DNA from: Massalongia carnosa
Taxonomy: Eukaryota
Length of the DNA stretch: 64,000 nucleotides
NCBI GenBank assembly: GCA_965645245.1
Contig: OZ287073.1
Coordinates: 1,860,001-1,924,000, forward strand
Direction: 5' to 3'
The stretch's first letter is position 1; every line of letters starts with the position of its first letter. A program made the position numbers and the translations under genes. Positions 1 through 64,000 of the stretch are shown in pieces. Under the pieces are notes generated by a model, which saw only the letters and a list, made by a program, of their open reading frames with translations, ran no database searches and was not told the DNA's origin.

Positions 1-1
1 C

Positions 2-3000
2 CGATACACCCTCAGAAATTGGAGTGCGAAATGGAGCACATTCAACCGGCTGGAGGAGATAAACTATGAAAAATGCAAGACCATCGAGGAGTATGGTAGC
101 CTAGTCAGGGATATCAAGGCAGAAATCACCGACATGGCCCTGACCGTTGAGCACATTGTAGTGCTCAAACTCCTCAATGGACTCGGCAGTTCATTCAACA
201 CCTACCTGACCATCCTGAACGAACAAGCTCGGCGGGAGGACAAATTCCCGGCGTTGGATGACTTACTAAAAAACCTGGAGGACGAGGAGGCTCGTATGCG
301 CCAGGACCCTGTCGCCGTAGCTAACATGCTGAAGGCAAAGGGGAAGAAGCACCCCACCGAACAGGGTAAGACCAAATGCAAATGCTGTGGTTATAATCAC
401 TCCGGAAAATGCAGGCATAGCAACGCTACATGTAGGAAGTGTAGTAAGATTGGCCATCTGGAACGCGTTTGTGAAAGCAAAGAAGGTAATGAAACCTCAA
501 ACCCCCAAATAGTTTGTACAATAAGGGAATGTTCCGGGAAAAGAACCCAGGAAACACCGCTTATTTGTATGGCGGGTCTGTGCCGGGGTCCCAAGAATGC
601 CCACGATCTATTGATCGACTCCGGTGCCACCGCGCACATTATATGCAATAAAGATCTCTTTCAAGAAGGGACCTTTCGGAGCGAAAATAGCTGTTTAGAA
701 ACAGGTTCCGGAGAGGTGTTATCGACAGAGGGGAAAGGCTCTCTACTCGTATCACTGGACAATGGAAATGGAGGTGTAACGGACCTCATTTTGACCAACG
801 TCCTTTTCGCCCCCGACCTAAAATTCAACCTCATCAGCACAATACAACTCGGCAAAAAGGGCATATCTACGTACCTGATGGCGGATGACAAGCCCGCTCA
901 ACTGGTGCATAAAGGAAAGGTGGTTGGACTGGCCAAAACAATAAATAATCAGTATGTTTTGCAGACAACCACTATTAGCCCTACCGAAGCACGGGCCCTC
1001 ACCACCACAAACGGTACAAAGGCCCCTATCCAAACATGGCACGAACGACTCGGCCATCTCAGCTACCCAAACCTCCTAAAATTAAATCATTTAGCCAATG
1101 GAGTCACCATCGAAGGACCCATACCAGAAGAAGTATGCGGCTCATGCATGATGGGAAGACAACAGCGGAAAATAAATCGCACTCCACGAACCCGAGCAAC
1201 AGAATTTCTCGGAATAGTGCATAGCGACTTAGGGGGACCATTTCCACTGACAAGGTTCGGTGAACGTTTTTATGCTACGATGAAAGACGACTTCTCCGGG
1301 GTAGTGTGGATCTACCTGCTGAAAACAAAGGGTCAAACCTTCGAATGTTTTAAGCAGTTCAAGACATGGATAGAAAATCAATCGGGAAAGAAAATAAAGA
1401 GACTCCGAGCTGATGGAGGAGGGGAGTACACCAGTGGTGACTTCCAGGAATTCCTAAAGAGTGAAGGCATCCAGTGGGAGGCCCGGGCACCAAATGTGCC
1501 AGAACAGAATGGGAAGGCCGAAAGGCAAAATTATACCCTCATGGTCCCCACTCGGTCCATGATGAAGGCTAAAAAGCTCCCAAAGTCCCTTTGGGGGGAG
1601 GTCCTGAAGACGGCCGGGTACATCAAGAATAGAAGTCCCGGGGTTGACGAGGTCACTCCATATGAACGCATGAATAATGCGAAACCCTTCCTCGGCCACA
1701 TGAGAACGGTCGGGGCAAGGACATGGGTACATATCCCAAAAGAGAAGCGCAAGAAGCTGGACGATAGGTCCTGGCAGGGGATATTTGTTGGGTATGAAGG
1801 AAACAATCAGTATCGAATTTACGATCCTCTCACTGGAAAAGTCCATGTTTGTCGCGATATCACCGTCGACGAAGGCAATATATATGATTCCAAGGATAAA
1901 AAGGCCTGGGACATAGCCGACATTCCATGGGAGGGAGACGATGATGCTTTGTTTGATGACCCAGATGATTTTGTTGATGAAAACAAAAGTCATAATCCGC
2001 CATCTTCGTTGTCTCCGAAAACTCCGAGCTCTGAAATATCGAGAAGTTCGGAAATTCAAAATGAAACGGCCCCACCAACACCACGGATAGTGCTACATCC
2101 AATGGGAGTAAATGCTTCGGGGGAAGGCCGAGAAGAGGAGAATGGGGGGGAGAGTGACTCCGATGAAGTGGAGGACATTCCTCGCCAGCCCATCGAACCT
2201 CGAAGATCTGGACGAATAAGGGTCCCCAGTCAAAGAGCACTGGAGAACATTCGTCCCAGCATCAACACCGTATTCAGTTCAAACCAGGTCCCGAAATCCC
2301 ATGAGCACATGGTGCGGGTGCTAGCAACCCTGGCAGGAGGCGAGGACAATGAGGGCCTCGATGATCCTTTGACACTGAAAGAGGCTATGTCCTCACCCCA
2401 CTGGGATCAATGGAGAAAGGCCATGGAGACCGAGTATCAATCGCTAGTGGAGAATGAAACTTGGACACTAGAAAGGGCACCGACTGATCGAAAGGTGATC
2501 ACCGGTCGCTGGGTGTTCAAAATAAAGAAAGACAGAGATGGGAAAGTACTGAAGTACAAAGCGAGATGGGTAGTTCATGGCTATAAACAAAAGGAAGGCC
2601 TGGACTACCTCGACACCTTTGCCACAGTGGTAAAACCAGTCTCTTATAAGGCATTGATGGGAATCAGTGTAAAGAAGGGACTGTCCATTCATCACATGGA
2701 TGTGGTGACTGCTTTCCTGTATGGCTTCCTAGATGAAGCCATATATGTCATACAACCCACCTTGTTCGAAAAAGGGGAGAACAAGGTCTGCTTACTACGA
2801 AAGGCCCTATATGGCCTAAAACAATCCCCTCGTGTATGGTACCAGACCCTGCAGGATTTTCTGCAAAAGATGGGGTTTAAACGAACAGATTCGGATCATG
2901 GAGTCTTTGTATCGGACGATATCTTTATAGCGATTTACGTTGACGACCTTCTCATCTTCGGAAAAGACACTTCGAAATTGCAGCAATTGCAACACGAATT

Positions 3001-3895
3001 GAAGTCCCGTTTCCGCATGACGGACTTGGGAGAAGTCTCCCATTATCTGGGAATCGAAGTCGATGTCAACATCGAAAAATCGGTTATAACTCTTCGACAA
3101 ACAACTTACCTGAAGAAGGTGCTGCAGCGATTTAATATGGTCGACTGCAGGCCCATTTCCACCCCCATGGACCCCGGTGCCGGAAACACACTCATGCCGT
3201 CGGATGACCAGGCCGATAAGGAAACAATTACCTGGTACCAGTCGGTGGTGGGCTCGCTGATGTGGCCAGCCATGCATACACGCCCCGACATCGCTTATGC
3301 AGTGGGAGTACTGAGTCGATATTGTTCGAACCCAGGCCCATTACACTGCAAATATCTTCAGCGCATTATGCGCTATATATCCAGTACCCTAAATACAGGC
3401 CTCGTGTTTAGAAAAGACACCGAGGATGACATTGTGGGATACTCGGACTCCGATTATGCTGGAACGAAAGATGGGAGAAAATCGACCGGGGCCTATACGT
3501 TTTTGTTAGCAGGCGCCCCAATTTCCCACTGTTCCAAGCTACAACCTACCGTCGCCCTATCCACCTGCGAGGCCGAATATATGGCTCTGACGGAAGCAGC
3601 TAAAGAGGCCATTTGGTGCGCGCGATTTCTGGCCGAGTTAGGATATCGGAAGAAGGACACCCCTGTCCTACTTCGAGGGGACAATCAAGGGTCAATTGCA
3701 TTGGCTGAAAACCCCGAATTCCACCGTCGAACCAAGCACATCGAAATCAAATGGCATTGGATCAGGGAGGTGGTTGAATTGGGAAGGGTAAGCATCAAGT
3801 TTATCCCTACCACAGAGATGGTGGCAGATGGGCTTACAAAGCCACTGGCCGCTAAACCCTTTGAGGACTTTAAGTCAATGCTTGGCATGGGCTAA
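2..3895 (+). CDS. Copia Gag-Pol polyprotein (5' partial; frame is open upstream of the ATG at 134)
   Basis: Zn knuckle CRKCSKIGHLERVC, protease LIDSGAT, GAG-pre-integrase WHERLGH, integrase HSD/RADGGGEY/AER, RT YVDDL, RNase H YSDSDY...DNQG...HIEIKWH; no stops. Confidence 0.95.
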   Translation, partial: RYTLRNWSAKWSTFNRLEEINYEKCKTIEEYGSLVRDIKAEITDMALTVEHIVVLKLLNGLGSSFNTYLTILNEQARREDKFPALDDLLKNLEDEEARMRQDPVAVANMLKAKGKKHPTEQGKTKCKCCGYNHSGKCRHSNATCRKCSKIGHLERVCESKEGNETSNPQIVCTIRECSGKRTQETPLICMAGLCRGPKNAHDLLIDSGATAHIICNKDLFQEGTFRSENSCLETGSGEVLSTEGKGSLLVSLDNGNGGVTDLILTNVLFAPDLKFNLISTIQLGKKGISTYLMADDKPAQLVHKGKVVGLAKTINNQYVLQTTTISPTEARALTTTNGTKAPIQTWHERLGHLSYPNLLKLNHLANGVTIEGPIPEEVCGSCMMGRQQRKINRTPRTRATEFLGIVHSDLGGPFPLTRFGERFYATMKDDFSGVVWIYLLKTKGQTFECFKQFKTWIENQSGKKIKRLRADGGGEYTSGDFQEFLKSEGIQWEARAPNVPEQNGKAERQNYTLMVPTRSMMKAKKLPKSLWGEVLKTAGYIKNRSPGVDEVTPYERMNNAKPFLGHMRTVGARTWVHIPKEKRKKLDDRSWQGIFVGYEGNNQYRIYDPLTGKVHVCRDITVDEGNIYDSKDKKAWDIADIPWEGDDDALFDDPDDFVDENKSHNPPSSLSPKTPSSEISRSSEIQNETAPPTPRIVLHPMGVNASGEGREEENGGESDSDEVEDIPRQPIEPRRSGRIRVPSQRALENIRPSINTVFSSNQVPKSHEHMVRVLATLAGGEDNEGLDDPLTLKEAMSSPHWDQWRKAMETEYQSLVENETWTLERAPTDRKVITGRWVFKIKKDRDGKVLKYKARWVVHGYKQKEGLDYLDTFATVVKPVSYKALMGISVKKGLSIHHMDVVTAFLYGFLDEAIYVIQPTLFEKGENKVCLLRKALYGLKQSPRVWYQTLQDFLQKMGFKRTDSDHGVFVSDDIFIAIYVDDLLIFGKDTSKLQQLQHELKSRFRMTDLGEVSHYLGIEVDVNIEKSVITLRQTTYLKKVLQRFNMVDCRPISTPMDPGAGNTLMPSDDQADKETITWYQSVVGSLMWPAMHTRPDIAYAVGVLSRYCSNPGPLHCKYLQRIMRYISSTLNTGLVFRKDTEDDIVGYSDSDYAGTKDGRKSTGAYTFLLAGAPISHCSKLQPTVALSTCEAEYMALTEAAKEAIWCARFLAELGYRKKDTPVLLRGDNQGSIALAENPEFHRRTKHIEIKWHWIREVVELGRVSIKFIPTTEMVADGLTKPLAAKPFEDFKSMLGMG

Positions 3896-3945
3896 ACCCA
3901 AAGAGGCAAAAATATCCGGAGAGCCTCAAGATGGCTGAATGGGAG

Positions 3946-4255
3946 TGTTGGATGTTAGATGATGAGGCCACCATCATCATGGGCATCCATCATGAGCCTC
4001 GGGAGGTGCCTTGCAAAGTGCCTAAACAAGCAGAGATTGGAGACAAGGTCTGACCGTCAGGGGGACAAGGTCTGACCGTCAGGGGACAAGGTCTGACCGT
4101 CAGGAGGACAAGGTCTGACCGTTAGGGGGACAAGGTCTGACCTCCTAGATGTGACTGTTTTGTGACTGCTATATAAAGCAGACAAATAGCCCACATAGAT
4201 AATCACCTTCAATGACAATCATGCTACTATACCTACAAAGTGAATTTATATTTCA
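3946..4255 (+). repeat. 3' LTR of the copia element, with five tandem copies of GACAAGGTCTGACC(GTCAGGGG) at about 4052-4143
   Basis: Starts TGTTG right after the PPT, ends TTTCA, TATA-like CTATATAAAG near 4169. Confidence 0.85.
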
Positions 4256-4416
4256 TATTAGCAGTCACACTGAGCATTATAACCCATAAGGACTAGTATC
4301 TACTGTCCCTCTTATAATTCTAAAAGCTCCATATCTTAGGATAGCTTGGTCCGACTGTTGATAGTTCAATCCTATCACACCTACCGTCCAAACAATTCAA
4401 ACTATTTATCGTCAAC

Positions 4417-5571
4417 ATGAACACACGAGGACGAAGCGGCCAGAATTCGGCCAATCCCACGTCCAATCAGGGTGATGACCTACTGGACTACGATACGCTG
4501 GAACAAACACCACCAAACCAGCTAATCGACGAGATTAGAGCCATGCAGGCCAATTTGACCGAACAGACAGCAGCCATGCAGGCCCAGGCCACCTTGTTGA
4601 CTCAGCAAAGTACCCGTCTCGCTGCCAATGAAAGGGAATTAGAACGACTGCACGAGGAAAGAGAGTCTCGTCGTCCTCGCTCCATGGAACGATCTGTCAG
4701 GTATAACCTCAAAGCTAAGTCGCCCGACCCGTATTATGGCAAGGACCATAAGACCTTGTTCGAATTCACCAGACAATGCGAGGCTGTCTTTAACACTAGT
4801 GGCATGCCTGAAACGGAACAAGATCGTCGTATAGCCTATGCAGGCAGCTACCTTCGAGACACCCCTAGCGACAATTGGCATGAGATACTATCACGAGGGG
4901 GTCATCTGAATCTTACCTGGAAGGAGTTCAAAAAGAACCTCATGAATCAACTAGGCTCTACAGAAGTTTTCAAAGATCGAACCTGGATGCAGTACCATCA
5001 TGCACAACAACGTCCCAATGATACTGTTCAATCCTTTGCGGCCTACTTACAACGCCTACGAACAATATTAGCCGATGCAGATCCGGAACATCCTATTACC
5101 GAAGAACAGATGGTCCAGAAGCTTCGTACGGGAGTCATACCAATAATTCGGAATTCCTTAGCACTAGGTCATCGACATCCCGCTACCATAGCGGAATTCA
5201 TCAGTGATGCACAACTAGCTGAGGGAGCGGCTGTTTTGCCATCATCAACAGGTAGAGGCTACTCCAAGCGGGAGCAAGGTGCCCCGGCTTCTAACGATCA
5301 GGGCCGCCGAGAACCATATCCAACTAATCATCGCGGAGGTCGAGGCGGAAGAGGTCATCGAGGTAGTCACCACGGAAGAGGCAATAGAGGCGGAAGAGGC
5401 CGAGGCGGCAGGAATGCGGCTCCGGCTGGTACTAGCGCGCCGTCGACCAATAGCAATGCCATTCCGCTAGGCACTGTGACCGAGATACAAGACAATAACA
5501 AAAATAGCTGCTATAATTGTGGATCCCTCGAACATTGGGTAAAAGACTGTCCCCATCCAAAAAAAGCATAG
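4417..5571 (+). CDS. Gypsy Gag
   Basis: Retrotransposon capsid-like region (PDPYYG, YAGSYLRD, Q-x4-TVQSF), RGG-rich tract, CCHC knuckle CYNCGSLEHWVKDC. Confidence 0.93.
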   Translation: MNTRGRSGQNSANPTSNQGDDLLDYDTLEQTPPNQLIDEIRAMQANLTEQTAAMQAQATLLTQQSTRLAANERELERLHEERESRRPRSMERSVRYNLKAKSPDPYYGKDHKTLFEFTRQCEAVFNTSGMPETEQDRRIAYAGSYLRDTPSDNWHEILSRGGHLNLTWKEFKKNLMNQLGSTEVFKDRTWMQYHHAQQRPNDTVQSFAAYLQRLRTILADADPEHPITEEQMVQKLRTGVIPIIRNSLALGHRHPATIAEFISDAQLAEGAAVLPSSTGRGYSKREQGAPASNDQGRREPYPTNHRGGRGGRGHRGSHHGRGNRGGRGRGGRNAAPAGTSAPSTNSNAIPLGTVTEIQDNNKNSCYNCGSLEHWVKDCPHPKKA

Positions 5572-8500
5572 TCGCCGCTGCTGCCTCCCTACCGGCGACT
5601 ACTATCAAAGAGGCATCGGCAAGTCCTAAGACATTGGAAGTCGCACCCTGCATAGAGTACGAAATAACACACGCTAAAGAAACAGCAAAAGCACTAATTG
5701 ACAGCGGAAGTGAAGTTAACCTTATTTCTAGAGCTTACGCAAATATATGCGCTCTGACAGTGTTACACTCCAGCGTCAGTTTGGAAGCTATTAATCACCA
5801 GCAAGTCATGACACATGGCATGGGTCTGTTGGTGTTCGGGGTAACTGATCAATTAGGTCAGCAACGTTTCTTTGAGGAAACATTCCTAATAGCCGATATA
5901 CCTCATAATATCGTGTTGGGCATGCCATTCCTGCAGCTAGCCAATCCCGATATCGATTGGTCAGCAAGGACCCTGAATTGGCGAGAACTAAGCGTTCAAT
6001 CGGCCCTGATGACTACTCATCGGATAGAGATTATAGAACCAGAAGTCTTCATAGAAGAGGCGTTATCAGAAGATACACCGACCTACGTGGTCCATGCTAA
6101 GGCGCTAGGTGTAGATAACATCCATTCGAGCCGTCGAGCTAGAATAGCCTCAGTGAAGGTACAAGAAATCAAGGTCCCTGAGGCTTATAAGGATTTCGCA
6201 GATGTCTTTTCGGAAGATAGTGCAGCCGAGCTACCAGAGCACGGGCTACATGATCATGCGATCGACCTCGTGGATGGAAAGCAGCCTCCATATGGACCTA
6301 TTTATAGCCTATCAGAAACAGAGCTCACAGTGCTAAGGGCCTACCTCGATGCTCACCTGGCTAATGGGTTTATCCGGCCATCTACCTCACCAGCTGGAGC
6401 TCCTATTCTCTTCGTGCCTAAGGCAAATGGTACCCTGAGGCTCTGCGTGGATTATAGGGGTCTGAACAATCTGACAGTTAAAAATCGCTACCCGCTACCA
6501 TTAGTAGGCGAGTCTTTAGATCGACTAGGACGGGCCAAACAGTACACCCAATTGGATTTGACTGCAGCCTATAATCGCATCAGAATTAAGAAAGGCGACG
6601 AATGGAAGACAGCCTTTCGCACCCGATATGGCCATTTCGAATACTGCGTCATGCCGTTCGGATTATCCAATGCTCCGGCCTCCTTCCAAGCCTATATCAA
6701 TAAAGCGTTGGCACTAAAACTGGATGTCTTCTGCATCGTTTATTTGGATGATATACTGATCTATACCGAACAGAAGGGTAAGGCCCATGAAGATGCTGTG
6801 CGATGGGTGTTAGAACAACTCCGCAAGCATGGCTTATTTTGCAACTTACAAAAATGCCGATTCAGCACCGACGAAGTCGAATTCCTAGGCTATGTCATCA
6901 ATCCTAAGGGTGTTTATATGCGAAAAGATCGCATCCAAGCAGTGCAAAATTGGCCACGGCCCACATGCGTACGCGATGTACAGGTGTTCATAGGCTTCGC
7001 GAATTTCTATAGACGATTCATTCGTGGGTTCAGTAAAATAGCAGGGCCACTTACCGCTATGCTGAAAACAAAGCCCGCTAATCATAGACAGAAACCACCT
7101 AAGGGTGTCGAAAGCGAGTTCCTTACGGAGGAAGCTCTAGAGGCTTTTGAGAAGCTGAAAAAGTCGTTCATAGAGGCCCCGGTACTAAGGCATTACGATG
7201 CTAGTAAACCAGTACGCGTGGAAACCGATGCGTCAGGTTATGCTATTGGCGGCATATTGGCTCAGCAAGATGACGAGGGACAATGGCACCCTGTTGCCTA
7301 TTACTCACGCAAGATGCTACCGGCTGAGCGTAATTACGAGACCCATGATGCTGAACTATTAGCGATAGTCGAGGCCTTCAAAATTTGGAGACATTACCTT
7401 GAGGGGTCGTCTCACGAAATTCTCGTGTTGACTGATCACAATAACCTTACGAGGTTTATGGATACCAAGCGCCTAAGCGGCAGGCAAGTAAGGTGGGCTC
7501 AAGAGCTTTCCAGGTATAATTTCCGCATCGATTATCGTCAGGGTAAGAGGAACCCAGCCGATGGGCTGTCAAGACCTCCTACCGCTGGCGATGATGATGG
7601 CGAAGTGCTGGTTGAAAACCGCAAAACGCTCCACCTTTTGCAGACATCCCTAGCAGATAAGAACGCACGCGTTTGTCTAATGAGGGCAATGTCAGGGGAG
7701 TCGTTAGATGATGCTTCTGGCCCGACGGGGTCTCACCACGGTGAAATATGGAAGATCATAACATGCGGAACATTGGTTGTTCCGAAGGTGAAGGCATACT
7801 GGAGTTCATTGCGAAACTCTCTCGCACAGCGCGAGTCACCTTATACTCAACCCGCTTCTAGGGGAGTATTAGAGCGTCTTCCTGAGTTGCAACAGGTTGA
7901 CGAGGTCGCTATCACTGTTCGGAAAAGGTTAGCTACCTTGAAAGACAGTGACGTGTCGGGGACACAGGAGGTGGCGCCCTCCAGCGAGCCATGGTCGGAC
8001 TCGGACCACTGTCTATTCCATGAAGGAAAGGCCTACATCCCAGCCTCCTTACGAGGAGAAATTCTTGAGTTAAATCATGATGATCCGCTGGCAGGGCACT
8101 TCGGGAAAGACAAGACGATTGAGCTAGTGAGTAGAAAGTACTACTGGCCATCGATGAAGTCAGACATAGCACGCTATGTAGAGGGTTGCGACGTCTGCAT
8201 GAGTAGCAAAGCTACGAGGCATAAGCCTTATGGAAACTTGCAGTCGTTGCCTATACCAACTCATAAGTGGAAGGACATTACGATGGACTTCGTCACTGGC
8301 TTACCTAAGAGTAAGGACTGGAGGGGAGTTGATTATGACTCCATCCTAGTCGTCGTTGATAGGCTCACCAAGATGGTGCACTATGAGGCAGTGAAGAAAA
8401 CGCTGACTGCTGAACAGTTAGCTGAAGTGCTAAGGCACTGCGTGTTCAAGTATCACGGCCTACCTGACTCCATAGTCACCGATCGGGGCTCGCTATTTAC

Positions 8501-9446
8501 ATCAAACTTCTGGTCATCCCTATGCTATTACATGAAGATAAAGCGTAGGCTAAGCACAGCCTTCCATCCACAAACAGACGGTCAGACAGAACGTCAAAAT
8601 AGTACCATGGAAGCTTACATTAGGTCTTACTGCCGTTTCGAGCAAGATGACTGGGTGCAATGGCTCCCTACCGCTGAATTTGCATACAATAACACCCGTC
8701 ATTCAAGCACCAAGCTCACCCCGTTCGAGGCTAATATAGGCTACCACCCAAGGATGAGTTATGAAGATAACCAAGACCCTCGATCGAAGTCGAAGACAGC
8801 TGAGGAACAGGCTAAAAATCTACGCGATTTGTTAGCAGAGTTGAAAAATAACCTGCAATTAGCCCAAGACAATCAAGCCAAATATCACAATAGAACGGTG
8901 AAAGAACGTTGCTACGCTCCCGATGATATGGTTTGGCTAAACAGCAAACATATTAAGACGAAAAGGAACAAGAAGCTTGAGCATAAGTTCTTGGGTCCCT
9001 TTAAGGTGTTGAGGCCTGTAGGCACTCAAGCTTACGAGCTAGAACTTCCGAAAAGTTGGAAAATACACCCAGTCTTTCATGTGTCTCTGCTGGAAAGAGA
9101 CACCACCAGAAGGGAGGTAGTAGACGAACAAATGGCTGAACAGCTTGAATTCGAAGACGATGACATGCAAGAGTATGAAGTAGAGTGCATACGAGATAGT
9201 GCAGTCTATGCAAAAGAAGCAGAAGACGGACGGCCGGCTGGATTATATTATCTAGTGCATTGGAAAGGTTATCCCGACGCGGAAGACACATGGGAGCCCG
9301 TCGCCGGCGTCAAACATCTACGAAAGCTATTGAGGGAATTTCATGAGAAAAATCCTACCAAGCCAACAGCAAAGTCCACCCCTCAGGCCACTAGGACTCC
9401 CTCATTAGCGAAAGAAACAGGACGACGCACAAAGAGGACTAAATAA
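5517..9446 (+). CDS. Gypsy Pol (PR-RT-RH-IN-chromodomain), in the -1 frame relative to gag, probably expressed by frameshift
   Basis: LIDSGSE protease, LCVDYRGLN and YLDD RT, ETDASG RNase H, HHCC plus DFV/TDRG/QTER integrase, chromodomain EYEVE...YLVHWKGY...TWEP. Confidence 0.95.
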   Translation: MWIPRTLGKRLSPSKKSIVAAAASLPATTIKEASASPKTLEVAPCIEYEITHAKETAKALIDSGSEVNLISRAYANICALTVLHSSVSLEAINHQQVMTHGMGLLVFGVTDQLGQQRFFEETFLIADIPHNIVLGMPFLQLANPDIDWSARTLNWRELSVQSALMTTHRIEIIEPEVFIEEALSEDTPTYVVHAKALGVDNIHSSRRARIASVKVQEIKVPEAYKDFADVFSEDSAAELPEHGLHDHAIDLVDGKQPPYGPIYSLSETELTVLRAYLDAHLANGFIRPSTSPAGAPILFVPKANGTLRLCVDYRGLNNLTVKNRYPLPLVGESLDRLGRAKQYTQLDLTAAYNRIRIKKGDEWKTAFRTRYGHFEYCVMPFGLSNAPASFQAYINKALALKLDVFCIVYLDDILIYTEQKGKAHEDAVRWVLEQLRKHGLFCNLQKCRFSTDEVEFLGYVINPKGVYMRKDRIQAVQNWPRPTCVRDVQVFIGFANFYRRFIRGFSKIAGPLTAMLKTKPANHRQKPPKGVESEFLTEEALEAFEKLKKSFIEAPVLRHYDASKPVRVETDASGYAIGGILAQQDDEGQWHPVAYYSRKMLPAERNYETHDAELLAIVEAFKIWRHYLEGSSHEILVLTDHNNLTRFMDTKRLSGRQVRWAQELSRYNFRIDYRQGKRNPADGLSRPPTAGDDDGEVLVENRKTLHLLQTSLADKNARVCLMRAMSGESLDDASGPTGSHHGEIWKIITCGTLVVPKVKAYWSSLRNSLAQRESPYTQPASRGVLERLPELQQVDEVAITVRKRLATLKDSDVSGTQEVAPSSEPWSDSDHCLFHEGKAYIPASLRGEILELNHDDPLAGHFGKDKTIELVSRKYYWPSMKSDIARYVEGCDVCMSSKATRHKPYGNLQSLPIPTHKWKDITMDFVTGLPKSKDWRGVDYDSILVVVDRLTKMVHYEAVKKTLTAEQLAEVLRHCVFKYHGLPDSIVTDRGSLFTSNFWSSLCYYMKIKRRLSTAFHPQTDGQTERQNSTMEAYIRSYCRFEQDDWVQWLPTAEFAYNNTRHSSTKLTPFEANIGYHPRMSYEDNQDPRSKSKTAEEQAKNLRDLLAELKNNLQLAQDNQAKYHNRTVKERCYAPDDMVWLNSKHIKTKRNKKLEHKFLGPFKVLRPVGTQAYELELPKSWKIHPVFHVSLLERDTTRREVVDEQMAEQLEFEDDDMQEYEVECIRDSAVYAKEAEDGRPAGLYYLVHWKGYPDAEDTWEPVAGVKHLRKLLREFHEKNPTKPTAKSTPQATRTPSLAKETGRRTKRTK

Positions 9447-9823
9447 GGCCAGCACTCTTTTCCTACCACCTGCCCACGAAAAAAGGTTGGAGGTTTTTAA
9501 TGAGGCTGCGCTAGGAGCTCAGCAATGTGTTGCAGTAACGTCATGCTCGATTCCATCCAGGCCAGTAGCTCTTTTCCTAGCACCTTCCCTAGAAGGGAGG
9601 TGGGAGGTTTTTAATGAGGCTGAGCCAGAGCATCAAGTTATGTTATCCTAATATCTTCCAAGCTCTTACAAATCCCAACTCTTGCTAGCCTGCATTCAAG
9701 CGGCCATCGACGTTAAAGCCATCGGCACGATTAACCGCTTGCAATTACCACGCGATGATGGGCTGAACGCACGAACTACCTGGGATGAATTTCGCAGGAG
9801 CTCATTACTAGAAGGGAGGTAAT

Positions 9824-10319
9824 TGTAATAGCGCGGCAATACAGGACTGCGCTAGCTCCTGGGATGACTCACCCAAGAAGACCGGGTGACTGATAATCCG
9901 GATGCTTAGTCATGATAAGGCGGATAGCAATACCAAGCCATCAGCAATCAGCCTTACCAGTTTGTTAGGCAGCAACTGAAGCTATTCAGATAAGCCTCGA
10001 TCTCATGGGAGGCCTGGGACGCCTAGGAGACCTCAGCTGAAGGCAACAAGGCTATCTGCTAGACCTCAGCTGAAGGCAACAAGGTTATCTACTAGACCTC
10101 AGCTGAAGGCAGCAAGGCTATCTACTAGACCTCAGCTGAAGGCAACAAGGCAGACAGGTAACCAGACAAGTAGTTAGTAAATAGGACCCCAAGGGGTATA
10201 TAGAAAGCTCGATTCCCATCTTCAGGGAATCAGCTTTTAGCTTTAGCACCTACCAATCTATTAGCAGTCACACTGAGCATTATAACCCATAAGGACTAGT
10301 ATCTACTGTCCCTCTTATA
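9824..10319 (+). repeat. 3' LTR of the gypsy element (496 bp) with four tandem 33-bp units AGACCTCAGCTGAAGGCAACAAGG... at about 10028-10152
   Basis: Follows the PPT, starts TGTAA; its last 61 bp match 4256-4316. Confidence 0.9.
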
Positions 10320-10323
10320 CATA

Positions 10324-10373
10324 CACCCGTTTGCAAAATGATGTGTCGAACTTGCCTCAGTACCTCAGACGTG
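10324..10373. repeat. Junction of element ends: Tc1-type TIR fragment (10324-10351) cut by an AcademH-like terminus (10352-10373)
   Basis: CACCCGTTTGCAAAATGATGTGTCGAAC resembles the TIR at 10428; TTGCCTCAGTACCTCAGACGTG is identical to the terminus at 34529. Confidence 0.75.
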
Positions 10374-10977
10374 TTGTGGCACAGCCTTCCCCGATTGAGC
10401 GTAAAATATCAACTCAATCATGTTATATACCCGTTTACAAAATGGTGTGCCGAACTTTGAACCCCGAACTGCGCGGTAAAAAAAAAATAAGCGACAGAAT
10501 TGGACCACGCACCAGAATTTGGTGCAGTAGCTAATAGCCTTCACATCACCTTTTGCAGTCTGTAGGATGAATGATATGTAGTGTTTTCATGTAGATCTTT
10601 ACTCTTGCTACCTCGTAGTTTCAAAAGTATTGTAATTGAAGCTCTGCTGGCATAGTAAAAAGCTCACTTTTGAAACGATTGATCTTTCTATCTACCTATC
10701 TAAGGACCGTGTTTATATAGATAGAAAAACATGCCGAAAACCGTTCTCCCTATGACTCACCTTCCTGCTTCCTAGAAATCTAAGATTGGTGATTGACTCA
10801 TATCCAATTTATGACTCGATGGGAATGTTCATAGAAGTTTTTGCGGTGCTTCTCGAGGTCGTTATGTGTTGCCTAATGTTCTTACCAACGCACTAATCCC
10901 AATGCGGTACTATGTGACTCTGAACACTTTACTAGGCATCAGCCGGGTGACTTTGCACATTACAACAAAAAGCAAAC

Positions 10978-11585
10978 ATGAGACGATCATTCAGCATCAT
11001 CAAACGCCAGGCTATAAAGTTCAGGCTGGAATCGGGTGAAGATGATAACACGATCATAACTGCTACTGGTGTCAGCAGCATCAGAAAACTACGTAAGATG
11101 AGACGTAAATGGGAACGGTTCAATGAGGTTGCAAACCCTCAGCTTGCTGCTGGCCGGCGCAAGAAACTGAATCAACAACAAATCGATCAACTACTCGTGT
11201 ATCTGGATCAGAGACCTACCTCTTCTTTGGACGAGATGTGCTGGTTTTTGTATGATGAATTTGACGTCTTGATGAGCGAGTCTACGGTTTCTCGAACTCT
11301 GAAGCAGATGGCCTGGAATCGAAAGATGGTCATTCGTATAGCACAACAACGCAACCAATCTTTGCGTGATGAGTGGATGATTAGACTGAGAGGATGAAGG
11401 GCTAATCAGTTGATTTTTCTGGACGAAAGCGCTGCATGCGAGCGTACTGGTCAGTACTATTTGAGGAACTTCTCTTTGCTAATTGTTATTACTTTAGATG
11501 ATCGTCGATATGAATGAGCCGCATCGGGAATCAAACCGACCATGATTCAAGCGCTCAAACGTTCTAAGAGATGGAGTATATTACA
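10978..11585 (+). pseudogene. Tc1/IS630-like transposase, truncated, with premature stops
   Basis: HTH region (LDEMCWFLYDEFDV..SESTVSRTLK), in-frame TGA at 11395, then LIFLDESA (first catalytic D), probable intron, then KRSKRWSIL; broken off by an LTR-like insertion. Confidence 0.8.
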
Positions 11586-11590
11586 TGAAC

Positions 11591-11818
11591 TGTTAGACTT
11601 TCATCATGGGCATCCATCTAGTGTTTATCTTCGGTGACCCTACCACGGGGGCCGAAGTGACCTCCGGGGACCGAGAATCAGTGGATCAGCTGACTCTCTA
11701 TGAAAGGGGGTCGCCGGAAAGTCTTCAATGTGACTGCTATATAATGAGTAGATAGCTCATATATAATCCACACCTTCAATGAAAATCATGCTATTATATC
11801 TACAAAGTGAAGCTATCA
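11591..11818 (+). repeat. Solo-LTR-like sequence related to the copia LTR at 3946-4255
   Basis: Shares CATCATGGGCATCCATC and TGTGACTGCTATATAA...CACCTTCAATGA.AATCATGCTA.TATA.CTACAAAGTGAA; no TSD found. Confidence 0.65.
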
Positions 11819-12017
11819 GCCGGAATAATCTCACTCTTTCACATGCTCGATCACATGCACTCGACATGTCCCCTTTCACATGTCCTCTGTATGTCCCCTT
11901 TCACATGTGTACTTAGTTATCATTTGAGCTATATATTCAGCTCTATCGAGCTCAGTAGTTCAATAAACTCAGTCTCTACTTCAACCCATCCTATGATCTC
12001 TCAGATCTCCATAGAAG

Positions 12018-13226
12018 CTATATTTTTATAGCATTGCAGGCTATAAGTGAAGATGTTTCACATGATGCAGGTGCATTGTTTCGACAGTCTAGTATTGAAT
12101 ATAATTCATAAAAATCAATTTCCTCATCAGCTACTGTCTGTTGAGGTAGGTAATAGTATGTGTGGGAAGGATTGATTGTTCTATCTAGGTGGCTGTCTAC
12201 TATGTTTATATAGCTAGATAGATGAGAGATGAATAAGATAGAGAGCAGGCACAGCGGCAGGGCAGGTTTGCCTTGAATCTCCCTGCCGTACCACCTCATT
12301 AGCTAGCCGTGTGCGGATCACTTGAGACGTTATTCCCAAGCCGTTGTGTTACCGTCTGGCACGGCACATAGGATGGCTGTCTCATCTAACACTGTCGTCC
12401 GTATCATCCTCCTCGTCCTCCTCGTCCTCCTCGTCCTCCAGATTGTCCTCCTCCTCCCCCTCCCCCTCCTCCTCCTCGTCTAGGTCCCTCCTTCTCCTCT
12501 CCCTCCTCCTCGTCATTCAAAGCCTTTTGTGTAGTCCTAGTAGTAAGCAGACGAACATTGAAGCTTGACCAGAAATTCTTTGACAGAGATTGACCGGAGG
12601 AACGTGATTCTGATGGAGGAGGAGGAACAATTATAGGTTCAGAATCGTGCTCGGATGATTGCTGCTTCAATTGGCTAGCAAATTTGCTGACATCGCGAGC
12701 CAAATGTATGTCGATGCCAGGTTCGATTCTCATTTTCTCTCATTTCTCCTCATAAGTAGTATCTTTTCACTGCTGAATGGTTTGTAAATCAGAGTGAACA
12801 AAATAGGCTCGGTCTCAGGCTCAGGCTCAGGTTTAGGAGCACTAGATAGCTTAGAAAGACAAGGAAAAGGCGCACTATTGCGAGTCGGACGAACATTCCT
12901 TGGCTCGGGGAGGAGGAGACGAGGAGGAGGTAAAGGCGAAGCCGAAGGAGAAGCTAGAAGAGATGATGAAGGTGAACGTGATGGAAGATCAGGAATACGG
13001 GTAGGAGAGGAGGTTCTATAGTCGGGTTCAGAGTGTTTAAACCTGATGATGATGATCTAGGAGGATTGATTCTAAGCCTTTGTTTGAATGGAGGTGTTGA
13101 GTTCCTAGGCAATTCAGTAGTAGATGCCCGTTTTCTGGGTTGTTTGAAGGGCTGTTTGGGGGGCTGTTTGGGGGGCTGTTTGGGGGGCTGTTTTGGAGGC
13201 TGTTTAGGAGGCTGTTTTCGAGGCAT
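12018..13226 (-). pseudogene. Pro/Ser/Glu-rich ORF of unknown function inside the Tc1 TIRs, frameshifted and split by a solo LTR
   Basis: ORF pieces 12954-13226 (PPKQ repeats), 12404-12733 and 12018-12138 on the minus strand, convergent with the transposase. Confidence 0.45.
12139..12391. repeat. Solo LTR (family A), TSD CTGTC
   Basis: TGTTG...TAACA, CTGTC on both sides, near-identical copy at 16501-17107. Confidence 0.9.
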
Positions 13227-13983
13227 GATGACTGGAATAATTACGTTAAAAGTTCATACAAACGACAATCAAAAGGATATCATTAATCGTACTATTCTAT
13301 ACTGCAAAAGGCGGTGTGAAGGGGAGGAGGGCCATTACCTACTGCACCAAATTCTGATGTGTGGTCCAATTCTGTCGCTTATTATTTTTTTTTTTACTGC
13401 GCAGTTTCGGGGTTCAAAGTTCGGCACACCAATTTGTAAACGGGTGTATCATACCGCCGTTTTTTATATGTGTTATTTTTATGTTTTGGAACCGCGCGGT
13501 CGAATATGTGCACTAAAGAACGACATCAAGGGATGGCGAGCATGCTTTTTAAACTCGATGCAAGCTGGACAAAAAGCCCGGGTCCCAGTCTACAATGGAC
13601 ATCGATTTGGGTGTCAAACCTGAATGCGGTCGATTCTCATCGCCGATCCTCGACCCCCTGTCGCGGCAGATGCCGCTAAGACTACGCCATTTCTTTCCCA
13701 CCTTTACCCCTCAATTTGCCGGGGTTGATATCGTTGCCGCCATGACCCCTTTTCCCTTCTATATAGGTAGCTAGATGTGGGCATTTCCCACATACAGAAT
13801 ACAGTCTTTTCATCCTTCCTGAATCCATGTGATTGGTCAGAATGGTTGACATTGGGTCACGAAAATAGAAAGAGAAAGTCGGTTGCAGTCGGTCATTGAT
13901 TCATAATTAGATAGTGCATCTCTATAGCTAGATTATCCACGGCAAAGCCGCACTGCGCGGATTTGCCACATGACATGTGGTCT

Positions 13984-15108
13984 CTACCTCTTTCTTCCCT
14001 TGGCTGCCTTTTTCGCTGATTTATTGGCCGCCTCTACCGGTCCAAGGTTGGATTTGGCGCTTTTGATTTTGGCGGCCTTCGGGGTCTTGATGTCCTTGGA
14101 GGTTTTTGCAGCTTTGCCGCGTTTGCTAGAACCTGAAAAATCTGTCGGGTCTTCTGGATCGCCAGCCGGGAGCTGGACCTCGGCTTTGTAGTCTATCTTG
14201 AAGCTAAATCCTTCACACTTAAATTCTTCAAAGGAAGGCCGGATTTTAAAGAGCTCGGCATCCTGTCCCTCCATGCCCATGAGGCAATGAATGCCTCTCC
14301 ACCACATGTAATACCAACCAGTTTCACCTTCCTCCACTATGTTCCCATCTAAATCGCGAGTGCTAGCGACCACCCAGATTTTAGCAGCATGGCCCAGAGG
14401 CATGCGGGTAGCGCGAGGCATGCCGGCATGGTTGAAGTCTGTGGGCCAAAATTTACTGAGCCGCTTTTGAGACATGGATCCCAGAAGCTTGGCAACAAGA
14501 AAATCATCAACCCTGACATCTTCGCGAAGAATGTCATCAAGGTTTTCTAAGGAGGGGTTCATGACGAGAGCGAAGGTATCATAGATACTGTAAGAACCTC
14601 TATAGATGGGCGCCTCCGAACCAACATTATCAAGGGCAGGATCGTAAACTTTGTAGCGGCTAGTGATAAATTTTTTGATCTGTGATCCTGGTTAACGAGC
14701 CGGTTTAATGACGCGCGTCTTCTTGATAGATGAGCTTGAGGTTTTATCCTCAGGAATGGGGTCGTCAAGCTCGCGCTTGGGAAGACGCTTAACCGCGGTC
14801 TTGGTAGCCTCTCCGCTTGTGATCTTTGTTTCGCTCTTAGTTCTCTTCTTGCTCGATCTACTGCTTGAATCTTGTTCCTTCTCCTCGGTGTCTACATCAA
14901 TTTTTTCTCCTGCCTTCTTGGACGCAGGAGTCTTCTTAGACGTAGGAGTCTTTTTATTCGCAGCCTGAGATGAGGGCAAAGGAACTGTCTCGGAAGGCGG
15001 GGATGTCTTGGGACTATTCACCACTGAACTAAGGCTTTGTGTCATGTAAAAGTGAGCAGAAGTCACCTGAGGTTTAGTAAACATCAACATGACATATCTC
15101 TTTCGCAA
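13984..15108 (-). CDS. Hypothetical Lys/Ser-rich protein(s), possibly one spliced or frameshifted gene
   Basis: Adjacent minus-strand ORFs 14692-15108 and 13984-14562 with protein-like composition; no recognised domain. Confidence 0.4.
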
Positions 15109-15572
15109 CCAGCCCTATGCCGACAGCAATATCATCTTGCACTGATTCTATCCTGTTTACTAGGAAGGGGTTTCAAAAGTAGATGTAGGTAGTATTCGAC
15201 AGGTTTAGATATCACTGCATAAAGATGAGAAAGCGAGACAAGCAATCACGAACGTAATGTTAGTTCAAACAATGTTTTGCAGATTAGGTTTGAAAAGCTG
15301 AAACACTTTTCAGGTGGGCATTAAATAGGTGACCACGACGGTCAGTCTTGGTGCGCGTAGATGAACTTTCTGGGAGGTATCCTGAAGCGTTGATCTATTA
15401 ACAAAGCTGATTAGGGCTAAGCTTGTATAATCGATGCGTGATGTTTTTTGTGTTCTTCATGAGTTGTTTTGTTGTCGTTCTTTCATCTTTATCCTTCTTC
15501 AGTTCAAAGTCATCATAAGTCACCTCAACAATCATCATGATCATCCTTCATATCAGCATCATGGGTCATCCT

Positions 15573-16091
15573 TATTGGAATTTGCCGAGATACCTGAATA
15601 TTTGCGACCTAGGTTCTTTTGCCTCCTGCTTACTAATTTCCAGATTAGGCAATCATATGCTATATGCGAAAAGCTTCAGATATCGGCACGATTTCGGCAA
15701 CTACGAGGAGGTAAAGGTATGCAGCAAGAATGCTACATTTCGGAGACAATTCAGCTGTTCATGATCACAGAGTGTCTCGGTGTCTCCGGTCAGCAATGAG
15801 GTGTATTTTGCCCAGCTGAAAAGGTTCAAAGGAAGCAGGTTCATGCATTTGATATAGGCCGAGATGGAGGCCCTCAAGCAGTATAAAGAGACGGTGATTC
15901 CTCATGTAATTTAGCTATTCAGTCGTTCAGAATTCAGTTCAGCAGATAGCTAAATTTGGAGTATCTTCACTGGAAATACGGAGTACCTGCATCACGTTTG
16001 CCAAGCACTTCTCTTTGCCTATCCTTGATAGCCCTAGACCCTCTTCTCCTGCATCCCGCTGCCGTATGCCTGGTTGGTTTTTTGTTCAACA
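15573..16091. repeat. Solo LTR (family B, TA...CA termini), TSD ATCCT
   Basis: TATTG...CAACA, ATCCT at 15568-15572 and 16092-16096; second copy at 17305-19170. Confidence 0.88.
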
Positions 16092-16500
16092 ATCCTCTGT
16101 GAGTCACTCATCATATCAGCGATCATTCATCGTATCAGCAGCATGTTCACCTCAATCATCCTAGACCACTTGTTATGTCAGCATAAAGGTCATCTTGACG
16201 GTCATGTCATACTCACATTACTCTCAAAAACGAACGACTAAAAACGGCAGGCAGAGGATCACAATCAGCTCGGATCTAGGATCTTCACGTCATGTAGTAG
16301 TAATCACTAGATAGATTGGGCTTGACCTGTCATTGACGTAAGCTAATTCCAGACCCATCTTCAGCATCAACACCAGCTCCCCCAACACCAGCTACCCCAG
16401 CATCAGCATCAACCGCTCCAATTCCAGTACCAGCTTCCCTAGCACTAGAGCGCGTGGGGCGCGACCCTCTTCATTTACTCTCGCATAGCCCTCTCTGATA

Positions 16501-17107
16501 TGTTGAGTTAAATAGGTAGGTAATAGTATGTGTGGGAAGGATTGATTATTCTATCTAGGTGGCTATCCTTTGGATTCTGTCCAACATTCGCCACCTATGT
16601 TGTTGCCTACACTAATGCCTATGCTAGTGATATCTATCCTGATGCTTACACTGATGACGTTTATCCTGATGCCTAAATGAAGGTAGCAATGTTGCTGGCT
16701 AAATAGGCAACATCAAGGAATCTAGGCATCAATAATGAGATTCTGGGGTCAGATATCATTATAAATAGGGCCTAGAATTCCTATGTAGATAGATGCTCTT
16801 TATCAGATTTGAATATCAGACTAGTAAACTATCATCTAGAATTCAGTCTTTTCACTTATCTTCCTAAGCCAAATACCCCTATCCTTTGATATCAGTCCCC
16901 TTCCAAAGCTATCTACTATGTTTATATAGCTAGATAGATGAGAGATGAATAAGATAGAGAGCAGGCACAGCGGCAGGGCAGGTTTGCCTTGAATCTCCCT
17001 GCCGTACCACCTCATTAGCTAGCCGTGTGCGGATCACTTGAGACGTTATTCCCAAGCCGTTATGTTGCCGTCTGGCACGGCACATAGGATGGCTGTCTCA
17101 TCTAACA
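16501..17107. repeat. Solo LTR (family A), TSD TGATA, interrupted by a family C solo LTR
   Basis: Matches 12139-12391 once 16568-16913 is removed; TGATA at 16496-16500 and 17108-17112. Confidence 0.9.
16568..16908 (+). repeat. Solo LTR (family C, CTTTGGA...TCCAAAG termini), TSD CTATC
   Basis: 341 bp, reverse complement of the LTRs at 23506-23846 and 30700-31040; CTATC at 16563-16567 and 16909-16913. Confidence 0.93.
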
Positions 17108-17540
17108 TGATAGCTGGAGGCACATAATGGCTCTTGTTGTGTTCGTGACCGAACGCTCGAACCGCGCGTTCAGTATTATGAAGGATGTTGCAAAAGAAAA
17201 ATTGCCAGAGCCTTTTATTATATTCTTGTTCTAAGTAGCAATTTCAACACTAAACGCTGCTGATGATTTGATACCTTGAAAATCCATTAAGCCCATATAG
17301 ATTGTATTGGAATTTGCTTGCCTTAGACGTGCCCGGTTAAGCCCCTTCGGGTTAGCCTTACAGAACGTTAAGCCCCTTCGGGTTAGCCTTACAGAACGTT
17401 AAGCCCCTTCGGGTTAACAGGTTGACTACGCAGCACATCTGTAGCAAGTCTGAGCCCAAAACTCAAGATTACGGTCAGATAAGGCTTAACGATCATGACA
17501 AGAACGATTTCGACCTTATAGTACAACGTCACAACTTCAT

Positions 17541-17710
17541 TGTAACGGTTCGACCAAGCGTGGTGCGGACGGCAGGACCTACAGCGAACATAGCAGAAGT
17601 CCCAGTTATAGTAGAATAGAGCTTGGTCTGCGGACTAAGTATTGTGCCTTTTGGTCGGGAGGACAGGTGGCGCAATGGTAGAAATCTATTCACTATCTCG
17701 CTTCGTCACA
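17541..17710. repeat. Short solo LTR, TSD TTCAT
   Basis: TGTAACG...CGTCACA with TTCAT on both sides. Confidence 0.75.
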
Positions 17711-17965
17711 TTCATTGTTTTCATGTTTGTAACGTCGTCGTCGCTTGATATGATCATGATCGATGTATTTTTGATTTTTTCGTTATAAATTTCAATCTTT
17801 ATTTATGTTTATAACGTGCAGAGCAATTTTACATACATCTTGTTATTTTCGTTTAGTCGATTCTCGATTTCTATGCAAAGTGCAATCAGATTGCCTGAAA
17901 CGGGGAGACCTTCTCCCAGCAGGCATTCACTACTGGAAGATGGGATCCACAGGGGCTACACAACG

Positions 17966-18399
17966 TGATGGTCACAATAGAGGTACAAAATAGGTAGGGT
18001 CGGGTCAAAGGGTAGACTAAATGCTACCTTTTTGAAGTGCTTGATCATTGATCTATATAGAATAGGATAATCCACAACCTAAGCTCTTCTTCCGTACCTT
18101 GCCCATACTACCTGGTATTTTCGGTCACCGAAACACTTCGGTCACCGAAAGACACGGGTAGATGAGACTAGGCAGGCGAGCTAGGGGAGGTGAGGCGAGG
18201 CGCGGGGATACTTCGTGTACTACGAAAACACCTCCATAATAAGTTAAGTCCCCACACTATGCCTGACTGGGTTAGGCGGGACCTTATTGTCTTGGTGGTT
18301 GTTTTGGCTGTGCGTATCCCACATAGCCACATAGGCCAGTCTTACGTTCAACGAACGCATACTAGGCCTACCCTATTACATTGCCCCACATGAACTTTA
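17966..18399. repeat. Probable solo LTR, TSD CAACG
   Basis: TGATG...TTTA with CAACG on both sides, internal TATA-like box and a short tandem repeat. Confidence 0.55.
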
Positions 18400-19302
18400 C
18401 AACGAACAGGAATTTCAGAAAACTTTCTATACAAATTCTACTTGAATTCTTTCGAAGAAATAGCCCGTGTCAAACGAAAAAGCAAGACGTCAAAATGTCG
18501 AAAAATCGCAATAATACACGATTTATTACGAATATCTGACCGTAATATTTAGTTTTGCGCTCAGACGTGCTATCGCAGCCACGTTAGTCAGCTGGGACGC
18601 TAATCCGAAGGAGCTTAGCTAAATAGGCTAACCCGGAGGGGCTTAGACGGCTCCTAGAGCCCACGCACGTCTGAGGTACTGAGGCAAGAATTTGCCGAGA
18701 TACTGCGACCGATTACTAATTTCCAGATTAGGCAATCATAAGCTATATGCGAAAAGAGATATCGGCATGACTTCGGCAACTACGAGGAGGCAAAGGTATG
18801 CAGCAAAAATGCTACATTTCGGAGGCAATTCAACTGTTCTTGATCACAGAGTGTCTCGGTGTCTCCGGTCAGCAATAAGGTGTATTTTGCCCAGCTGAAA
18901 AGGTTCAAAGGAAGCAGGTTCATGCATTTGATATAGGCCGAGATGGAGGCCTTCAAGCAGTATAAAGAGACGGTGATTCCTCATGTAATTTAGCTATTCA
19001 GTCGTCCAGAATTCAGTTCAGCAGATAGCTAAGTTTGGAGTATCTTCACTGGAAATACGGAGTACCTGCATCACGTTTGCCAAGCACTTCTCTTTGCCTA
19101 TCCTTGATAGCCCTAGACCCTCTTCTCCTGCATCCCGCTGCCGTATGCCTGGTTGATTTTTTGTTCAACAGACTGAATCCCTGTAAGGTAGAGGACGGCA
19201 AAACACCAATTCAATTTTCTCCTTCACATGCTGTTGACTCTTTAATTAAATTTGATTAAAGGAGAAAGAAAGTTTAAAGATCCATAGTAGACCTTTCATG
19301 AC

Positions 19303-22300
19303 TTATCCAAAATGATCCGGTATGGGCCTACTCTCAATCCCTGCCGCCTCGTCAACTTGCCCGTTTGCTTGATAAGCACCGGCGAGCGCATGCTGCGAAG
19401 CAAGCCGATCAGGATGATCTTCGACCAGCTTTTTACTAACCTTGACGACCTGCTCGAGCAGCTCGACGGCTTCATCAACTTGCCCATTTGCTTGATAAGC
19501 ACTGGCGAGCGCATGCTGCGAAGCAAGTCGGGACGGATGATCTTCGGCCAGCTTTTCTTTAACCTTGACAACGTGCTCGAGCAGCTCGACGGCTTCGTCA
19601 ACTTGCCCGTTTGCTTGATAAGCACCGGCTAGCTCATGCTGCGAAGCAAGTCGGTCAGGATGATCTTCGGCCAGCTTTTCTTCCACCTTGACGACATGCT
19701 CGAGCAGCTCGATGGCTTCATCAACTTGCCCGTTTGCTTTATAAGCACCGGCGAGCGCATGCTGCGAAGCAAGTCGGGACGGATGATCTTCGGCCAGCTT
19801 TTCTTCCAACTTGACGACGTGCTCGAGCAGCTCGACGGCTTCATCAACTTGCCCGTTTGCTTCATAAGCACCGGCGAGCTCATGCTGCGAAGCAAGCCTA
19901 GAGGAATTGTCTTCGGCCGATGTTCGAGATCGACACTCGACAATGTTTCTGAAAACATTAACCGCCTCTCCATGTTTCTCCTGTTGCAATGATACTCGTC
20001 CAGTAAAAATTTTGATTTGTAGTGCTACTTCCTGATCGGCTCTATATTTACTTTGCAGCCTCAAGTGGATGCGTTGAACAAGAAAAGCAAGCGAGCTCTC
20101 ATTCATGGTATAGAGAACGTACGCAAGTTGGAAAAGTATTGGAGCAGCTTCGATATCGGACATGCTCTCTGTGTATTCTTCGATTTCGTGGTTCACACAG
20201 GCTCGCACGTGAGGTAGGAGAAAGATAAAAAAAGGACAATAGGAGTACCATCCATGACATGATAGCGCAACGATAGTCGCGGCTGACTGCCACGCTCTAG
20301 ATCGACTTTGATTGTCTTGCCGCTCTTTAGCCCATGCATGCACCAGAGAATGCGCGGTAATAGTGATAGAATCGTCATTCTCGTGCACGGTGATGATCGA
20401 CAAAGATTCCAAGACTGTACAAGCTTTGCGCCATCGCAAGCGGTCTTGAAGGCTAGACCATCCCTGCTGAGCATATTCCGGCAGCCTCGCGACGTGACGC
20501 ACGGATAAAGATAAGACTTCGTCGTCATTACTTGTCCCCGTCTCCTTGAGCTCGGAGGCATATTCAGAAGCTTTCCGAAATATTGTCTCCGAAATTCTAC
20601 TGTTATGCATGAACGCAAGAGTATGAAGAAAGTTCAAAGCATTCAAATTCTCTGACAATTTAGAGTTCTGAAGATATTCTGCGGAAACCTCGAATGTCGT
20701 ATACACATTGCGGTACACTGACAGGTTTTGCTTTGAGTGAAACTTCAGAAGCTGCCCTCTTTGCTGCTGAAAGATGATCGGATACTGCTCGAGAGTTACA
20801 CAACTTTTGCCTGATAAACGCGCCTGCTTGAATAACTGCAAGCGTATGTGATTCAAGGATTCTGACAACGGCCATAGCAGCTTTCTCTTTTTCCTTCCAC
20901 CGACTCTCTGTTGTACAGCTAGCCCGGAGTAGGAGTTCCCGGGCAAGCTCAGGCTCGAGACCACTCAGCATTTCATGTCCCACGGTGTTGTATGTAGCGC
21001 ATTCTGGATTGCGTGTAGTGAGCAAGATGTCGCCTCTCCTACTGGGTGGCATATATTCGGAGTAGTCAATTTCTAGATTATCAGCATTGTCGAGGATCAG
21101 AAGCCACCGTTGACTACTGCAGGCTAGCCATGACTTCACATTTTCAAGGGTCGATTCAGTTACACCGCACCGTCGCCCTATCTCGATATATCCCTGCTCA
21201 GCCGTGGTGGTGGTCCTAACATCAAGCCAGAAAACCCCCCAGTACCTAGCTTGTCAGCAGGATATCGGCAAGGCGTTTAATTTCACTTACTCGTCTCGAT
21301 GATCTTCGGCAAACTTCAGACAGACTTCACTCTTGCCTGTACCACCAATACCGATGATGACGAAAAGTCTTTGTTGTTTCGCAGGCTTCGAGACATCAAA
21401 TGAAAGCACTTGAGCAAGGCGCTCCGCAATCTCTCCTCGTCCAGTATAGACACGGCTGGCGGAACGAGGCACCATCCATTGGCTGGCCGTTTTATAATCT
21501 GTGTACATTATATGGAGCTGTTAGGTGGCCACTGGTCTTGTAGTAAATCGAAGGTCTGCGTTTATAGCGGACAAGGGGGCTCAATAGTTATGAGATTACT
21601 GACCGGTGGAGTCTGACCACGCTGTTGTTTTGGGGTCTTGTAATGTGGGTCTCGGTTAGATTTGAAGCACGGTTAGCGGCGAGAGGACTGACTAAAGACT
21701 GCATTGTAGAAGTTTCCTTGGACCACTTGGCTGGTCCAAGCATGACTGTCACCAAACTGATTCGAGACCTGCTCGGCCATCGTACCCGACGTCAGCCGTT
21801 TGCGGTCACCCATCTCGGTCCTTATGCCGGTCGAAGTATCTCCTCGCTGATCTATGACTTTATTCACCGCTGACAAAAACAGGAAGATCAGCTTTTGAGT
21901 ATCTAAAAAACGAATTCAAGGCGAAGGAATCCTGAGCTCTCGACAACACCCACTAAAAGTAGTTGCGACGTCTTAAGTAAAATCACCGGAGGATATGAAC
22001 AAAGACTCGAGCCTGACCTGATTGTCCATCATTCCCCAATGCTCTGCGGACTGACTTTTCCCAGCGCTGAAGTTCACCTAGAATGGCGTTGTATCCGTGA
22101 TCTTCTCGGTTTGAGAACTTTGTCATGTCCTATGACGATTAGCAAATAGAACAACCGATGACATCACCCGAATTACCATGTGATTTGCGTGAATGCCATA
22201 ACAGCTATAACCCCTAATCTCTGCGGAATGTAAAGGCACAATCTAGACGAATTAGGATCAACGTCTAGTGTGATTCATTGACAATCATACTTCTCCAACC

Positions 22301-23172
22301 CCTATAACACCAAGTTCTTCATAGAAACATGTGATTGAGATCTCAGACCCTTCATCCTTCCTTAGCCTGAGGATGTTGTGAAATTCATTTCCCACCATGC
22401 GAAGCATTTCGGATCCTGGCTTCAATACTCCTACGATGTCTGAGTTTGAGCGTTTGAGGAGATTGATCATTCGTGTCCCGAAGCTTGCCCATGATGCTAA
22501 ATCAGACCCACAATGCGGAACTCCCAGAAAGACTATCCCAGCCGTGCAGCGCTCGATCTGATGAAGGAACTTATCCGCGGTATTCCTCGAATAGCCGAGA
22601 GCGTGCTCAATAATAAATCCACCAAGACTGTGAGCAATAAATAGAATCTTTCTGACTTCTGAATTCGTTCTCTCTCGCTTTCGCACAAGATCGCCAACCA
22701 TATTCGCGGCATGATTGCTCAGTCGACTGTTTGATGCTGGGTTCCAGAAATTGACGATATCTGCGTCATAGCCAAAGCTCAAAATGCGTGCATCCGGCAA
22801 GTCTTGTTTCAGAAGTTCGCTCGGCCAATGCATCCTTGTGCCCTTGTCCTTATGAAGCCAGGTGTTGTACGCATCGCCCGTCAACCCGTGCACGAACACG
22901 ATATCGACACTCGCCTCCACGCCACCATCGTACAGCACTTTGACGCCATAATTCTGGCCTTCTCCGATGGGTGCTGGAGAAGCTTGTATGTTTGTAGCAG
23001 TCGATGTCGGACCGATGATCGTCTGGGATAGTTGGACGGCTAGGTCTTGCGATTCGGCGGCTTGTGAGGAGGATCCGCAGGGCTGTTCAGGTATCGGCGG
23101 GGGAGGCGTCGGCAGTGATGATTGCGACCTTGATTCTCTTGAGCGGAAAAGGCCTTTAAGCTTAAACGGCAT
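19303..23172 (-). pseudogene. Fungal NLR: SesB-like alpha/beta hydrolase - linker - NB-ARC - TPR; multi-exon, one frameshift near 20797
   Basis: DIVFVHGLTG, ARILSFGYDA, AHSLGG, GIVFLGVPH, HANH; GT-AG introns join it in frame to Walker A GIGGTGKS and Walker B WLLILDNAD; 42-aa TPR repeats at about 19340-19900; frame changes at RQKLC/TLEQY. Confidence 0.85.
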
Positions 23173-26076
23173 CTCAATTCATGATTTTGCGATCTTGTAG
23201 TTGGAAAAGTGTGCGATCCATCTAAGAAAGGAATTCGCAGCTTTGTACTGCACCTTGGCGCAAGCAAGAAGAGGTAATACTCGTCTGATTGGCTAGACAA
23301 ATCGATCAATAGCGCATCTCAGTCGTATCGCTTCATTTAGTCAACTAATCGTCGGCTAGTCTCTCGCTTACCTCGTGCCGACTCGACGCGTTCGCCTCTA
23401 GTCGGGGAAAGCTAAGTTCGTCTTTTCGCAATCTTATTTCCATTTCATCAACACGACGCCTTTGACTACATCAATTATTTCATTATTGATCATCATCATC
23501 ATCATCTTTGGAAGGGGACTGATATCAAAGGATAGGGGTATTTGACTTAGGAAGATAAGTGAAAAGACTGAATTCTAGATGATAGTTTACTAGTCTGATA
23601 TTCAAATCTGATAAAGAGCATCTATCTACATAGGAATTCTAGGCCCTATTTATAATGATATCTGACCCCAGAATCTCATTATTGATGCCTAGATTCCTTT
23701 ATGTTGCCTATTTAGCCAGTAACATTGCTACCTTCATTTAGGCATCAGGATAAACGTCATCAGTGTAAGCATCAGGATAGATATCACTAGCACAGGCATT
23801 AGTGTAGGCAACAACATAGGTGGCGAATGTTGGACAGAATCCAAAGCTCCCCTTCTGGAGACATATGAAGCCGTACTGATTACCTATTTAGGCTTATTTA
23901 GGCCCAGTTGTTCGATGAACTTCTGATGTTTGGCCTTCTTCAGAGGTTTAGTGAGGCCGTCGGCCACCATATCCTCAGTAAATATATAATCCAACTCAAT
24001 CTCCCCATGATCCACTAATTCCCTTACCTTATGGTATTGGATATCGATGTTTTTTGACTTGGGGTGATATATCGGATTTGTCGCTAGTTTCATGGCCGAT
24101 TGATTATCTGCTTTGATATTTATCGGTCCGTTGACACCATACCCGATGCTTTTCAGGGTTTTAGCTAAATATACTGCTTCCTTTCCAGCGTTGCATTGGC
24201 CGATATACTCCGCTTCGGTAGTGGAGGTGGCGACTATGCTTTGTCTTTTGGTTGCCCAGCTGATAGGTCCGTTATGGAGCATGAATATATAGCCTGAGGT
24301 GGATCTCCTAGTATCTAGGCAGTCCCCATATAAGGAGTCGGTATATCCGATTAACTCCCCTGATTGTTCGAGGTTCGGAGCAAATTTTATGCCCAGATCT
24401 CGAGTCCCTGCTAAATATCTGACGATCCTTTTGGCGGCGTCGTCATGATTCGGTGCAGGGTTGCTGGCGTATCTGCTGCACTTATTGACGGAGTATGCTA
24501 TGTCTGGTCTGGTCATAATTGCCAACCAGAGCAATGATCCGAGTAGTTGCTGATAGGCCTTAACCTCTATTTTTGAGGCTTGATGATCTTCCTTTCGAAG
24601 ATCTGCATTCATGGGTATCGTGCATGAGTGGCAATTGGCCATACCCATTGCCTCTAAGAGTCTTTCCACATATTCCTTTTAGTTGATGTAGATAGTCCTA
24701 TTAGGTCGATCCCTTATGATATGCATGCCTAAATACCAGTTGACTGGTCCCAGGTCTTTTATTCTAAATCGATCGGATAGTTCCTTCTTTAGGTTCGCGA
24801 TGTCGTCTTTGCTGGGTCCGATTAATAGTAAGTCGTCAACATATATCGCAACTATCATCCTTTCTTTGACGAATAATGAGTAATCCTCATTTACCCGTTT
24901 GTAACCTCTCTGTCTCAGATACATGGTTAAGCATTCGTACCACTCTCTCGGGGATTGTTTGAGTCCATAGAGTGCTCGATTTAATTTGCAAGCTTGATGT
25001 GGGACTTCATACCCGTGTAGTTGCTCTACCCATATTTCTTCGGTGAGGGTTGCTTCTAGGAATGTGGTGATGATATCGACTTGATTGGCTTCTAAATCAT
25101 ATTTAGCAGCTATAGCAAATAGGGCTTTCCAGATCATAGCTTTTATGACACTGGAAAAGGTCTCGTCATATTCAATTCCTTCCAATTGACGGAATCCTTT
25201 GACAACCCATCTGGCTTTAAATCTGGTGATCTCCCCATAAGGTCTGAGTTTGATTTTGAAAACCTATCTACCTGGTTGTATGTGAGCATTTTTCGGAGGT
25301 TTCTTGAGAGCCCAGGTATTATTTTCCTTGTGAGACTCTATCTCCTCGTCCATAGCTTTCTGATATTCATCGGAATATTCAGACTTCAAGGCTTCTTCGT
25401 AGGATTGCGGTTCTCGGTGGTCTGTCGCCGTCGCTTTGAGAGCGCGGAGTGCAAATCCTCTCTTGTAGGGGTCGCTGATTTTGGCATAGTCCTGACGTTC
25501 AGTGCGTCTAGAGGTTCTTCTTAATGTCGACTCAGATGCAGGTGCAATTGGTAAATTTGCCCTGATATATTCAGTGATTAGTTGAGTAGATGCCATGTCG
25601 TTATCTTTGGTTCCCTCTTCTAGTCCTGATTCAGTTAGGTTGCTCGCTTCCTCGATCACTTCGGCAGCTGTGATTGGTTCAGGAGTTTTCTCCCCGGGAG
25701 CGCTAACTATTGCGGTACTAGTGTCCGCAGATTCGTCATCCGTATTAGAATATAAAAAGATTCCTAATTCTGATTCCTCATCTTTTAGATTTTCTTTCGA
25801 CCAACCTGCATCGGTCTCGTCCCATAGAATATTTGCAGATATTATTACCTTCTTTGCTGAAGGGTCCCATAGGCGAAATTGGTTCTGGCCGCTGATTCCT
25901 AAAAATCTGCACTTGATAGAGCGGTCGTCCAATTTCTTCTTTGATGGGTCTATATTGTAATGATAGGCTGTGCATCCGAATATTCTTACATTGCTGACAT
26001 CGGGTTTTTTACCCGTCCAGACCTCGTACGGAGTCTTATCCTTTAGTCGCTTGGTGGGGCTTCGGTTTTTGAGATA

Positions 26077-28666
26077 ATCGTCGGCTCGCTTAGTGGGATC
26101 CGACTCGGAGGCCGTCGCCTCCTAGTCGTGGAAAGCGATTTGCATCCGGAAAGCGATTTGCATCCATTCAAACTGAAATTTTGACCATTTTTCACCTTTT
26201 ACCCTCAACCACATTGATCAATCATTACGTAATATCGTAAAAAGCTTGAAAGCATCGTCGTCGTCATCGTTGTCATCAAAATTATCCCCCCCCCACAATT
26301 TCCGATCCTTTATTATCGCATTTGCAACTTTCGAAAAGACGTTTTCAACCTCCCTTCGTACCATGGAAAATAATGCCTCAATCTTGGTTTCCACTCTCAG
26401 CCCCATGGAAAGATTGGAAGAAGCGAAGTAATTTCTGATTGATCATCCCGAAGAAAGCAAGGCTGCTGCGTCAAAAATCTACAATGTCAACGTTAAAATG
26501 TTGACGTCTTTTGTTCGTCGTCATCCGAAAGAAGGACAGAAAAAAGAAGGGAAAAAAAAGGGGGGAGAAAATCAGATACTGAAAGAGCATGAAGCTAGGG
26601 CTTTAGATGGATTCATTAAATCCTTATTGATACATGGAATTCCACCTACGCATCACATGGCTTTTAATGCAATTGTAAGTCTGAGAAAGGCTCATAAATT
26701 AAAAGCTCCATCAAGACGATGGTTTCGGTCTTGGTGGAAACGTAGCAATTTACACAAGATTAAGACCAAACCATTAACAATTATTCGCTTTGAAGCCGCT
26801 GATGAATCAGATGTGATCAAATGGTTTGATGGCTACAAAGAGGTATTGAGAGAATTGAAAATCAGAAGAAGACGAAACATTCTAAACTTTGATGAAGCTG
26901 GTTTTCGAATTGGATGCATGAAGGGTCAGGAAATCTACGTTCCTATGGAAATCAAGCAATTCTACGCCGTCAGCCCGGAGAATCGCAGATCTGCGACGGT
27001 CATTGAGACGATCAATGCTGCTGGCGACTATCCCCCTCCCCCCATGATCATCATACAGGGTCAGGAAATCATGGCGACGTGGTTTTCGGAGGATTTGCCG
27101 GTGAGCACGCGTATTGTGCCTTCCGACAGTGGTTTCACATCTGATAAGATAGCAATTGAATATTTGAAGCATCTCATTCAAAATTCTAATACAGGATCTA
27201 ATGTAGATTGGAAATTGCTCCTGATGGATAATCATGGCAGTCACGTTACTCCTGAATTTGTACTTCTGGCCAATGAAAATCACATTCGTCCATACCCACT
27301 AATTCCACATTTGACTCATTGCATGCAGCCATTGGATGTCGGCGTATTTCAGCCCTATAAACACTGGCATCAACAGGCTATTGAGGAGAATGTTGCATCG
27401 TCATTTGTCGAGTATTCCCTGACTCGGTTTCTTTAGGATTTGATCAAAATTAGAAACCAGTCATTCAAAGCTTCTACAATCCGACATGCATTTGAAAATT
27501 CGAGAATGTGGCCGGTCAATCCAGAAGCATGCATTCGTCAGCTGAAACAATTCATTCTCGACAATTCTAGTCTGAACAATTCTGATCTGACTGATCAGCC
27601 CTCACTTCCTCTACCTCGTCAAATTCAACCTAGGGATATAGTCGACAGAGAACATGGATTGCGTCAATGGGGGTCAAAAATTCAAGAATCTATGCAATGG
27701 AGTGATCCCGCCCGAGCAGGGGAATTTGATTCTTTTATAGCTGGTACGAAAGAGATCATTTCGAAGTCTATACTCGGAGAAGTGGAGCTTGAAATGTATC
27801 AGCAGCAAAGAACGAATTAGCTAAACAGCAGACGAATATCTCGTAAAAGATTGAGACCTGAAATCGGAAGATTGGGAATAACCGCTGAAGATGCGAAGCA
27901 AGCTATAGCCATGAAGCTACAAAAAGATCAGGAAATTGAGAAGAAGAAGGAGAATAATAACTTCATGAAGTTGTGGAGAACGGAAAGAGACGAAATTCAT
28001 GTCAAAGGGGTGACTGCTCGAAAAGCAGAAAGGGATCGAGTCAAACGACTAAAAGAGATGCAGAAAGGGCTCGGTGCCATCTCAGTTGAGATGTATGAGG
28101 AGATTCCTGACCCCGAGGCATTATGGAAAGCGACGAATGAGGTGTGGATAGCTGAGGAAGCGAAAAAAGAAGCCAGAACGAATCCATCTGCATCTGCTCG
28201 TGCCAATGTTGAAGAAGACGTCACATTTATTGTAGATGAGACTGAAGCTAGAAATGGAGGCATTTCGAACATTTCGAACATTCCGGACATTCCAGAAGAA
28301 GAAGCATGGCTACGAGATGATTTTGTGTCTTTCGATCCAGGTTTCGAATCGGGAGATGCTTCGAATTATGAGGGGGATGCGGGGTATACGGGGTATCAGG
28401 AAGATCAGAATAATCAGGGTGGTCAGGGTGGTCAAGGGGGTCAGGGGGGTCAGAGGGATGATTTTAATGACGGCTTTGATGATGACGATGCCTTTCGAGC
28501 TTTGTATGAAATTAAAATCAATAAATCAATGTGGTTGAGGGTAAAAGGTGAAAAATGGTCAAAATTTCAGTTTGAATGGATGCAAATCGCTTTCCGGATG
28601 CAAATCGCTTTCCCCGACTAGGAGGCGACGGCCTCCGAGTCGGATCCCACTAAGCGAGCCGACGAT
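26077..28666 (+). mobile_element. pogo/Fot1-like DNA transposon (inner) inserted in the copia integrase
   Basis: About 140-bp TIRs (26077-26218 and 28525-28666), TA flanks. Confidence 0.94.
26363..28520 (+). pseudogene. pogo DDE transposase with in-frame stops at 26429, 27434 and 27818
   Basis: NFDEAGF, LLMDNHGSH, HLTHCMQPLDVGVF catalytic motifs; the ORF pieces are all in one frame. Confidence 0.9.
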
Positions 28667-31171
28667 TAACACACATACCCGATTGCCTCCCCCCAGAATC
28701 CTCGAGTCATTTTTCCATGGTGAAGGATAGCCCTTACTCTTTCGAACAGTGTTCTAAAGTTTCGTTCGGCTACACCATTTTGATTGGGATTATGTGGGGC
28801 GGTAGGATTCCATTCAATGCCTATTTTCTTTAATAATTCTTGGGTGTGATTAGAGGAATATTCCCCTCCATTGTCACTTCGAAGAATTTGTACAGGCGTT
28901 TGTCGATTTTCCATGAAGTTTATAAACTCTTTTAGGGCCTTTCGGCCTCGGACTTCTTCTTTAAAAGATAAATAGTCATGAAGTTGGAATAATCGTCTAT
29001 CAGAGACATGACATAGCGGGCACCGCCGAGGGTTTGAGGCAACTTCCCCCCACCCGCTATATCGGTGTAGATGATCTCCCCTATCTTGGTGGCCCTATCC
29101 CTTGGGATTCTCACCAGATTTCGGGTTTGTTTCCCTATCGCACACGATTCACATATCGCTGGATGGGATTCGGTGGATTCCAATTTGGTTGCATTTGATA
29201 CGTCGATTCCGGTGGCCATGTCCGGTAATCTTTTGACGTCGTCGATGCTTAGATGGGCTAGTCGTTTATGCCAATTGGTCCACGAAACACTACTATCAGA
29301 CATCTTCAGAGTTTTCGGTTCATAGAGGTCAATAGTGTAGGTTGCACCTTGTTGATGTCTGGTGCCGGTGAGGGTCACCTGTCCTGACTTTGAGCACTCG
29401 ACTTTACCATTTTTTATAGTAAATTCGAACCCTTTCTGTTCTGCAGTTCCTATGCTAAAAAGATTGTATTCCGCATCGGGGCAGTAATGAACGTTCTGCA
29501 TAATGAGTTGTTTCTGAATACCTTCAACATTACATTGTAAGATAACCGTTCCAGTTCCTCGGATCTCCAGGGGTGAATTCTGAATTCCCATCACCGATTT
29601 CTTGACGGATTTGAGCGTTGAAAAGAGGTTCTTATCATAAGAGATATGCACATCACTTCCTGAATCCATCCACCAATTGACGTCCTTAGCTGCAGTCTTC
29701 AGACTCTTGGTGGTAATTGCCATTTTGAGTGTGGCTATCATGGTAGGTTTAAACTCTGACGATTTGTTGTCACCGGATTCGTCTTCCTTTACCAGACCTT
29801 CTTTGCCTTTTGCAGGCTTCCAACTCTTTGGCCTGAGATGAGGATTGAGGTAATAGCATTTATCCTTGCCGTGTCCAGGGTTTCCGCATCCACCGCAAGG
29901 TTTCTTTGACTTATTTCCTTCTCTTTTTGGTTTCTTTTGAGTTAGAACCTTTGCTTCTTGTTCCTGATCCTTGATTCTTTCCTCGTATTCCACTAGTACT
30001 TTGATCATGTCGTCTAGCGAAAGGGGTTTACCGACTTTCTCGGCTTGTTGTTCTTGAGGAATTATGTATGTTTCTAGATCTGAATTGAGACCATGAGTGA
30101 AGAAGTTTTTTAGCATCCAATCATCAAATTTCTTCCCGGTGTTGTCACAGTCCTGTCCAGCCTTTTTGATGTAGGCACCATATTCCTGAACGGATTTATG
30201 ATTGGACTGGGATGCTCTGATCAACTGTCTCTGGGCAGTTCTGAGGACGGTGGACTCAGGATGGTCGAACTCCATTAGTTTCTTCCATATGTCGTTTGCT
30301 GAGTCGAGTTTTTCTACTTCCACTAGGGCTTCTTTGGAGCAGGTTATTTTGATCCGGCCACAGGCCTTCTCATTCTTGTCCTCCCATTTAGTTACCTTTT
30401 TGTCGAAGGAATCAAGTTGTTTACGATACCACTTGATATCCTCTGGTGAGGATCCTTGATCGGGTTCTTTCGGTGAAGCGATTGGTTTCGTCTCTTTGCC
30501 GTTGACCACTTTCAGGATTCCGTCCACCGATAAAATATGTTCCATGGCCGTTTTCCATCCCTTATAGTTCTGGGGGCCTGATAAGGGCTTGACTTCGTAG
30601 GTAAGTTGTCCTATTTTGGCCGACATGATTGTTTGATGAATCTATGAGGTTTTTTTAGGAAAAATACCGGGCAGTGTGCACTAACCCGGGCTCATAACCC
30701 TTTGGAAGGGGACTGATATCAAAGGATAGGGGTATTTGGCTTAGGAAGATAAGTGAAAAGACTGAATTCTAGATGATAGTTTACTAGTCTGATATTCAAA
30801 TCTGATAAAGAGCATCTATCTACATAGGAATTCTAGGCCCTATTTATAATGATATCTGACCCCAGAATCTCATTATTGATGCCTAGATTCCTTTATGTTG
30901 CCTATTTAGCCAGCAACATTGCTACCTTCATTTAGGCATCAGGATAAACGTCATCAGTGTAAGCATCAGGATAGATATCACTAGCACAGGCATTAGTGTA
31001 GGCAACAACATAGGTGGCGAATGCTGGACAGAATCCAAAGATCATTATCATTATCATATCATTATTATCATTATTATCATCATCATGAATTGTAATGATA
31101 CTGTCACGCGTCTGAATGATGCTAAGCAGTTTCTAATAGAAAATCCACTTGAAAGCAAGATATGCGCTGCT

Positions 31172-31660
31172 TGTCATGGAATTACCTCGCACCCTCCCAC
31201 GATTCCTGATCGGGTTAGTATTTAACAGGCTCTCTTGCCGTGAAACCTGCCCTGCATGTTGAATAGAACTGTGGCCTGTTATTCCAAACTATCCTGAAAC
31301 CTCACCCCATGTGTTTAGACGTTCTTCCGCTGCCTTCAGTGCACTCCCAAAACTCTTATATCCCGAATCCAATCTCAACGTCTCCACTATCCAAGCCTAC
31401 GACTGGGATTGCCCAGCAGAGAGAGATTGCTTCGGCATGGAGAAAGACGGAACAGGTCAAAGCGATCATGGTTAGGAAATTAGAACAGGAACAGAGATGA
31501 GGGCAAGTCAAGAATTGGGGGGTTGGAAGCCATGGCTATAAAACCTATGTGGTTTCTCAGTGTTTGGATCTATTCGTCGGACGTCTTGTATACTATCCCT
31601 AGACCTAGCTTTCTAATAGTAACTCTTGTATATCTCCCTATCTGGACCTTGTCCGTGACA
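31172..31660. repeat. Solo LTR, TSD CTGCT
   Basis: TGTCATGGA...TCCGTGACA with CTGCT on both sides; interrupts the transposase coding sequence. Confidence 0.88.
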
Positions 31661-33129
31661 CTGCTCGCATATTTGACATTCCTCGTACCACTTTACAAAG
31701 TTCACTAACTCAAAACAGCGCGTCGAATGAAGTCGAGAAGAGAGGAGGACATAATAAGACATTGGAGAAGCATCAGATCAACGCAATACATGAGTTCATT
31801 CGCTCGTTACTTATATATAGTATTCAACCGACGCATGAACTGATATTCAACGCGATCAAGAGTCTGAAGCGAAGTCAGAAGGCTGATTATAAAGGTCCTA
31901 CTAAGCGATGGTTTAGAACATGGTGGAAATCCAACCATTTACATAAGATTAAGACTAAACCGCTAGCAGTCGTTCGCAATACGGCAGGACAAGTGAAAGA
32001 CGTTGAAGCATGGTTCGCTGATTATCGGGTGATTCTTCGAGAGCTGAATATCAAGAATAAACGAAATATCATCAATTTTGATGAGGCTGGTTTTCGAGTT
32101 GGCTGCATGAAGGGACATGAAATTTTGGTTCCAACAGATGTAATGGAGTATTATTCTATTAGTCCTGAGAATAGAAAATCTATCACCATTTTCGAGAACA
32201 TAAACGCCACCGGTGATTATCCGCCACCTCCTTTACTTGTCATACATGGTCATGATATGATGAGCAATTGGTTTGCTGACGAACTGCCTAAAGGAACTCG
32301 AATTGTTTCGTCAGAAAATGGATTCACATCGGATAAAATAGCGGTTGCATATCTGCAACATTACATTGAAAATTCTGATGCAGGATCTGAGAGTGATTGG
32401 AAGTTAATGCTCATTGATAATCACGGTAGTCATGTTACTCCTGAATTCATCAAGCTTGCCAATGAAAACCTGATTCGTCCTTATCCTTTGATACCACACT
32501 TGACGCATTTTATGCAACCGCTTGATGTAGGAGTGTTTCAACCTTATTAACATTGGCATGATGTGGCCATTCAAGATGCGATTGCGGAGTTCAATGTAGA
32601 GTATACAATAACTCCATTTTGTCAAGATCTCACCAAAATACGAGATAACACGTTCAAGAAATCCACTATTCAATCTGCCTTTGAAAAATCTGGAATGTGG
32701 CCTATTAATGAGAAGAAATACATTGAACAGCTAAAGAAGTTTGTACCTTCCCAAAGTGAGAATAATTCTTCTTCTTTTCCAACATTATCTCTCCCAAAAT
32801 TGCCACGAGTTCAACCTAAAACGTTTGATGATGTTGAAAGAGGATTACTTGAATGGCTACCCAAAATTCGCGATAATACACAATGGAGTGATCCAGTCCG
32901 GGAACAGGAGTTAGAGGAATTCGTTAGTAATACGAAGGAAATTATTGCCAAATCGACGCTTACAAAATTCGAACTGTCACTCCATCATGAGCGAAGAAGC
33001 AATGAATTACTACAGAGAGCAACTTCTCGCAAGCGATTAAGACCTAATTACTCGACAGACGGAGGATTAGGACTCACGAAAGAGGATGCGCAACGAGCAA
33101 TTGTTGAAAGACAGCAAAAAGATGAGCAG

Positions 33130-33339
33130 TGTTGAATGCCGGTTGCGATTATAGTTGTAATAGCTTGTTAGGCTCACTGCCACATGGACCACGTGGATAG
33201 CGGGTAGTCTAATCTTCTCCCGGAAGGCTTTAGGCTTAGCGTGCTTTGTTTGCCTTTGGTGAAAAGTCTGCTAGGCTTTTCCTCTTACATAGCTATATAG
33301 TCAATGCGATTACCTGCAACAAGAGTCTTCCTTTTAACT
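33130..33339. repeat. Solo LTR-like insertion, TSD AGCAG
   Basis: Starts TGTTGAA, ends TTAACT, AGCAG on both sides; transposase sequence resumes after it. Confidence 0.75.
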
Positions 33340-34104
33340 AGCAGATAGAAAAGAAACGAGAGCACAACAACTTCATGAGAATAAGGCAAATGATAAGAGA
33401 TAGTGTACACGCGGAAGGTGTTATCGCTCGAAAGAATAAAAAGATCAGAATAAAACATATTAAAGACCTCGCAAAACAGGGAGTTAGCATATCCGATGAA
33501 ATGTTGACTCCAATTGATGATCCTGAGGCTATTTGGAAGGCGAGCGACATTACTTGGCAGACGGAAGAGACCAAAAAAAAGACGAAGAAAGGAGTAAAAG
33601 ATTCTCATATATTCAATAATGAAGAGGAAGAGATAGAGACTACATTTATCGTGAATACTGTAGGTGATCAAAATCTACGAATAATAGGTGAAGGTGATTC
33701 TATTCGTCAACAATAAGACTTCGTTGCCTTTGAAATGGAAGAGGAAGTAGGCGACGATGTCGACGACAGCGACGAGGATGATGTTCAGGAGCAGTTGGGT
33801 TATTATTAGTATAACTACTATTATAACACTTTTCATGATTGATCTTTGTAGAAAAAAATGAGTAATTTTTTGCGTGTAAAAGTTGAAAAGACGAAAGGCG
33901 AACGCCTCGAGTCGGCACGAGGTAAGCGAGAGACTAGCCGACGATTATTGGCTCGTACCTCTGACGTCACGCGGCTGACAAAAAAACTGGGACACCAAAA
34001 TTTTCACCCTACTAAAATCTACCCCTTATTTTCACTTTGCTACGTACAGTTACCATGCAATCAAATCAATAATCAATAACTAGTCATCTTGCCATCACCT
34101 CAAA

Positions 34105-34528
34105 TGTCAAGGACTGGGCAGGGGATTGAACTAATGTTCCTAGGAATTGGATTGGGTGATCATGATGTCTTTATTAATAAAGCTATAGCTAGGTGATGGA
34201 TTGCTATAAAAGACGTCGGACAAGGAGTCAACTATCTAATTAACTTGTCCTTCCTTTTATATTTGTCTCGAACCCCTTTGCATAAAGATTTGATCAGTGT
34301 TCATCTCCCCCTATTAGGAGACGTACGGCACGAAGGTTTGACGAGGTTTTTGACGATAAAAGGTGGAGATGAGGTTCTCCTGTCGTTGGTACGCTTTGAT
34401 AGTAATGGTACAGCTTTGACCTGAAGCCGTTGAGAGGGGTCTAAACTCGATTTAGTTAATGAGATTCTGACTAAGCTGAATAGAGGAACGGGAGCTTAGT
34501 CAGATTCATCTGCGGGATTGATTCTGGA
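34105..34528 (+). repeat. 424-bp LTR-like segment, left arm of an inverted duplication flanking the AcademH-like element
   Basis: Reverse complement of 41076-41499 with roughly a dozen substitutions; starts TGTCAAGG. Confidence 0.9.
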
Positions 34529-35118
34529 TTGCCTCAGTACCTCAGACGTGCGTGGCTCTATGAGCCGGCTAAGCCCCTCCGGGTTAGCCTATTTTCGCTA
34601 AGCCCCTTCGGGTTAGCGGCCCTTTAGCTGACTACGCATGCTACGGGCGGCACGTCTGAGCGCAAAACTCTGTATTTTTGTCAGATCCGGCTTATTTTGG
34701 TGCGCGCTCATACAAATTTTTGGCTTAACCTCAAAAATCATCAAGAATCAAGTTGACGGCGGAATCAACAACGCGCAACGACATTTCATAAATTATGTAA
34801 TAATAGAAATGATGCTTTGATATACATTCTATCGATTAATCAATATTTTAATTCCGTATCGATGCAAAATTGAGTCGCAATATCGATCTCGCGACGAGGA
34901 CTCGACTTTGACTCGAAATTTCGACACCACCACAGCAGACTCAACGGGTCACTAGCTCCAGTTTTTCATTGTCGGCGCTTCTGATCATTAATCTGATCCT
35001 CCGAGCGTTGTTTTCGAAAGCCTAAAATCGTTGAATGTGATGAACTTGCTTGATGTGCGTTTTGCGGGCTAAGAATCCAACTCGCGAATCGTCGAATATC
35101 GCTCGCGAACACATCGAA

Positions 35119-37288
35119 ATGGACGATCCTATAGCGTCGATAACTCGCGAGCAGGTGACGACCGTGATTTTAAGTAAATTCGGCTTTTATCCAAAGAATG
35201 AGCAAGTTGACGCTATCATGACTTTAGCACAAGATCAAAAGGATCTGATATTTATCGCCAAGACTGGATTTGGAAAGAGTATTATCTTTCAAGCTATGCC
35301 ATTAATGTTCTCTTGTCTTAAGATCGCTTTAATTATCATGCCTCTCAAGACCTTAGAAGCTCAACAGTGCAAGAAATTGAGCGTTATCGAGGGATGCAAG
35401 CCTTTCGTGTTGGACGGTGATAGTAATAATTCTTCTAATTTAAAGTTAATTCGTGAAAACAATTATACGCATGGTGTGTATTCAAATTATGATTGAGATA
35501 AATATAAAAACTTACTCGTTAATATGAATAGTTTTTACTAGCCCAGAGATAGCGACGTCAAAGCTGTTTAATCAGGAGGTTCTGAGGCATCCAAGTTTCT
35601 TCTTGAATTTATGTCTTTTAGCTCTTGATGAGATGCATCTTGTATCCGAATGGCGAGATTTCCGGCCCGAATACTTCAATCTCGGTGTGCTTCGTACACG
35701 ATTACCAGATGGTATTCCTTTTCTGGGTGCGTCTGCAACGCTGGATCCAAGAACCCTAGAGAGCGTTAAAGATCGCTATGGCTTTGATAACGAAAGTACT
35801 GTTATTCAAACAGCGCTTGATCGTCCAGAGATATACATACAGACAAGCAGTCTACAGCGGCCTATGAACAGCATGATCGATCTTCAACATCTTTTACCAA
35901 CACGGGCTGAGAGTCCTTTTGATATTCCGAAAACGATTATCTTCATGGATTCAATTTCATCTATCAAAAAGGCGTGTGCGCTAATGAAAGTATGGATGAA
36001 TCAATTGTCCTATCCAATTGAGGCTGCTAGTTGGGTCGCGCCTTTCTTTTCCGACATGGCCACCCAAGACAAAGAAAGGATTGCGGCTCGCTTCGAAATG
36101 CCCTCGAATCAATGTAAATTTCCTCGAATCCTGATCGCAACGGATGCATACGGGCTTGGTATTGATAATCCAGACGTTATGAGAGTTACGCAATGGCTGC
36201 TACCCTCGTCAATGGCGAAGCTATACCAACGTTTAGGTCGTGCTTTGCGTTGCGGTCGAGGACAGGCGCATTTTACTCTTTTGCATCCTTCTTGGTGCAT
36301 GGGTCCAAGAAGCGGATCAAAAATGGACGAACAGGACGGATATGACGCGGGAATCGAGATTGAATCCAAGGCCAGTAAACGCCGCATCAATCAAAAGGAT
36401 GCTGATCGGCGACGAGATATGCCACCGGGTCTTTGGGAGATAATCAATGTGCCTTCAGATGGTTGCGTTCGAGGTATTGGCTTGAATTTCTTCAATGATA
36501 AGGTGTATCCAACGTCGGCCTATGTTAAGCCGCAACCTTGCTGTTCAATTTGCGATCCAAGTTTTCAGACATCAACAGCCGCCAATGAGATGTTAAATAG
36601 AACGGCCGAGCGTGACTCGTCTAGGCGGCCTTGGTTCACCCTTAAACTTCGAGAATGGAGGGAGGCCAAGGCGCAGGAAAAGTTCCCAAATTCACATATG
36701 CGATACTTCCCATCATTGATAATGCCCGATGAGGTACTGAATTCTTTGACCACTTGGGCGGATCAGATTGTGGACGAGCCCACCATGCGGCGATGGATTG
36801 GTAACACATGGACTGGTATTAGGCCCTACGGCGCCGAGCTTTTAGAAATTTTAAAGCGGGGTCAACCAATGAGATTAGACGAGGGAGACATGTTCGAGGA
36901 ATGGAAACGACACAACGACATAAAGAGAAAACGATTACCCAGCCTAACATGCAACTCCGCCAGTATTGAATTTGAGGAACGGAGGAAAAACTGGATGATC
37001 AAACAAGGATATATGTCGAGAAAGGTTTTTAAAAAGCGAAATGCGGTCAAGAAGAAAGTCTCGAAGGAAAGCGAGAGCACGGAGCCATCGGGCGAGAATC
37101 CTGCGCCTAATCACAATATCTCCGATGCGGCGCTCGTTGTTGACAATGTTGATGCTCTTAAATCATCGATGAAGGCATCAAAGACCAAAAAAGCGCCTCG
37201 AGATCCTATGGAAGCGTTGTCGCTGAATGTACCCATGGCCCTTCCTCCGACACGATCTAGACAAGAAAGAAAGTGCCCCGTCCGCTAG
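35119..37288 (+). CDS. RecQ-like superfamily 2 helicase, two exons (35119-35473 and 35532-37288)
   Basis: Walker A AKTGFGKS, VFTSPE, DEMH, SAT, ATDAYGLGID, QRLGRALR, Cys cluster CVR...CCSICD, HRDC-like LREWRE region. Confidence 0.9.
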
Positions 37289-37353
37289 CTCTGACTCTGT
37301 AAAGCCGCGCGGCGCGGATTTACATGACTAGGCTATCTCGTGGTATCGATGAT

Positions 37354-40300
37354 TTAATCAAAAAACATACCGCCGGATATCTCGAGACGGGCCATTGAAA
37401 TGACAGGGCTGTCGGGGACCTGCTTTGTTTCATTGACAAAATCGGGCTCGGCTTCATACTTACCCTCAAGGTCGTCTGTTGAAATTTCTTTTGAAATTTC
37501 TTCGGAAAGATACTGCTGATTGTATTTTAATACATTTTCTCCAAGTTTCTTCAATCCCTCAACATAAAGATTAGCTGTTGGATTAGTTGAAAATCGATCA
37601 TAGCTTCTTTTACCTAGTTCGGCTATGCTGAGAGCTAGTGCGTCGTTAATCGAGACAGCTCCCGCTTTGATTTCGGCACCGCATGGATCTCTCGGACGGC
37701 ATAGATGTCTCAGCACCATAAGGATGTCTCAGCACGGCATAGAGATCTTAGCACCGCATCGATCCTTCGGACGACAGTTAGGTTTCGGATTTGTGTATGC
37801 CTTGCTATGGGCCGCGTTGATGGGGCATACTGGGATGGTAGAGTAGGACAAGGAGAATAGGAAGAAGATATATAAAGAGGAGGTCCCAGACGGTATCCCT
37901 CATCATCTCACATCTCAAGACAATCAAAAAGCATAGCATTTTGATAGCACTGTTTGCAACGTTTTCTTTCCCACCCACCCACTCCAGTTCTTCTGTCGCT
38001 TAGATAGAGGGAGTCTGTTCACAGCCCAAGGCCTGCGAGAGGGTCTTACATTAGTAGACAGCAAGGCCCTTATCGAGTCCCCCTCTCGAGGCCGGGGGCT
38101 GTGAGCAATAGCCCAAACATACTTAGTAGCAATATAACGAGATTGACACGAACTAGAGAGTGATTTATGCGCTAGTGCCGTAGCCATGCCCCACACATCC
38201 TCTGCGGCCGATTTTGCTGGATGCCTTGAAGAGTTGACTCTTCCAAAGTAAAACTCAACGATTTCTTTGAGCTTCATAAGATATGGACCGTTGAGTGCCC
38301 AGTTCTCGAGCAAGGTGTCACTATACTTTGAAAAATAAGATCGCTCGTGCTGGAACGTCTTGAGGTTATTGTTTAGTATCTCTAAAAGCCGATCAGTCTC
38401 AAAACTCGACTCTTCGTCACCGCGTAAATTGACAAGACTATTCATTAAAATACTTTCCTGTAGCCTTATGGTCGCTGCGGAAGAATCAATCGCATGAAGG
38501 GTGTATAGAAGAGCTTGCGCATATTTCGGGGTGCCAGCTACGCTTGCCTGAAAGATCACCGTTGCGTGGCGCAATGCGTGACGAAGTAGTCCAATATCCG
38601 CATATTTGATTGCGTATCGAAGTGTTAGATACGATTCAACGTGATCACAGAAGTTCTGATGATTCTGAAATTGTTGATCAAGCGTTGGAGGAAGCATATC
38701 TATTGACGTTGAGGGTAATTCCGCGTGAAGTTTGCGAGATATCCTGCCCAACATATTCATCCAGGTGCCATCCTGCCCGCAAGTCTGCGCTGTGAGCCAC
38801 GAAATAGTTGCTTCGATTCGCTGCGGAGCATATCCATCCTTTCGTAAAAACCTAATCCACGTCCCAACGATTCTAGCTTGATAGCTCTGAATGATCAGAT
38901 CCTCTAAGGCCTGGAAATCGTTCGGCTGCACGACACGAGCGCGGCCCTACCGATCGGCGGCATATTGAAGAGTCGAAGGATCAACCGGCTGGGCCTCTCC
39001 CCAATGTATTTTATGAATAAGCTGCAGCATGTTAAAGCGAAGATGCCATAACCCTAATCCCGGTAAAATCCAGTCGAACCGATCGAAAGATTGCTCCGAT
39101 ATCCCACGACGTAATTCCTTGACAGATTGCATTCTCGACCATGTCTTGAGGTCACCATAGATAAGCCGAATGACGCTCGCAAACGTCGAGTCATCCTCCT
39201 TGAACTTGAACTGTCGCACAAATATATCCTCCAATATTTGAATATTATTAGATGTTGTGCTCTCATCCTTCATGACTGGTTTGATAGGAATGTAATTGGT
39301 CTTGTATTTTTTCATCTTATTCAGCACGGGCATTGCAGTCGACCAAGGAAGTTGAACGTCGCCGATCTCTGGGCCATAAAGCGCTCGAAATCGCTGACTC
39401 TAGATGATGAAGACGAATCTAGGTACGCGGTGCATTAGCGATTGAGCGCGGTATATACACCTCGTCCTGTATTGAACTCACCTGCATCTCGAGATCACCA
39501 GTCTCCAGCTTTCGCGCAATTCTTTCAGCTGATAAAAGATGCGTGGCGGGGCGCCACATATCCTGCCTCAAAGCGCCGGCATCGAATCCTTGCCCCTGGA
39601 AAATTAGAGCGGTAGTGATTGATCTGACGTCTCTATTATCCCCCGTGCGCTCTCCTCGTTTACCTTCTGCGAAGTCAAAGTTATCGTATGTCAAGATCAT
39701 GTTTGAGCCTTGTCCTAGCATCTGAACCTTTCGTTCGGCCTCCTTAATCAAGGACAACATGCGCCGCTGCAGGGTAGTATATGACATCGTCAGGTCAAAA
39801 TGACAGAGTGTATCTAGAACTCGCCGCCTCGCCCCACCTTGATAAATATAAAGGCCTAAGACGGACTGAATATTGGTCGCCTTATTTGGTCGCAATTTGT
39901 GACAAAGCATTGCCAATATAACGGTGTGCCGGCCGCTGGGAGAATCCAACGTCACATCGAGAGGTTCCTGCGGGCGAGCCTCGCGACAAACACTATCAAT
40001 TAGCTCAAGCCATCGTGGCGCCAACTGCTTGGCGGCAGATGCAGCAAGTTTAATAGCCTCCAAGGTCCCAAACTCGACTGTCGCAGAGGGCGGCTGGAAA
40101 GGGCCAAAGGCTGCGTGATCTGCCAAAGCTTTGATTTCTTCACGAAGCACATCCGCGGCCCAAACCCATCCTCTCTCGCGAAGGATAGTGGATATTCTAC
40201 CAGGCCCAATGAGGCTTGAAAAGTCTTCTTGCCGCACAATATCGACATAGACAAAATCGAAGAGCTGGCCTTGCGCCTTTCGCATACTATGACGGGCTCG

Positions 40301-40576
40301 ATTCTTACAAAGTGTTGATAAAAAATCTTTTACCGACCAATTTAGAGAGCTCAGAAATTTAAGCACCTCAACCAGCTTGTCGTAATCTGATATGCGCCGG
40401 CGGTGGCGTTTCGCGCCTCCATTTTTTTCAGGTAAGGCAGGAGGGGAGGAGGAAGAGGGTGAGCTATCATTACTGCCTGACGGCGATGGGTGGGGCCGCT
40501 TGAGCGCACCGGCGGGAGTCAAGGGACTTGTCCGTAGGTCGGTAAGTGGCGAGGAGGGGCCCCCGACAAGAGCCAT
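37354..40576 (-). pseudogene. Academ-type DDE transposase (DUF6589-like), disrupted
   Basis: Motifs YDNFD, GDLKT, GLWHL, ETDRLLE; intron about 39419-39481, frameshift near 39390, TAG at 38947, insertion about 37625-38148. Confidence 0.78.
37625..38148 (+). repeat. LTR-like insertion in the 3' part of the transposase gene; left boundary uncertain
   Basis: Short tandem repeats, TATATAAAG box, ends TGACA; interrupts protein-like sequence; no TSD found. Confidence 0.5.
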
Positions 40577-41075
40577 GGCTTTCGTCAGATAGCTTCAATC
40601 TAGATAAATCATACAATACCATTGATTGGCCGTCGTTATTCATATCATCATGATCTTTGTAACTCAATGTAATCGCGCCACATGAAAATAATCAGTTCAT
40701 CAACCTCAAAATTGAGCGAAAGCGAACAATTTATCACTTAATCGACTTTCACATCGCTTTTCTTAGCCTGACAGTAGTTATAACACATGATTATCGAGTC
40801 ATCCATCTTGAGAGGTGCGTTTTTGGTATAAAATACAGTCTCTGGTAAACTAATACGACCCTAATCATTGTATTAAATCCATAAAAGGAATGGTTGCACT
40901 GCTAAAATTTTTATTACGCGGATCTGGCCGTAATTTTGAGTTTTGCGCTCAGACGTGCTATCGCACTGATGTTAGTCAGCAGCGACGCTAACCCGAAGGG
41001 GCTTAGCGAAAATAGGCTAACCCGGAGGGGCTTAGCCGGCTCATTGAGCCACGCACGTCTGAGGTACTGAGGCAA

Positions 41076-41499
41076 TCCAGAATCAATCCCGCAGATGAAT
41101 CTGACTAAGCTCCCGTTCCTCTATTCAGCTTAGTCAGTATCTCATTAACTAAATCGAGTTTAGACCCCTCTCAACGGCTTCAGGTCAAAGCTGTACCATC
41201 ATCATCAAAGCGTACCAACGACAGGAGAACCTCATCCCCACCTTTTATCGTCAAACACCTCGTCAAACCTTCGTGCCGTACGTCTCCTAATAGGGGGAGA
41301 TGAACACTGATCGAATCTTCATGCAAAGGGGTTCGAGACAAATATAAAAGGAAGTACAAGTTAATTAGATAGTTGACTCCTTGTCCGACGTCTTGTATAG
41401 CAATCCATCACCTAGCTATAGCCTTATTAATAAAGACATCGTGATCACCCAATCCAATTCCTATGAACATTAGTTCAATCCCCTGCCCAGTCCTTGACA
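41076..41499 (-). repeat. 424-bp LTR-like segment, right arm of the inverted duplication
   Basis: Reverse complement of 34105-34528; ends CCTTGACA. Confidence 0.9.
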
Positions 41500-41670
41500 G
41501 ATAGAAAATGTGCTGACGCCGGTAATCTTTGCGATCTCTTTAGTACTGATGCTGGCCTCAGCTAAGCTCAAAGCTTGCAATCTGAGATCAGTTGGATTTC
41601 ATAATTGCCTTCGAAGATATGATTTTAATTCAGTTATGTAAATAGCTTCAACAATTTCGTTTTTAGACGT

Positions 41671-41945
41671 TGTGGAAGGATAAACTAGGTGGTGTGCGTG
41701 GTCCACTACTGCTTGGAGTGCAAGAGAACAAACAAACAAGAGAAGAACAGAACAATAGAATAAGAACAATAGCTAGACTGATCACTGTAAGCCTCGCGCC
41801 TCGTGCCTGATGCCTCGTGCCTGTGAACTGTATGTGTTGATGCTATATGTTGTAGCTATTACTACGAGCATGCTTGCTCTAAAAGCAAAAGAACTATCTA
41901 TAACTAAACTAAAAGAAAGACTGTCACCTGACTTCCCCGCTACCT
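41671..41945 (+). repeat. LTR-like repeat with a diverged inverted copy at about 55360-55588
   Basis: Shared blocks CCACTACTGCT, CAATAGAATAA.AACAATAGCTAGACT, GCCTCGTGC, CTGTCACCTGACTTCC. Confidence 0.6.
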
Positions 41946-42414
41946 TTACCGAGTATCAGCCGAAAAGAACCAACTCCCGAACCGCTAGCAATTTGAATTT
42001 AGATTATCACCGCTCCAACCCCCTATAACGTTTACAATATTTGCAACTTCAAGCTATAAGGTAAAAATTATGGAAAACTTCATCCCTGCATACAAATTTG
42101 CAGGGGTATAAAAATTGACTGAAAGCCTAAAACCTAGCTGCAAATTTTAGGGGGGACGTAGAATTAATGGTGTCACACTCCGTACACACCCTTACTTTAA
42201 TAATTACCTTTACACTCGTTTGTAGTTACGACAATATCAAATAGAAATCATATACTAGCCCCCTTCGAGTCCCGGCCTCAGTCCTATCGAGTACATGTGG
42301 AAAGGCTGTACAAACGATATCTCGTTTAGTCACGAACGCAAGGAATATGATAGCAGGAACGAACGAATGGAACGATTTGATGCTGAAGAATAAGCATGTG
42401 AAATGGATCAAAAC

Positions 42415-42768
42415 TGTCACGGTGCGAGGTTAGGTAGGAATTCAGGTGGTGCAAACGTGTTACTTGATTGTCTAGCTAGGTGGACAAGACGTTCGACAAG
42501 GAGAAAAGAAACAGAAAATCCAAAGTGGGCGAGTATAAGACTCTGGCGAACGGAACTAGTCCCAATCCAGCCGTTGATCCAATTTCCCCAAGTCCCTAGC
42601 ATGAAACTATCGCCATGACACTATTGATAGTCGGAACACTTACCTTTGCCCTGACTGAACCGGATTAAGCTTAGTTCCTTTCGGATCGGCTAACCGGCTA
42701 GTGCTTCGTTCAAGCAGCTAAAGTTGATCCAATGAACTAACTGGCAGGTTCCCAGTCACTCCATGACA
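42415..42768. repeat. Solo LTR (possibly composite), TSD AAAAC
   Basis: TGTCACGG...CCATGACA with AAAAC on both sides; a second CCATGACA at 42613-42620. Confidence 0.72.
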
Positions 42769-43010
42769 AAAACGATACGGAATAGTTTTCGGGCTTTGAT
42801 TAAAAATCACAGTTTTTTCACCAAATATTGAGTGTAAAATATGCCTCAAATTTTCAGGTTTACTAGTTCATACGTATATCTGACTTCGCTATCAATTGTA
42901 AAAATAATCATGTTGAACTGAAGGTGTAATATTTTTGATTGTTGAGATTGACAGATCGATTTTGATTTTCTCGCTTAATCCGTCAATACATTTCACCCGA
43001 ACCTTCGTAC

Positions 43011-43208
43011 GACTCCTCTGTGTTGCGATGACAACGCCAGCACGGCCGAACTGTACGGATTAGGCGACCCCCTCTTTGATTCTCCAGACGCGAATATAGT
43101 ACGCACCAGATGTCATGTCTCGTCCGGCTTGTTTGGTACTGACCATACAGTATTGTCTTCGTCCACGGGCTCGGCGGCGACGGAGTGAAAACCAACCTGG
43201 ACATGGGA
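43011..43208 (+). pseudogene. Duplicated 5' fragment of the SesB-like hydrolase gene at 51181
   Basis: Close DNA match to 51147-51343 including intron 1 and IVFVHGLGGD; start codon is ACG here. Confidence 0.85.
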
Positions 43209-46200
43209 CCAAACGCTCCCAATGATGGCTTCACTTGAATCAAACCATAAGCCTCGCGGTTCGGGATTCCTCAATGACACCTTCAGAAAATTAGACAACC
43301 TTATCCTATCGGATTGCAGCAGCCCTATTACCCAATTTCGTGCCACGGTCAATAAGCTTCGCACCTTGTCAAGCAAGCTAAGCCTGGACGAAAACTGGCT
43401 TATCTATCGCTTTCATACCAATTTATGCCTCGAATACAACAGCTATTTTGAACGATACGCTCAGGATCATGATCCTTTCAATGAAATGGGTGAACCCAAG
43501 CACACATTAAGTCAGGCTATGCAGCATTTCCAAAACACGGTGACCAACCCAAGCAAGTCCAACGATAAGGCCGTAATCGCAATGGCAGCTGTTTCAAACG
43601 CGGAACTCAACCTGGAACAGCCCATTCTCGAATCATCACCAAGACCATCAAGTATTGCAACCACTGCGGAAAGGACTATCACGTAGAGAGCGAGTGTCAT
43701 GAAAAATATCCACACCTCGTTAACCAAGACTCACGGCGTAAGTCCAATAAGCGTCGCAGGAGTTCCAAAAGTCAAGGTCAAAGTCAAAAGCCAACCGGAA
43801 ACAATGACTCAACCAAAGGAGCCTTCTGCGCCTACATAGCCACCGCGGATATAACCAAAATATTTAAGCTCTAGATCTGTGACTCTGGAACTAGCCAACA
43901 TATTACCCACGATCGCTCCATCTTCACCTCATTCAAGACATCCGATTGCCCACCAATTCAAGGCATTGGAGGAGTATTAATTCCCAAGGAATAGGTAACA
44001 TCATGTTGCTGTGTGCCGGTAACAAGGGTCTTCGGGAGTTCCCTCTTTTCGATGTGTTATACGTTCCGGACGGAGGCCTAAATCTCATTTCCCAAGGACA
44101 ATTACAACGAGATGGATGTCCCCTGAAGATCGTACCAGAGTGAATTGAAATCGGGAACTATGGTATCACTGCTCGCCGCCAGGACAACAATCTGTATACC
44201 CTGAACATGTGGAACGTCTCTGAAGCCGCTCTCGCTCTCGCTGCAATTAATAGCGAGGCGATAAAAATGTAGCACGCTCGTTTAGGCCATCTTGGAAATC
44301 AAAACATTCTCAAGCTCGCTGGCATGTCAAAAGGAATGGACCTCACCAAGCCCCCGCCCCAAGACGCCTGTCCTCCGTGCGCCATCGCTCAGTCCCAAGT
44401 AGAATCACACCGGGCCCCCATCCAACTAGGCAAGCACCCGCTGGAATTAACTCAGCGATGTCTAGGACCTTTCCCAGAAGCCTTGAATGGCGCCAAATAT
44501 TTGGTGACTTTTCTTTGCGATTTCGATAAACGGTCTCACGTCACTTTACTGCGCGTCAAAAGCGGAGTCCTTCAAGGCTTTAAAAACTACAAGAAGCAAA
44601 ACGAATATGTGGACAAACGAGTTAAGCGCTTGCGATCTGACTGCGGGGATGGGTATGACTCCAAAGACTTCGAGAATTTCATAAACGAGCATGGCATTCA
44701 GTGGGAGCCTACCGTACCGGGAAATCCACTCATGAACGGGACAGCCGAGCGCCTAGGTCAAACGCTTCACAAGTTAGCCAGCACCATGCGAGAAGGCGCT
44801 AAACTCGACATCAAATATTGGGCTGAAATGGTTCTCACCGCCAACTACCTACGAAATCGACGACCGACTGCGGGACGCTCCATCACCCCCTATGAGTCTC
44901 ACACCGGCAGCCTACCAGAACTAGGACATCTAAGGATAGATAATAGGATAGACTGGCTATGCGCAAAATCGCAAGCCCTCCACCGGATGGAAGAAATTTC
45001 AGGAACAAACCACCAAATGTACTGTAGTAGGATACGAAGGCGATCACATCTATCGAATGATAAATCCATGGGGCGCGGTCATGCGTTATTCCAATGTTCA
45101 GTGGATAGATAACAATCCCCCAACTCCTCCTTCCTTATCATTCTCTTAAACTAAAAGAGCCCTACATGTTGGACAGTCAGGACCGCCCACGAGAAAGCAA
45201 AAAAATTACCCATCATACGGACGCCCCTCATACGGACTTAGTCGACGCTCATGAATCCATAGAATCAATTCCCACTGGACCTCTCCCACCCAACGCTAGA
45301 CAAGAGGCATTGGCAAACCAACGGCCCATTGAGCCTCGGTCCCAGGCAGATATCCTCTCTAAGCACTCAGAACTTCGTGCCCCCTTGCCTGACCCACTAG
45401 CTTTTTTGGCCCTTCTTGCTAGAGCCAATGACCCGGAGCCATACGAGCCTAAATCCTATAAACAGGCCGTAGACAGTCGGTAAGAAAAGGATTGGCGAAG
45501 GGCAATGCAGGAAGAAATCGACTCTATCAACGGAAATAATACCTGGATCCTCACCTCCCTGCCCTCGGACCGCAAAGCCCTGCGAGGCAAATGGGTTTAT
45601 AAAATCAAACGAGTCCCGGCTGGCGAGATTCTTCGTTACAAGGCTCGATGGGTGGTCAGAGGCTTTGAGCAACGTGAAAGCATTAACTACAATGAGACTT
45701 TTGCTTCAGTAGTGAAGCCAATGAGCTATAAAGTCATCTTCGCTATCGCTGCAGCTAATGACTGGGAAATTCACCAAATGGACGTAAAATCAGCCTTCTT
45801 GTACGGAAGGGTGGACGAGGAAATCTACGTGGAGCAACCAACCGGTCTGGATGACGGGTCAACGAGAGTTTGCAAGTTGAAGAGAGCTCTTTATGGCCTG
45901 AAACAGTCGTCTAGAATCTCGTATGACACGATCACTATTTTTTTCAAGTCTCATGCATGACTTCGTTTGAGTCAATGCCGACCTTAGCGTTTTTGTTAAA
46001 GAAGGGGTTATCGTAGCCATTTATGTCGATGATTTAATCATCACTGGCCCTTCTTCTTCCAAGATACAACGTGTCAAGAAACTGCTGAGCGACGAGTTCT
46101 CGATGTTTAATTTAGGGCCTATCAATTACTACCTGGGCATGACGATAACTCGGGATCGGGCCAACAGGATTCTTCGCCTTGGTCAGTAGGCCTATCTGGA

Positions 46201-47489
46201 AAAAGTAATACGCGACCATGGCATGTGGGACACTTAACCCGTGGCTACCCCGATGGATGGGCGACTGGAGGCTGCACCAGAGGGCCATTAGGCCACAGAT
46301 GACTCTCGCCTCCGCTACCAATCAGCGATGGGCTCTCTCATGTATGCTATGCTAGCCACCAGGCCTGACTTAGCCTACATCGTACCGGTGGTCAGCCGCC
46401 ATGCCTCGAACCCGACCGACACGCACTGGAAGGCAGTCAAACGCATCTTTCGATACATCAAGGGCACTCTTCCGTTGCAGTTAACATACAAAGGTCGCCT
46501 ACAACCCTTGAACTGTTACACTGACGCGGATTGGGCCGGAGATCATCATACCCGAAGGTCTACTACCTCTGGCTTCGTGTTTAATGTTAGTAGTGGCGCT
46601 ATTAGCTTGTCTTCCAAACGACAACTGACCGTAGCCCTATCTTCATGCGAAGTCGAGTACATGGGTCAGGCCCAAGCCACCAAGGAAGCCGCCTGGTTGT
46701 CTAGTCTTCTCGACCAACTCTCAACACCTCAAGTCCTTGGGAATAACTATATCCAAACCCAGAGCACCTCTGTAGCCCTTGCCTACTTGCCTATATCTTT
46801 CGCCCTAAACGCTATCATCATTCACTGCGACAATCAAGGAGCAATGGCTTTGGCCAAAAATCCCCAGGCACACGCGTGGAGCAAGCATATCGACATCCAA
46901 TGGCACTACCAAAGAGAGAAGATCGAAGACAAATTAGTGGAATTTCGCTATGTTCCTACCGAAGAGCAGGTAGCTGTCGGCCTAATCAAGGCCCTACCAA
47001 ACGATAAATTTGTTGTCTTTCGAAGGGCTTTAGGCTTAAAATAAAACCAGAAGCCCTTTGTCGTAAAAATCCGACCTTAACCCCCGAAAAAAAGTATCAC
47101 CCACAGCTGAGCCTGCGGGGGTGTTTTCGTACATCACCAGCAGCATTAGCCTGCGGAGTACACTGACTCACCTGCAGGTGATCCACTAGGAAGCATGATA
47201 TTATACTGGAGTATGTGGGAGTTATTGAATTTCTCTTTATCATGTGGGAGAGCTATTTCAGTGCCTGAGTGGGAGTGTTAGAATGTACAAATCAGGCTAC
47301 TTCATTTCAGCCGCACTCACCTTCTACCGCACGAGTATGGCGCACGCTAACTAATGGCTAGACGTATCGCTAGTCTAATACTAGGATACCGTACATTGTC
47401 TATAAATCTAGTTATTCCCACTATATAGAACAAAAGCAAGCGTTCTATCCTCTATTGACTATATATTACTATACTGCCTTTTGATAACA
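43209..47489 (+). mobile_element. Degenerate, 5'-truncated Ty1/copia element with 3' LTR 47276-47489
   Basis: Fragmented gag/PR/IN/RT/RH (RSDCGDGY, MDVKSAFLYG, YVDD, YTDADWAG), many stops and frameshifts, PPT GAGTGGGAG, LTR TGTTAG...ATAACA. Confidence 0.9.
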
Positions 47490-47663
47490 TCAGGTTCTGA
47501 ACATCAGACGGCCCATTTCCGAAATGCTACTTATGCTACTTTCGGGTTGAAAGATGCAGATATGTCAAGGGACTGTGAACTAAGCTGAGGAGAAGATAAT
47601 TAACCTCGACTATGATTTCCCTTACTGTGGCGGGCTTTATCACGATATGAAGATCAGCCGGTC

Positions 47664-47860
47664 ATGAATGACAACAGGCTTGCAGCGTTCAATGAATACG
47701 AAGTCATCCTGAGAATGATCGAGGATGCTAAATTGGTAGATCTGGAGGCACAAGATCAGCACTGGCGGACAGCGTTAATTTGGGCAGCAGAACTAGGCCA
47801 CGAGAAGGTTGTGGAGATGTTGCTGGACAAGGGCGCGGAGTTGAATGCTCAAGGGAGAGG
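47664..47860 (+). pseudogene. Ankyrin-repeat gene fragment
   Basis: DQHWRTALIWAAELGHEKVVEMLLDKGAELNAQ. Confidence 0.7.
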
Positions 47861-48114
47861 GTTTGACGACTTCCTACTATTTGGAACAGTTAGAGCGCAC
47901 CGCTTAGGCCTCTCTGCTAACGCGGGCGAGTGTAAAACCTAGGGGTAGTCGCGTGCGTCAGCGAGCTCGATAATTCTGTCATTCACGTTCTAAACTTTCA
48001 GCTTTGGAGAAAATAAAAAGTAGTATTCTTACACTGCCTTGTTCATCAACCGCTCAGAAGATCAGGTTAGGTTTCAAGGGTAATAGGATTTAGTTCTGAA
48101 TTATATGAATCGCT

Positions 48115-50842
48115 TTAAGACTCCAATGATAAACTCTCCATCTGCCACTCATTGAGATACTTAAGCGAAGACTCTGTATGAGAATGTTGAGGACCCAGCT
48201 TGTGTTTTTGGAGCTGAAAACATTCCTTTAGCAGTGAGAGAGCCTCATCATTGCGGCCTTGAGACTTCCACGTGAATGCAAGGTTGCTCATGCTAGTCAG
48301 CGTGTCTGGATGCTCCGCCCCTAGCACCCTCTTTCTCGTCTCCATCACTTGCACCTCCAGCTCTTCGGCCTCCGTCCCTCGTCCTTGATCCCTGTACGTC
48401 GACGCAAGATTGGCCATGCTAGTCAGCGTGGAAGGATGCTCCGCCCCTAGCACCCTCGCACTCGTCTCCATCACTTGCACCTCCAGCTCTTCGGCCTCCG
48501 TCCATCGTCCTTGATTCCAATACGTCGACGCAAGATTGGCCATGCTAGTCAGCGTGGAAGGATGCTCCGCCCCTAGCACCCTCTTTCTCGTCTCCATCAC
48601 TTGCACCTCCAGCTCTTCGGCCTCCGTCCATCGTCCTTGATTCCTGTACGTCGACGCAAGATTGGCCATGCTGATCAGCGTGGAAGGATGCTCCGCCCCT
48701 AGCACCCTCTTTCTCGTCTCCATCACTTGCACCTCCAGCTCTTCGGCCTCCGTCCATCGTCCTTGATTCCTGTACGTCGACGCAAGATTGGCCATGCTAG
48801 TCAGCGTGGAAGGATGCTCCGCCCCTAGCACCCTCGCACTCGTCTCCATCACTTGCACCTCCAGCTCTTCGGCCTCCGTCCATCGTCCTTGATTCCTGTA
48901 CGTCGACGCAAGATTGGCCATGCTGATCAGCGTGGAAGGATGCTCCGCCCCTAGCACCCTCGCACTCGTCTTCATCACTTGCACCTGCAGCTCTTCGGCC
49001 TTCATCCATCGTCCTTGTCCCTTGTATGCCAAGGCTAGCATAGCCATACTATTCAATGTCTCTTCATCCTCTGGACCAAGCACTTTTTGCCTGGTTCTTT
49101 TTGCTTTTAGGGCCATTGTCGCTGCTTCAGCGTAACTCCCTTTCGCCCACGCATACCATGCAGCGTGATATAGTATCAAGGCCCAGTCTTGTAATGAGCT
49201 TTCGACAGCTGGCTCCTGCGCTACTGCCGACTTTGCGTGAGGAAAAAGCGCTTGACACTTTGTCCAATTCTCGTAATTTCCCGTCGGAAATACTGTACAG
49301 AGATTCTTGATGTATTGCTGCTTCCATCTTTCGAGCTGATTGGATGCTTCTAGCCACTTTCTGATCGCTAGCTGCACTAGCCCGTGCATCTCAAAGGTGG
49401 TTTCATCTATGCTGATGGTGATGAACGAGAAGTTTCTCAAGACAAGTATGTCGTCTTCAAACTCGTCGACGCTGGAATCGGATACGGTATCCTTATTGCT
49501 ATCGTCTTCGTGGTCATCATCTTCGTCATTTCCAGCATTTTCTCCCGTATTTTCATTTCCTGCCTCGTTTTGTGTCTTGAGTAAAGCCTCAGGAATTCCC
49601 TGTCGATCGAAAAAGCTCATAAGCGACAGCAGATTAGCTGCCGAAGGCTTGATCTGATGAATATGATCAAACGATATTTGCCAGGTTATAATGATTGAAT
49701 TTTTAGCATCCAGGTCCCTGCGAAGATGTCCCGCTTCGTGATTCAACAGACTGGTCTTTCTTTTATCATTTTTATAGAACTCTTTTATGTATTGTCGAAC
49801 AGAATATCTTGGTACTCTTTGTCGAATGTATGCGGCCGCTTGAACGATGGCAAGCGGCATGAATTCGAGTGCTGCTGCTAGCTCAGCAGTATCATCTCTG
49901 TCCATCTGTTCTCCCAGCTTCTTTTCAAGGAGCGCTAGCGCATGTGTATCGTCCATCGGCTCAACCGGTATTATGTCTCTTTCTTCTGCTAGCCGCAATG
50001 CCACGCTTTTAGTCCGGGAGGTGATGAGAATCGAGCCGTTTCGACTCTGAGGTAGATATGCTAACAGTGATTGCGTGAGCCCGCTTCTAATGCCGCCATC
50101 CTGCGCCTTCTGGCCTGTAGCATGAGTTTCGAAAAGCACAGTAGCTTCGTCGGCATTGTCGAGGACCAGAGCCCACTTTCCGTTCTTTTCGTCGCGTAAC
50201 CACTTGTCAACTAGCCGGAATATGTCCGCCTTTGGGTCCTCCCTGCCAGGAATCTTGACTTGCTCTGCAACATCCCGATAACCTTGCTCGATACGGGCTG
50301 CATTACTAGCGTGTATCCAGAACACCCACGTCGTCGGCAACTGCTCTCTGATTCGATAGCAGTACTCGATGGCAAGCTGCGACTTTCTTTGCGAAAGTAA
50401 GCTATTAGAACTAGCCTGAGGCCCTTTGGCTTACCCAACGCCGCCTAGGCCGACAAGCGCTACCCTTGATGCTGGCGCGGAGCACTTTTCGTGGATCTGA
50501 TCAAGTAGCGTTCCGCGATCGACGAAATCAGGGTCGCGGGGGAAACGAACAGCAGATGATGGGCTTGGTGGGGTATCGGGTCTTTCTACAAACGCAGAAT
50601 GCTATCAGCCTTGGCTCACAGGACGCTATATTATTGTGAATGGCGACTTGCCTGGATATTGAACAATATTGTTTGTCTGAGAGCCTAATCAGGATTTAGC
50701 ATAAGATCAATATCGATTGAACAGGACGCAAACCAATCACTTTCGCATAGCCTGAGACGTCACCGATCACAGCGCCTTGGTTGCCAGAAATCGTGCCAAA
50801 ATCCTTCGTGCCTGTAGAGACTACTGGCGTGTTACCGGCCAT
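48115..50842 (-). CDS. Fungal NLR: short N-terminal motif - NB-ARC - TPR; exons 50842-50734, 50684-50652, 50585-50435, 50386-48115
   Basis: Splicing (GT-AG, GC-AG, GT-AG) gives an uninterrupted frame; FPRDPDFVDR, Walker A GLGGVGKS, Walker B WALVLDNAD, ILITSR, MPLAIVQAA, MHGLVQ, 42-aa TPR repeats. Confidence 0.93.
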
Positions 50843-51180
50843 TGCTGCGTCGGAAGATTGTAGACAATAGAGCTCGGAGCTATATTGAATAAGACTTGAA
50901 AACCATTACCTTTACCGTGCTCAGGACCGCACCTAGGCTCGGCCGGAAACTCGACGCCCAAGACTTTCTAAAAGCACTGTTCATCTCTAAGTATAAATAT
51001 AGGCACGGACTCGCCGATGGAGGGCCCCCCGCCATCATGCGGGATAGATGGCTGATAGAGCCAAGGCTATGCACGTGCTGAAGCGCCTGATCTCTCCATG
51101 CAGGCGGTATCACAATTATCTCGCATAAGTGCTAAATTTGAAGCACGACCCCTCTGTAGTATTGCGATGACAACGCCAGC

Positions 51181-52442
51181 ATGGCCGAACCGTACGGATT
51201 AGGCGACCCTCTTTGATTCTCCAGACGCGAATATACAGTACGCACCAGATGTCATTTCTCGTCCGGGTTGCTTTGTATTGACCCAACAGTATTGTCTTCG
51301 TCCACGGGCTCGGCGGCGACAGAGTGAAAACTTGGACATGGGAGGGTCGAGATAGATCGCTGTTGTGGCCGCAAGATCTCTTACCTCAAGCCTGCCCAAC
51401 AGCTCGCATCCTTCTTTTGGGTACAATGCGGACTTTGCTCACTTCTATCCGTTTGTTGGACCGAAATTCATCCCGGAGCATTTGACTATTGATGATCACG
51501 CGACTGCAATGTTCCAGAGCCTAACTAATCGGTCTCCGCGAGAAAACCAAAACTGTAGGAATCGGCGCACCCCTACCCTTTCCACCAGAAATATGCTAAT
51601 AGTATGTCTATGTCCAGGCTGAACGGCCGATTATTTTCGTCTCGCACAGCCTAGGGGGTCTCGTGTGCGCCAATGCGTTGTCAAGGCACAATGGTACCGA
51701 CATTGCTAGCACTACCCTCGTAGAGAGAACGATTGGAGTCGTCTTCCTTGGAACGCCCTTTGAGGGATCGTCAAAAGCAAAATGGGGAAGCAGGGCTCTA
51801 CAGATACTGGGCTGGATAAGCACCACGCATAAGCAGGATATAAAGGATCTTGAAGAGCGTTCGGCAAAGCTCATCAGCGTTAACGAGGCCTTTCAGAAAT
51901 TCCTGAAAGCACGGTATCGTTCAGAATCAAGAGAGTTTGTGGAAGTAGCTTGTTTCTTTGAACAGTATGCTATGTATGAGGGAGGGACGATGGGATTTAT
52001 CGTGCCCAAGGAATCGGCTTGCCTGCCTGGTATCGATCCACAGTCGATCCAGGCGAACCATGTTGATATGTGCAAGTTTGAGGATGAAGACCGAGAGGGA
52101 TACAAGAGAGTTTCACAAAAGTTGGTTCAATGGATATCGGATCTTGATAGTCGATCCAAGGGGTCTGGAGAGGATCGCCAGGTCTGACATCTCTTTCGCG
52201 CGCTTGAAGTTAGCTGTTCAACAGAACCATTCGGTTCGTATGGGCGATGTTAACTTTAGGGACAAAATCGATAACAATCGAGGTGTGATTATGGGTCATG
52301 CAAATAGTACGGCCACAGAAGGGGTTAAAATATCTGGGAGTAGTATCACTGTAAGGATCACCTATCCTTTCGATAGCGATGTACAAGCTGACAGAAAGTA
52401 AAGAATAGTTATCATGGCATTAACCCAAAAGACTCTGTGTAG
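51181..52442 (+). pseudogene. SesB-like alpha/beta hydrolase with a C-terminal G/N/S-rich extension; 5' exons carry small frameshifts
   Basis: IVFVHGLGGD, WPQDLLP, ARIL..GYNAD, FVSHSLGG, GVVFLGTPFEGS, CFFE, ANHVDMCKF; predicted last exons 52225-52350 and 52404-52442; indels near 51208, 51413 and 51522. Confidence 0.85.
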
Positions 52443-53099
52443 ACCGAGGGATAGGCAATCATTGCGGAGTCATTCTAGGAAACTATTCAGGGACATGAAA
52501 TAATCAATTGACTTTTTGACATCTTTCAAAACAAAGTTTTTTTGCGCAGTCATCAGCTTCGGGTGATAGTTGACTCCTTGTGAGACGTGAAGAGCTCGCA
52601 TGACAAGAGTTCCAGGCTTCAAATATGCCGCAGCTAGAGGGGGCCTCTTAGCAGAGAATGCTTATCCAACTTATGTCCGATCTCTGAATCCTGCCCTTGC
52701 TTCCGTAAGCACTTCAGAACAAAAGTCTGACAAGATCTCAAATCATTATTGAATGAATAAGCATCTTACTTCATTGAGCTACGTAGATGCAATGATGGAG
52801 ATTTTCAAAGACGTACAATCAGTGCTTACGCCTGTCGAGCCTTTGATAAAGTACGCTAAAACTGTAAAGCGATTGAGCATCACAATCGACGACATAGCTG
52901 AAGATGAGACGAGCAATTACAATACATCAAGTCCTGACATCTATTCCTATCATTTTCATTATGTCAGGTCAGTACGTTGACACTATTGAGATTTGTTTCG
53001 ACATTTCAAAGCCTTTAAGCAAGGACTGAGGTTGACAGAAAAACCCTCACTGATCTAAGTGATAATTGACTTGCGATTCACAGAGATGAAGTGCAAGCG

Positions 53100-53361
53100 A
53101 CATCAAAAGAAGATCATGATCAAGCATTGCAGCTGCTGCTGAAGAAAAGAGCCGATGAGAACGCTCGAGGTGGAGACATTGACGATGCAACTGCAGACGG
53201 CGTCATTTAATGATCATGATCGAGTGATGCAGATATCGCTCGACAAAGAGGCTAATCTCAACGCACGAAGTGAAGGCTATGACTACACATTGTGGACGGC
53301 ATCAGCAAAAGGTCATGATAAGGAGATGCAAATGTTACTTGCCGCTGGTGCAATAGGGTAG
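53100..53361 (+). pseudogene. Decayed ankyrin-repeat remnant
   Basis: LQTASFNDHDRVMQISLDKEANLNA...LWTASAKGHDKEMQMLLAAGA. Confidence 0.65.
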
Positions 53362-53529
53362 AAACATAGCACCGATGTGACGAGCTAACTACTGATCTAG
53401 TGATATAGTGACACGCGGTGAACAAAAAAACCCACACACCCGCTGATAAGCAAAAGATTCAAACTCGATAATTATCGTCTAACCCGTTAAAACCCTCGCA
53501 TTCTTGTCTATCTAGAGTTTGGCTGCTCC

Positions 53530-54950
53530 CTCCTATTCGCACCACGCCGGCGCCCTAGGGGATCAGGAACGCTCGGCTCAGAGGGCCCAGCTTGCTCGCT
53601 GAAATGCTGGCCCCAGGTGCGAGTGACAGAGAAACTCCCAAATCCCAAAACTGAATGGCCTGCTGGCAGTGCTGTTCCGACCGATGCTGGCCTGACTGAT
53701 GCTGCTTCGACTAAGGCTCAACCGGGCGAGGATAAAGGGCGCTGAAAACGTATAGATGTGTTGAGAACTTAATCTAAACTAGATTGAATGTAAAGCTGGT
53801 ATGCATTCGATTTCTATCGTCCAAGTTGCTATATTTCTTTAGAAAGTGCGTTTTTTTAGCTGTGGTTGCTGCTCTTCTTCTGAATGTCTGGAAATTTTCA
53901 TTTTATGCCTAGCTAATTAATATCTGATTGGAGCCGGATGATGAAATACTCTTTTATAACAGAGCCGTCTTTTGAATAAAATAAGAGGCCAGAAGAATGT
54001 CGTGGAAATTGGATGAACAAGTTTCGGAGAGAGGAAATTGCGCAAGTTCCACCGTAAGCATTACGCCTTTTCTGACTCGATCAGTTTCGAAGCAAGAGCT
54101 TATTAAACCGAATTCCTGCTGCTTGTCTTATTAATTGTCATGACGCAAATACAGGATTCTGAAAATCTTTATTTAAGCAGGTGAACTTTCCTGCTCGGAG
54201 AAAAGTTGCAAAAGTTAAACAGTAAGCGGCGCGTATCACTGCTTGTGATTCGACTGTTAAATCAAGCTGTGACACTAGTTGTAAAAGAAAATCCTTTGTG
54301 ATAGGAAGACGCTCGCGATTGTCTTCTTCCCCTCGTCTTCTTCTGATGCCCGTGATCAGTCTCTGAAGTGAAGAATGATAAAAGATTGCCAGATCTTCCA
54401 CACCAAAATCAATTAACATAGATGTAAGCCAGGCAAGGTAACCCTTGAGGGTTTTAAAGGCAATTTTCCGTTTGACTAGCTCGGTGATTTCTGAAGCTAT
54501 TCTTTGCAAGATAACAGGAAAATAGGAAAAGATCTTGTTGACTTGACAATGAATCTCGTAGCTTCTTCTAGCTGAGGAATTAAAATCTCAAATCTTGGTT
54601 GCGAAATCCAATCATATCAGATTGATTGACTCTTTGTCAAAAGAAGTCAAAGAAGTTTGAGTGCAAAAGATTGGAGGATCATGAACAAAGGTGTTGCTAA
54701 TGTCTGGAAATTAGAATACCTGTTAGCGATCTTTGGTAATTTTCCTCGAGACAACATGTCAATAGCAGCATTGTCTCTGGTGCTGATTCATCAAGGTTTA
54801 ATCTTAATGTCATTCAAAGCGGCCAACAAGGCAATTGGTAAAGGGCATGTATAGTACTACCTCGAATAGATGTTGTTTTTACTCCTATTGTAACAGCAAA
54901 ATTGTCACAATGAAGAACCAAATAGCTTCCTTTAACAAAGAAGAGCCATT
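53530..54950 (-). mobile_element. Degenerate tyrosine-recombinase retrotransposon fragment (end of RNase H plus YR)
   Basis: TLKGYLA, LQRLITGIRR, RLPITKD, AAYCLTFATFLRAGKFT; parallels the YR at 63555. Confidence 0.8.
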
Positions 54951-55089
54951 TTAACCGTCATACTCGCATTAAAGAGCCCTCTACTTTGGAAGACGTAGTT
55001 GTCAAAACTCAATTTCTCGATAATGCGGCCGTTGTAGTCAGCATTGAAAATATATTGAGAAGTTCCACAGCAAGCTCGACAAGTTAAAA

Positions 55090-55356
55090 TGACGCGCTTG
55101 CGATGTATGTAATGAGATTGACTTCGGTAGAGGCGAAGAAACTATCGATGGGTTGAACGACTTTTGAAAATAACATGGACCTAGGTACAGCGCCTTCCAA
55201 CTTGGCTCATTTATCTATCGCTGAAGAGATGCTAATTGCCTGAGCCCATATACTTATATACTTATAAAGTTTCGTTGTGTGAAAGGATATCAATATAAGA
55301 AAAGTGGTCATGTGGTCAATTTCATGCCAAATACGGTGAAGATAATTAATTCGTTG
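55090..55356 (+). pseudogene. Helitron-associated (DUF6570-like) fragment
   Basis: NNMDLGTAPSNLAHLSIAEEMLIA*AH...VKGYQYKKSGHVVNFM resembles the region N-terminal to the Rep domain in fungal Helitron-like proteins. Confidence 0.6.
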
Positions 55357-55585
55357 TATGGGTGGCACGGAAGTCAGGTGACAGATAGTTCTTTTCCTTT
55401 AGATACAGAGCAGAGCATGCTTGTAGCTTAGCTACAGCACACATAGCTATAACAACACACAGCATCAACACATGCAGTTCACATACAGAAGAGACACGAT
55501 GCACGAGGCACGAGGCATACAGTGACTAGTCTAGCTATTGTTTTTATTCTATTGTCTTGTTCTTCTCCTAACCTCCTAGCAGTAG

Positions 55586-55690
55586 TGGTATCAAAAGGCA
55601 AGATAGTAATGTAAAGTCAATAGAAGATAAAACACTTGCTTTTGTTCTATATATTGGGAATACGTAGCTAGATTTATAGACCTTGTATCT
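55586..55690 (-). repeat. LTR fragment related to the LTR at 47276-47489
   Basis: Reverse complement shares TCTATAAATCTAG, TATATAGAACAAAAGCAAG and TGCCTTTTGATA. Confidence 0.65.
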
Positions 55691-56399
55691 TGTACAGTAC
55701 TACTGTAAGCGATTGCGAGTAGCTCTCAGGGCCTCTAGCTCGGTGCTAAAACTGCGCCGGGAGCTAGCCCAGAGCGCCCGAAGCAAGTTAGCAAAAATGG
55801 CATGCTCAGACGTAAGAAACCTTGTCCATTCTGACGCCTTTGCATTCCTGCTAGTCAACAGTGAGCATGAACTCCATCGTGAAAATCCTCCAAACCCATC
55901 TGATCGCGATGATGCTGTCACGGACGTTCGGATGATTTCCTCCGAGCCCTTCTTTCGTGGCGAGCGCTTTCGTCGATTCCGTCATGTTGACACCGGCCCC
56001 TTCGTCCTCCTGAATCACGCACAGCGCCAGCGGTTCGTCCGACGCATCATGAAGTAGCTGCGCCGTTGACGGTCCGCATCAGTATATTCGCACGTTCATC
56101 GGCCTTGTCTTTTGGGCCCGGTCGTTGCTGTGAAGTTTTACGAGCGCTTGATCGAATTCGAAGCTCTCCCTGGTCAGCTTACTGCCTTTAAATATATCTA
56201 TGATCCTTGCCTTCTCATTTACTTTTTCAAATAAAATGCTCGCTGGGAGAAGACGGGAGCGCCTGGACCAAAACCTTACACCCATCAAGCCCAAGCCCAC
56301 CTCCTAGGCGGTATTGGCTGCTACGACCCTCCCAGAGTCCTGTGCGCCCTCGAAAACGCGGGTGAGGGCTTGGCCGTGCACGGCTTGGGAAGGACATCC

Positions 56400-59300
56400 C
56401 GCCGCGGGCCTGCTGGTAGCTTGGGTTGTGGATCCAGATAATTACGGTAATCTACTCCCGCTCGGATGCATCGGTGAGCTACTGCTTGAAGGGCCACTTA
56501 TCTTCCAGGGCTACCTAAACGATCCAGGGAAGACTGCAGCCGCGTTTTTTGAGGACCCAGCATGGCTACTGCAAGAGGCGCCGGGTCGGCTAGGACGATA
56601 TGGACGACTCTATAAGACAAGTGACCTGGTGCGGTACAACAAAGATGGGAGCCTGACGTTCATTGGCCGAAAAGATGCACAAGTTAAGATCCGCGGACAA
56701 CGAGTTGAGCTTGGAGAGGTTGAGTACCGCGTGCAGGAGTGCCTACCGCAAGCGAGACAGGTTGTGGTTGAAGTCATTATGCCGCTAGGGGAGAATCAAA
56801 GCCTAGTGTTAGCGGCGTTCGCCAAGATAAACTACAATGTGACAGAAACCAACGAGGCAGAGTCTACCATGGCCAATATTCTTCTCATTACTGCTGATGT
56901 AGAGGACAAGCTGGCAAAGCATCTACCGAGGTATATGGTGCCAACAGTATTTTTTTCCATGAGGGAGCTACCTATGACAGTCACAGGAAAGATAAACCGG
57001 AGACGACTGTGTGAGATTGGTGGGTCATTCTCTGTTCAACAGCTGGCTGAGATGCAGACAGCTGGGCAAGACAAAAAGAGGCAGCCGAAGTCAGAGGAAG
57101 AGTGGCAGACGCAGAGGATATGGGGCCAGGTGCTCAACATTAACCCGACGACTATTGAGCTTGACGATAGTTTCTTCCGGCTTGGAGGTGACTCAATTGC
57201 AGCAATGAAACTTGTGAGTGAGGCTCAAAAGATTGGCGTCAAACTAGCAATGACAAACATCTTCCGCCATCCTCGGTTGGAGCATGTGGCACACCAGGGG
57301 CTTGGTTTAGCGGATGACCTTCTGGAGTATATCATACCATTTTCTCTTCTGGGTAACAGCTTTGATATCACCTTGCTCATCCAGAATATTTCGATTCAGT
57401 GTCAATTAGACCCAGCTACTATTGAGGACGCATATCCATACACTCCACTTCAAGGAGGTCTTTTGTCTCTGTCATCAAAGCGATCAGGAGACTACATTAT
57501 GCAAAGTACCCTAGAATTATCTTCAGACAGCACAATCGGGGCTTTCTACAATACATGGAAGGAAGTAGCCGGGACAATGGAAATCTTGCGTACAAGAATT
57601 GTTCAGCACAATGATATTGGCCTTTTGCAGGTGGTCTTGGACGAAGACATCCATTGGATTGAGGCAACAGGACTAAATGAGTATCTCCAAGCTGACAGAA
57701 AAGAGTCTATGGAGATAGGTCAGCCGCTCGCCCGGTATGCTCTTGTCAAAGATGATATAGGTATATACAAGTGGTTCGTGTGTACGGTACAACACGCCAT
57801 CTATGATGGCTGGTCACTGCCTCTGATTATGAACGCAGTTAATCGGGTATATTGTGGTGAGGCGCTTGAGTCTAGGCCTCAGTTCAAAACGTTTATCAAA
57901 TATATCGATGAGCAAGACGATAAAAAGGTGGTGGATTACTGGCAACAAGTGTTGGCAGACTGCAATTGTACACCGTTCCCAGCCCTCCCGCCATCTGTGC
58001 AACAGCCGGTGGCAGACATAGTAATAGAGCATCAATTCCTATTGCCCCAAAGACAGTCTCTGGATATTACAACATTAACGCTTATCCGCGCTGCATGGGC
58101 CTTGGTCACTAGCCATATGACAGACTCAGATGATGTTTTGTTTGGCGTCACAGTGTCTGGAAGGAACGCGCCTGTTGTTGGCATTGATGAGATGGCAGGC
58201 CCAACAATCGCCACGGCTCCAGTGCGCATAAAGGTAGCCAGCAACCAAAGAGTTTCAGAATATTTGGAGGCAGAACAACGACAAGCAATAGATATGATCC
58301 CTTTTGAGCAGACTGGCTGGCATCAAATTGCCAAGACGGGCCCTGATAGTAAGTAATCGTGCATGTTCTAAACGCTGCTTATCATTTAGCTGCAGGATAA
58401 TGACTCTACCCAGGATCTGCTTGGGAAGTGGCAGGATAGCAGCCAACAACAGTGATTCAGCACATATGCTCTTATGCTTGAGATACGGCTTGACGCAGAC
58501 AACATTACAGCTTCAGCTAGCTTTGACTCAAGGGTGATCGAGCCGTGGGTGGTGCAGAATTTACTAGAGCGGCTTGAATCTGTAATAGGCCAGTTTGACA
58601 ATGCGAATTCTAACCGGACGTTAAAGGAGATCAAGATGGTCACACAGAAAGACCTCAAAGAGATATGGGAATGGAATAGCATTGTTCCAGTGTCAGTCGA
58701 GCGATGCGTCCACAAGATGATTGAGGACCAGGCACAGGCTCAGCCTAGCGCACCAGCCGTGTGCGCGCGTGGGATGGTGAGCTAACATACAGCGAACTAA
58801 ACCAGCTTGTCATGGGACTAGCGGGCCGGCTTGTCGAGCTCGGTGTCAGGCCGGACGTTCTGGTGCCACTCTGTTTTGAGAAGTCAATGTGGACGACAGT
58901 CACGATACTTGGCGTGCTTAAGGCGGGCGGCGGCTTTGTCTTGCTTGACCCCTCACATCTTGAGCAACGTCTTCAGGACATCGTCAAACAAACCAAAGCA
59001 AGCCTGGTCCTATTTTCTCTCTCCAACTATGCTCTGAGCTCGCGGCTAGCGCAACAGGTTGTCACTGTCAGTTCGGAATTTTTTGCAGACCTGGGTGATG
59101 AACCGATTAAGCACCTTTCTGGCCCCAGCCCATGGTCTGTCATGTATGTGGTTTTCACATCAGGCAGTATAGGGACACTAAAAGGGGTAGTGATAACCTA
59201 CAGGCATGTGGCTTCAGCTCTCCACTATCAGCTAAGACTCCGAGGATTGACGGACAGACTCAAGAGTCTTTGATTTTGCATCCTAAGGCTTTGATGCAAC

Positions 59301-60388
59301 TATTAGCAACGCTTTTACAACCCTTCTTGCGGGTGGTTGTTTATGTGTCCCAAGCGATCAAGACCGGAGGAATAAGCTGACGGAGAGCATAGCATCTCTC
59401 CATGCTAATGTCATCGATCTTACACCGTCTGTTGCTCAGCTTCTAGTTCCCGAGAAGACAACTCAGTTACAGATGATTATTTTGGCTGGTGAGAAAGTTC
59501 ATATTAACGATGTAAAACCTTGGTGAGGGTAAGGTGCGGGTCCTCCAAGCATATAGACCAAGCGAATGCACCACACTCAGTACGATCAATTGCAGTGCAT
59601 CTAGTCCAGAAGAGAGCACTCCCATAGGAAAAGGTGCCGGGCTCGTGACTTGGGTTGTCGATTCAAAAACCACGATCATCTGCTCCCACTTGGATCCATC
59701 GGCGAGCTACTACTTGAAGGGCCGCTTGTCGGCCCTAGCTACCTGAACAATCCAGAAAAAACGGCAGCGGTATTCATTGAGGACCCAGTATGGTTGTTAC
59801 AAGACGCGCTAGATCGGCCAGGAAGGCATGGACGACTCTACAAGACAGGTGACCTGGTCCGGTACAACGAAGATGGAAGTCTAACGTGTATCAAGCGGAA
59901 AGACACGCAAGTCAAGATCCGTGGACAGCGAGTCGAGCTTGAAGAGGTTGCGCACCACGTCCAGGAGTGCATGCTGGAGGCAGAGCATGTTGTGATCGAG
60001 GTGATTGTGCCGGAAGGGGACAATTCAAGCCCAATGTTAGCAGTGTTTGTCCAGATGAATGATGATGTCACAGAGACAGACCGGCGAGGGAGTGTCTTTG
60101 CCAGTTTACTCCTCATTGATGCTAGTCTTGAGGGCAGGTTGGCCGAGCATCTACCGAGCTATATGATACCGACAGTGTTCTTTTCCATGCGGGAGCTGCC
60201 TATGACAGCCACAGGAAAGAAAAACCGGAGACGACTGTGTGAGATCGGCGGGTCATTCTCTGTCCAACAACTGGCTGAAATGCAGACGGCAGGACGAGGC
60301 ACGAAGCGGCAGTCAATTTCAGAGGTAGAGCGGCAGATGCAGAGGATATGGGGCCAGGTGCTCAACATCAACCCGACGACCATTGGAT
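56400..60388 (+). pseudogene. Non-ribosomal peptide synthetase fragment (A C-terminus - T - C - A), decayed and truncated at both ends
   Basis: GELLLEGP, LYKTGDL, GRKDAQVKIRGQRVELGEVE, FFRLGGDSIAAM, HAIYDGWS, VVFTSGS; stops and frameshifts from 58354 to 59650. Confidence 0.92.
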
Positions 60389-60730
60389 CAGTCAATCAGT
60401 ATTCTTACAATAAAACTACGCAAAAAATGATCTGATGGCCACGGCTGAGGTGATGAACCAATCAAAGACACTGCAAGTCTATGGAAAAGGTAAAGTTATG
60501 ACCCCGCATCATACGAGCAGGATTCTGCGTAAAAAAGCAGTAGTGGAATAATTTATTTCACGGACAAATCGCTGATGCTACCGTTGTTTCGGGTGAAAAA
60601 AATAAGGGCAATTAGTAAGCGAAAACTCCTTGAGATGGTTCTATGTCACGTGAGGCCCCTGAGTCAAAGTAAATTAAGAATCACCCTCTGAAAATTCTTT
60701 CCTCATCCACTTCTTCTCACTCGGCCTCAT

Positions 60731-60876
60731 CCATCTCACTGACTCGTCGTCGACCCCACGTTGTCTCGGTGCCCCTACCTCGCTGTCAGTGCTTGCTGCT
60801 TTTCCCATCTCACTGACTCGTCGTCGACCTCACGTTGTCCTCGGTGCCCCTACCTCGCTGTCGGTGCTTTTTCCCA
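60731..60876 (+). repeat. Two tandem copies of a 74-bp unit immediately before gag
   Basis: CCATCTCACTGACTCGTCGTCGACC...GGTGCCCCTACCTCGCTGTC at 60731 and 60805. Confidence 0.9.
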
Positions 60877-61890
60877 ATGACGAACACCCGTTCCCAAAGC
60901 ACCCCGATGGACGACATAGTCCCCGACTCCCAGGAGATTGTCGGATTGACGCAGGCCCAGTCCAATCAAATCTTCGCCCTACAAAAGAAGAAAGCCGAGG
61001 CAGAAGCGAAGGCGGCCGAGGCTGAGGCCAGAATTGCCGAGTCCAAGGCATTGGTCGCCGAGAAGGAGGTGGAAAAAATGCAGCTAGAAATCGACTGCAT
61101 GCGCCGAGAATCTGACGCCCGAATAGCGGCCGTCATTCCTGCTGGCAAGCCGAGTCGTGTCGTCGGCGATGACGACGAGGACCTAGGTGAGATCCCTCTC
61201 GAAGTAAGAAGTATAGCACCCCGTTTCGCGGGCCTACCACAGGACGAGATCATCAAGATCTTTTCAAATAAATTCAAAGCCATCAACCTCTCCCGCCTCC
61301 GACACATGCACGGCATGCAATACGAGTCCTACAAGGATCAGGACCGCATCGGCATCGAAGACGGCGCCTTGAGGTTGAGAAAGGCATCCGGGACCTACAA
61401 AGATTTCGGAAAGACAGTTCATGACGTCTGGACCGAGAGCTTCATCAACTACACCTCGATCATGGTCAGTCTTTTCGGGAAATCGAGTCAACAGCTTCAC
61501 GCCACCATGTCGGCATTCCACGGAAAAATCCTCACGCTGGCCAAGGTGTACGAGTGGCAGGAAGCAGTCCTCCCCCTCGCCATCGAAACCCACACTCACA
61601 TCATCGCGTCTCAGCCATCCGACGCATCCCAATGGAAAATGCCCGACGAATTCCAAGCTCGATTCTGCACCCCCCTCACAGTCCTACGCCGTCGCCGCTC
61701 ACGATCCCCGCCGTCCCGGCGACCGACCCCGAGAGGAGACAGGGCCGATAGGGCCGAGAAGGCAGCGGGGGAAATCTGCGACAAGTACAACAGCGGCACC
61801 TGCACCTGGCCGTCGTGCTACCGACAGCACAAATGTAAATCGTGCGGCGCGGCTGGGCATGGCCAGAAGACATGCCCAACGAAGAAATAG
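60877..61890 (+). CDS. Gag-like protein of the YR retroelement
   Basis: Coiled-coil N-terminus, C-terminal CDKYNSGTCTWPSCYRQHKCKSCGAAGHGQKTC zinc fingers. Confidence 0.85.
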   Translation: MTNTRSQSTPMDDIVPDSQEIVGLTQAQSNQIFALQKKKAEAEAKAAEAEARIAESKALVAEKEVEKMQLEIDCMRRESDARIAAVIPAGKPSRVVGDDDEDLGEIPLEVRSIAPRFAGLPQDEIIKIFSNKFKAINLSRLRHMHGMQYESYKDQDRIGIEDGALRLRKASGTYKDFGKTVHDVWTESFINYTSIMVSLFGKSSQQLHATMSAFHGKILTLAKVYEWQEAVLPLAIETHTHIIASQPSDASQWKMPDEFQARFCTPLTVLRRRRSRSPPSRRPTPRGDRADRAEKAAGEICDKYNSGTCTWPSCYRQHKCKSCGAAGHGQKTCPTKK

Positions 61891-61935
61891 GGGGTTGGTG
61901 CAGGAGGCAGTAGAATAGCTTCAATAGCTGAATTC

Positions 61936-63639
61936 ATGACGTCCCATCCCTGCTTACCTGCACCAATCAGACCAAATACAATCCCTTCGTTTCAACTCGT
62001 AGACGCATCTCGTCAGCGTTTGAAAGACAGCCCATCTCCCCTCGTACCGTCCGCATGGGCAACTCTACTTCAAGAGTATCCGGGCCCCCTCCGAGTCCAT
62101 CTGCCCATGATCCTTCGTTTCGGAGTACAAATCGGATACGAAGGCCCCACAGACATCCTTCGGATCGAAAAAAATCTGACATCAGCGAATGAGGACCCGG
62201 AAACGATCGAGAATAAGCTCCAAGAGGACCTCAGGAAGGGCCGAGTCAGACGAATAGCCGCCCCGAGTCAGCCATTTGTGGCCTCCCCCCTCGGCTTGGT
62301 CCCGAAACATGACGGAGGATGGCGACGCATTCATCATCTGTCTCATCCCAATCAAACATCAGTCAACGACAACATTCCAGAAGAGGCATCCAAATTACAA
62401 TACGCCAGACTCGACGACATTATTCAATTGATTCTGTCAGCGGGCAAAGGTGCTGTCATAGTGAAAAGAGACGTCAAAGACGCCTTTCGAAACGTTCCCG
62501 TCGCACCTCATCATCAATGGCTTCTGGGTTTCGGATGGAATGACGAATTCTACACCGAGACATGCCTTTCGTTCGGACTGTCGACGGCCCCGTTCATCTT
62601 CAATCTTTTTGCGGAAGGCTTTCATTGGATTTTGGAATCCTTTCTACAATGGAGATTACATCACTATCTAGACGACTTCGTTGCAATTTTCCCATCCGAG
62701 ACATCGTCAGAACGATTGCACCAAGAAACAAAAGCCTACAACATTCTCACCGACATTCTTGGCATCCCGAGAAACGACTCAAAAGACGCCGAGGGAACGA
62801 CAGCGACAGTCTTCGGACTCGAGGTCGACACCATCAACAGTCTTATTCGTCTGCCAGCGGACAAGCTGGAAAAAGCGAGAATCATCACTACAAAGGCACT
62901 AAACGAGACGACAATCAGCCTCGGCGACATGCAGTCAATAGCGGGCTTCCTAAGCTTCTGCGCACAGGCAGTCAAATTGGGCCGAGTCTTCTTACGATTA
63001 TTCTGGAATTTTATAGCCTCATTTCCCTCGGGCAGTCATCGTCGGGTCAAAAGAAGAATTCCCACATGGGTCAGACAGGATCTCATCTGGTGGAACAAAC
63101 TTTTAGTGGACTTCAACGGTATTGTCTTCTTCGAGACGTCAACACGAGACACGATCAAGGTGCATACGGATGCATGCCTCACGGGTCTCGGAGGCTATTT
63201 TCAACAAGACAACGAGCTCGTGAATCAAAAAAACGCATGTAGGGCCCGAGTCCTAGTCCTCAATCAGGAAGAATCACCGAGCATAAACGTCCGAGAAGTC
63301 GAGGCTATCCTTCTAATCCTTCAGAAATGGGCGCCGACATGGCGACATCGACAGATCCTTGTCTTTACCGACAGCAACACAGCATACACAGGATTCACGA
63401 ATCTAACCCTCAAGGGACCGGCCAACGCGCCTCTACGAGAAATACTGTCCATAGCTGCAAAGTGGGACATCGTACTACGTTGTCAATGGATCAGTGGCAC
63501 TTCCAATGGACTAGCAGATGCCCTGTCACGTTTTGATGATGAAAGATTGGCTAACTTTTGCCCTCATTGGCAGAACCCATACAATTCGATGAACCTCCCT
63601 CCACCTACCTATCCTCCACACCAGGGTCAGCCCTGGTAA
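61936..63639 (+). CDS. Reverse transcriptase / RNase H of the YR retroelement
   Basis: SPLGLVPK, WRRIHHLS, DVKDAF, LSFGLSTAP, HYLDDF, HTDAC, TDS, NGLADALSR. Confidence 0.93.
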   Translation: MTSHPCLPAPIRPNTIPSFQLVDASRQRLKDSPSPLVPSAWATLLQEYPGPLRVHLPMILRFGVQIGYEGPTDILRIEKNLTSANEDPETIENKLQEDLRKGRVRRIAAPSQPFVASPLGLVPKHDGGWRRIHHLSHPNQTSVNDNIPEEASKLQYARLDDIIQLILSAGKGAVIVKRDVKDAFRNVPVAPHHQWLLGFGWNDEFYTETCLSFGLSTAPFIFNLFAEGFHWILESFLQWRLHHYLDDFVAIFPSETSSERLHQETKAYNILTDILGIPRNDSKDAEGTTATVFGLEVDTINSLIRLPADKLEKARIITTKALNETTISLGDMQSIAGFLSFCAQAVKLGRVFLRLFWNFIASFPSGSHRRVKRRIPTWVRQDLIWWNKLLVDFNGIVFFETSTRDTIKVHTDACLTGLGGYFQQDNELVNQKNACRARVLVLNQEESPSINVREVEAILLILQKWAPTWRHRQILVFTDSNTAYTGFTNLTLKGPANAPLREILSIAAKWDIVLRCQWISGTSNGLADALSRFDDERLANFCPHWQNPYNSMNLPPPTYPPHQGQPW

Positions 63640-64000
63640 AACGTCTCGTCTGGCACGGACACTCGGCGGACACGAGAAAAGGGTACGGGACGGCGATCGA
63701 CTCATACGAGGCATTCTGCGCGACGACGGGACGCACGTCGTGGCCTGCAACAACCGAGTCCCTCGAGGAATGGCTAGCCGGTCGACTATACGGGGGCGGC
63801 ACACCCAAGCAGGGAAAGATAAAACCAGAGACGGCAGCGAGCTACCTCGCCGGCCTCAGATCATACCATGTAGACCGAGGATACGGCCTCACCCCATTCG
63901 AGGGGCCGAGACTTCAATTGATGCTGAAAGGGGGAAAAAGGATCTTTTCTCAGACAAAAAGAAGACGCCTACCCATTTCAAAAGAATTACTGACAAAAAT
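63555..64000 (+). CDS. Tyrosine recombinase, N-terminal part (3' partial, no ATG at its start)
   Basis: Open frame LVWHGHSADTRKGYGTAIDSY...YLAGLRSYHVD...RLPISKELL overlapping the end of RT in the -1 frame. Confidence 0.82.

Follow-up and report, generated by a model that had tools for sequence, protein, structure and literature searches.

The 64,000-nt stretch of Massalongia carnosa DNA analyzed here (GCA_965645245.1 OZ287073.1:1860001-1924000; the window) carries a retrotransposon, which we assign to family 1, extending from LTR to LTR between positions 31040 and 23506 on the minus strand. Its 5′ LTR (30700..31040) and 3′ LTR (23506..23846) are both 341 bp long, are identical at 338 of 341 positions, and start and end with CTTTGGA…TCCAAAG. 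The primer-binding site (PBS), GGTTATGAGCCCGG (30686..30699), is complementary to the anticodon arm of the host initiator tRNA-Met and abuts the 5′ LTR, while the polypurine tract (PPT), AGAAGGGGAG (23847..23856), abuts the 3′ LTR, with no spacer at either junction, as the preliminary description had it. Gag, the protease, the GAG-pre-integrase domain (PF14223, PF22936, and PF13976), and the start of the integrase core with the first catalytic Asp are encoded in a reading frame at 28932..30641 that terminates at a frameshift. The remainder of the core, with the second Asp and the Glu, follows in a different frame (28669..28960, start approximate). The integrase region is then split by a foreign 2.6-kb Pogo/Fot1-like DNA transposon on the plus strand (26077..28666), recognizable from its ∼150-nt inverted repeats, TA duplication, and DDE_1 domain. 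Back on the minus strand, positions 23884..26074 encode the integrase C-terminal SH3-like domain, an RVT_2 reverse transcriptase (RT), and an RNase H region identified from motifs only, interrupted by two in-frame stops.

The Pfam order (PF14223, PF22936, PF13976, PF00665, PF25597, PF07727), the LTR/PBS/PPT layout, a 5-bp target duplication, and a D,D(35)E integrase core identify the element as a Ty1/copia LTR retrotransposon. Its termini are CT…AG and not TG…CA, which is typical of Copia without defining it. The catalytic D,D,E residues said to be kept are present in the sequence, but the window copy is broken by the frameshift, which lies after the first and before the second catalytic Asp, by the Pogo-like insertion, and by the two RT/RNase H stops. 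Its integrase is non-functional today, and what we say below on the joining of AG ends applies to the lineage.

Two insertions in the window bear on where the element ends. The retrotransposon is flanked on the plus strand by ATCAT (23501..23505 and 31041..31045), and a family 1 solo LTR (16568..16908, plus strand) is flanked by CTATC (16563-16567 and 16909-16913). The latter lies within a canonical solo LTR with TG…CA ends (16501-17107), of which an intact copy at 12139..12391 (plus strand) provides the empty site at 12193-12197. Comparison of the three window LTRs, which differ pairwise at 3 to 4 positions, confirmed their length and a perfect inverted repeat of exactly 7 nt. Both duplications exist as described, but ATCAT lies within an (ATC)n microsatellite and is weak on its own; likewise the empty site, placed earlier near 12194, does lack CTT and AAG but reads CTGTC, one letter off CTATC. 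These caveats are lifted by another 18 sites at which the duplication is exact.

Searching the whole genome (52 Mb in 25 contigs) returned seven family 1 LTR matches, which include the window's three, one solo LTR flanked by AAAAT, and another full copy flanked by AATAT. In the RT search of the genome, 150 of 810 candidates were scored and 40 loci were taken for analysis. The same genome harbors a second family, with an RT 62% identical to that of family 1 and 233-bp LTRs ending in CTTTG…CAAAG, whose copy number is a lower bound (40 of 65 candidates scored in the genome search). The LTRs of the two families cannot be aligned (best E value, 0.39) and share no more than a left-end match of 9 nt and the final 5 nt. 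Among the 50 family 2 LTR matches in the loci analyzed, the right end is AG in 48 of 49 cases and AT in one, and the left end is CT in 43 of 48 and TT in one, the other four representing a single insertion with a one-base loss.

Once termini and duplications were tabulated over both families, with repeated flanks counted once and three LTRs without a partner left out, 20 of 22 distinct sites proved to have 5 bp exactly duplicated at the CT/AG boundary. No duplication was found at the other two, L057 and the C11 pair. The runner-up 5-bp register was matched at 4 of the 22 sites, and none of 462 pairings of a left flank with the right flank of another site gave a match. No strong target consensus emerged among 19 tabulated duplications. 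Families with ends fixed by duplications thus number two, independent of each other and both from one genome.

Positions 4-5 are TG and positions −5/−4 are CA in both families, so that the true ends could in principle be TG…CA, 3 nt further inside, with the outer bases being target DNA or an unprocessed overhang. We consider this exceedingly improbable: a 4-, 5-, or 6-bp duplication in the inner register occurs at 0 of 22 sites, the empty site contains neither CTT nor AAG, and, on mechanistic grounds, AAG could not follow a strand that had been joined at CA. In addition, canonical families have the same inner CA (within CAACA), which marks it as a conserved subterminal motif. Mutation after insertion, of the kind caused by repeat-induced point mutation (RIP), or an assembly error can scarcely be entertained. 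Single ends of family 2 do change, as the one AT right end and the one TT left end illustrate, but the same ends recur at 20 unrelated sites on many contigs and in independent sequencing runs, and a C-to-T change would not turn TG into CT. In runs X10 and X11, contigs begin exactly at 23506 with foreign flanks, and in X3 and X5 the empty site is present; runs containing the element include lichen and biocrust metagenomes. The genes and transposons of the host genome have a fungal character, which together with these runs makes a lichen-associated ascomycete the likely host. One X5 contig departs from the LTR 5 nt before the CT end. The CT…AG ends are therefore real, heritable, and a property of the clade, and they depart from TG…CA at each of the four terminal bases.

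Families of the same genome with canonical ends and the same PBS provide the register for this change. With slashes marking LTR boundaries, canonical families read GGGAG/TGTTG…CAACA/GGTTATGAGCCC and the CT…AG families read GGGAG/CTTTG…CAAAG/GGTTATGAGCCC. The swap from TGTTG to CTTTG and from CAACA to CAAAG is thus in register and confined to the outer two bases, with the subterminal TTG/CAA kept. More distant families sharing the PBS end in TG…CA or TG…TA. This comparison, the empty site, and the 20 duplications together bear out the earlier proposal that AG is joined at both termini.

In two host tRNA-Met genes (L101 and L102), the anticodon arm is exactly complementary to the PBS, which would place these elements in the half-tRNA (half-molecule) priming type (PMC6317226, in the text available, describes such priming). 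A terminal G would lengthen the duplex with the host tRNA by 1 bp and the A of AG would not pair. We considered whether AG could be copied from the tRNA primer and rejected the idea, as only the G would pair. Using two patterns, we collected 389 PBS junctions, of which 18 end in G (17 in AAG and one in ACG, from a TG…CA copy with a point change) and 371 in another base. A hand count of the first 100 listed of these 371 gave 66 CA, 26 TA, 6 CT, 1 TT, and 1 AT.

A tree of the RT-RNase H region (45 rows) places families 1 and 2 with the database protein P0001 in one clade with support of 98/97. P0001 is uninterrupted, 1,392 amino acids long, 83% identical, and known from the protein alone. The adjacent lineage joins this clade at 82/61, and both lie inside a 22-row clade supported at 100/99. 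The integrase tree (36 rows) groups P0001 with family 2 at an SH-aLRT of 83 and joins them to the same neighbor at 94, a value that is SH-aLRT only and comes from a tree whose outgroup is not clean. Within the neighbor lineage, L119 ends in TG…GA and has the duplication CAATT, and L115 has TG…TA and TG…GA LTRs with flanks that do not match. This TG…GA/TA lineage is likely the sister of the CT…AG families, RT support for the pairing being weak. Given the ends of these relatives and their positions in the trees, the ancestral state is TG on the left together with a 3′ A; loosening of the right end has occurred repeatedly, and the full swap is derived in one subclade.

L117, in the wider clade, has CG right after the purine tract, and its sole CCAAAG lies 178 nt further on. 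Its ends are perhaps CG…AG, a reading that has no duplication behind it. Outside this genome, the range of the CT…AG families is documented by P0001 and by the contigs of other runs. The 78 metagenome loci listed in a search with general Copia words include no CT…AG element, and at least four of them fall inside the wider clade in the RT tree. Among viral contigs, the junction pattern had four matches, none with an RT, and a protein scan found no relative.

We also inspected the integrase for residues that could read the ends. Aligned to the Ty1 and PFV integrases, P0001 has its D,D(35)E at Asp527, Asp590, and Glu626. Asn620 aligns to PFV Gln215 (HIV Gln146), whose RSV equivalent is described in the accessible text of PMC7955051 as stacking on the G opposite the penultimate C, and Phe629, three residues past the catalytic Glu, aligns to PFV Asn224, the equivalent of HIV Asn155. 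Of 228 proteins, 191 were scored and 37 were not; four of the 191 have Asn at the Gln146 equivalent, and one of these, P0167, clusters with the sister lineage. Phe at the Asn155 equivalent is found in 23 of the 191, the TG…GA lineage included, and host TG…CA families likewise lack Asn there. A column screen yielded two unremarkable positions only and no integrase residue private to the CT…AG families. The Gln146- and Asn155-equivalent positions would thus serve as leads only.

In this half-tRNA-primed Copia lineage, which has swapped TG/CA for CT/AG, we think it probable that the integrase prefers AG, rather than the ends having drifted. Symmetric ends conserved on LTRs that cannot be aligned suggest such a preference. 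Because the PBS and PPT abut the LTRs, reverse transcription would yield a blunt cDNA, 5′-CT…AG-3′, without 3′ processing, as in Ty1, which is reported to need none (PMC8487063, text available in part). The D,D(35)E integrase that the element encodes would then join the 3′-OH of G at each end, across cuts staggered by 5 bp; the duplications at the CT/AG boundary imply that the joined strands end in G on both sides. Less firmly, this integrase may derive from an ancestor with loosened end recognition, as the TG…GA and TG…TA relatives and the Phe in place of Asn would fit, and it may now favor AG yet continue to read the subterminal TTG/CAA. A mutated right end may also be copied onto the left end by fold-back. 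An example is the C16 copy, in which the left end is an inverted copy of LTR positions 141-341 (the U5 end) joined near an internal hairpin, with the AATAT duplication intact despite the inverted left end. Formed before or after insertion, this copy shows a route for right-to-left end copying.

An integrase indifferent to the last two bases could produce a similar picture if CT…AG arose once by drift, was made symmetric, and was then kept by constraints of reverse transcription, namely RNase H cleavage at the PPT and at the primer, and the additional pairing of G with the tRNA. The lability of right ends in this genome, seen in the first 100 of the 371 junctions, and the GA and TA ends of the relatives would fit this explanation, as would the additional base pair and the lack of a private integrase residue. 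We regard it as unlikely, though it is the alternative to be taken most seriously, since the same dinucleotide occupies both ends in two families with unalignable LTRs, the A of AG gains no tRNA pairing, and RNase H constraints need not, we infer, be palindromic. Ends that outlast the rest of the LTR and stay symmetric would be expected from one protein acting on both and not from two RNase H cuts.

The joining of AG ends could also be the work of another enzyme, with the elements inserted in trans by the integrase of a TG…CA family or by a transposase reading the short inverted repeat. Potential helpers abound, with ∼370 other PBS-bearing ends in the genome, every translated CT…AG copy carries some break, and a non-coding TG…CT element in the same genome shows that odd ends can be mobilized in trans. 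Even so, we judge insertion in trans very unlikely. The ends track the RT/integrase clade of the elements themselves, an uninterrupted relative exists in P0001, and the 5-bp duplications, PBS, and PPT are consistent with retrotransposition. A canonical helper is further disfavored because the Ty1 integrase, as reported in the accessible part of PMC8487063, requires CA or A:T ends and rejects non-CA ends at physiological metal concentrations. The integrase encoded by the lineage itself therefore remains our preferred agent of AG joining.

Hemivirus-type Copia, such as Drosophila copia and yeast Ty5, which use half-tRNA priming, and Osser and Bryco of plants, have in common with the lineage described here the Gag-PR-IN-RT-RH order, a length of ∼4.9 kb, short LTRs, the 5-bp duplication, and a PBS matching the tRNA-iMet anticodon arm. 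Their ends are TG…CA and those described here are CT…AG; the Hemivirus-type assignment is made by PBS and is provisional. Plant Copia elements without TG…CA share short LTRs and heritable non-canonical ends with the present families: Tos17 (TG…GA), AtRE1 (TA…TA), TARE1 (TA…CA), lotus elements (TGCT, TGTA, TACT, TGGT, and TGTT), and Rosaceae elements (TGTT and AACA). The termini listed for plant Copia in the available text of PMC9804982 are TGCT, TGGA, TACA, TGTA, TGGT, TACT, TATA, and TGTT, and for lotus the same source gives A or T as the last base and at most two of the four bases changed. As far as the accessible text goes, the first T was invariant in a survey of 50 genomes (10.1101/137141) and AA…CA in Rosaceae alters one end only (PMC5659011). 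In contrast, the present ends differ at all four bases, remain palindromic, and finish in a 3′ G.

Drosophila errantiviruses resemble our families in that neither end is TG/CA. According to the part of PMC5408687 available, gypsy, ZAM, Idefix, and Tirant, together with 297 and 17.6, have AGT/AnT ends, and several have perfect inverted ends of 5 to 7 nt, so the earlier statement that exceptions usually change one base or one end has to be qualified for elements that change both. Errantiviruses are Ty3/gypsy elements with a 3′ T and sequence-specific targets, whereas ours are Copia with a 3′ G and no strong target consensus; a Ty3/gypsy RT, an integrase after the RT, and AGT/AnT ends are all lacking here. 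The Copia clades that Donnart et al. (2017) surveyed in fungi likewise come from filamentous ascomycetes. In the accessible text of that survey (PMC5445492), termini are found for GalEa (FunCo8) only, which ends in TGT…CA and has a hairpin replacing the PBS, and FunCo1 has a tRNA-Lys PBS. Neither the hairpin without a PBS and TGT…CA ends nor a tRNA-Lys-type PBS is seen in our elements, and the CT…AG lineage may fall in another FunCo clade.

Within the literature searched, in so far as its text was available and with repeat libraries such as Repbase outside the search, we found no CT…AG LTR or LTR with a 3′-terminal G, bearing in mind that motifs made of punctuation match poorly. The available portions of PMC6913007, PMC8773270, PMC6875170, PMC3395085, PMC4522978, PMC2774666, and 10.64898/2026.02.14.705750 contain no such termini. 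Matches to CTAG and CAAAG were a Helitron end and a tabulated duplication and not LTR ends. There is a substantial chance, well short of even, that a CT…AG family has already been described somewhere. Judged against these sources, the unusual feature is a Copia element with a full swap and a 3′-terminal G, both-end exceptions being known from errantiviruses.

Only tentatively, and with somewhat less than even confidence, would we go further and propose an undescribed Copia clade in which specificity has truly switched from CA-3′ to AG-3′, giving a pair of end and integrase orthogonal to the hundreds of canonical Copia ends in this genome, by way of a relaxed ancestor and fold-back, with the terminal G perhaps spread more widely (L117, possibly CG…AG) and under-annotated in lichen and other fungi.

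The terminal CA is highly conserved in the integration of retroviruses and LTR retrotransposons, and the reason is described as poorly understood in the available text of two studies (10.1101/137141 and PMC5659011). The CT…AG families are a new variant within half-tRNA-primed Copia. Related integrases with TG…CA, TG…TA, TG…GA, and CT…AG ends make it possible to ask what residues recognize the final two bases, and such a series lets a switch in specificity be told from mere relaxation. For annotation, 17 of the 389 half-tRNA PBS junctions belong to families that pipelines constrained to TG/CA would drop or mis-trim. The expectation that standard LTR finders miss the family thus holds for motif-constrained runs but not for LTRharvest without a motif, which would report the pair (10.1101/137141, available in part). 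The CT…AG branch is therefore both a natural test case for end recognition by integrases and a blind spot for motif-based annotation.

Non-canonical termini extend beyond the two CT…AG families, both among their relatives and among other LTR elements of the host. Within the wider reverse transcriptase-RNase H clade, the 3′ LTR of one metagenome Copia (L117:4117-4294) may have CG…AG ends, and the loci L115 and L119 of the probable sister lineage have TG…GA ends, with a CAATT target site duplication at L119 and with the two LTRs of L115 differing at their right end (TA versus GA). Elsewhere in the host genome, two young Copia families (L059-L062, L076) end in TG…TA, with 5-bp duplications, LTRs 99.5-100% identical and long open frames. 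Non-coding LTR elements of 1.4-1.5 kb (L251, L249, L253, L254; for example, G000:C6:2411.7-2413.3 kb) end in TG…CT and share a primer binding site identical to that of the CT…AG families; the duplication at L251 is TGGTC.

The window itself holds several further transposons. One Pogo/Fot1-like DDE_1 transposon lies within the family 1 Copia (26077-28666) and another just outside it (31609-33135). A 7.4-kb stretch (34105-41499), bordered by 519-nt inverted repeats (97%) and enclosing DEAD/Helicase_C and DUF6589 frames, is possibly a large DNA transposon. A chromovirus, a Gypsy element with a chromodomain, has long open gag and pol frames (4345-9443); position 4256 is the apparent beginning of its LTR, with TA as the first two bases. 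Transposons also surround an NRPS fragment with PP-binding and condensation domains (56308-58353). The tandem TPR arrays of 123- and 126-nt units (19306-20964, 22288-23178 and 48118-50430), one of which adjoins a DUF676 esterase-like frame, are fungal NLR-like genes.

In one full family 1 copy (L038), the 5′ LTR (G000:C16:955316-955636) is a 321-bp near-palindrome composed of LTR positions 141-341, inverted, and about 216-341, and the AATAT duplication around the copy is unbroken.

The same family 2 insertion, identical flanks included, turns up on several contigs, in one case six times with TGTTT (L040, L043, L045, L046, L229, L230) and in another four times with ATATC (L044, L048-L050), which indicates that larger elements or duplications multiplied it as their passenger.

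Follow-up and report, generated by a model that had tools for sequence, protein, structure and literature searches.

Signalling by amyloid templating from fungal NLRs is known for a few motif families, namely HRAM, PP, sigma and PUASM, together with the provisional GDQN. The sigma motif is described as consisting of the submotifs GxGxQFN and GGTQNINT, repeated three times (PMC3321046), the PUASM pattern FxGxGxQxxGxGxF is reported as tied to PNP_UDP effectors (PMC9815663) and the effector to which the GDQN pattern belongs is SesA (PMC12261475). SesB-like hydrolases that carry PP tails (SBP) are known as well (PMC5485727; rows of the S5 Table). The locus described here lies in a stretch of 64,000 nucleotides from Massalongia carnosa, the whole of which is referred to as the window, and is probably a two-gene fungal NLR amyloid-signalling module of the same kind as NWD2/HET-S, PNT1/HELLP-SBP and HET-eN/SesA-SesB, with a motif family that matches none of those tested and with an effector that has decayed. 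Its features are as follows.

48115..50842, minus strand: NLR gene (NB-ARC and TPR), 854 aa, from the gene model, Pfam and an N-terminus match to P0162
50842-50734, 50684-50648, 50581-50435 and 50386-48115, minus strand: the four NLR exons, with the stop codon at 48115-48117
50648..50842, minus strand: NLR N-terminal motif, residues 1-47, on exon 1 and exon 2, which the 49-nt intron 50685-50733 separates
50582..50647, minus strand: NLR intron 2, 66 nt, GT-AG, placed by frame logic and needed to link the motif exons to the NB-ARC
48278..49017, minus strand: NLR TPR array, a 126-nt (42-aa) unit repeated 5.9 times without indels and with 94% matches
50843..51180, no strand: divergent intergenic region, 338 nt, ATG to ATG
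51181..52442, plus strand: SesB-like alpha/beta-hydrolase gene, start ATG 51181, frame-broken in exons 1 and 2
51181-51237, 51290-51554, 51618-52181, 52225-52350 and 52404-52442, plus strand: the hydrolase exons
52182..52224, plus strand: hydrolase intron, 43 nt, which puts the tail motif in frame, from X15 record 10 and colinearity with P0001
52225..52442, plus strand: hydrolase C-terminal tail motif, about 45 residues, on exon 4, the 53-nt intron 52351-52403 and exon 5 with the stop

The receptor is a fungal NLR of the NB-ARC/TPR type, a P-loop NOD followed by TPR_10 repeats. By frame logic ATG 50842 is the only start codon able to reach its NB-ARC, and three introns, all GT-AG (50685-50733, 50582-50647 and 50387-50434), lead from there to a 771-codon ORF. 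The ORF without the P-loop exon matches TPR_10 at 2.5e-101 and NB-ARC at 0.0031 in Pfam, and the Walker A is regained by splicing of intron 3. An earlier note on this DNA had claimed that the NLR has no effector domain, and Pfam indeed finds NB-ARC and TPR alone; the N-terminus is instead a 47-residue extension, followed by a Pro-rich linker and then the Walker A. The spliced 47 residues given in that note are reproduced by the gene model and are near-identical to the N-terminus of an annotated protein, P0162 (source name Lobaria immixta), which has an NB-ARC at 3.5e-8 in Pfam. A GC-AG form of intron 2 was considered and dropped, as the GT-AG intron fits P0162 better, its junction Gly-Lys-Pro corresponding to Gly-Arg-Pro in that protein.

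The neighbouring gene is a SesB-like alpha/beta hydrolase, as judged by its fold, its G-x-S-x-G elbow and its homology to SesB. Its domain matches DUF676 and Abhydrolase_6 in Pfam, the nucleophile elbow H-S-L-G-G is invariant and one homologue, P0032, bears the source name SesB protein; a Foldseek search with the model returned generic alpha/beta-hydrolases alone and no specific enzyme match. In the AF2 model the hydrolase domain is folded with confidence, and pLDDT drops to 36-53 over residues 289-354. The gene is divergent from the NLR and, as had been claimed, 338 nt away (ATG 50842 to ATG 51181), and the intergenic region presumably acts as a shared promoter of both genes; the NLR RNA contig from a related lichen extends to 51017, inside this region. 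Removal of 52182-52224 and of the 53 nt at 52351-52403 yields exactly the tail that had been predicted from the last exons, and this tail is colinear with those of the homologues P0001 and P0002.

RNA from a close relative bears on most of these exons. Splicing of the 43-nt intron had been set beforehand as a point on which the whole reading could fail, and it is spliced in the relative's RNA contigs: in X15 record 10 the gap amounts to 46 nt interrupted by 3 letters, which leaves a net 43. The same contig lacks introns 2 and 3 of the hydrolase and runs from exon 1 straight to 51290, so that all of introns 1 to 3 are spliced. For the NLR a sole RNA contig was seen (X15 record 9, from a related lichen metatranscriptome), in which introns 1 and 3 are spliced out but intron 2 is retained.

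The first reading overlooked three frame-breaking indels in the 5' half of the hydrolase, each of which was assessed by the depth of read-derived contigs.

51206..51210, plus strand: frameshift 1, CC (two bases) missing relative to runs X2 and X5
51409..51413, plus strand: frameshift 2, one T missing
51519..51527, plus strand: frameshift 3, a CTAA tandem duplication that adds four bases

At the first site the CC is present in X2 (69/69 of depth) and X5 (432/432) and absent from X1 (0/4544). The T at the second site is present in X5 (336/336), X15 (16.6/16.6) and part of X1 (404/2983) and absent from X2 (0/62), and the four bases of the third are left out in X2 (62/62), in part of X1 (2184/5432) and X5 (393/979), and never in X15 (0/16.6). 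Given these three indels the hydrolase copy here is probably a pseudogene allele, and the module has probably decayed on the effector side in this genome with the NLR still intact. It could be argued that the organism has an intact hydrolase and that the indels are assembly or consensus errors in the record, as each of them is absent from at least one other run, two of the three sit in short T or C runs and the window also lacks a GAA codon found in every run compared. This would seem unlikely, however: the X1 contigs side with the window at the CC site, mostly do so at the T site and do so for about 60% at the 4-nt duplication, X2 likewise lacks the T at frameshift 2, a 4-nt tandem duplication is untypical of homopolymer error and the adjoining NLR ORF of 854 codons is free of such breaks. 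A decayed effector beside an intact NLR would illustrate the turnover of modules within a species.

It is confirmed that one motif is present in two versions, as the 47-residue N-terminus of the receptor and as the tail of about 45 residues of the hydrolase. Its core on the NLR is N-x-G-A-V-I-G, followed by K-V-I-G-S-Q-T-N-N, and the approximate consensus on the effector side is [ML]-G-D-V-x-[FY]-x3-I-x-N-N-x-G-V-V-M-G-H-A-x-S-T-A-x-D-G-V-R-I-x-G-S. The receptor-side motif is the effector-side motif with a 4-residue gap, and in alignment A1 the two are equal in length. What they share, N-x-G-h-[VI]-h-G, has the spacing of PP/RHIM without the central Gln, at the position of which all 21 rows of A1 have Val or Ile, and the description of a PP/RHIM-like core that lacks the Q is therefore upheld.

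The evidence that the two ends belong together comes from profiles of one side searched against the other. An effector-only profile was built from 17 hydrolase tails of other species. Among the 2592 six-frame ORFs of the window its best match is the hydrolase tail (9e-21), with the ORF of NLR exon 1 in second place (E 0.028), and among 121 NLR N-termini it ranks the window NLR first (2e-4), followed by P0100 (5e-4) and P0162 (5e-3), with all remaining N-termini, including those of PP type, at E>=0.59; these cross-profile scores are modest (9.7-14.2 bits). In the reverse direction an NLR-only profile matches 21 effector-type sequences at E<=1e-3 among 51 library hits, and the motif claimed to be common to NLR and hydrolase is accordingly recognised from both sides. 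The motifs are short and compositionally biased, and one might suppose that unrelated neighbours had come to resemble each other by chance from low-complexity composition. We give this hardly any credence in the face of the reciprocal recognition, of the recurrence of the head-to-head layout on independent contigs (NLR-profile E of 4e-19 for L001 and 6.6e-4 for L005), and of the combined profile finding just 51 hits at E<=1e-3 in 1.84 billion protein representatives, nearly all of them hydrolase-type or NLR-type.

Those 51 hits comprise 12 with similarity to the hydrolase domain, six NLR-type N-termini, one likely chance match (P0209) and, for the rest, short tail-exon ORFs. Among the hydrolase homologues that stand alone (344-431 aa) 30 of 32 have the tail motif at E<=1e-3, 17 of the 30 being inside the profile and 13 outside it, and 0 of 12 have it among the longer homologues, P0033-P0044, which are NLR-domain fusions, SERAC1-named proteins and unnamed proteins of 509-581 aa. 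In these searches the motif occurred nowhere but on SesB-like hydrolases and at the N-termini of NLRs of two types, NB-ARC/TPR and NACHT/ANK, the latter including proteins of Aspergillus nanangensis, Cenococcum geophilum and Dendryphion nanum. In A. nanangensis the NLR and a motif-bearing hydrolase both list a longest contig of 671713, and in D. nanum both list 1860979, equal figures that are a hint of a shared contig in each; the contigs listed for the Lindgomyces NLR P0100 and hydrolase P0005 differ in length.

Co-occurrence of the motif in NLR/effector neighbours elsewhere, which the earlier note had anticipated, is seen in metagenomes. In 5 of 24 loci (L001, L004, L005, L016 and L023) the hydrolase has upstream of it a motif-bearing ORF that points the other way, many of the 24 being too short to show a partner ORF. 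At L005 the motif ORF runs into a NACHT/ANK ORF, which makes it a confirmed NACHT-ANK NLR; the partner ORFs of L004, L016 and L023 show neither a NOD nor another Pfam domain in the available sequence, and no motif ORF stands beside the tail-bearing L003, L007 and L008 in the available flank. Motifs of cognate NLR/hydrolase pairs score a sum of 418 vs 314 +/- 32 when shuffled, with 22 of 20000 shuffles reaching 418, a result that relatedness confounds, since clade differences run through both sides, and only four of eight NLRs ranked their own partner first.

A shared terminal sequence might also work without amyloid, by bringing receptor and enzyme together in the usual way (through a docking peptide or beta-strand addition, for instance), or might be a common sorting or modification signal. 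In favour of this, the motif has neither an internal repeat (hhalign of the two tail halves, P 0.29) nor a match to the chains of solved amyloid motifs. Against this, G, N, S and T are abundant in it and hydrophobic residues alternate, it lies at a terminus of each partner, is modelled without structure in the monomer and occurs with NB-ARC and NACHT NLRs; all validated fungal amyloid-signalling motifs are described as having these traits (PMC9815663), and a non-amyloid role is thus very improbable. The reading of the two genes as an NLR/effector amyloid-signalling pair, put forward in the earlier note, is supported by the NLR with a short N-terminal extension and no effector domain, the low-confidence effector tail, the reciprocal profiles and the recurring adjacency.

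The motif was then compared with the named families, by Pfam models, PDB chains and consensus strings, a comparison that the earlier note had proposed for PP, sigma, HRAM and PUASM, and no match was found. None of the Pfam amyloid models for PP, sigma and HET-s matches either version of the motif. The PP model PF17046, which is said to be misnamed SesB (PMC12261475), finds nothing at E<=10 in 15 tails, P0162, P0100 or the window pieces, and matches the positive controls P0045, P0092 and P0154 (6e-9 to 1.5e-5). The sigma submotifs are absent from A1 and PF17106 does not match. There is no match to PF11558, no HET-s-type solved PDB chain at E<=10 and no match to any other PDB chain, and the two 21-aa pseudo-repeats on the effector with one on the NLR that mark HRAM are not seen; a resemblance to the HET-s prion domain was rejected on the grounds of the PDB and PF11558 results and of the missing internal repeat. 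The PUASM pattern as published is absent and the effector is a hydrolase, not PNP_UDP, and the motif fits no consensus string published for PP, sigma, PUASM or GDQN. The motif strings have 0 occurrences in the supplement files of PMC9815663 that were searched, which is weak evidence of absence, and in the rows listed of its S5 Table (27 of 34 for PF05057 and 15 of 15 for PF12697) all motif ids are shared or co-occur with HeLo, SesA or PNP effectors. On these sequence comparisons, in which PUASM and GDQN were compared by consensus only, the motif appears to match no named amyloid-signalling family tested, and is at most a candidate for a new one.

The nearest of these families is PP, and the same mechanism could operate through a motif that is a diverged subfamily of the PP (RHIM-like) motif. 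The spacing N-x-G-h-x-h-G-x3-G is identical to that of PP, the closest NB-ARC/TPR relatives of the window NLR have PP-type N-termini at the same position and before the same Pro-rich linker, and the PP-tailed SBP hydrolases provide a precedent on the effector side. However, the pseudopalindrome NxGxQxGxN centred on a conserved Gln, which defines PP, is missing, the motif is about twice as long (~40 aa vs 17-18), PF17046 hits its three controls and none of the motif-bearing sequences, and the effector profile separates off the PP-type N-termini; we therefore regard descent within PP as somewhat unlikely, though far from negligible. It is quite possible, and is proposed here tentatively, that the motif represents an unnamed amyloid-signalling family of about 40 residues, specific to SesB-like lipases and to the NLRs that go with them, whether NB-ARC/TPR or NACHT/ANK, and found in at least five Pezizomycotina classes by source organism names, in which the central Gln has become Val or Ile.

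By analogy with the published model (as set out in PMC3321046 and PMC5485727), binding of a ligand to the TPR array would cause the NLR to oligomerise, the clustered N-terminal motifs would fold into a cross-beta nucleus, and this would template the hydrolase tails, so that the lipase/esterase domain would cluster and become active, as an effector of cell death or defence. Oligomerisation, templating and activation, like amyloid formation by either motif, are inferred by that analogy. If true, a new family would enlarge the catalogue of amyloid-signalling motifs and allow better annotation of many unannotated short NLR N-termini, the motif being lipase-effector-specific and spread from lichen fungi to Aspergillus and Xylariales. 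As the glycine spacing of PP/RHIM is kept and the supposedly essential Gln is replaced, the motif would be a natural test of the part played by the Gln ladder in RHIM-like signalling amyloids, and a natural variant with which to ask which residues set specificity and cross-seeding barriers between parallel amyloid pathways.

In its layout the locus is closest to the PP module of Chaetomium globosum (PNT1/HELLP/SBP), where again an effector-less NB-ARC/TPR NLR adjoins a SesB-like hydrolase, each partner has one copy of the motif and the core is spaced N-x-G-h-x-h-G; it differs in the motif, as set out above, and in that the window shows no third partner of HeLo-like type. With the sigma module of Nectria haematococca (HET-eN/SesA/SesB, PF17106) it shares a SesB homologue with a C-terminal extension common to the adjoining NLR and a motif length of about 40 aa, whilst neither sigma submotif occurs in it. 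HET-s/HRAM (NWD2/HET-S, PF11558) follows the same signalling logic and has a V-x-h-G element in common with the window motif, but its units are of 21 aa and are doubled on HeLo-type effectors, whereas the window motif is one long unit. Finally, whilst neither the PUASM nor the GDQN pattern fits, both resemble the window motif in being recent additions to the fungal NLR-associated families, each tied to one effector type.

The window DNA is fungal, with protein matches and run labels indicating a lichen-forming ascomycete; the closest annotated relative of its NLR carries the source name Lobaria immixta, and several runs containing the stretch are labelled lichen metagenome. The NLR/hydrolase pair within it is real, conserved and of a known kind, and the structure of its genes, their common motif, the recurrence of the pair and its expression in a relative have all been observed. 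A 771-codon ORF (48115-50430, minus strand) encodes the ARC part of the NB-ARC and a TPR_10 array (Pfam E 0.0031 and 2.5e-101) and lacks a start codon ahead of the P-loop; the spliced product is 854 aa, running from an ATG at 50842 via three GT-AG introns. A GC-AG form of intron 2 was dropped for the GT-AG form, because the Gly-Lys-Pro junction of the latter matches Gly-Arg-Pro in P0162, the L. immixta NLR. This model reproduces exactly the 47-residue N-terminus that the earlier note had claimed, which is followed by a Pro-rich linker and then Walker A, and Pfam finds no effector domain in the NLR, again as claimed. The divergent hydrolase starts at an ATG at 51181, which bears out the 338 nt proposed between the genes, and splicing out introns of 43 nt (52182-52224) and 53 nt (52351-52403) gives the tail that had been predicted for it.

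Features of the NLR/hydrolase pair
50685-50733, minus strand: NLR intron 1, 49 nt, GT-AG
50582-50647, minus strand: NLR intron 2, 66 nt, GT-AG
50387-50434, minus strand: NLR intron 3, 48 nt, GT-AG
51181-51237, plus strand: hydrolase exon 1
51290-51554, plus strand: hydrolase exon 2
51618-52181, plus strand: hydrolase exon 3
52225-52350, plus strand: hydrolase exon 4
52404-52442, plus strand: hydrolase exon 5

The TPR array (48278-49017, minus strand) has 5.9 near-identical 126-nt units with 94% matches and no indels; such highly conserved internal repeats have been described in the sensor domains of fungal NLRs, a pattern that this array fits.

Transcripts come from X15, a lichen metatranscriptome run whose RNA contigs are roughly 90% alike to the window and therefore derive from a relative rather than from the window's organism. 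One plus-strand record (10) skips the 63-nt hydrolase intron, jumps 46 nt, with 3 letters in between, at the site of the 43-nt intron, and has exon 1 attached at 51290 as a loose end; failure to splice the 43-nt intron, which the earlier note had named as counting against the pair, is thus not the case in this relative. A minus-strand record (9) skips NLR introns 1 and 3 and retains intron 2, the removal of which is predicted from frame logic and homology. Record 9 is the sole RNA contig covering the NLR, and in the window such retention would end translation after about 58 residues; it could represent pre-mRNA, regulated retention or a difference specific to the relative.

The claim that both genes have a motif in common holds in both directions, as profiles of either side recognise the other. 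Among 121 NLR N-termini, a profile of 17 hydrolase tails, none of them from the window's species, puts the window NLR first (E 2e-4), the Lindgomyces NLR P0100 second (5e-4) and P0162 third (5e-3), with all PP-type N-termini at 0.59 or worse; among the window's 2592 six-frame ORFs it ranks the tail first and the NLR exon-1 ORF second (0.028). In the other direction, A3, a profile made from nine NLR N-termini, picks up, at E<=1e-3, 21 sequences of effector type among 51 library matches. These cross-profile scores are modest, in line with expectation for motifs of about 40 residues. N-termini and tails align over their whole length in a set of 21 sequences (A1) with one 4-residue gap, G20 being invariant and three further Gly at least 90% conserved.

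A search with the 194-aa hydrolase exon, against longer proteins, gave 44 homologues, 32 of them stand-alone (344-431 aa), one with the source name SesB protein and several with the old name "ribonuclease p/mrp subunit". At the C-terminus they share a conserved tail, which is colinear with the one that splicing gives in the window, and the tail profile matches 30 of the 32 at E<=1e-3 (13 from outside the profile). The 12 longer homologues (P0033-P0044), which are NLR-domain fusions, SERAC1-named proteins and unnamed 509-581-aa proteins, all fail to match it. The NLR-fused forms agree with the dichotomy "in cis versus in trans" set out in the literature. H-S-L-G-G, the nucleophile elbow, does not vary among the homologues, and an AF2 model of one, P0002 (31 sequences), has a confident alpha/beta-hydrolase core and a tail (residues 289-354) at pLDDT 36-53; Foldseek of the hydrolase model returned generic alpha/beta-hydrolases alone, namely thioesterases and monoglyceride lipases. 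One 192-aa protein (P0213) fuses the C-terminal part of the hydrolase, tail motif included, with a Pro-rich linker of NLR type, which suggests a genome with the two genes in tandem, merged by the gene caller. Just 3' of the window's hydrolase stop, in another frame, a short ORF at 52446-52495 (plus strand) ends in a sequence similar to the core of the motif (G-I-G-N-H-C-G-V-I-L-G-N-Y-S-G-T; E 0.009 with A1, 0.068 with the effector-only profile), which may be chance or a relict second copy of the tail.

Against 1.84 billion representative proteins A1 gave 51 matches at E<=1e-3, 12 with hydrolase-domain similarity and 6 with NLR-type N-termini, the remainder being short ORFs of the tail exon alone bar one 1724-aa protein, which looks like chance; no other effector domain occurs among the 51. 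A word-indexed A3 search found NLRs from five named fungi, of NACHT(NPHP3_N)/ANK type in Aspergillus nanangensis, Cenococcum geophilum and Dendryphion nanum and of NB-ARC/TPR type in Lindgomyces ingoldianus and Lobaria immixta, so the motif is found on both NOD types, as are known amyloid-signalling motifs. NLR and tail-bearing hydrolase share a longest-contig value in A. nanangensis (671713) and D. nanum (1860979) and differ in it in Lindgomyces. Of 24 metagenome loci that encode relatives of the hydrolase, many of them too short to reveal a partner, five have a motif-bearing ORF upstream on the opposite strand, so that the expected co-occurrence in NLR/effector neighbours is found elsewhere, with the NLR confirmed at L005.

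Motif-bearing partner ORFs at metagenome loci
L001: NLR-profile E 4e-19
L005: NLR-profile E 6.6e-4; runs on into a 1151-codon NACHT/ANK ORF
L016: 5508-5699, minus strand, 4.3 kb from the hydrolase
L004: 706-903, minus strand
L023: 61-840, minus strand

No Pfam domain follows the motif in the L004, L016 and L023 partners, which are therefore candidate NLRs at most; they could have a different architecture or a NOD hidden by an intron. By eye the sequence after the motif in L016 and L023 looks helical rather than like a NOD. Tail-bearing loci L003, L007 and L008 have no motif partner within the flank covered. Local details co-vary within pairs, as with G-G-V-F-A-G-N on both sides in L004, and summed cognate alignment scores reach 418 against 314 +/- 32 when shuffled (22 of 20000 shuffles reach 418), a clade-confounded excess much of which clade structure alone could produce; the cognate partner comes out first for only four of eight NLRs.

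Three lesions, overlooked by the earlier note, break the reading frame of the window's hydrolase, and all three are polymorphic.

Lesions of the window hydrolase (plus strand), with depth in the aligned runs
Near 51206-51210: two bases missing; CC present in X1 0/4544, X2 69/69, X5 432/432, X15 no cover
Near 51411: one T missing; T present in X1 404/2983, X2 0/62, X5 336/336, X15 16.6/16.6
Near 51521-51525: four extra bases, a CTAA duplication; 4 nt left out in X1 2184/5432, X2 62/62, X5 393/979, X15 0/16.6

An in-frame GAA codon in the lid region, at 51988, is present in all four runs and missing from the window, and X1 is therefore not simply the window's own consensus. That the lesions are assembly errors seems unlikely. 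The spliced NLR frame is uninterrupted, with no indel in an NLR exon among the 12 of 23 indel rows listed, and the locus probably pairs an intact receptor with an effector allele in decay.

Around the pair, ORFs in shifting frames (279, 158, 72 and 250 aa; 44273-47044, plus strand) resemble by eye a degraded polyprotein of Ty1/copia type with integrase and reverse transcriptase. Short flanking plus-strand ORFs (47616-47942 and 53070-53361) appear by eye to be ankyrin-repeat fragments and may be remnants of another NLR-type gene, and a 682-codon plus-strand ORF (56308-58356) likewise looks by eye like part of a non-ribosomal peptide synthetase, in the order adenylation domain end, carrier domain, condensation domain.

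By analogy with published models, from which every step is drawn, ligand-driven oligomerisation of the NLR would gather the N-terminal motifs, which would nucleate a cross-beta fold; this could template the hydrolase tails and so switch on the lipase-like domain.

As far as these comparisons reach, the motif would not seem placeable in any named family. PF17046 (PP), described as "misnamed SesB" in PMC12261475, matches the PP-type N-termini of three positive controls (P0045, P0092, P0154) and, at E<=10, leaves 15 tails, P0162, P0100 and the window pieces all unmatched; neither PF17106 (sigma) nor PF11558 (HET-s) matches the tails, these two NLRs or the window pieces. The motif fits none of the published consensus strings for PP (FxGx(x)NxGLQLxGxNxGxL) and sigma (GxGxQFN and GGTQNINT, threefold; both PMC3321046), PUASM (FxGxGxQxxGxGxF; PMC9815663, section 24) or GDQN (PMC12261475, section 3.3). 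In PMC9815663, six motif strings are absent from the searchable supplements, the hydrolase-associated pairs among the S5 Table rows listed have only ids shared or co-occurring with PP/sigma-type ids, and NLR34 is an unassigned ascomycete motif without a textual consensus. No named family for the motif was found in the available parts of PMC9815663, PMC12261475, PMC5485727, PMC3321046, PMC4518210, PMC12258605 and PMC12881547. A profile search of PDB chains gave nothing relevant, and the tail's two halves are not repeats of each other. The PP/RHIM-like core lacking Gln that had been proposed is borne out, as N-x-G-h-[VI]-h-G-x3-G stands in register with N-x-G-h-Q-h-G-x3-G of PP. None of the 21 aligned sequences keeps the hallmark Gln, and the motif is twice the length of PP. 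Since the core is in register and the nearest NB-ARC/TPR relatives of the window NLR have PP motifs at the same place, a distant relationship to PP is plausible.
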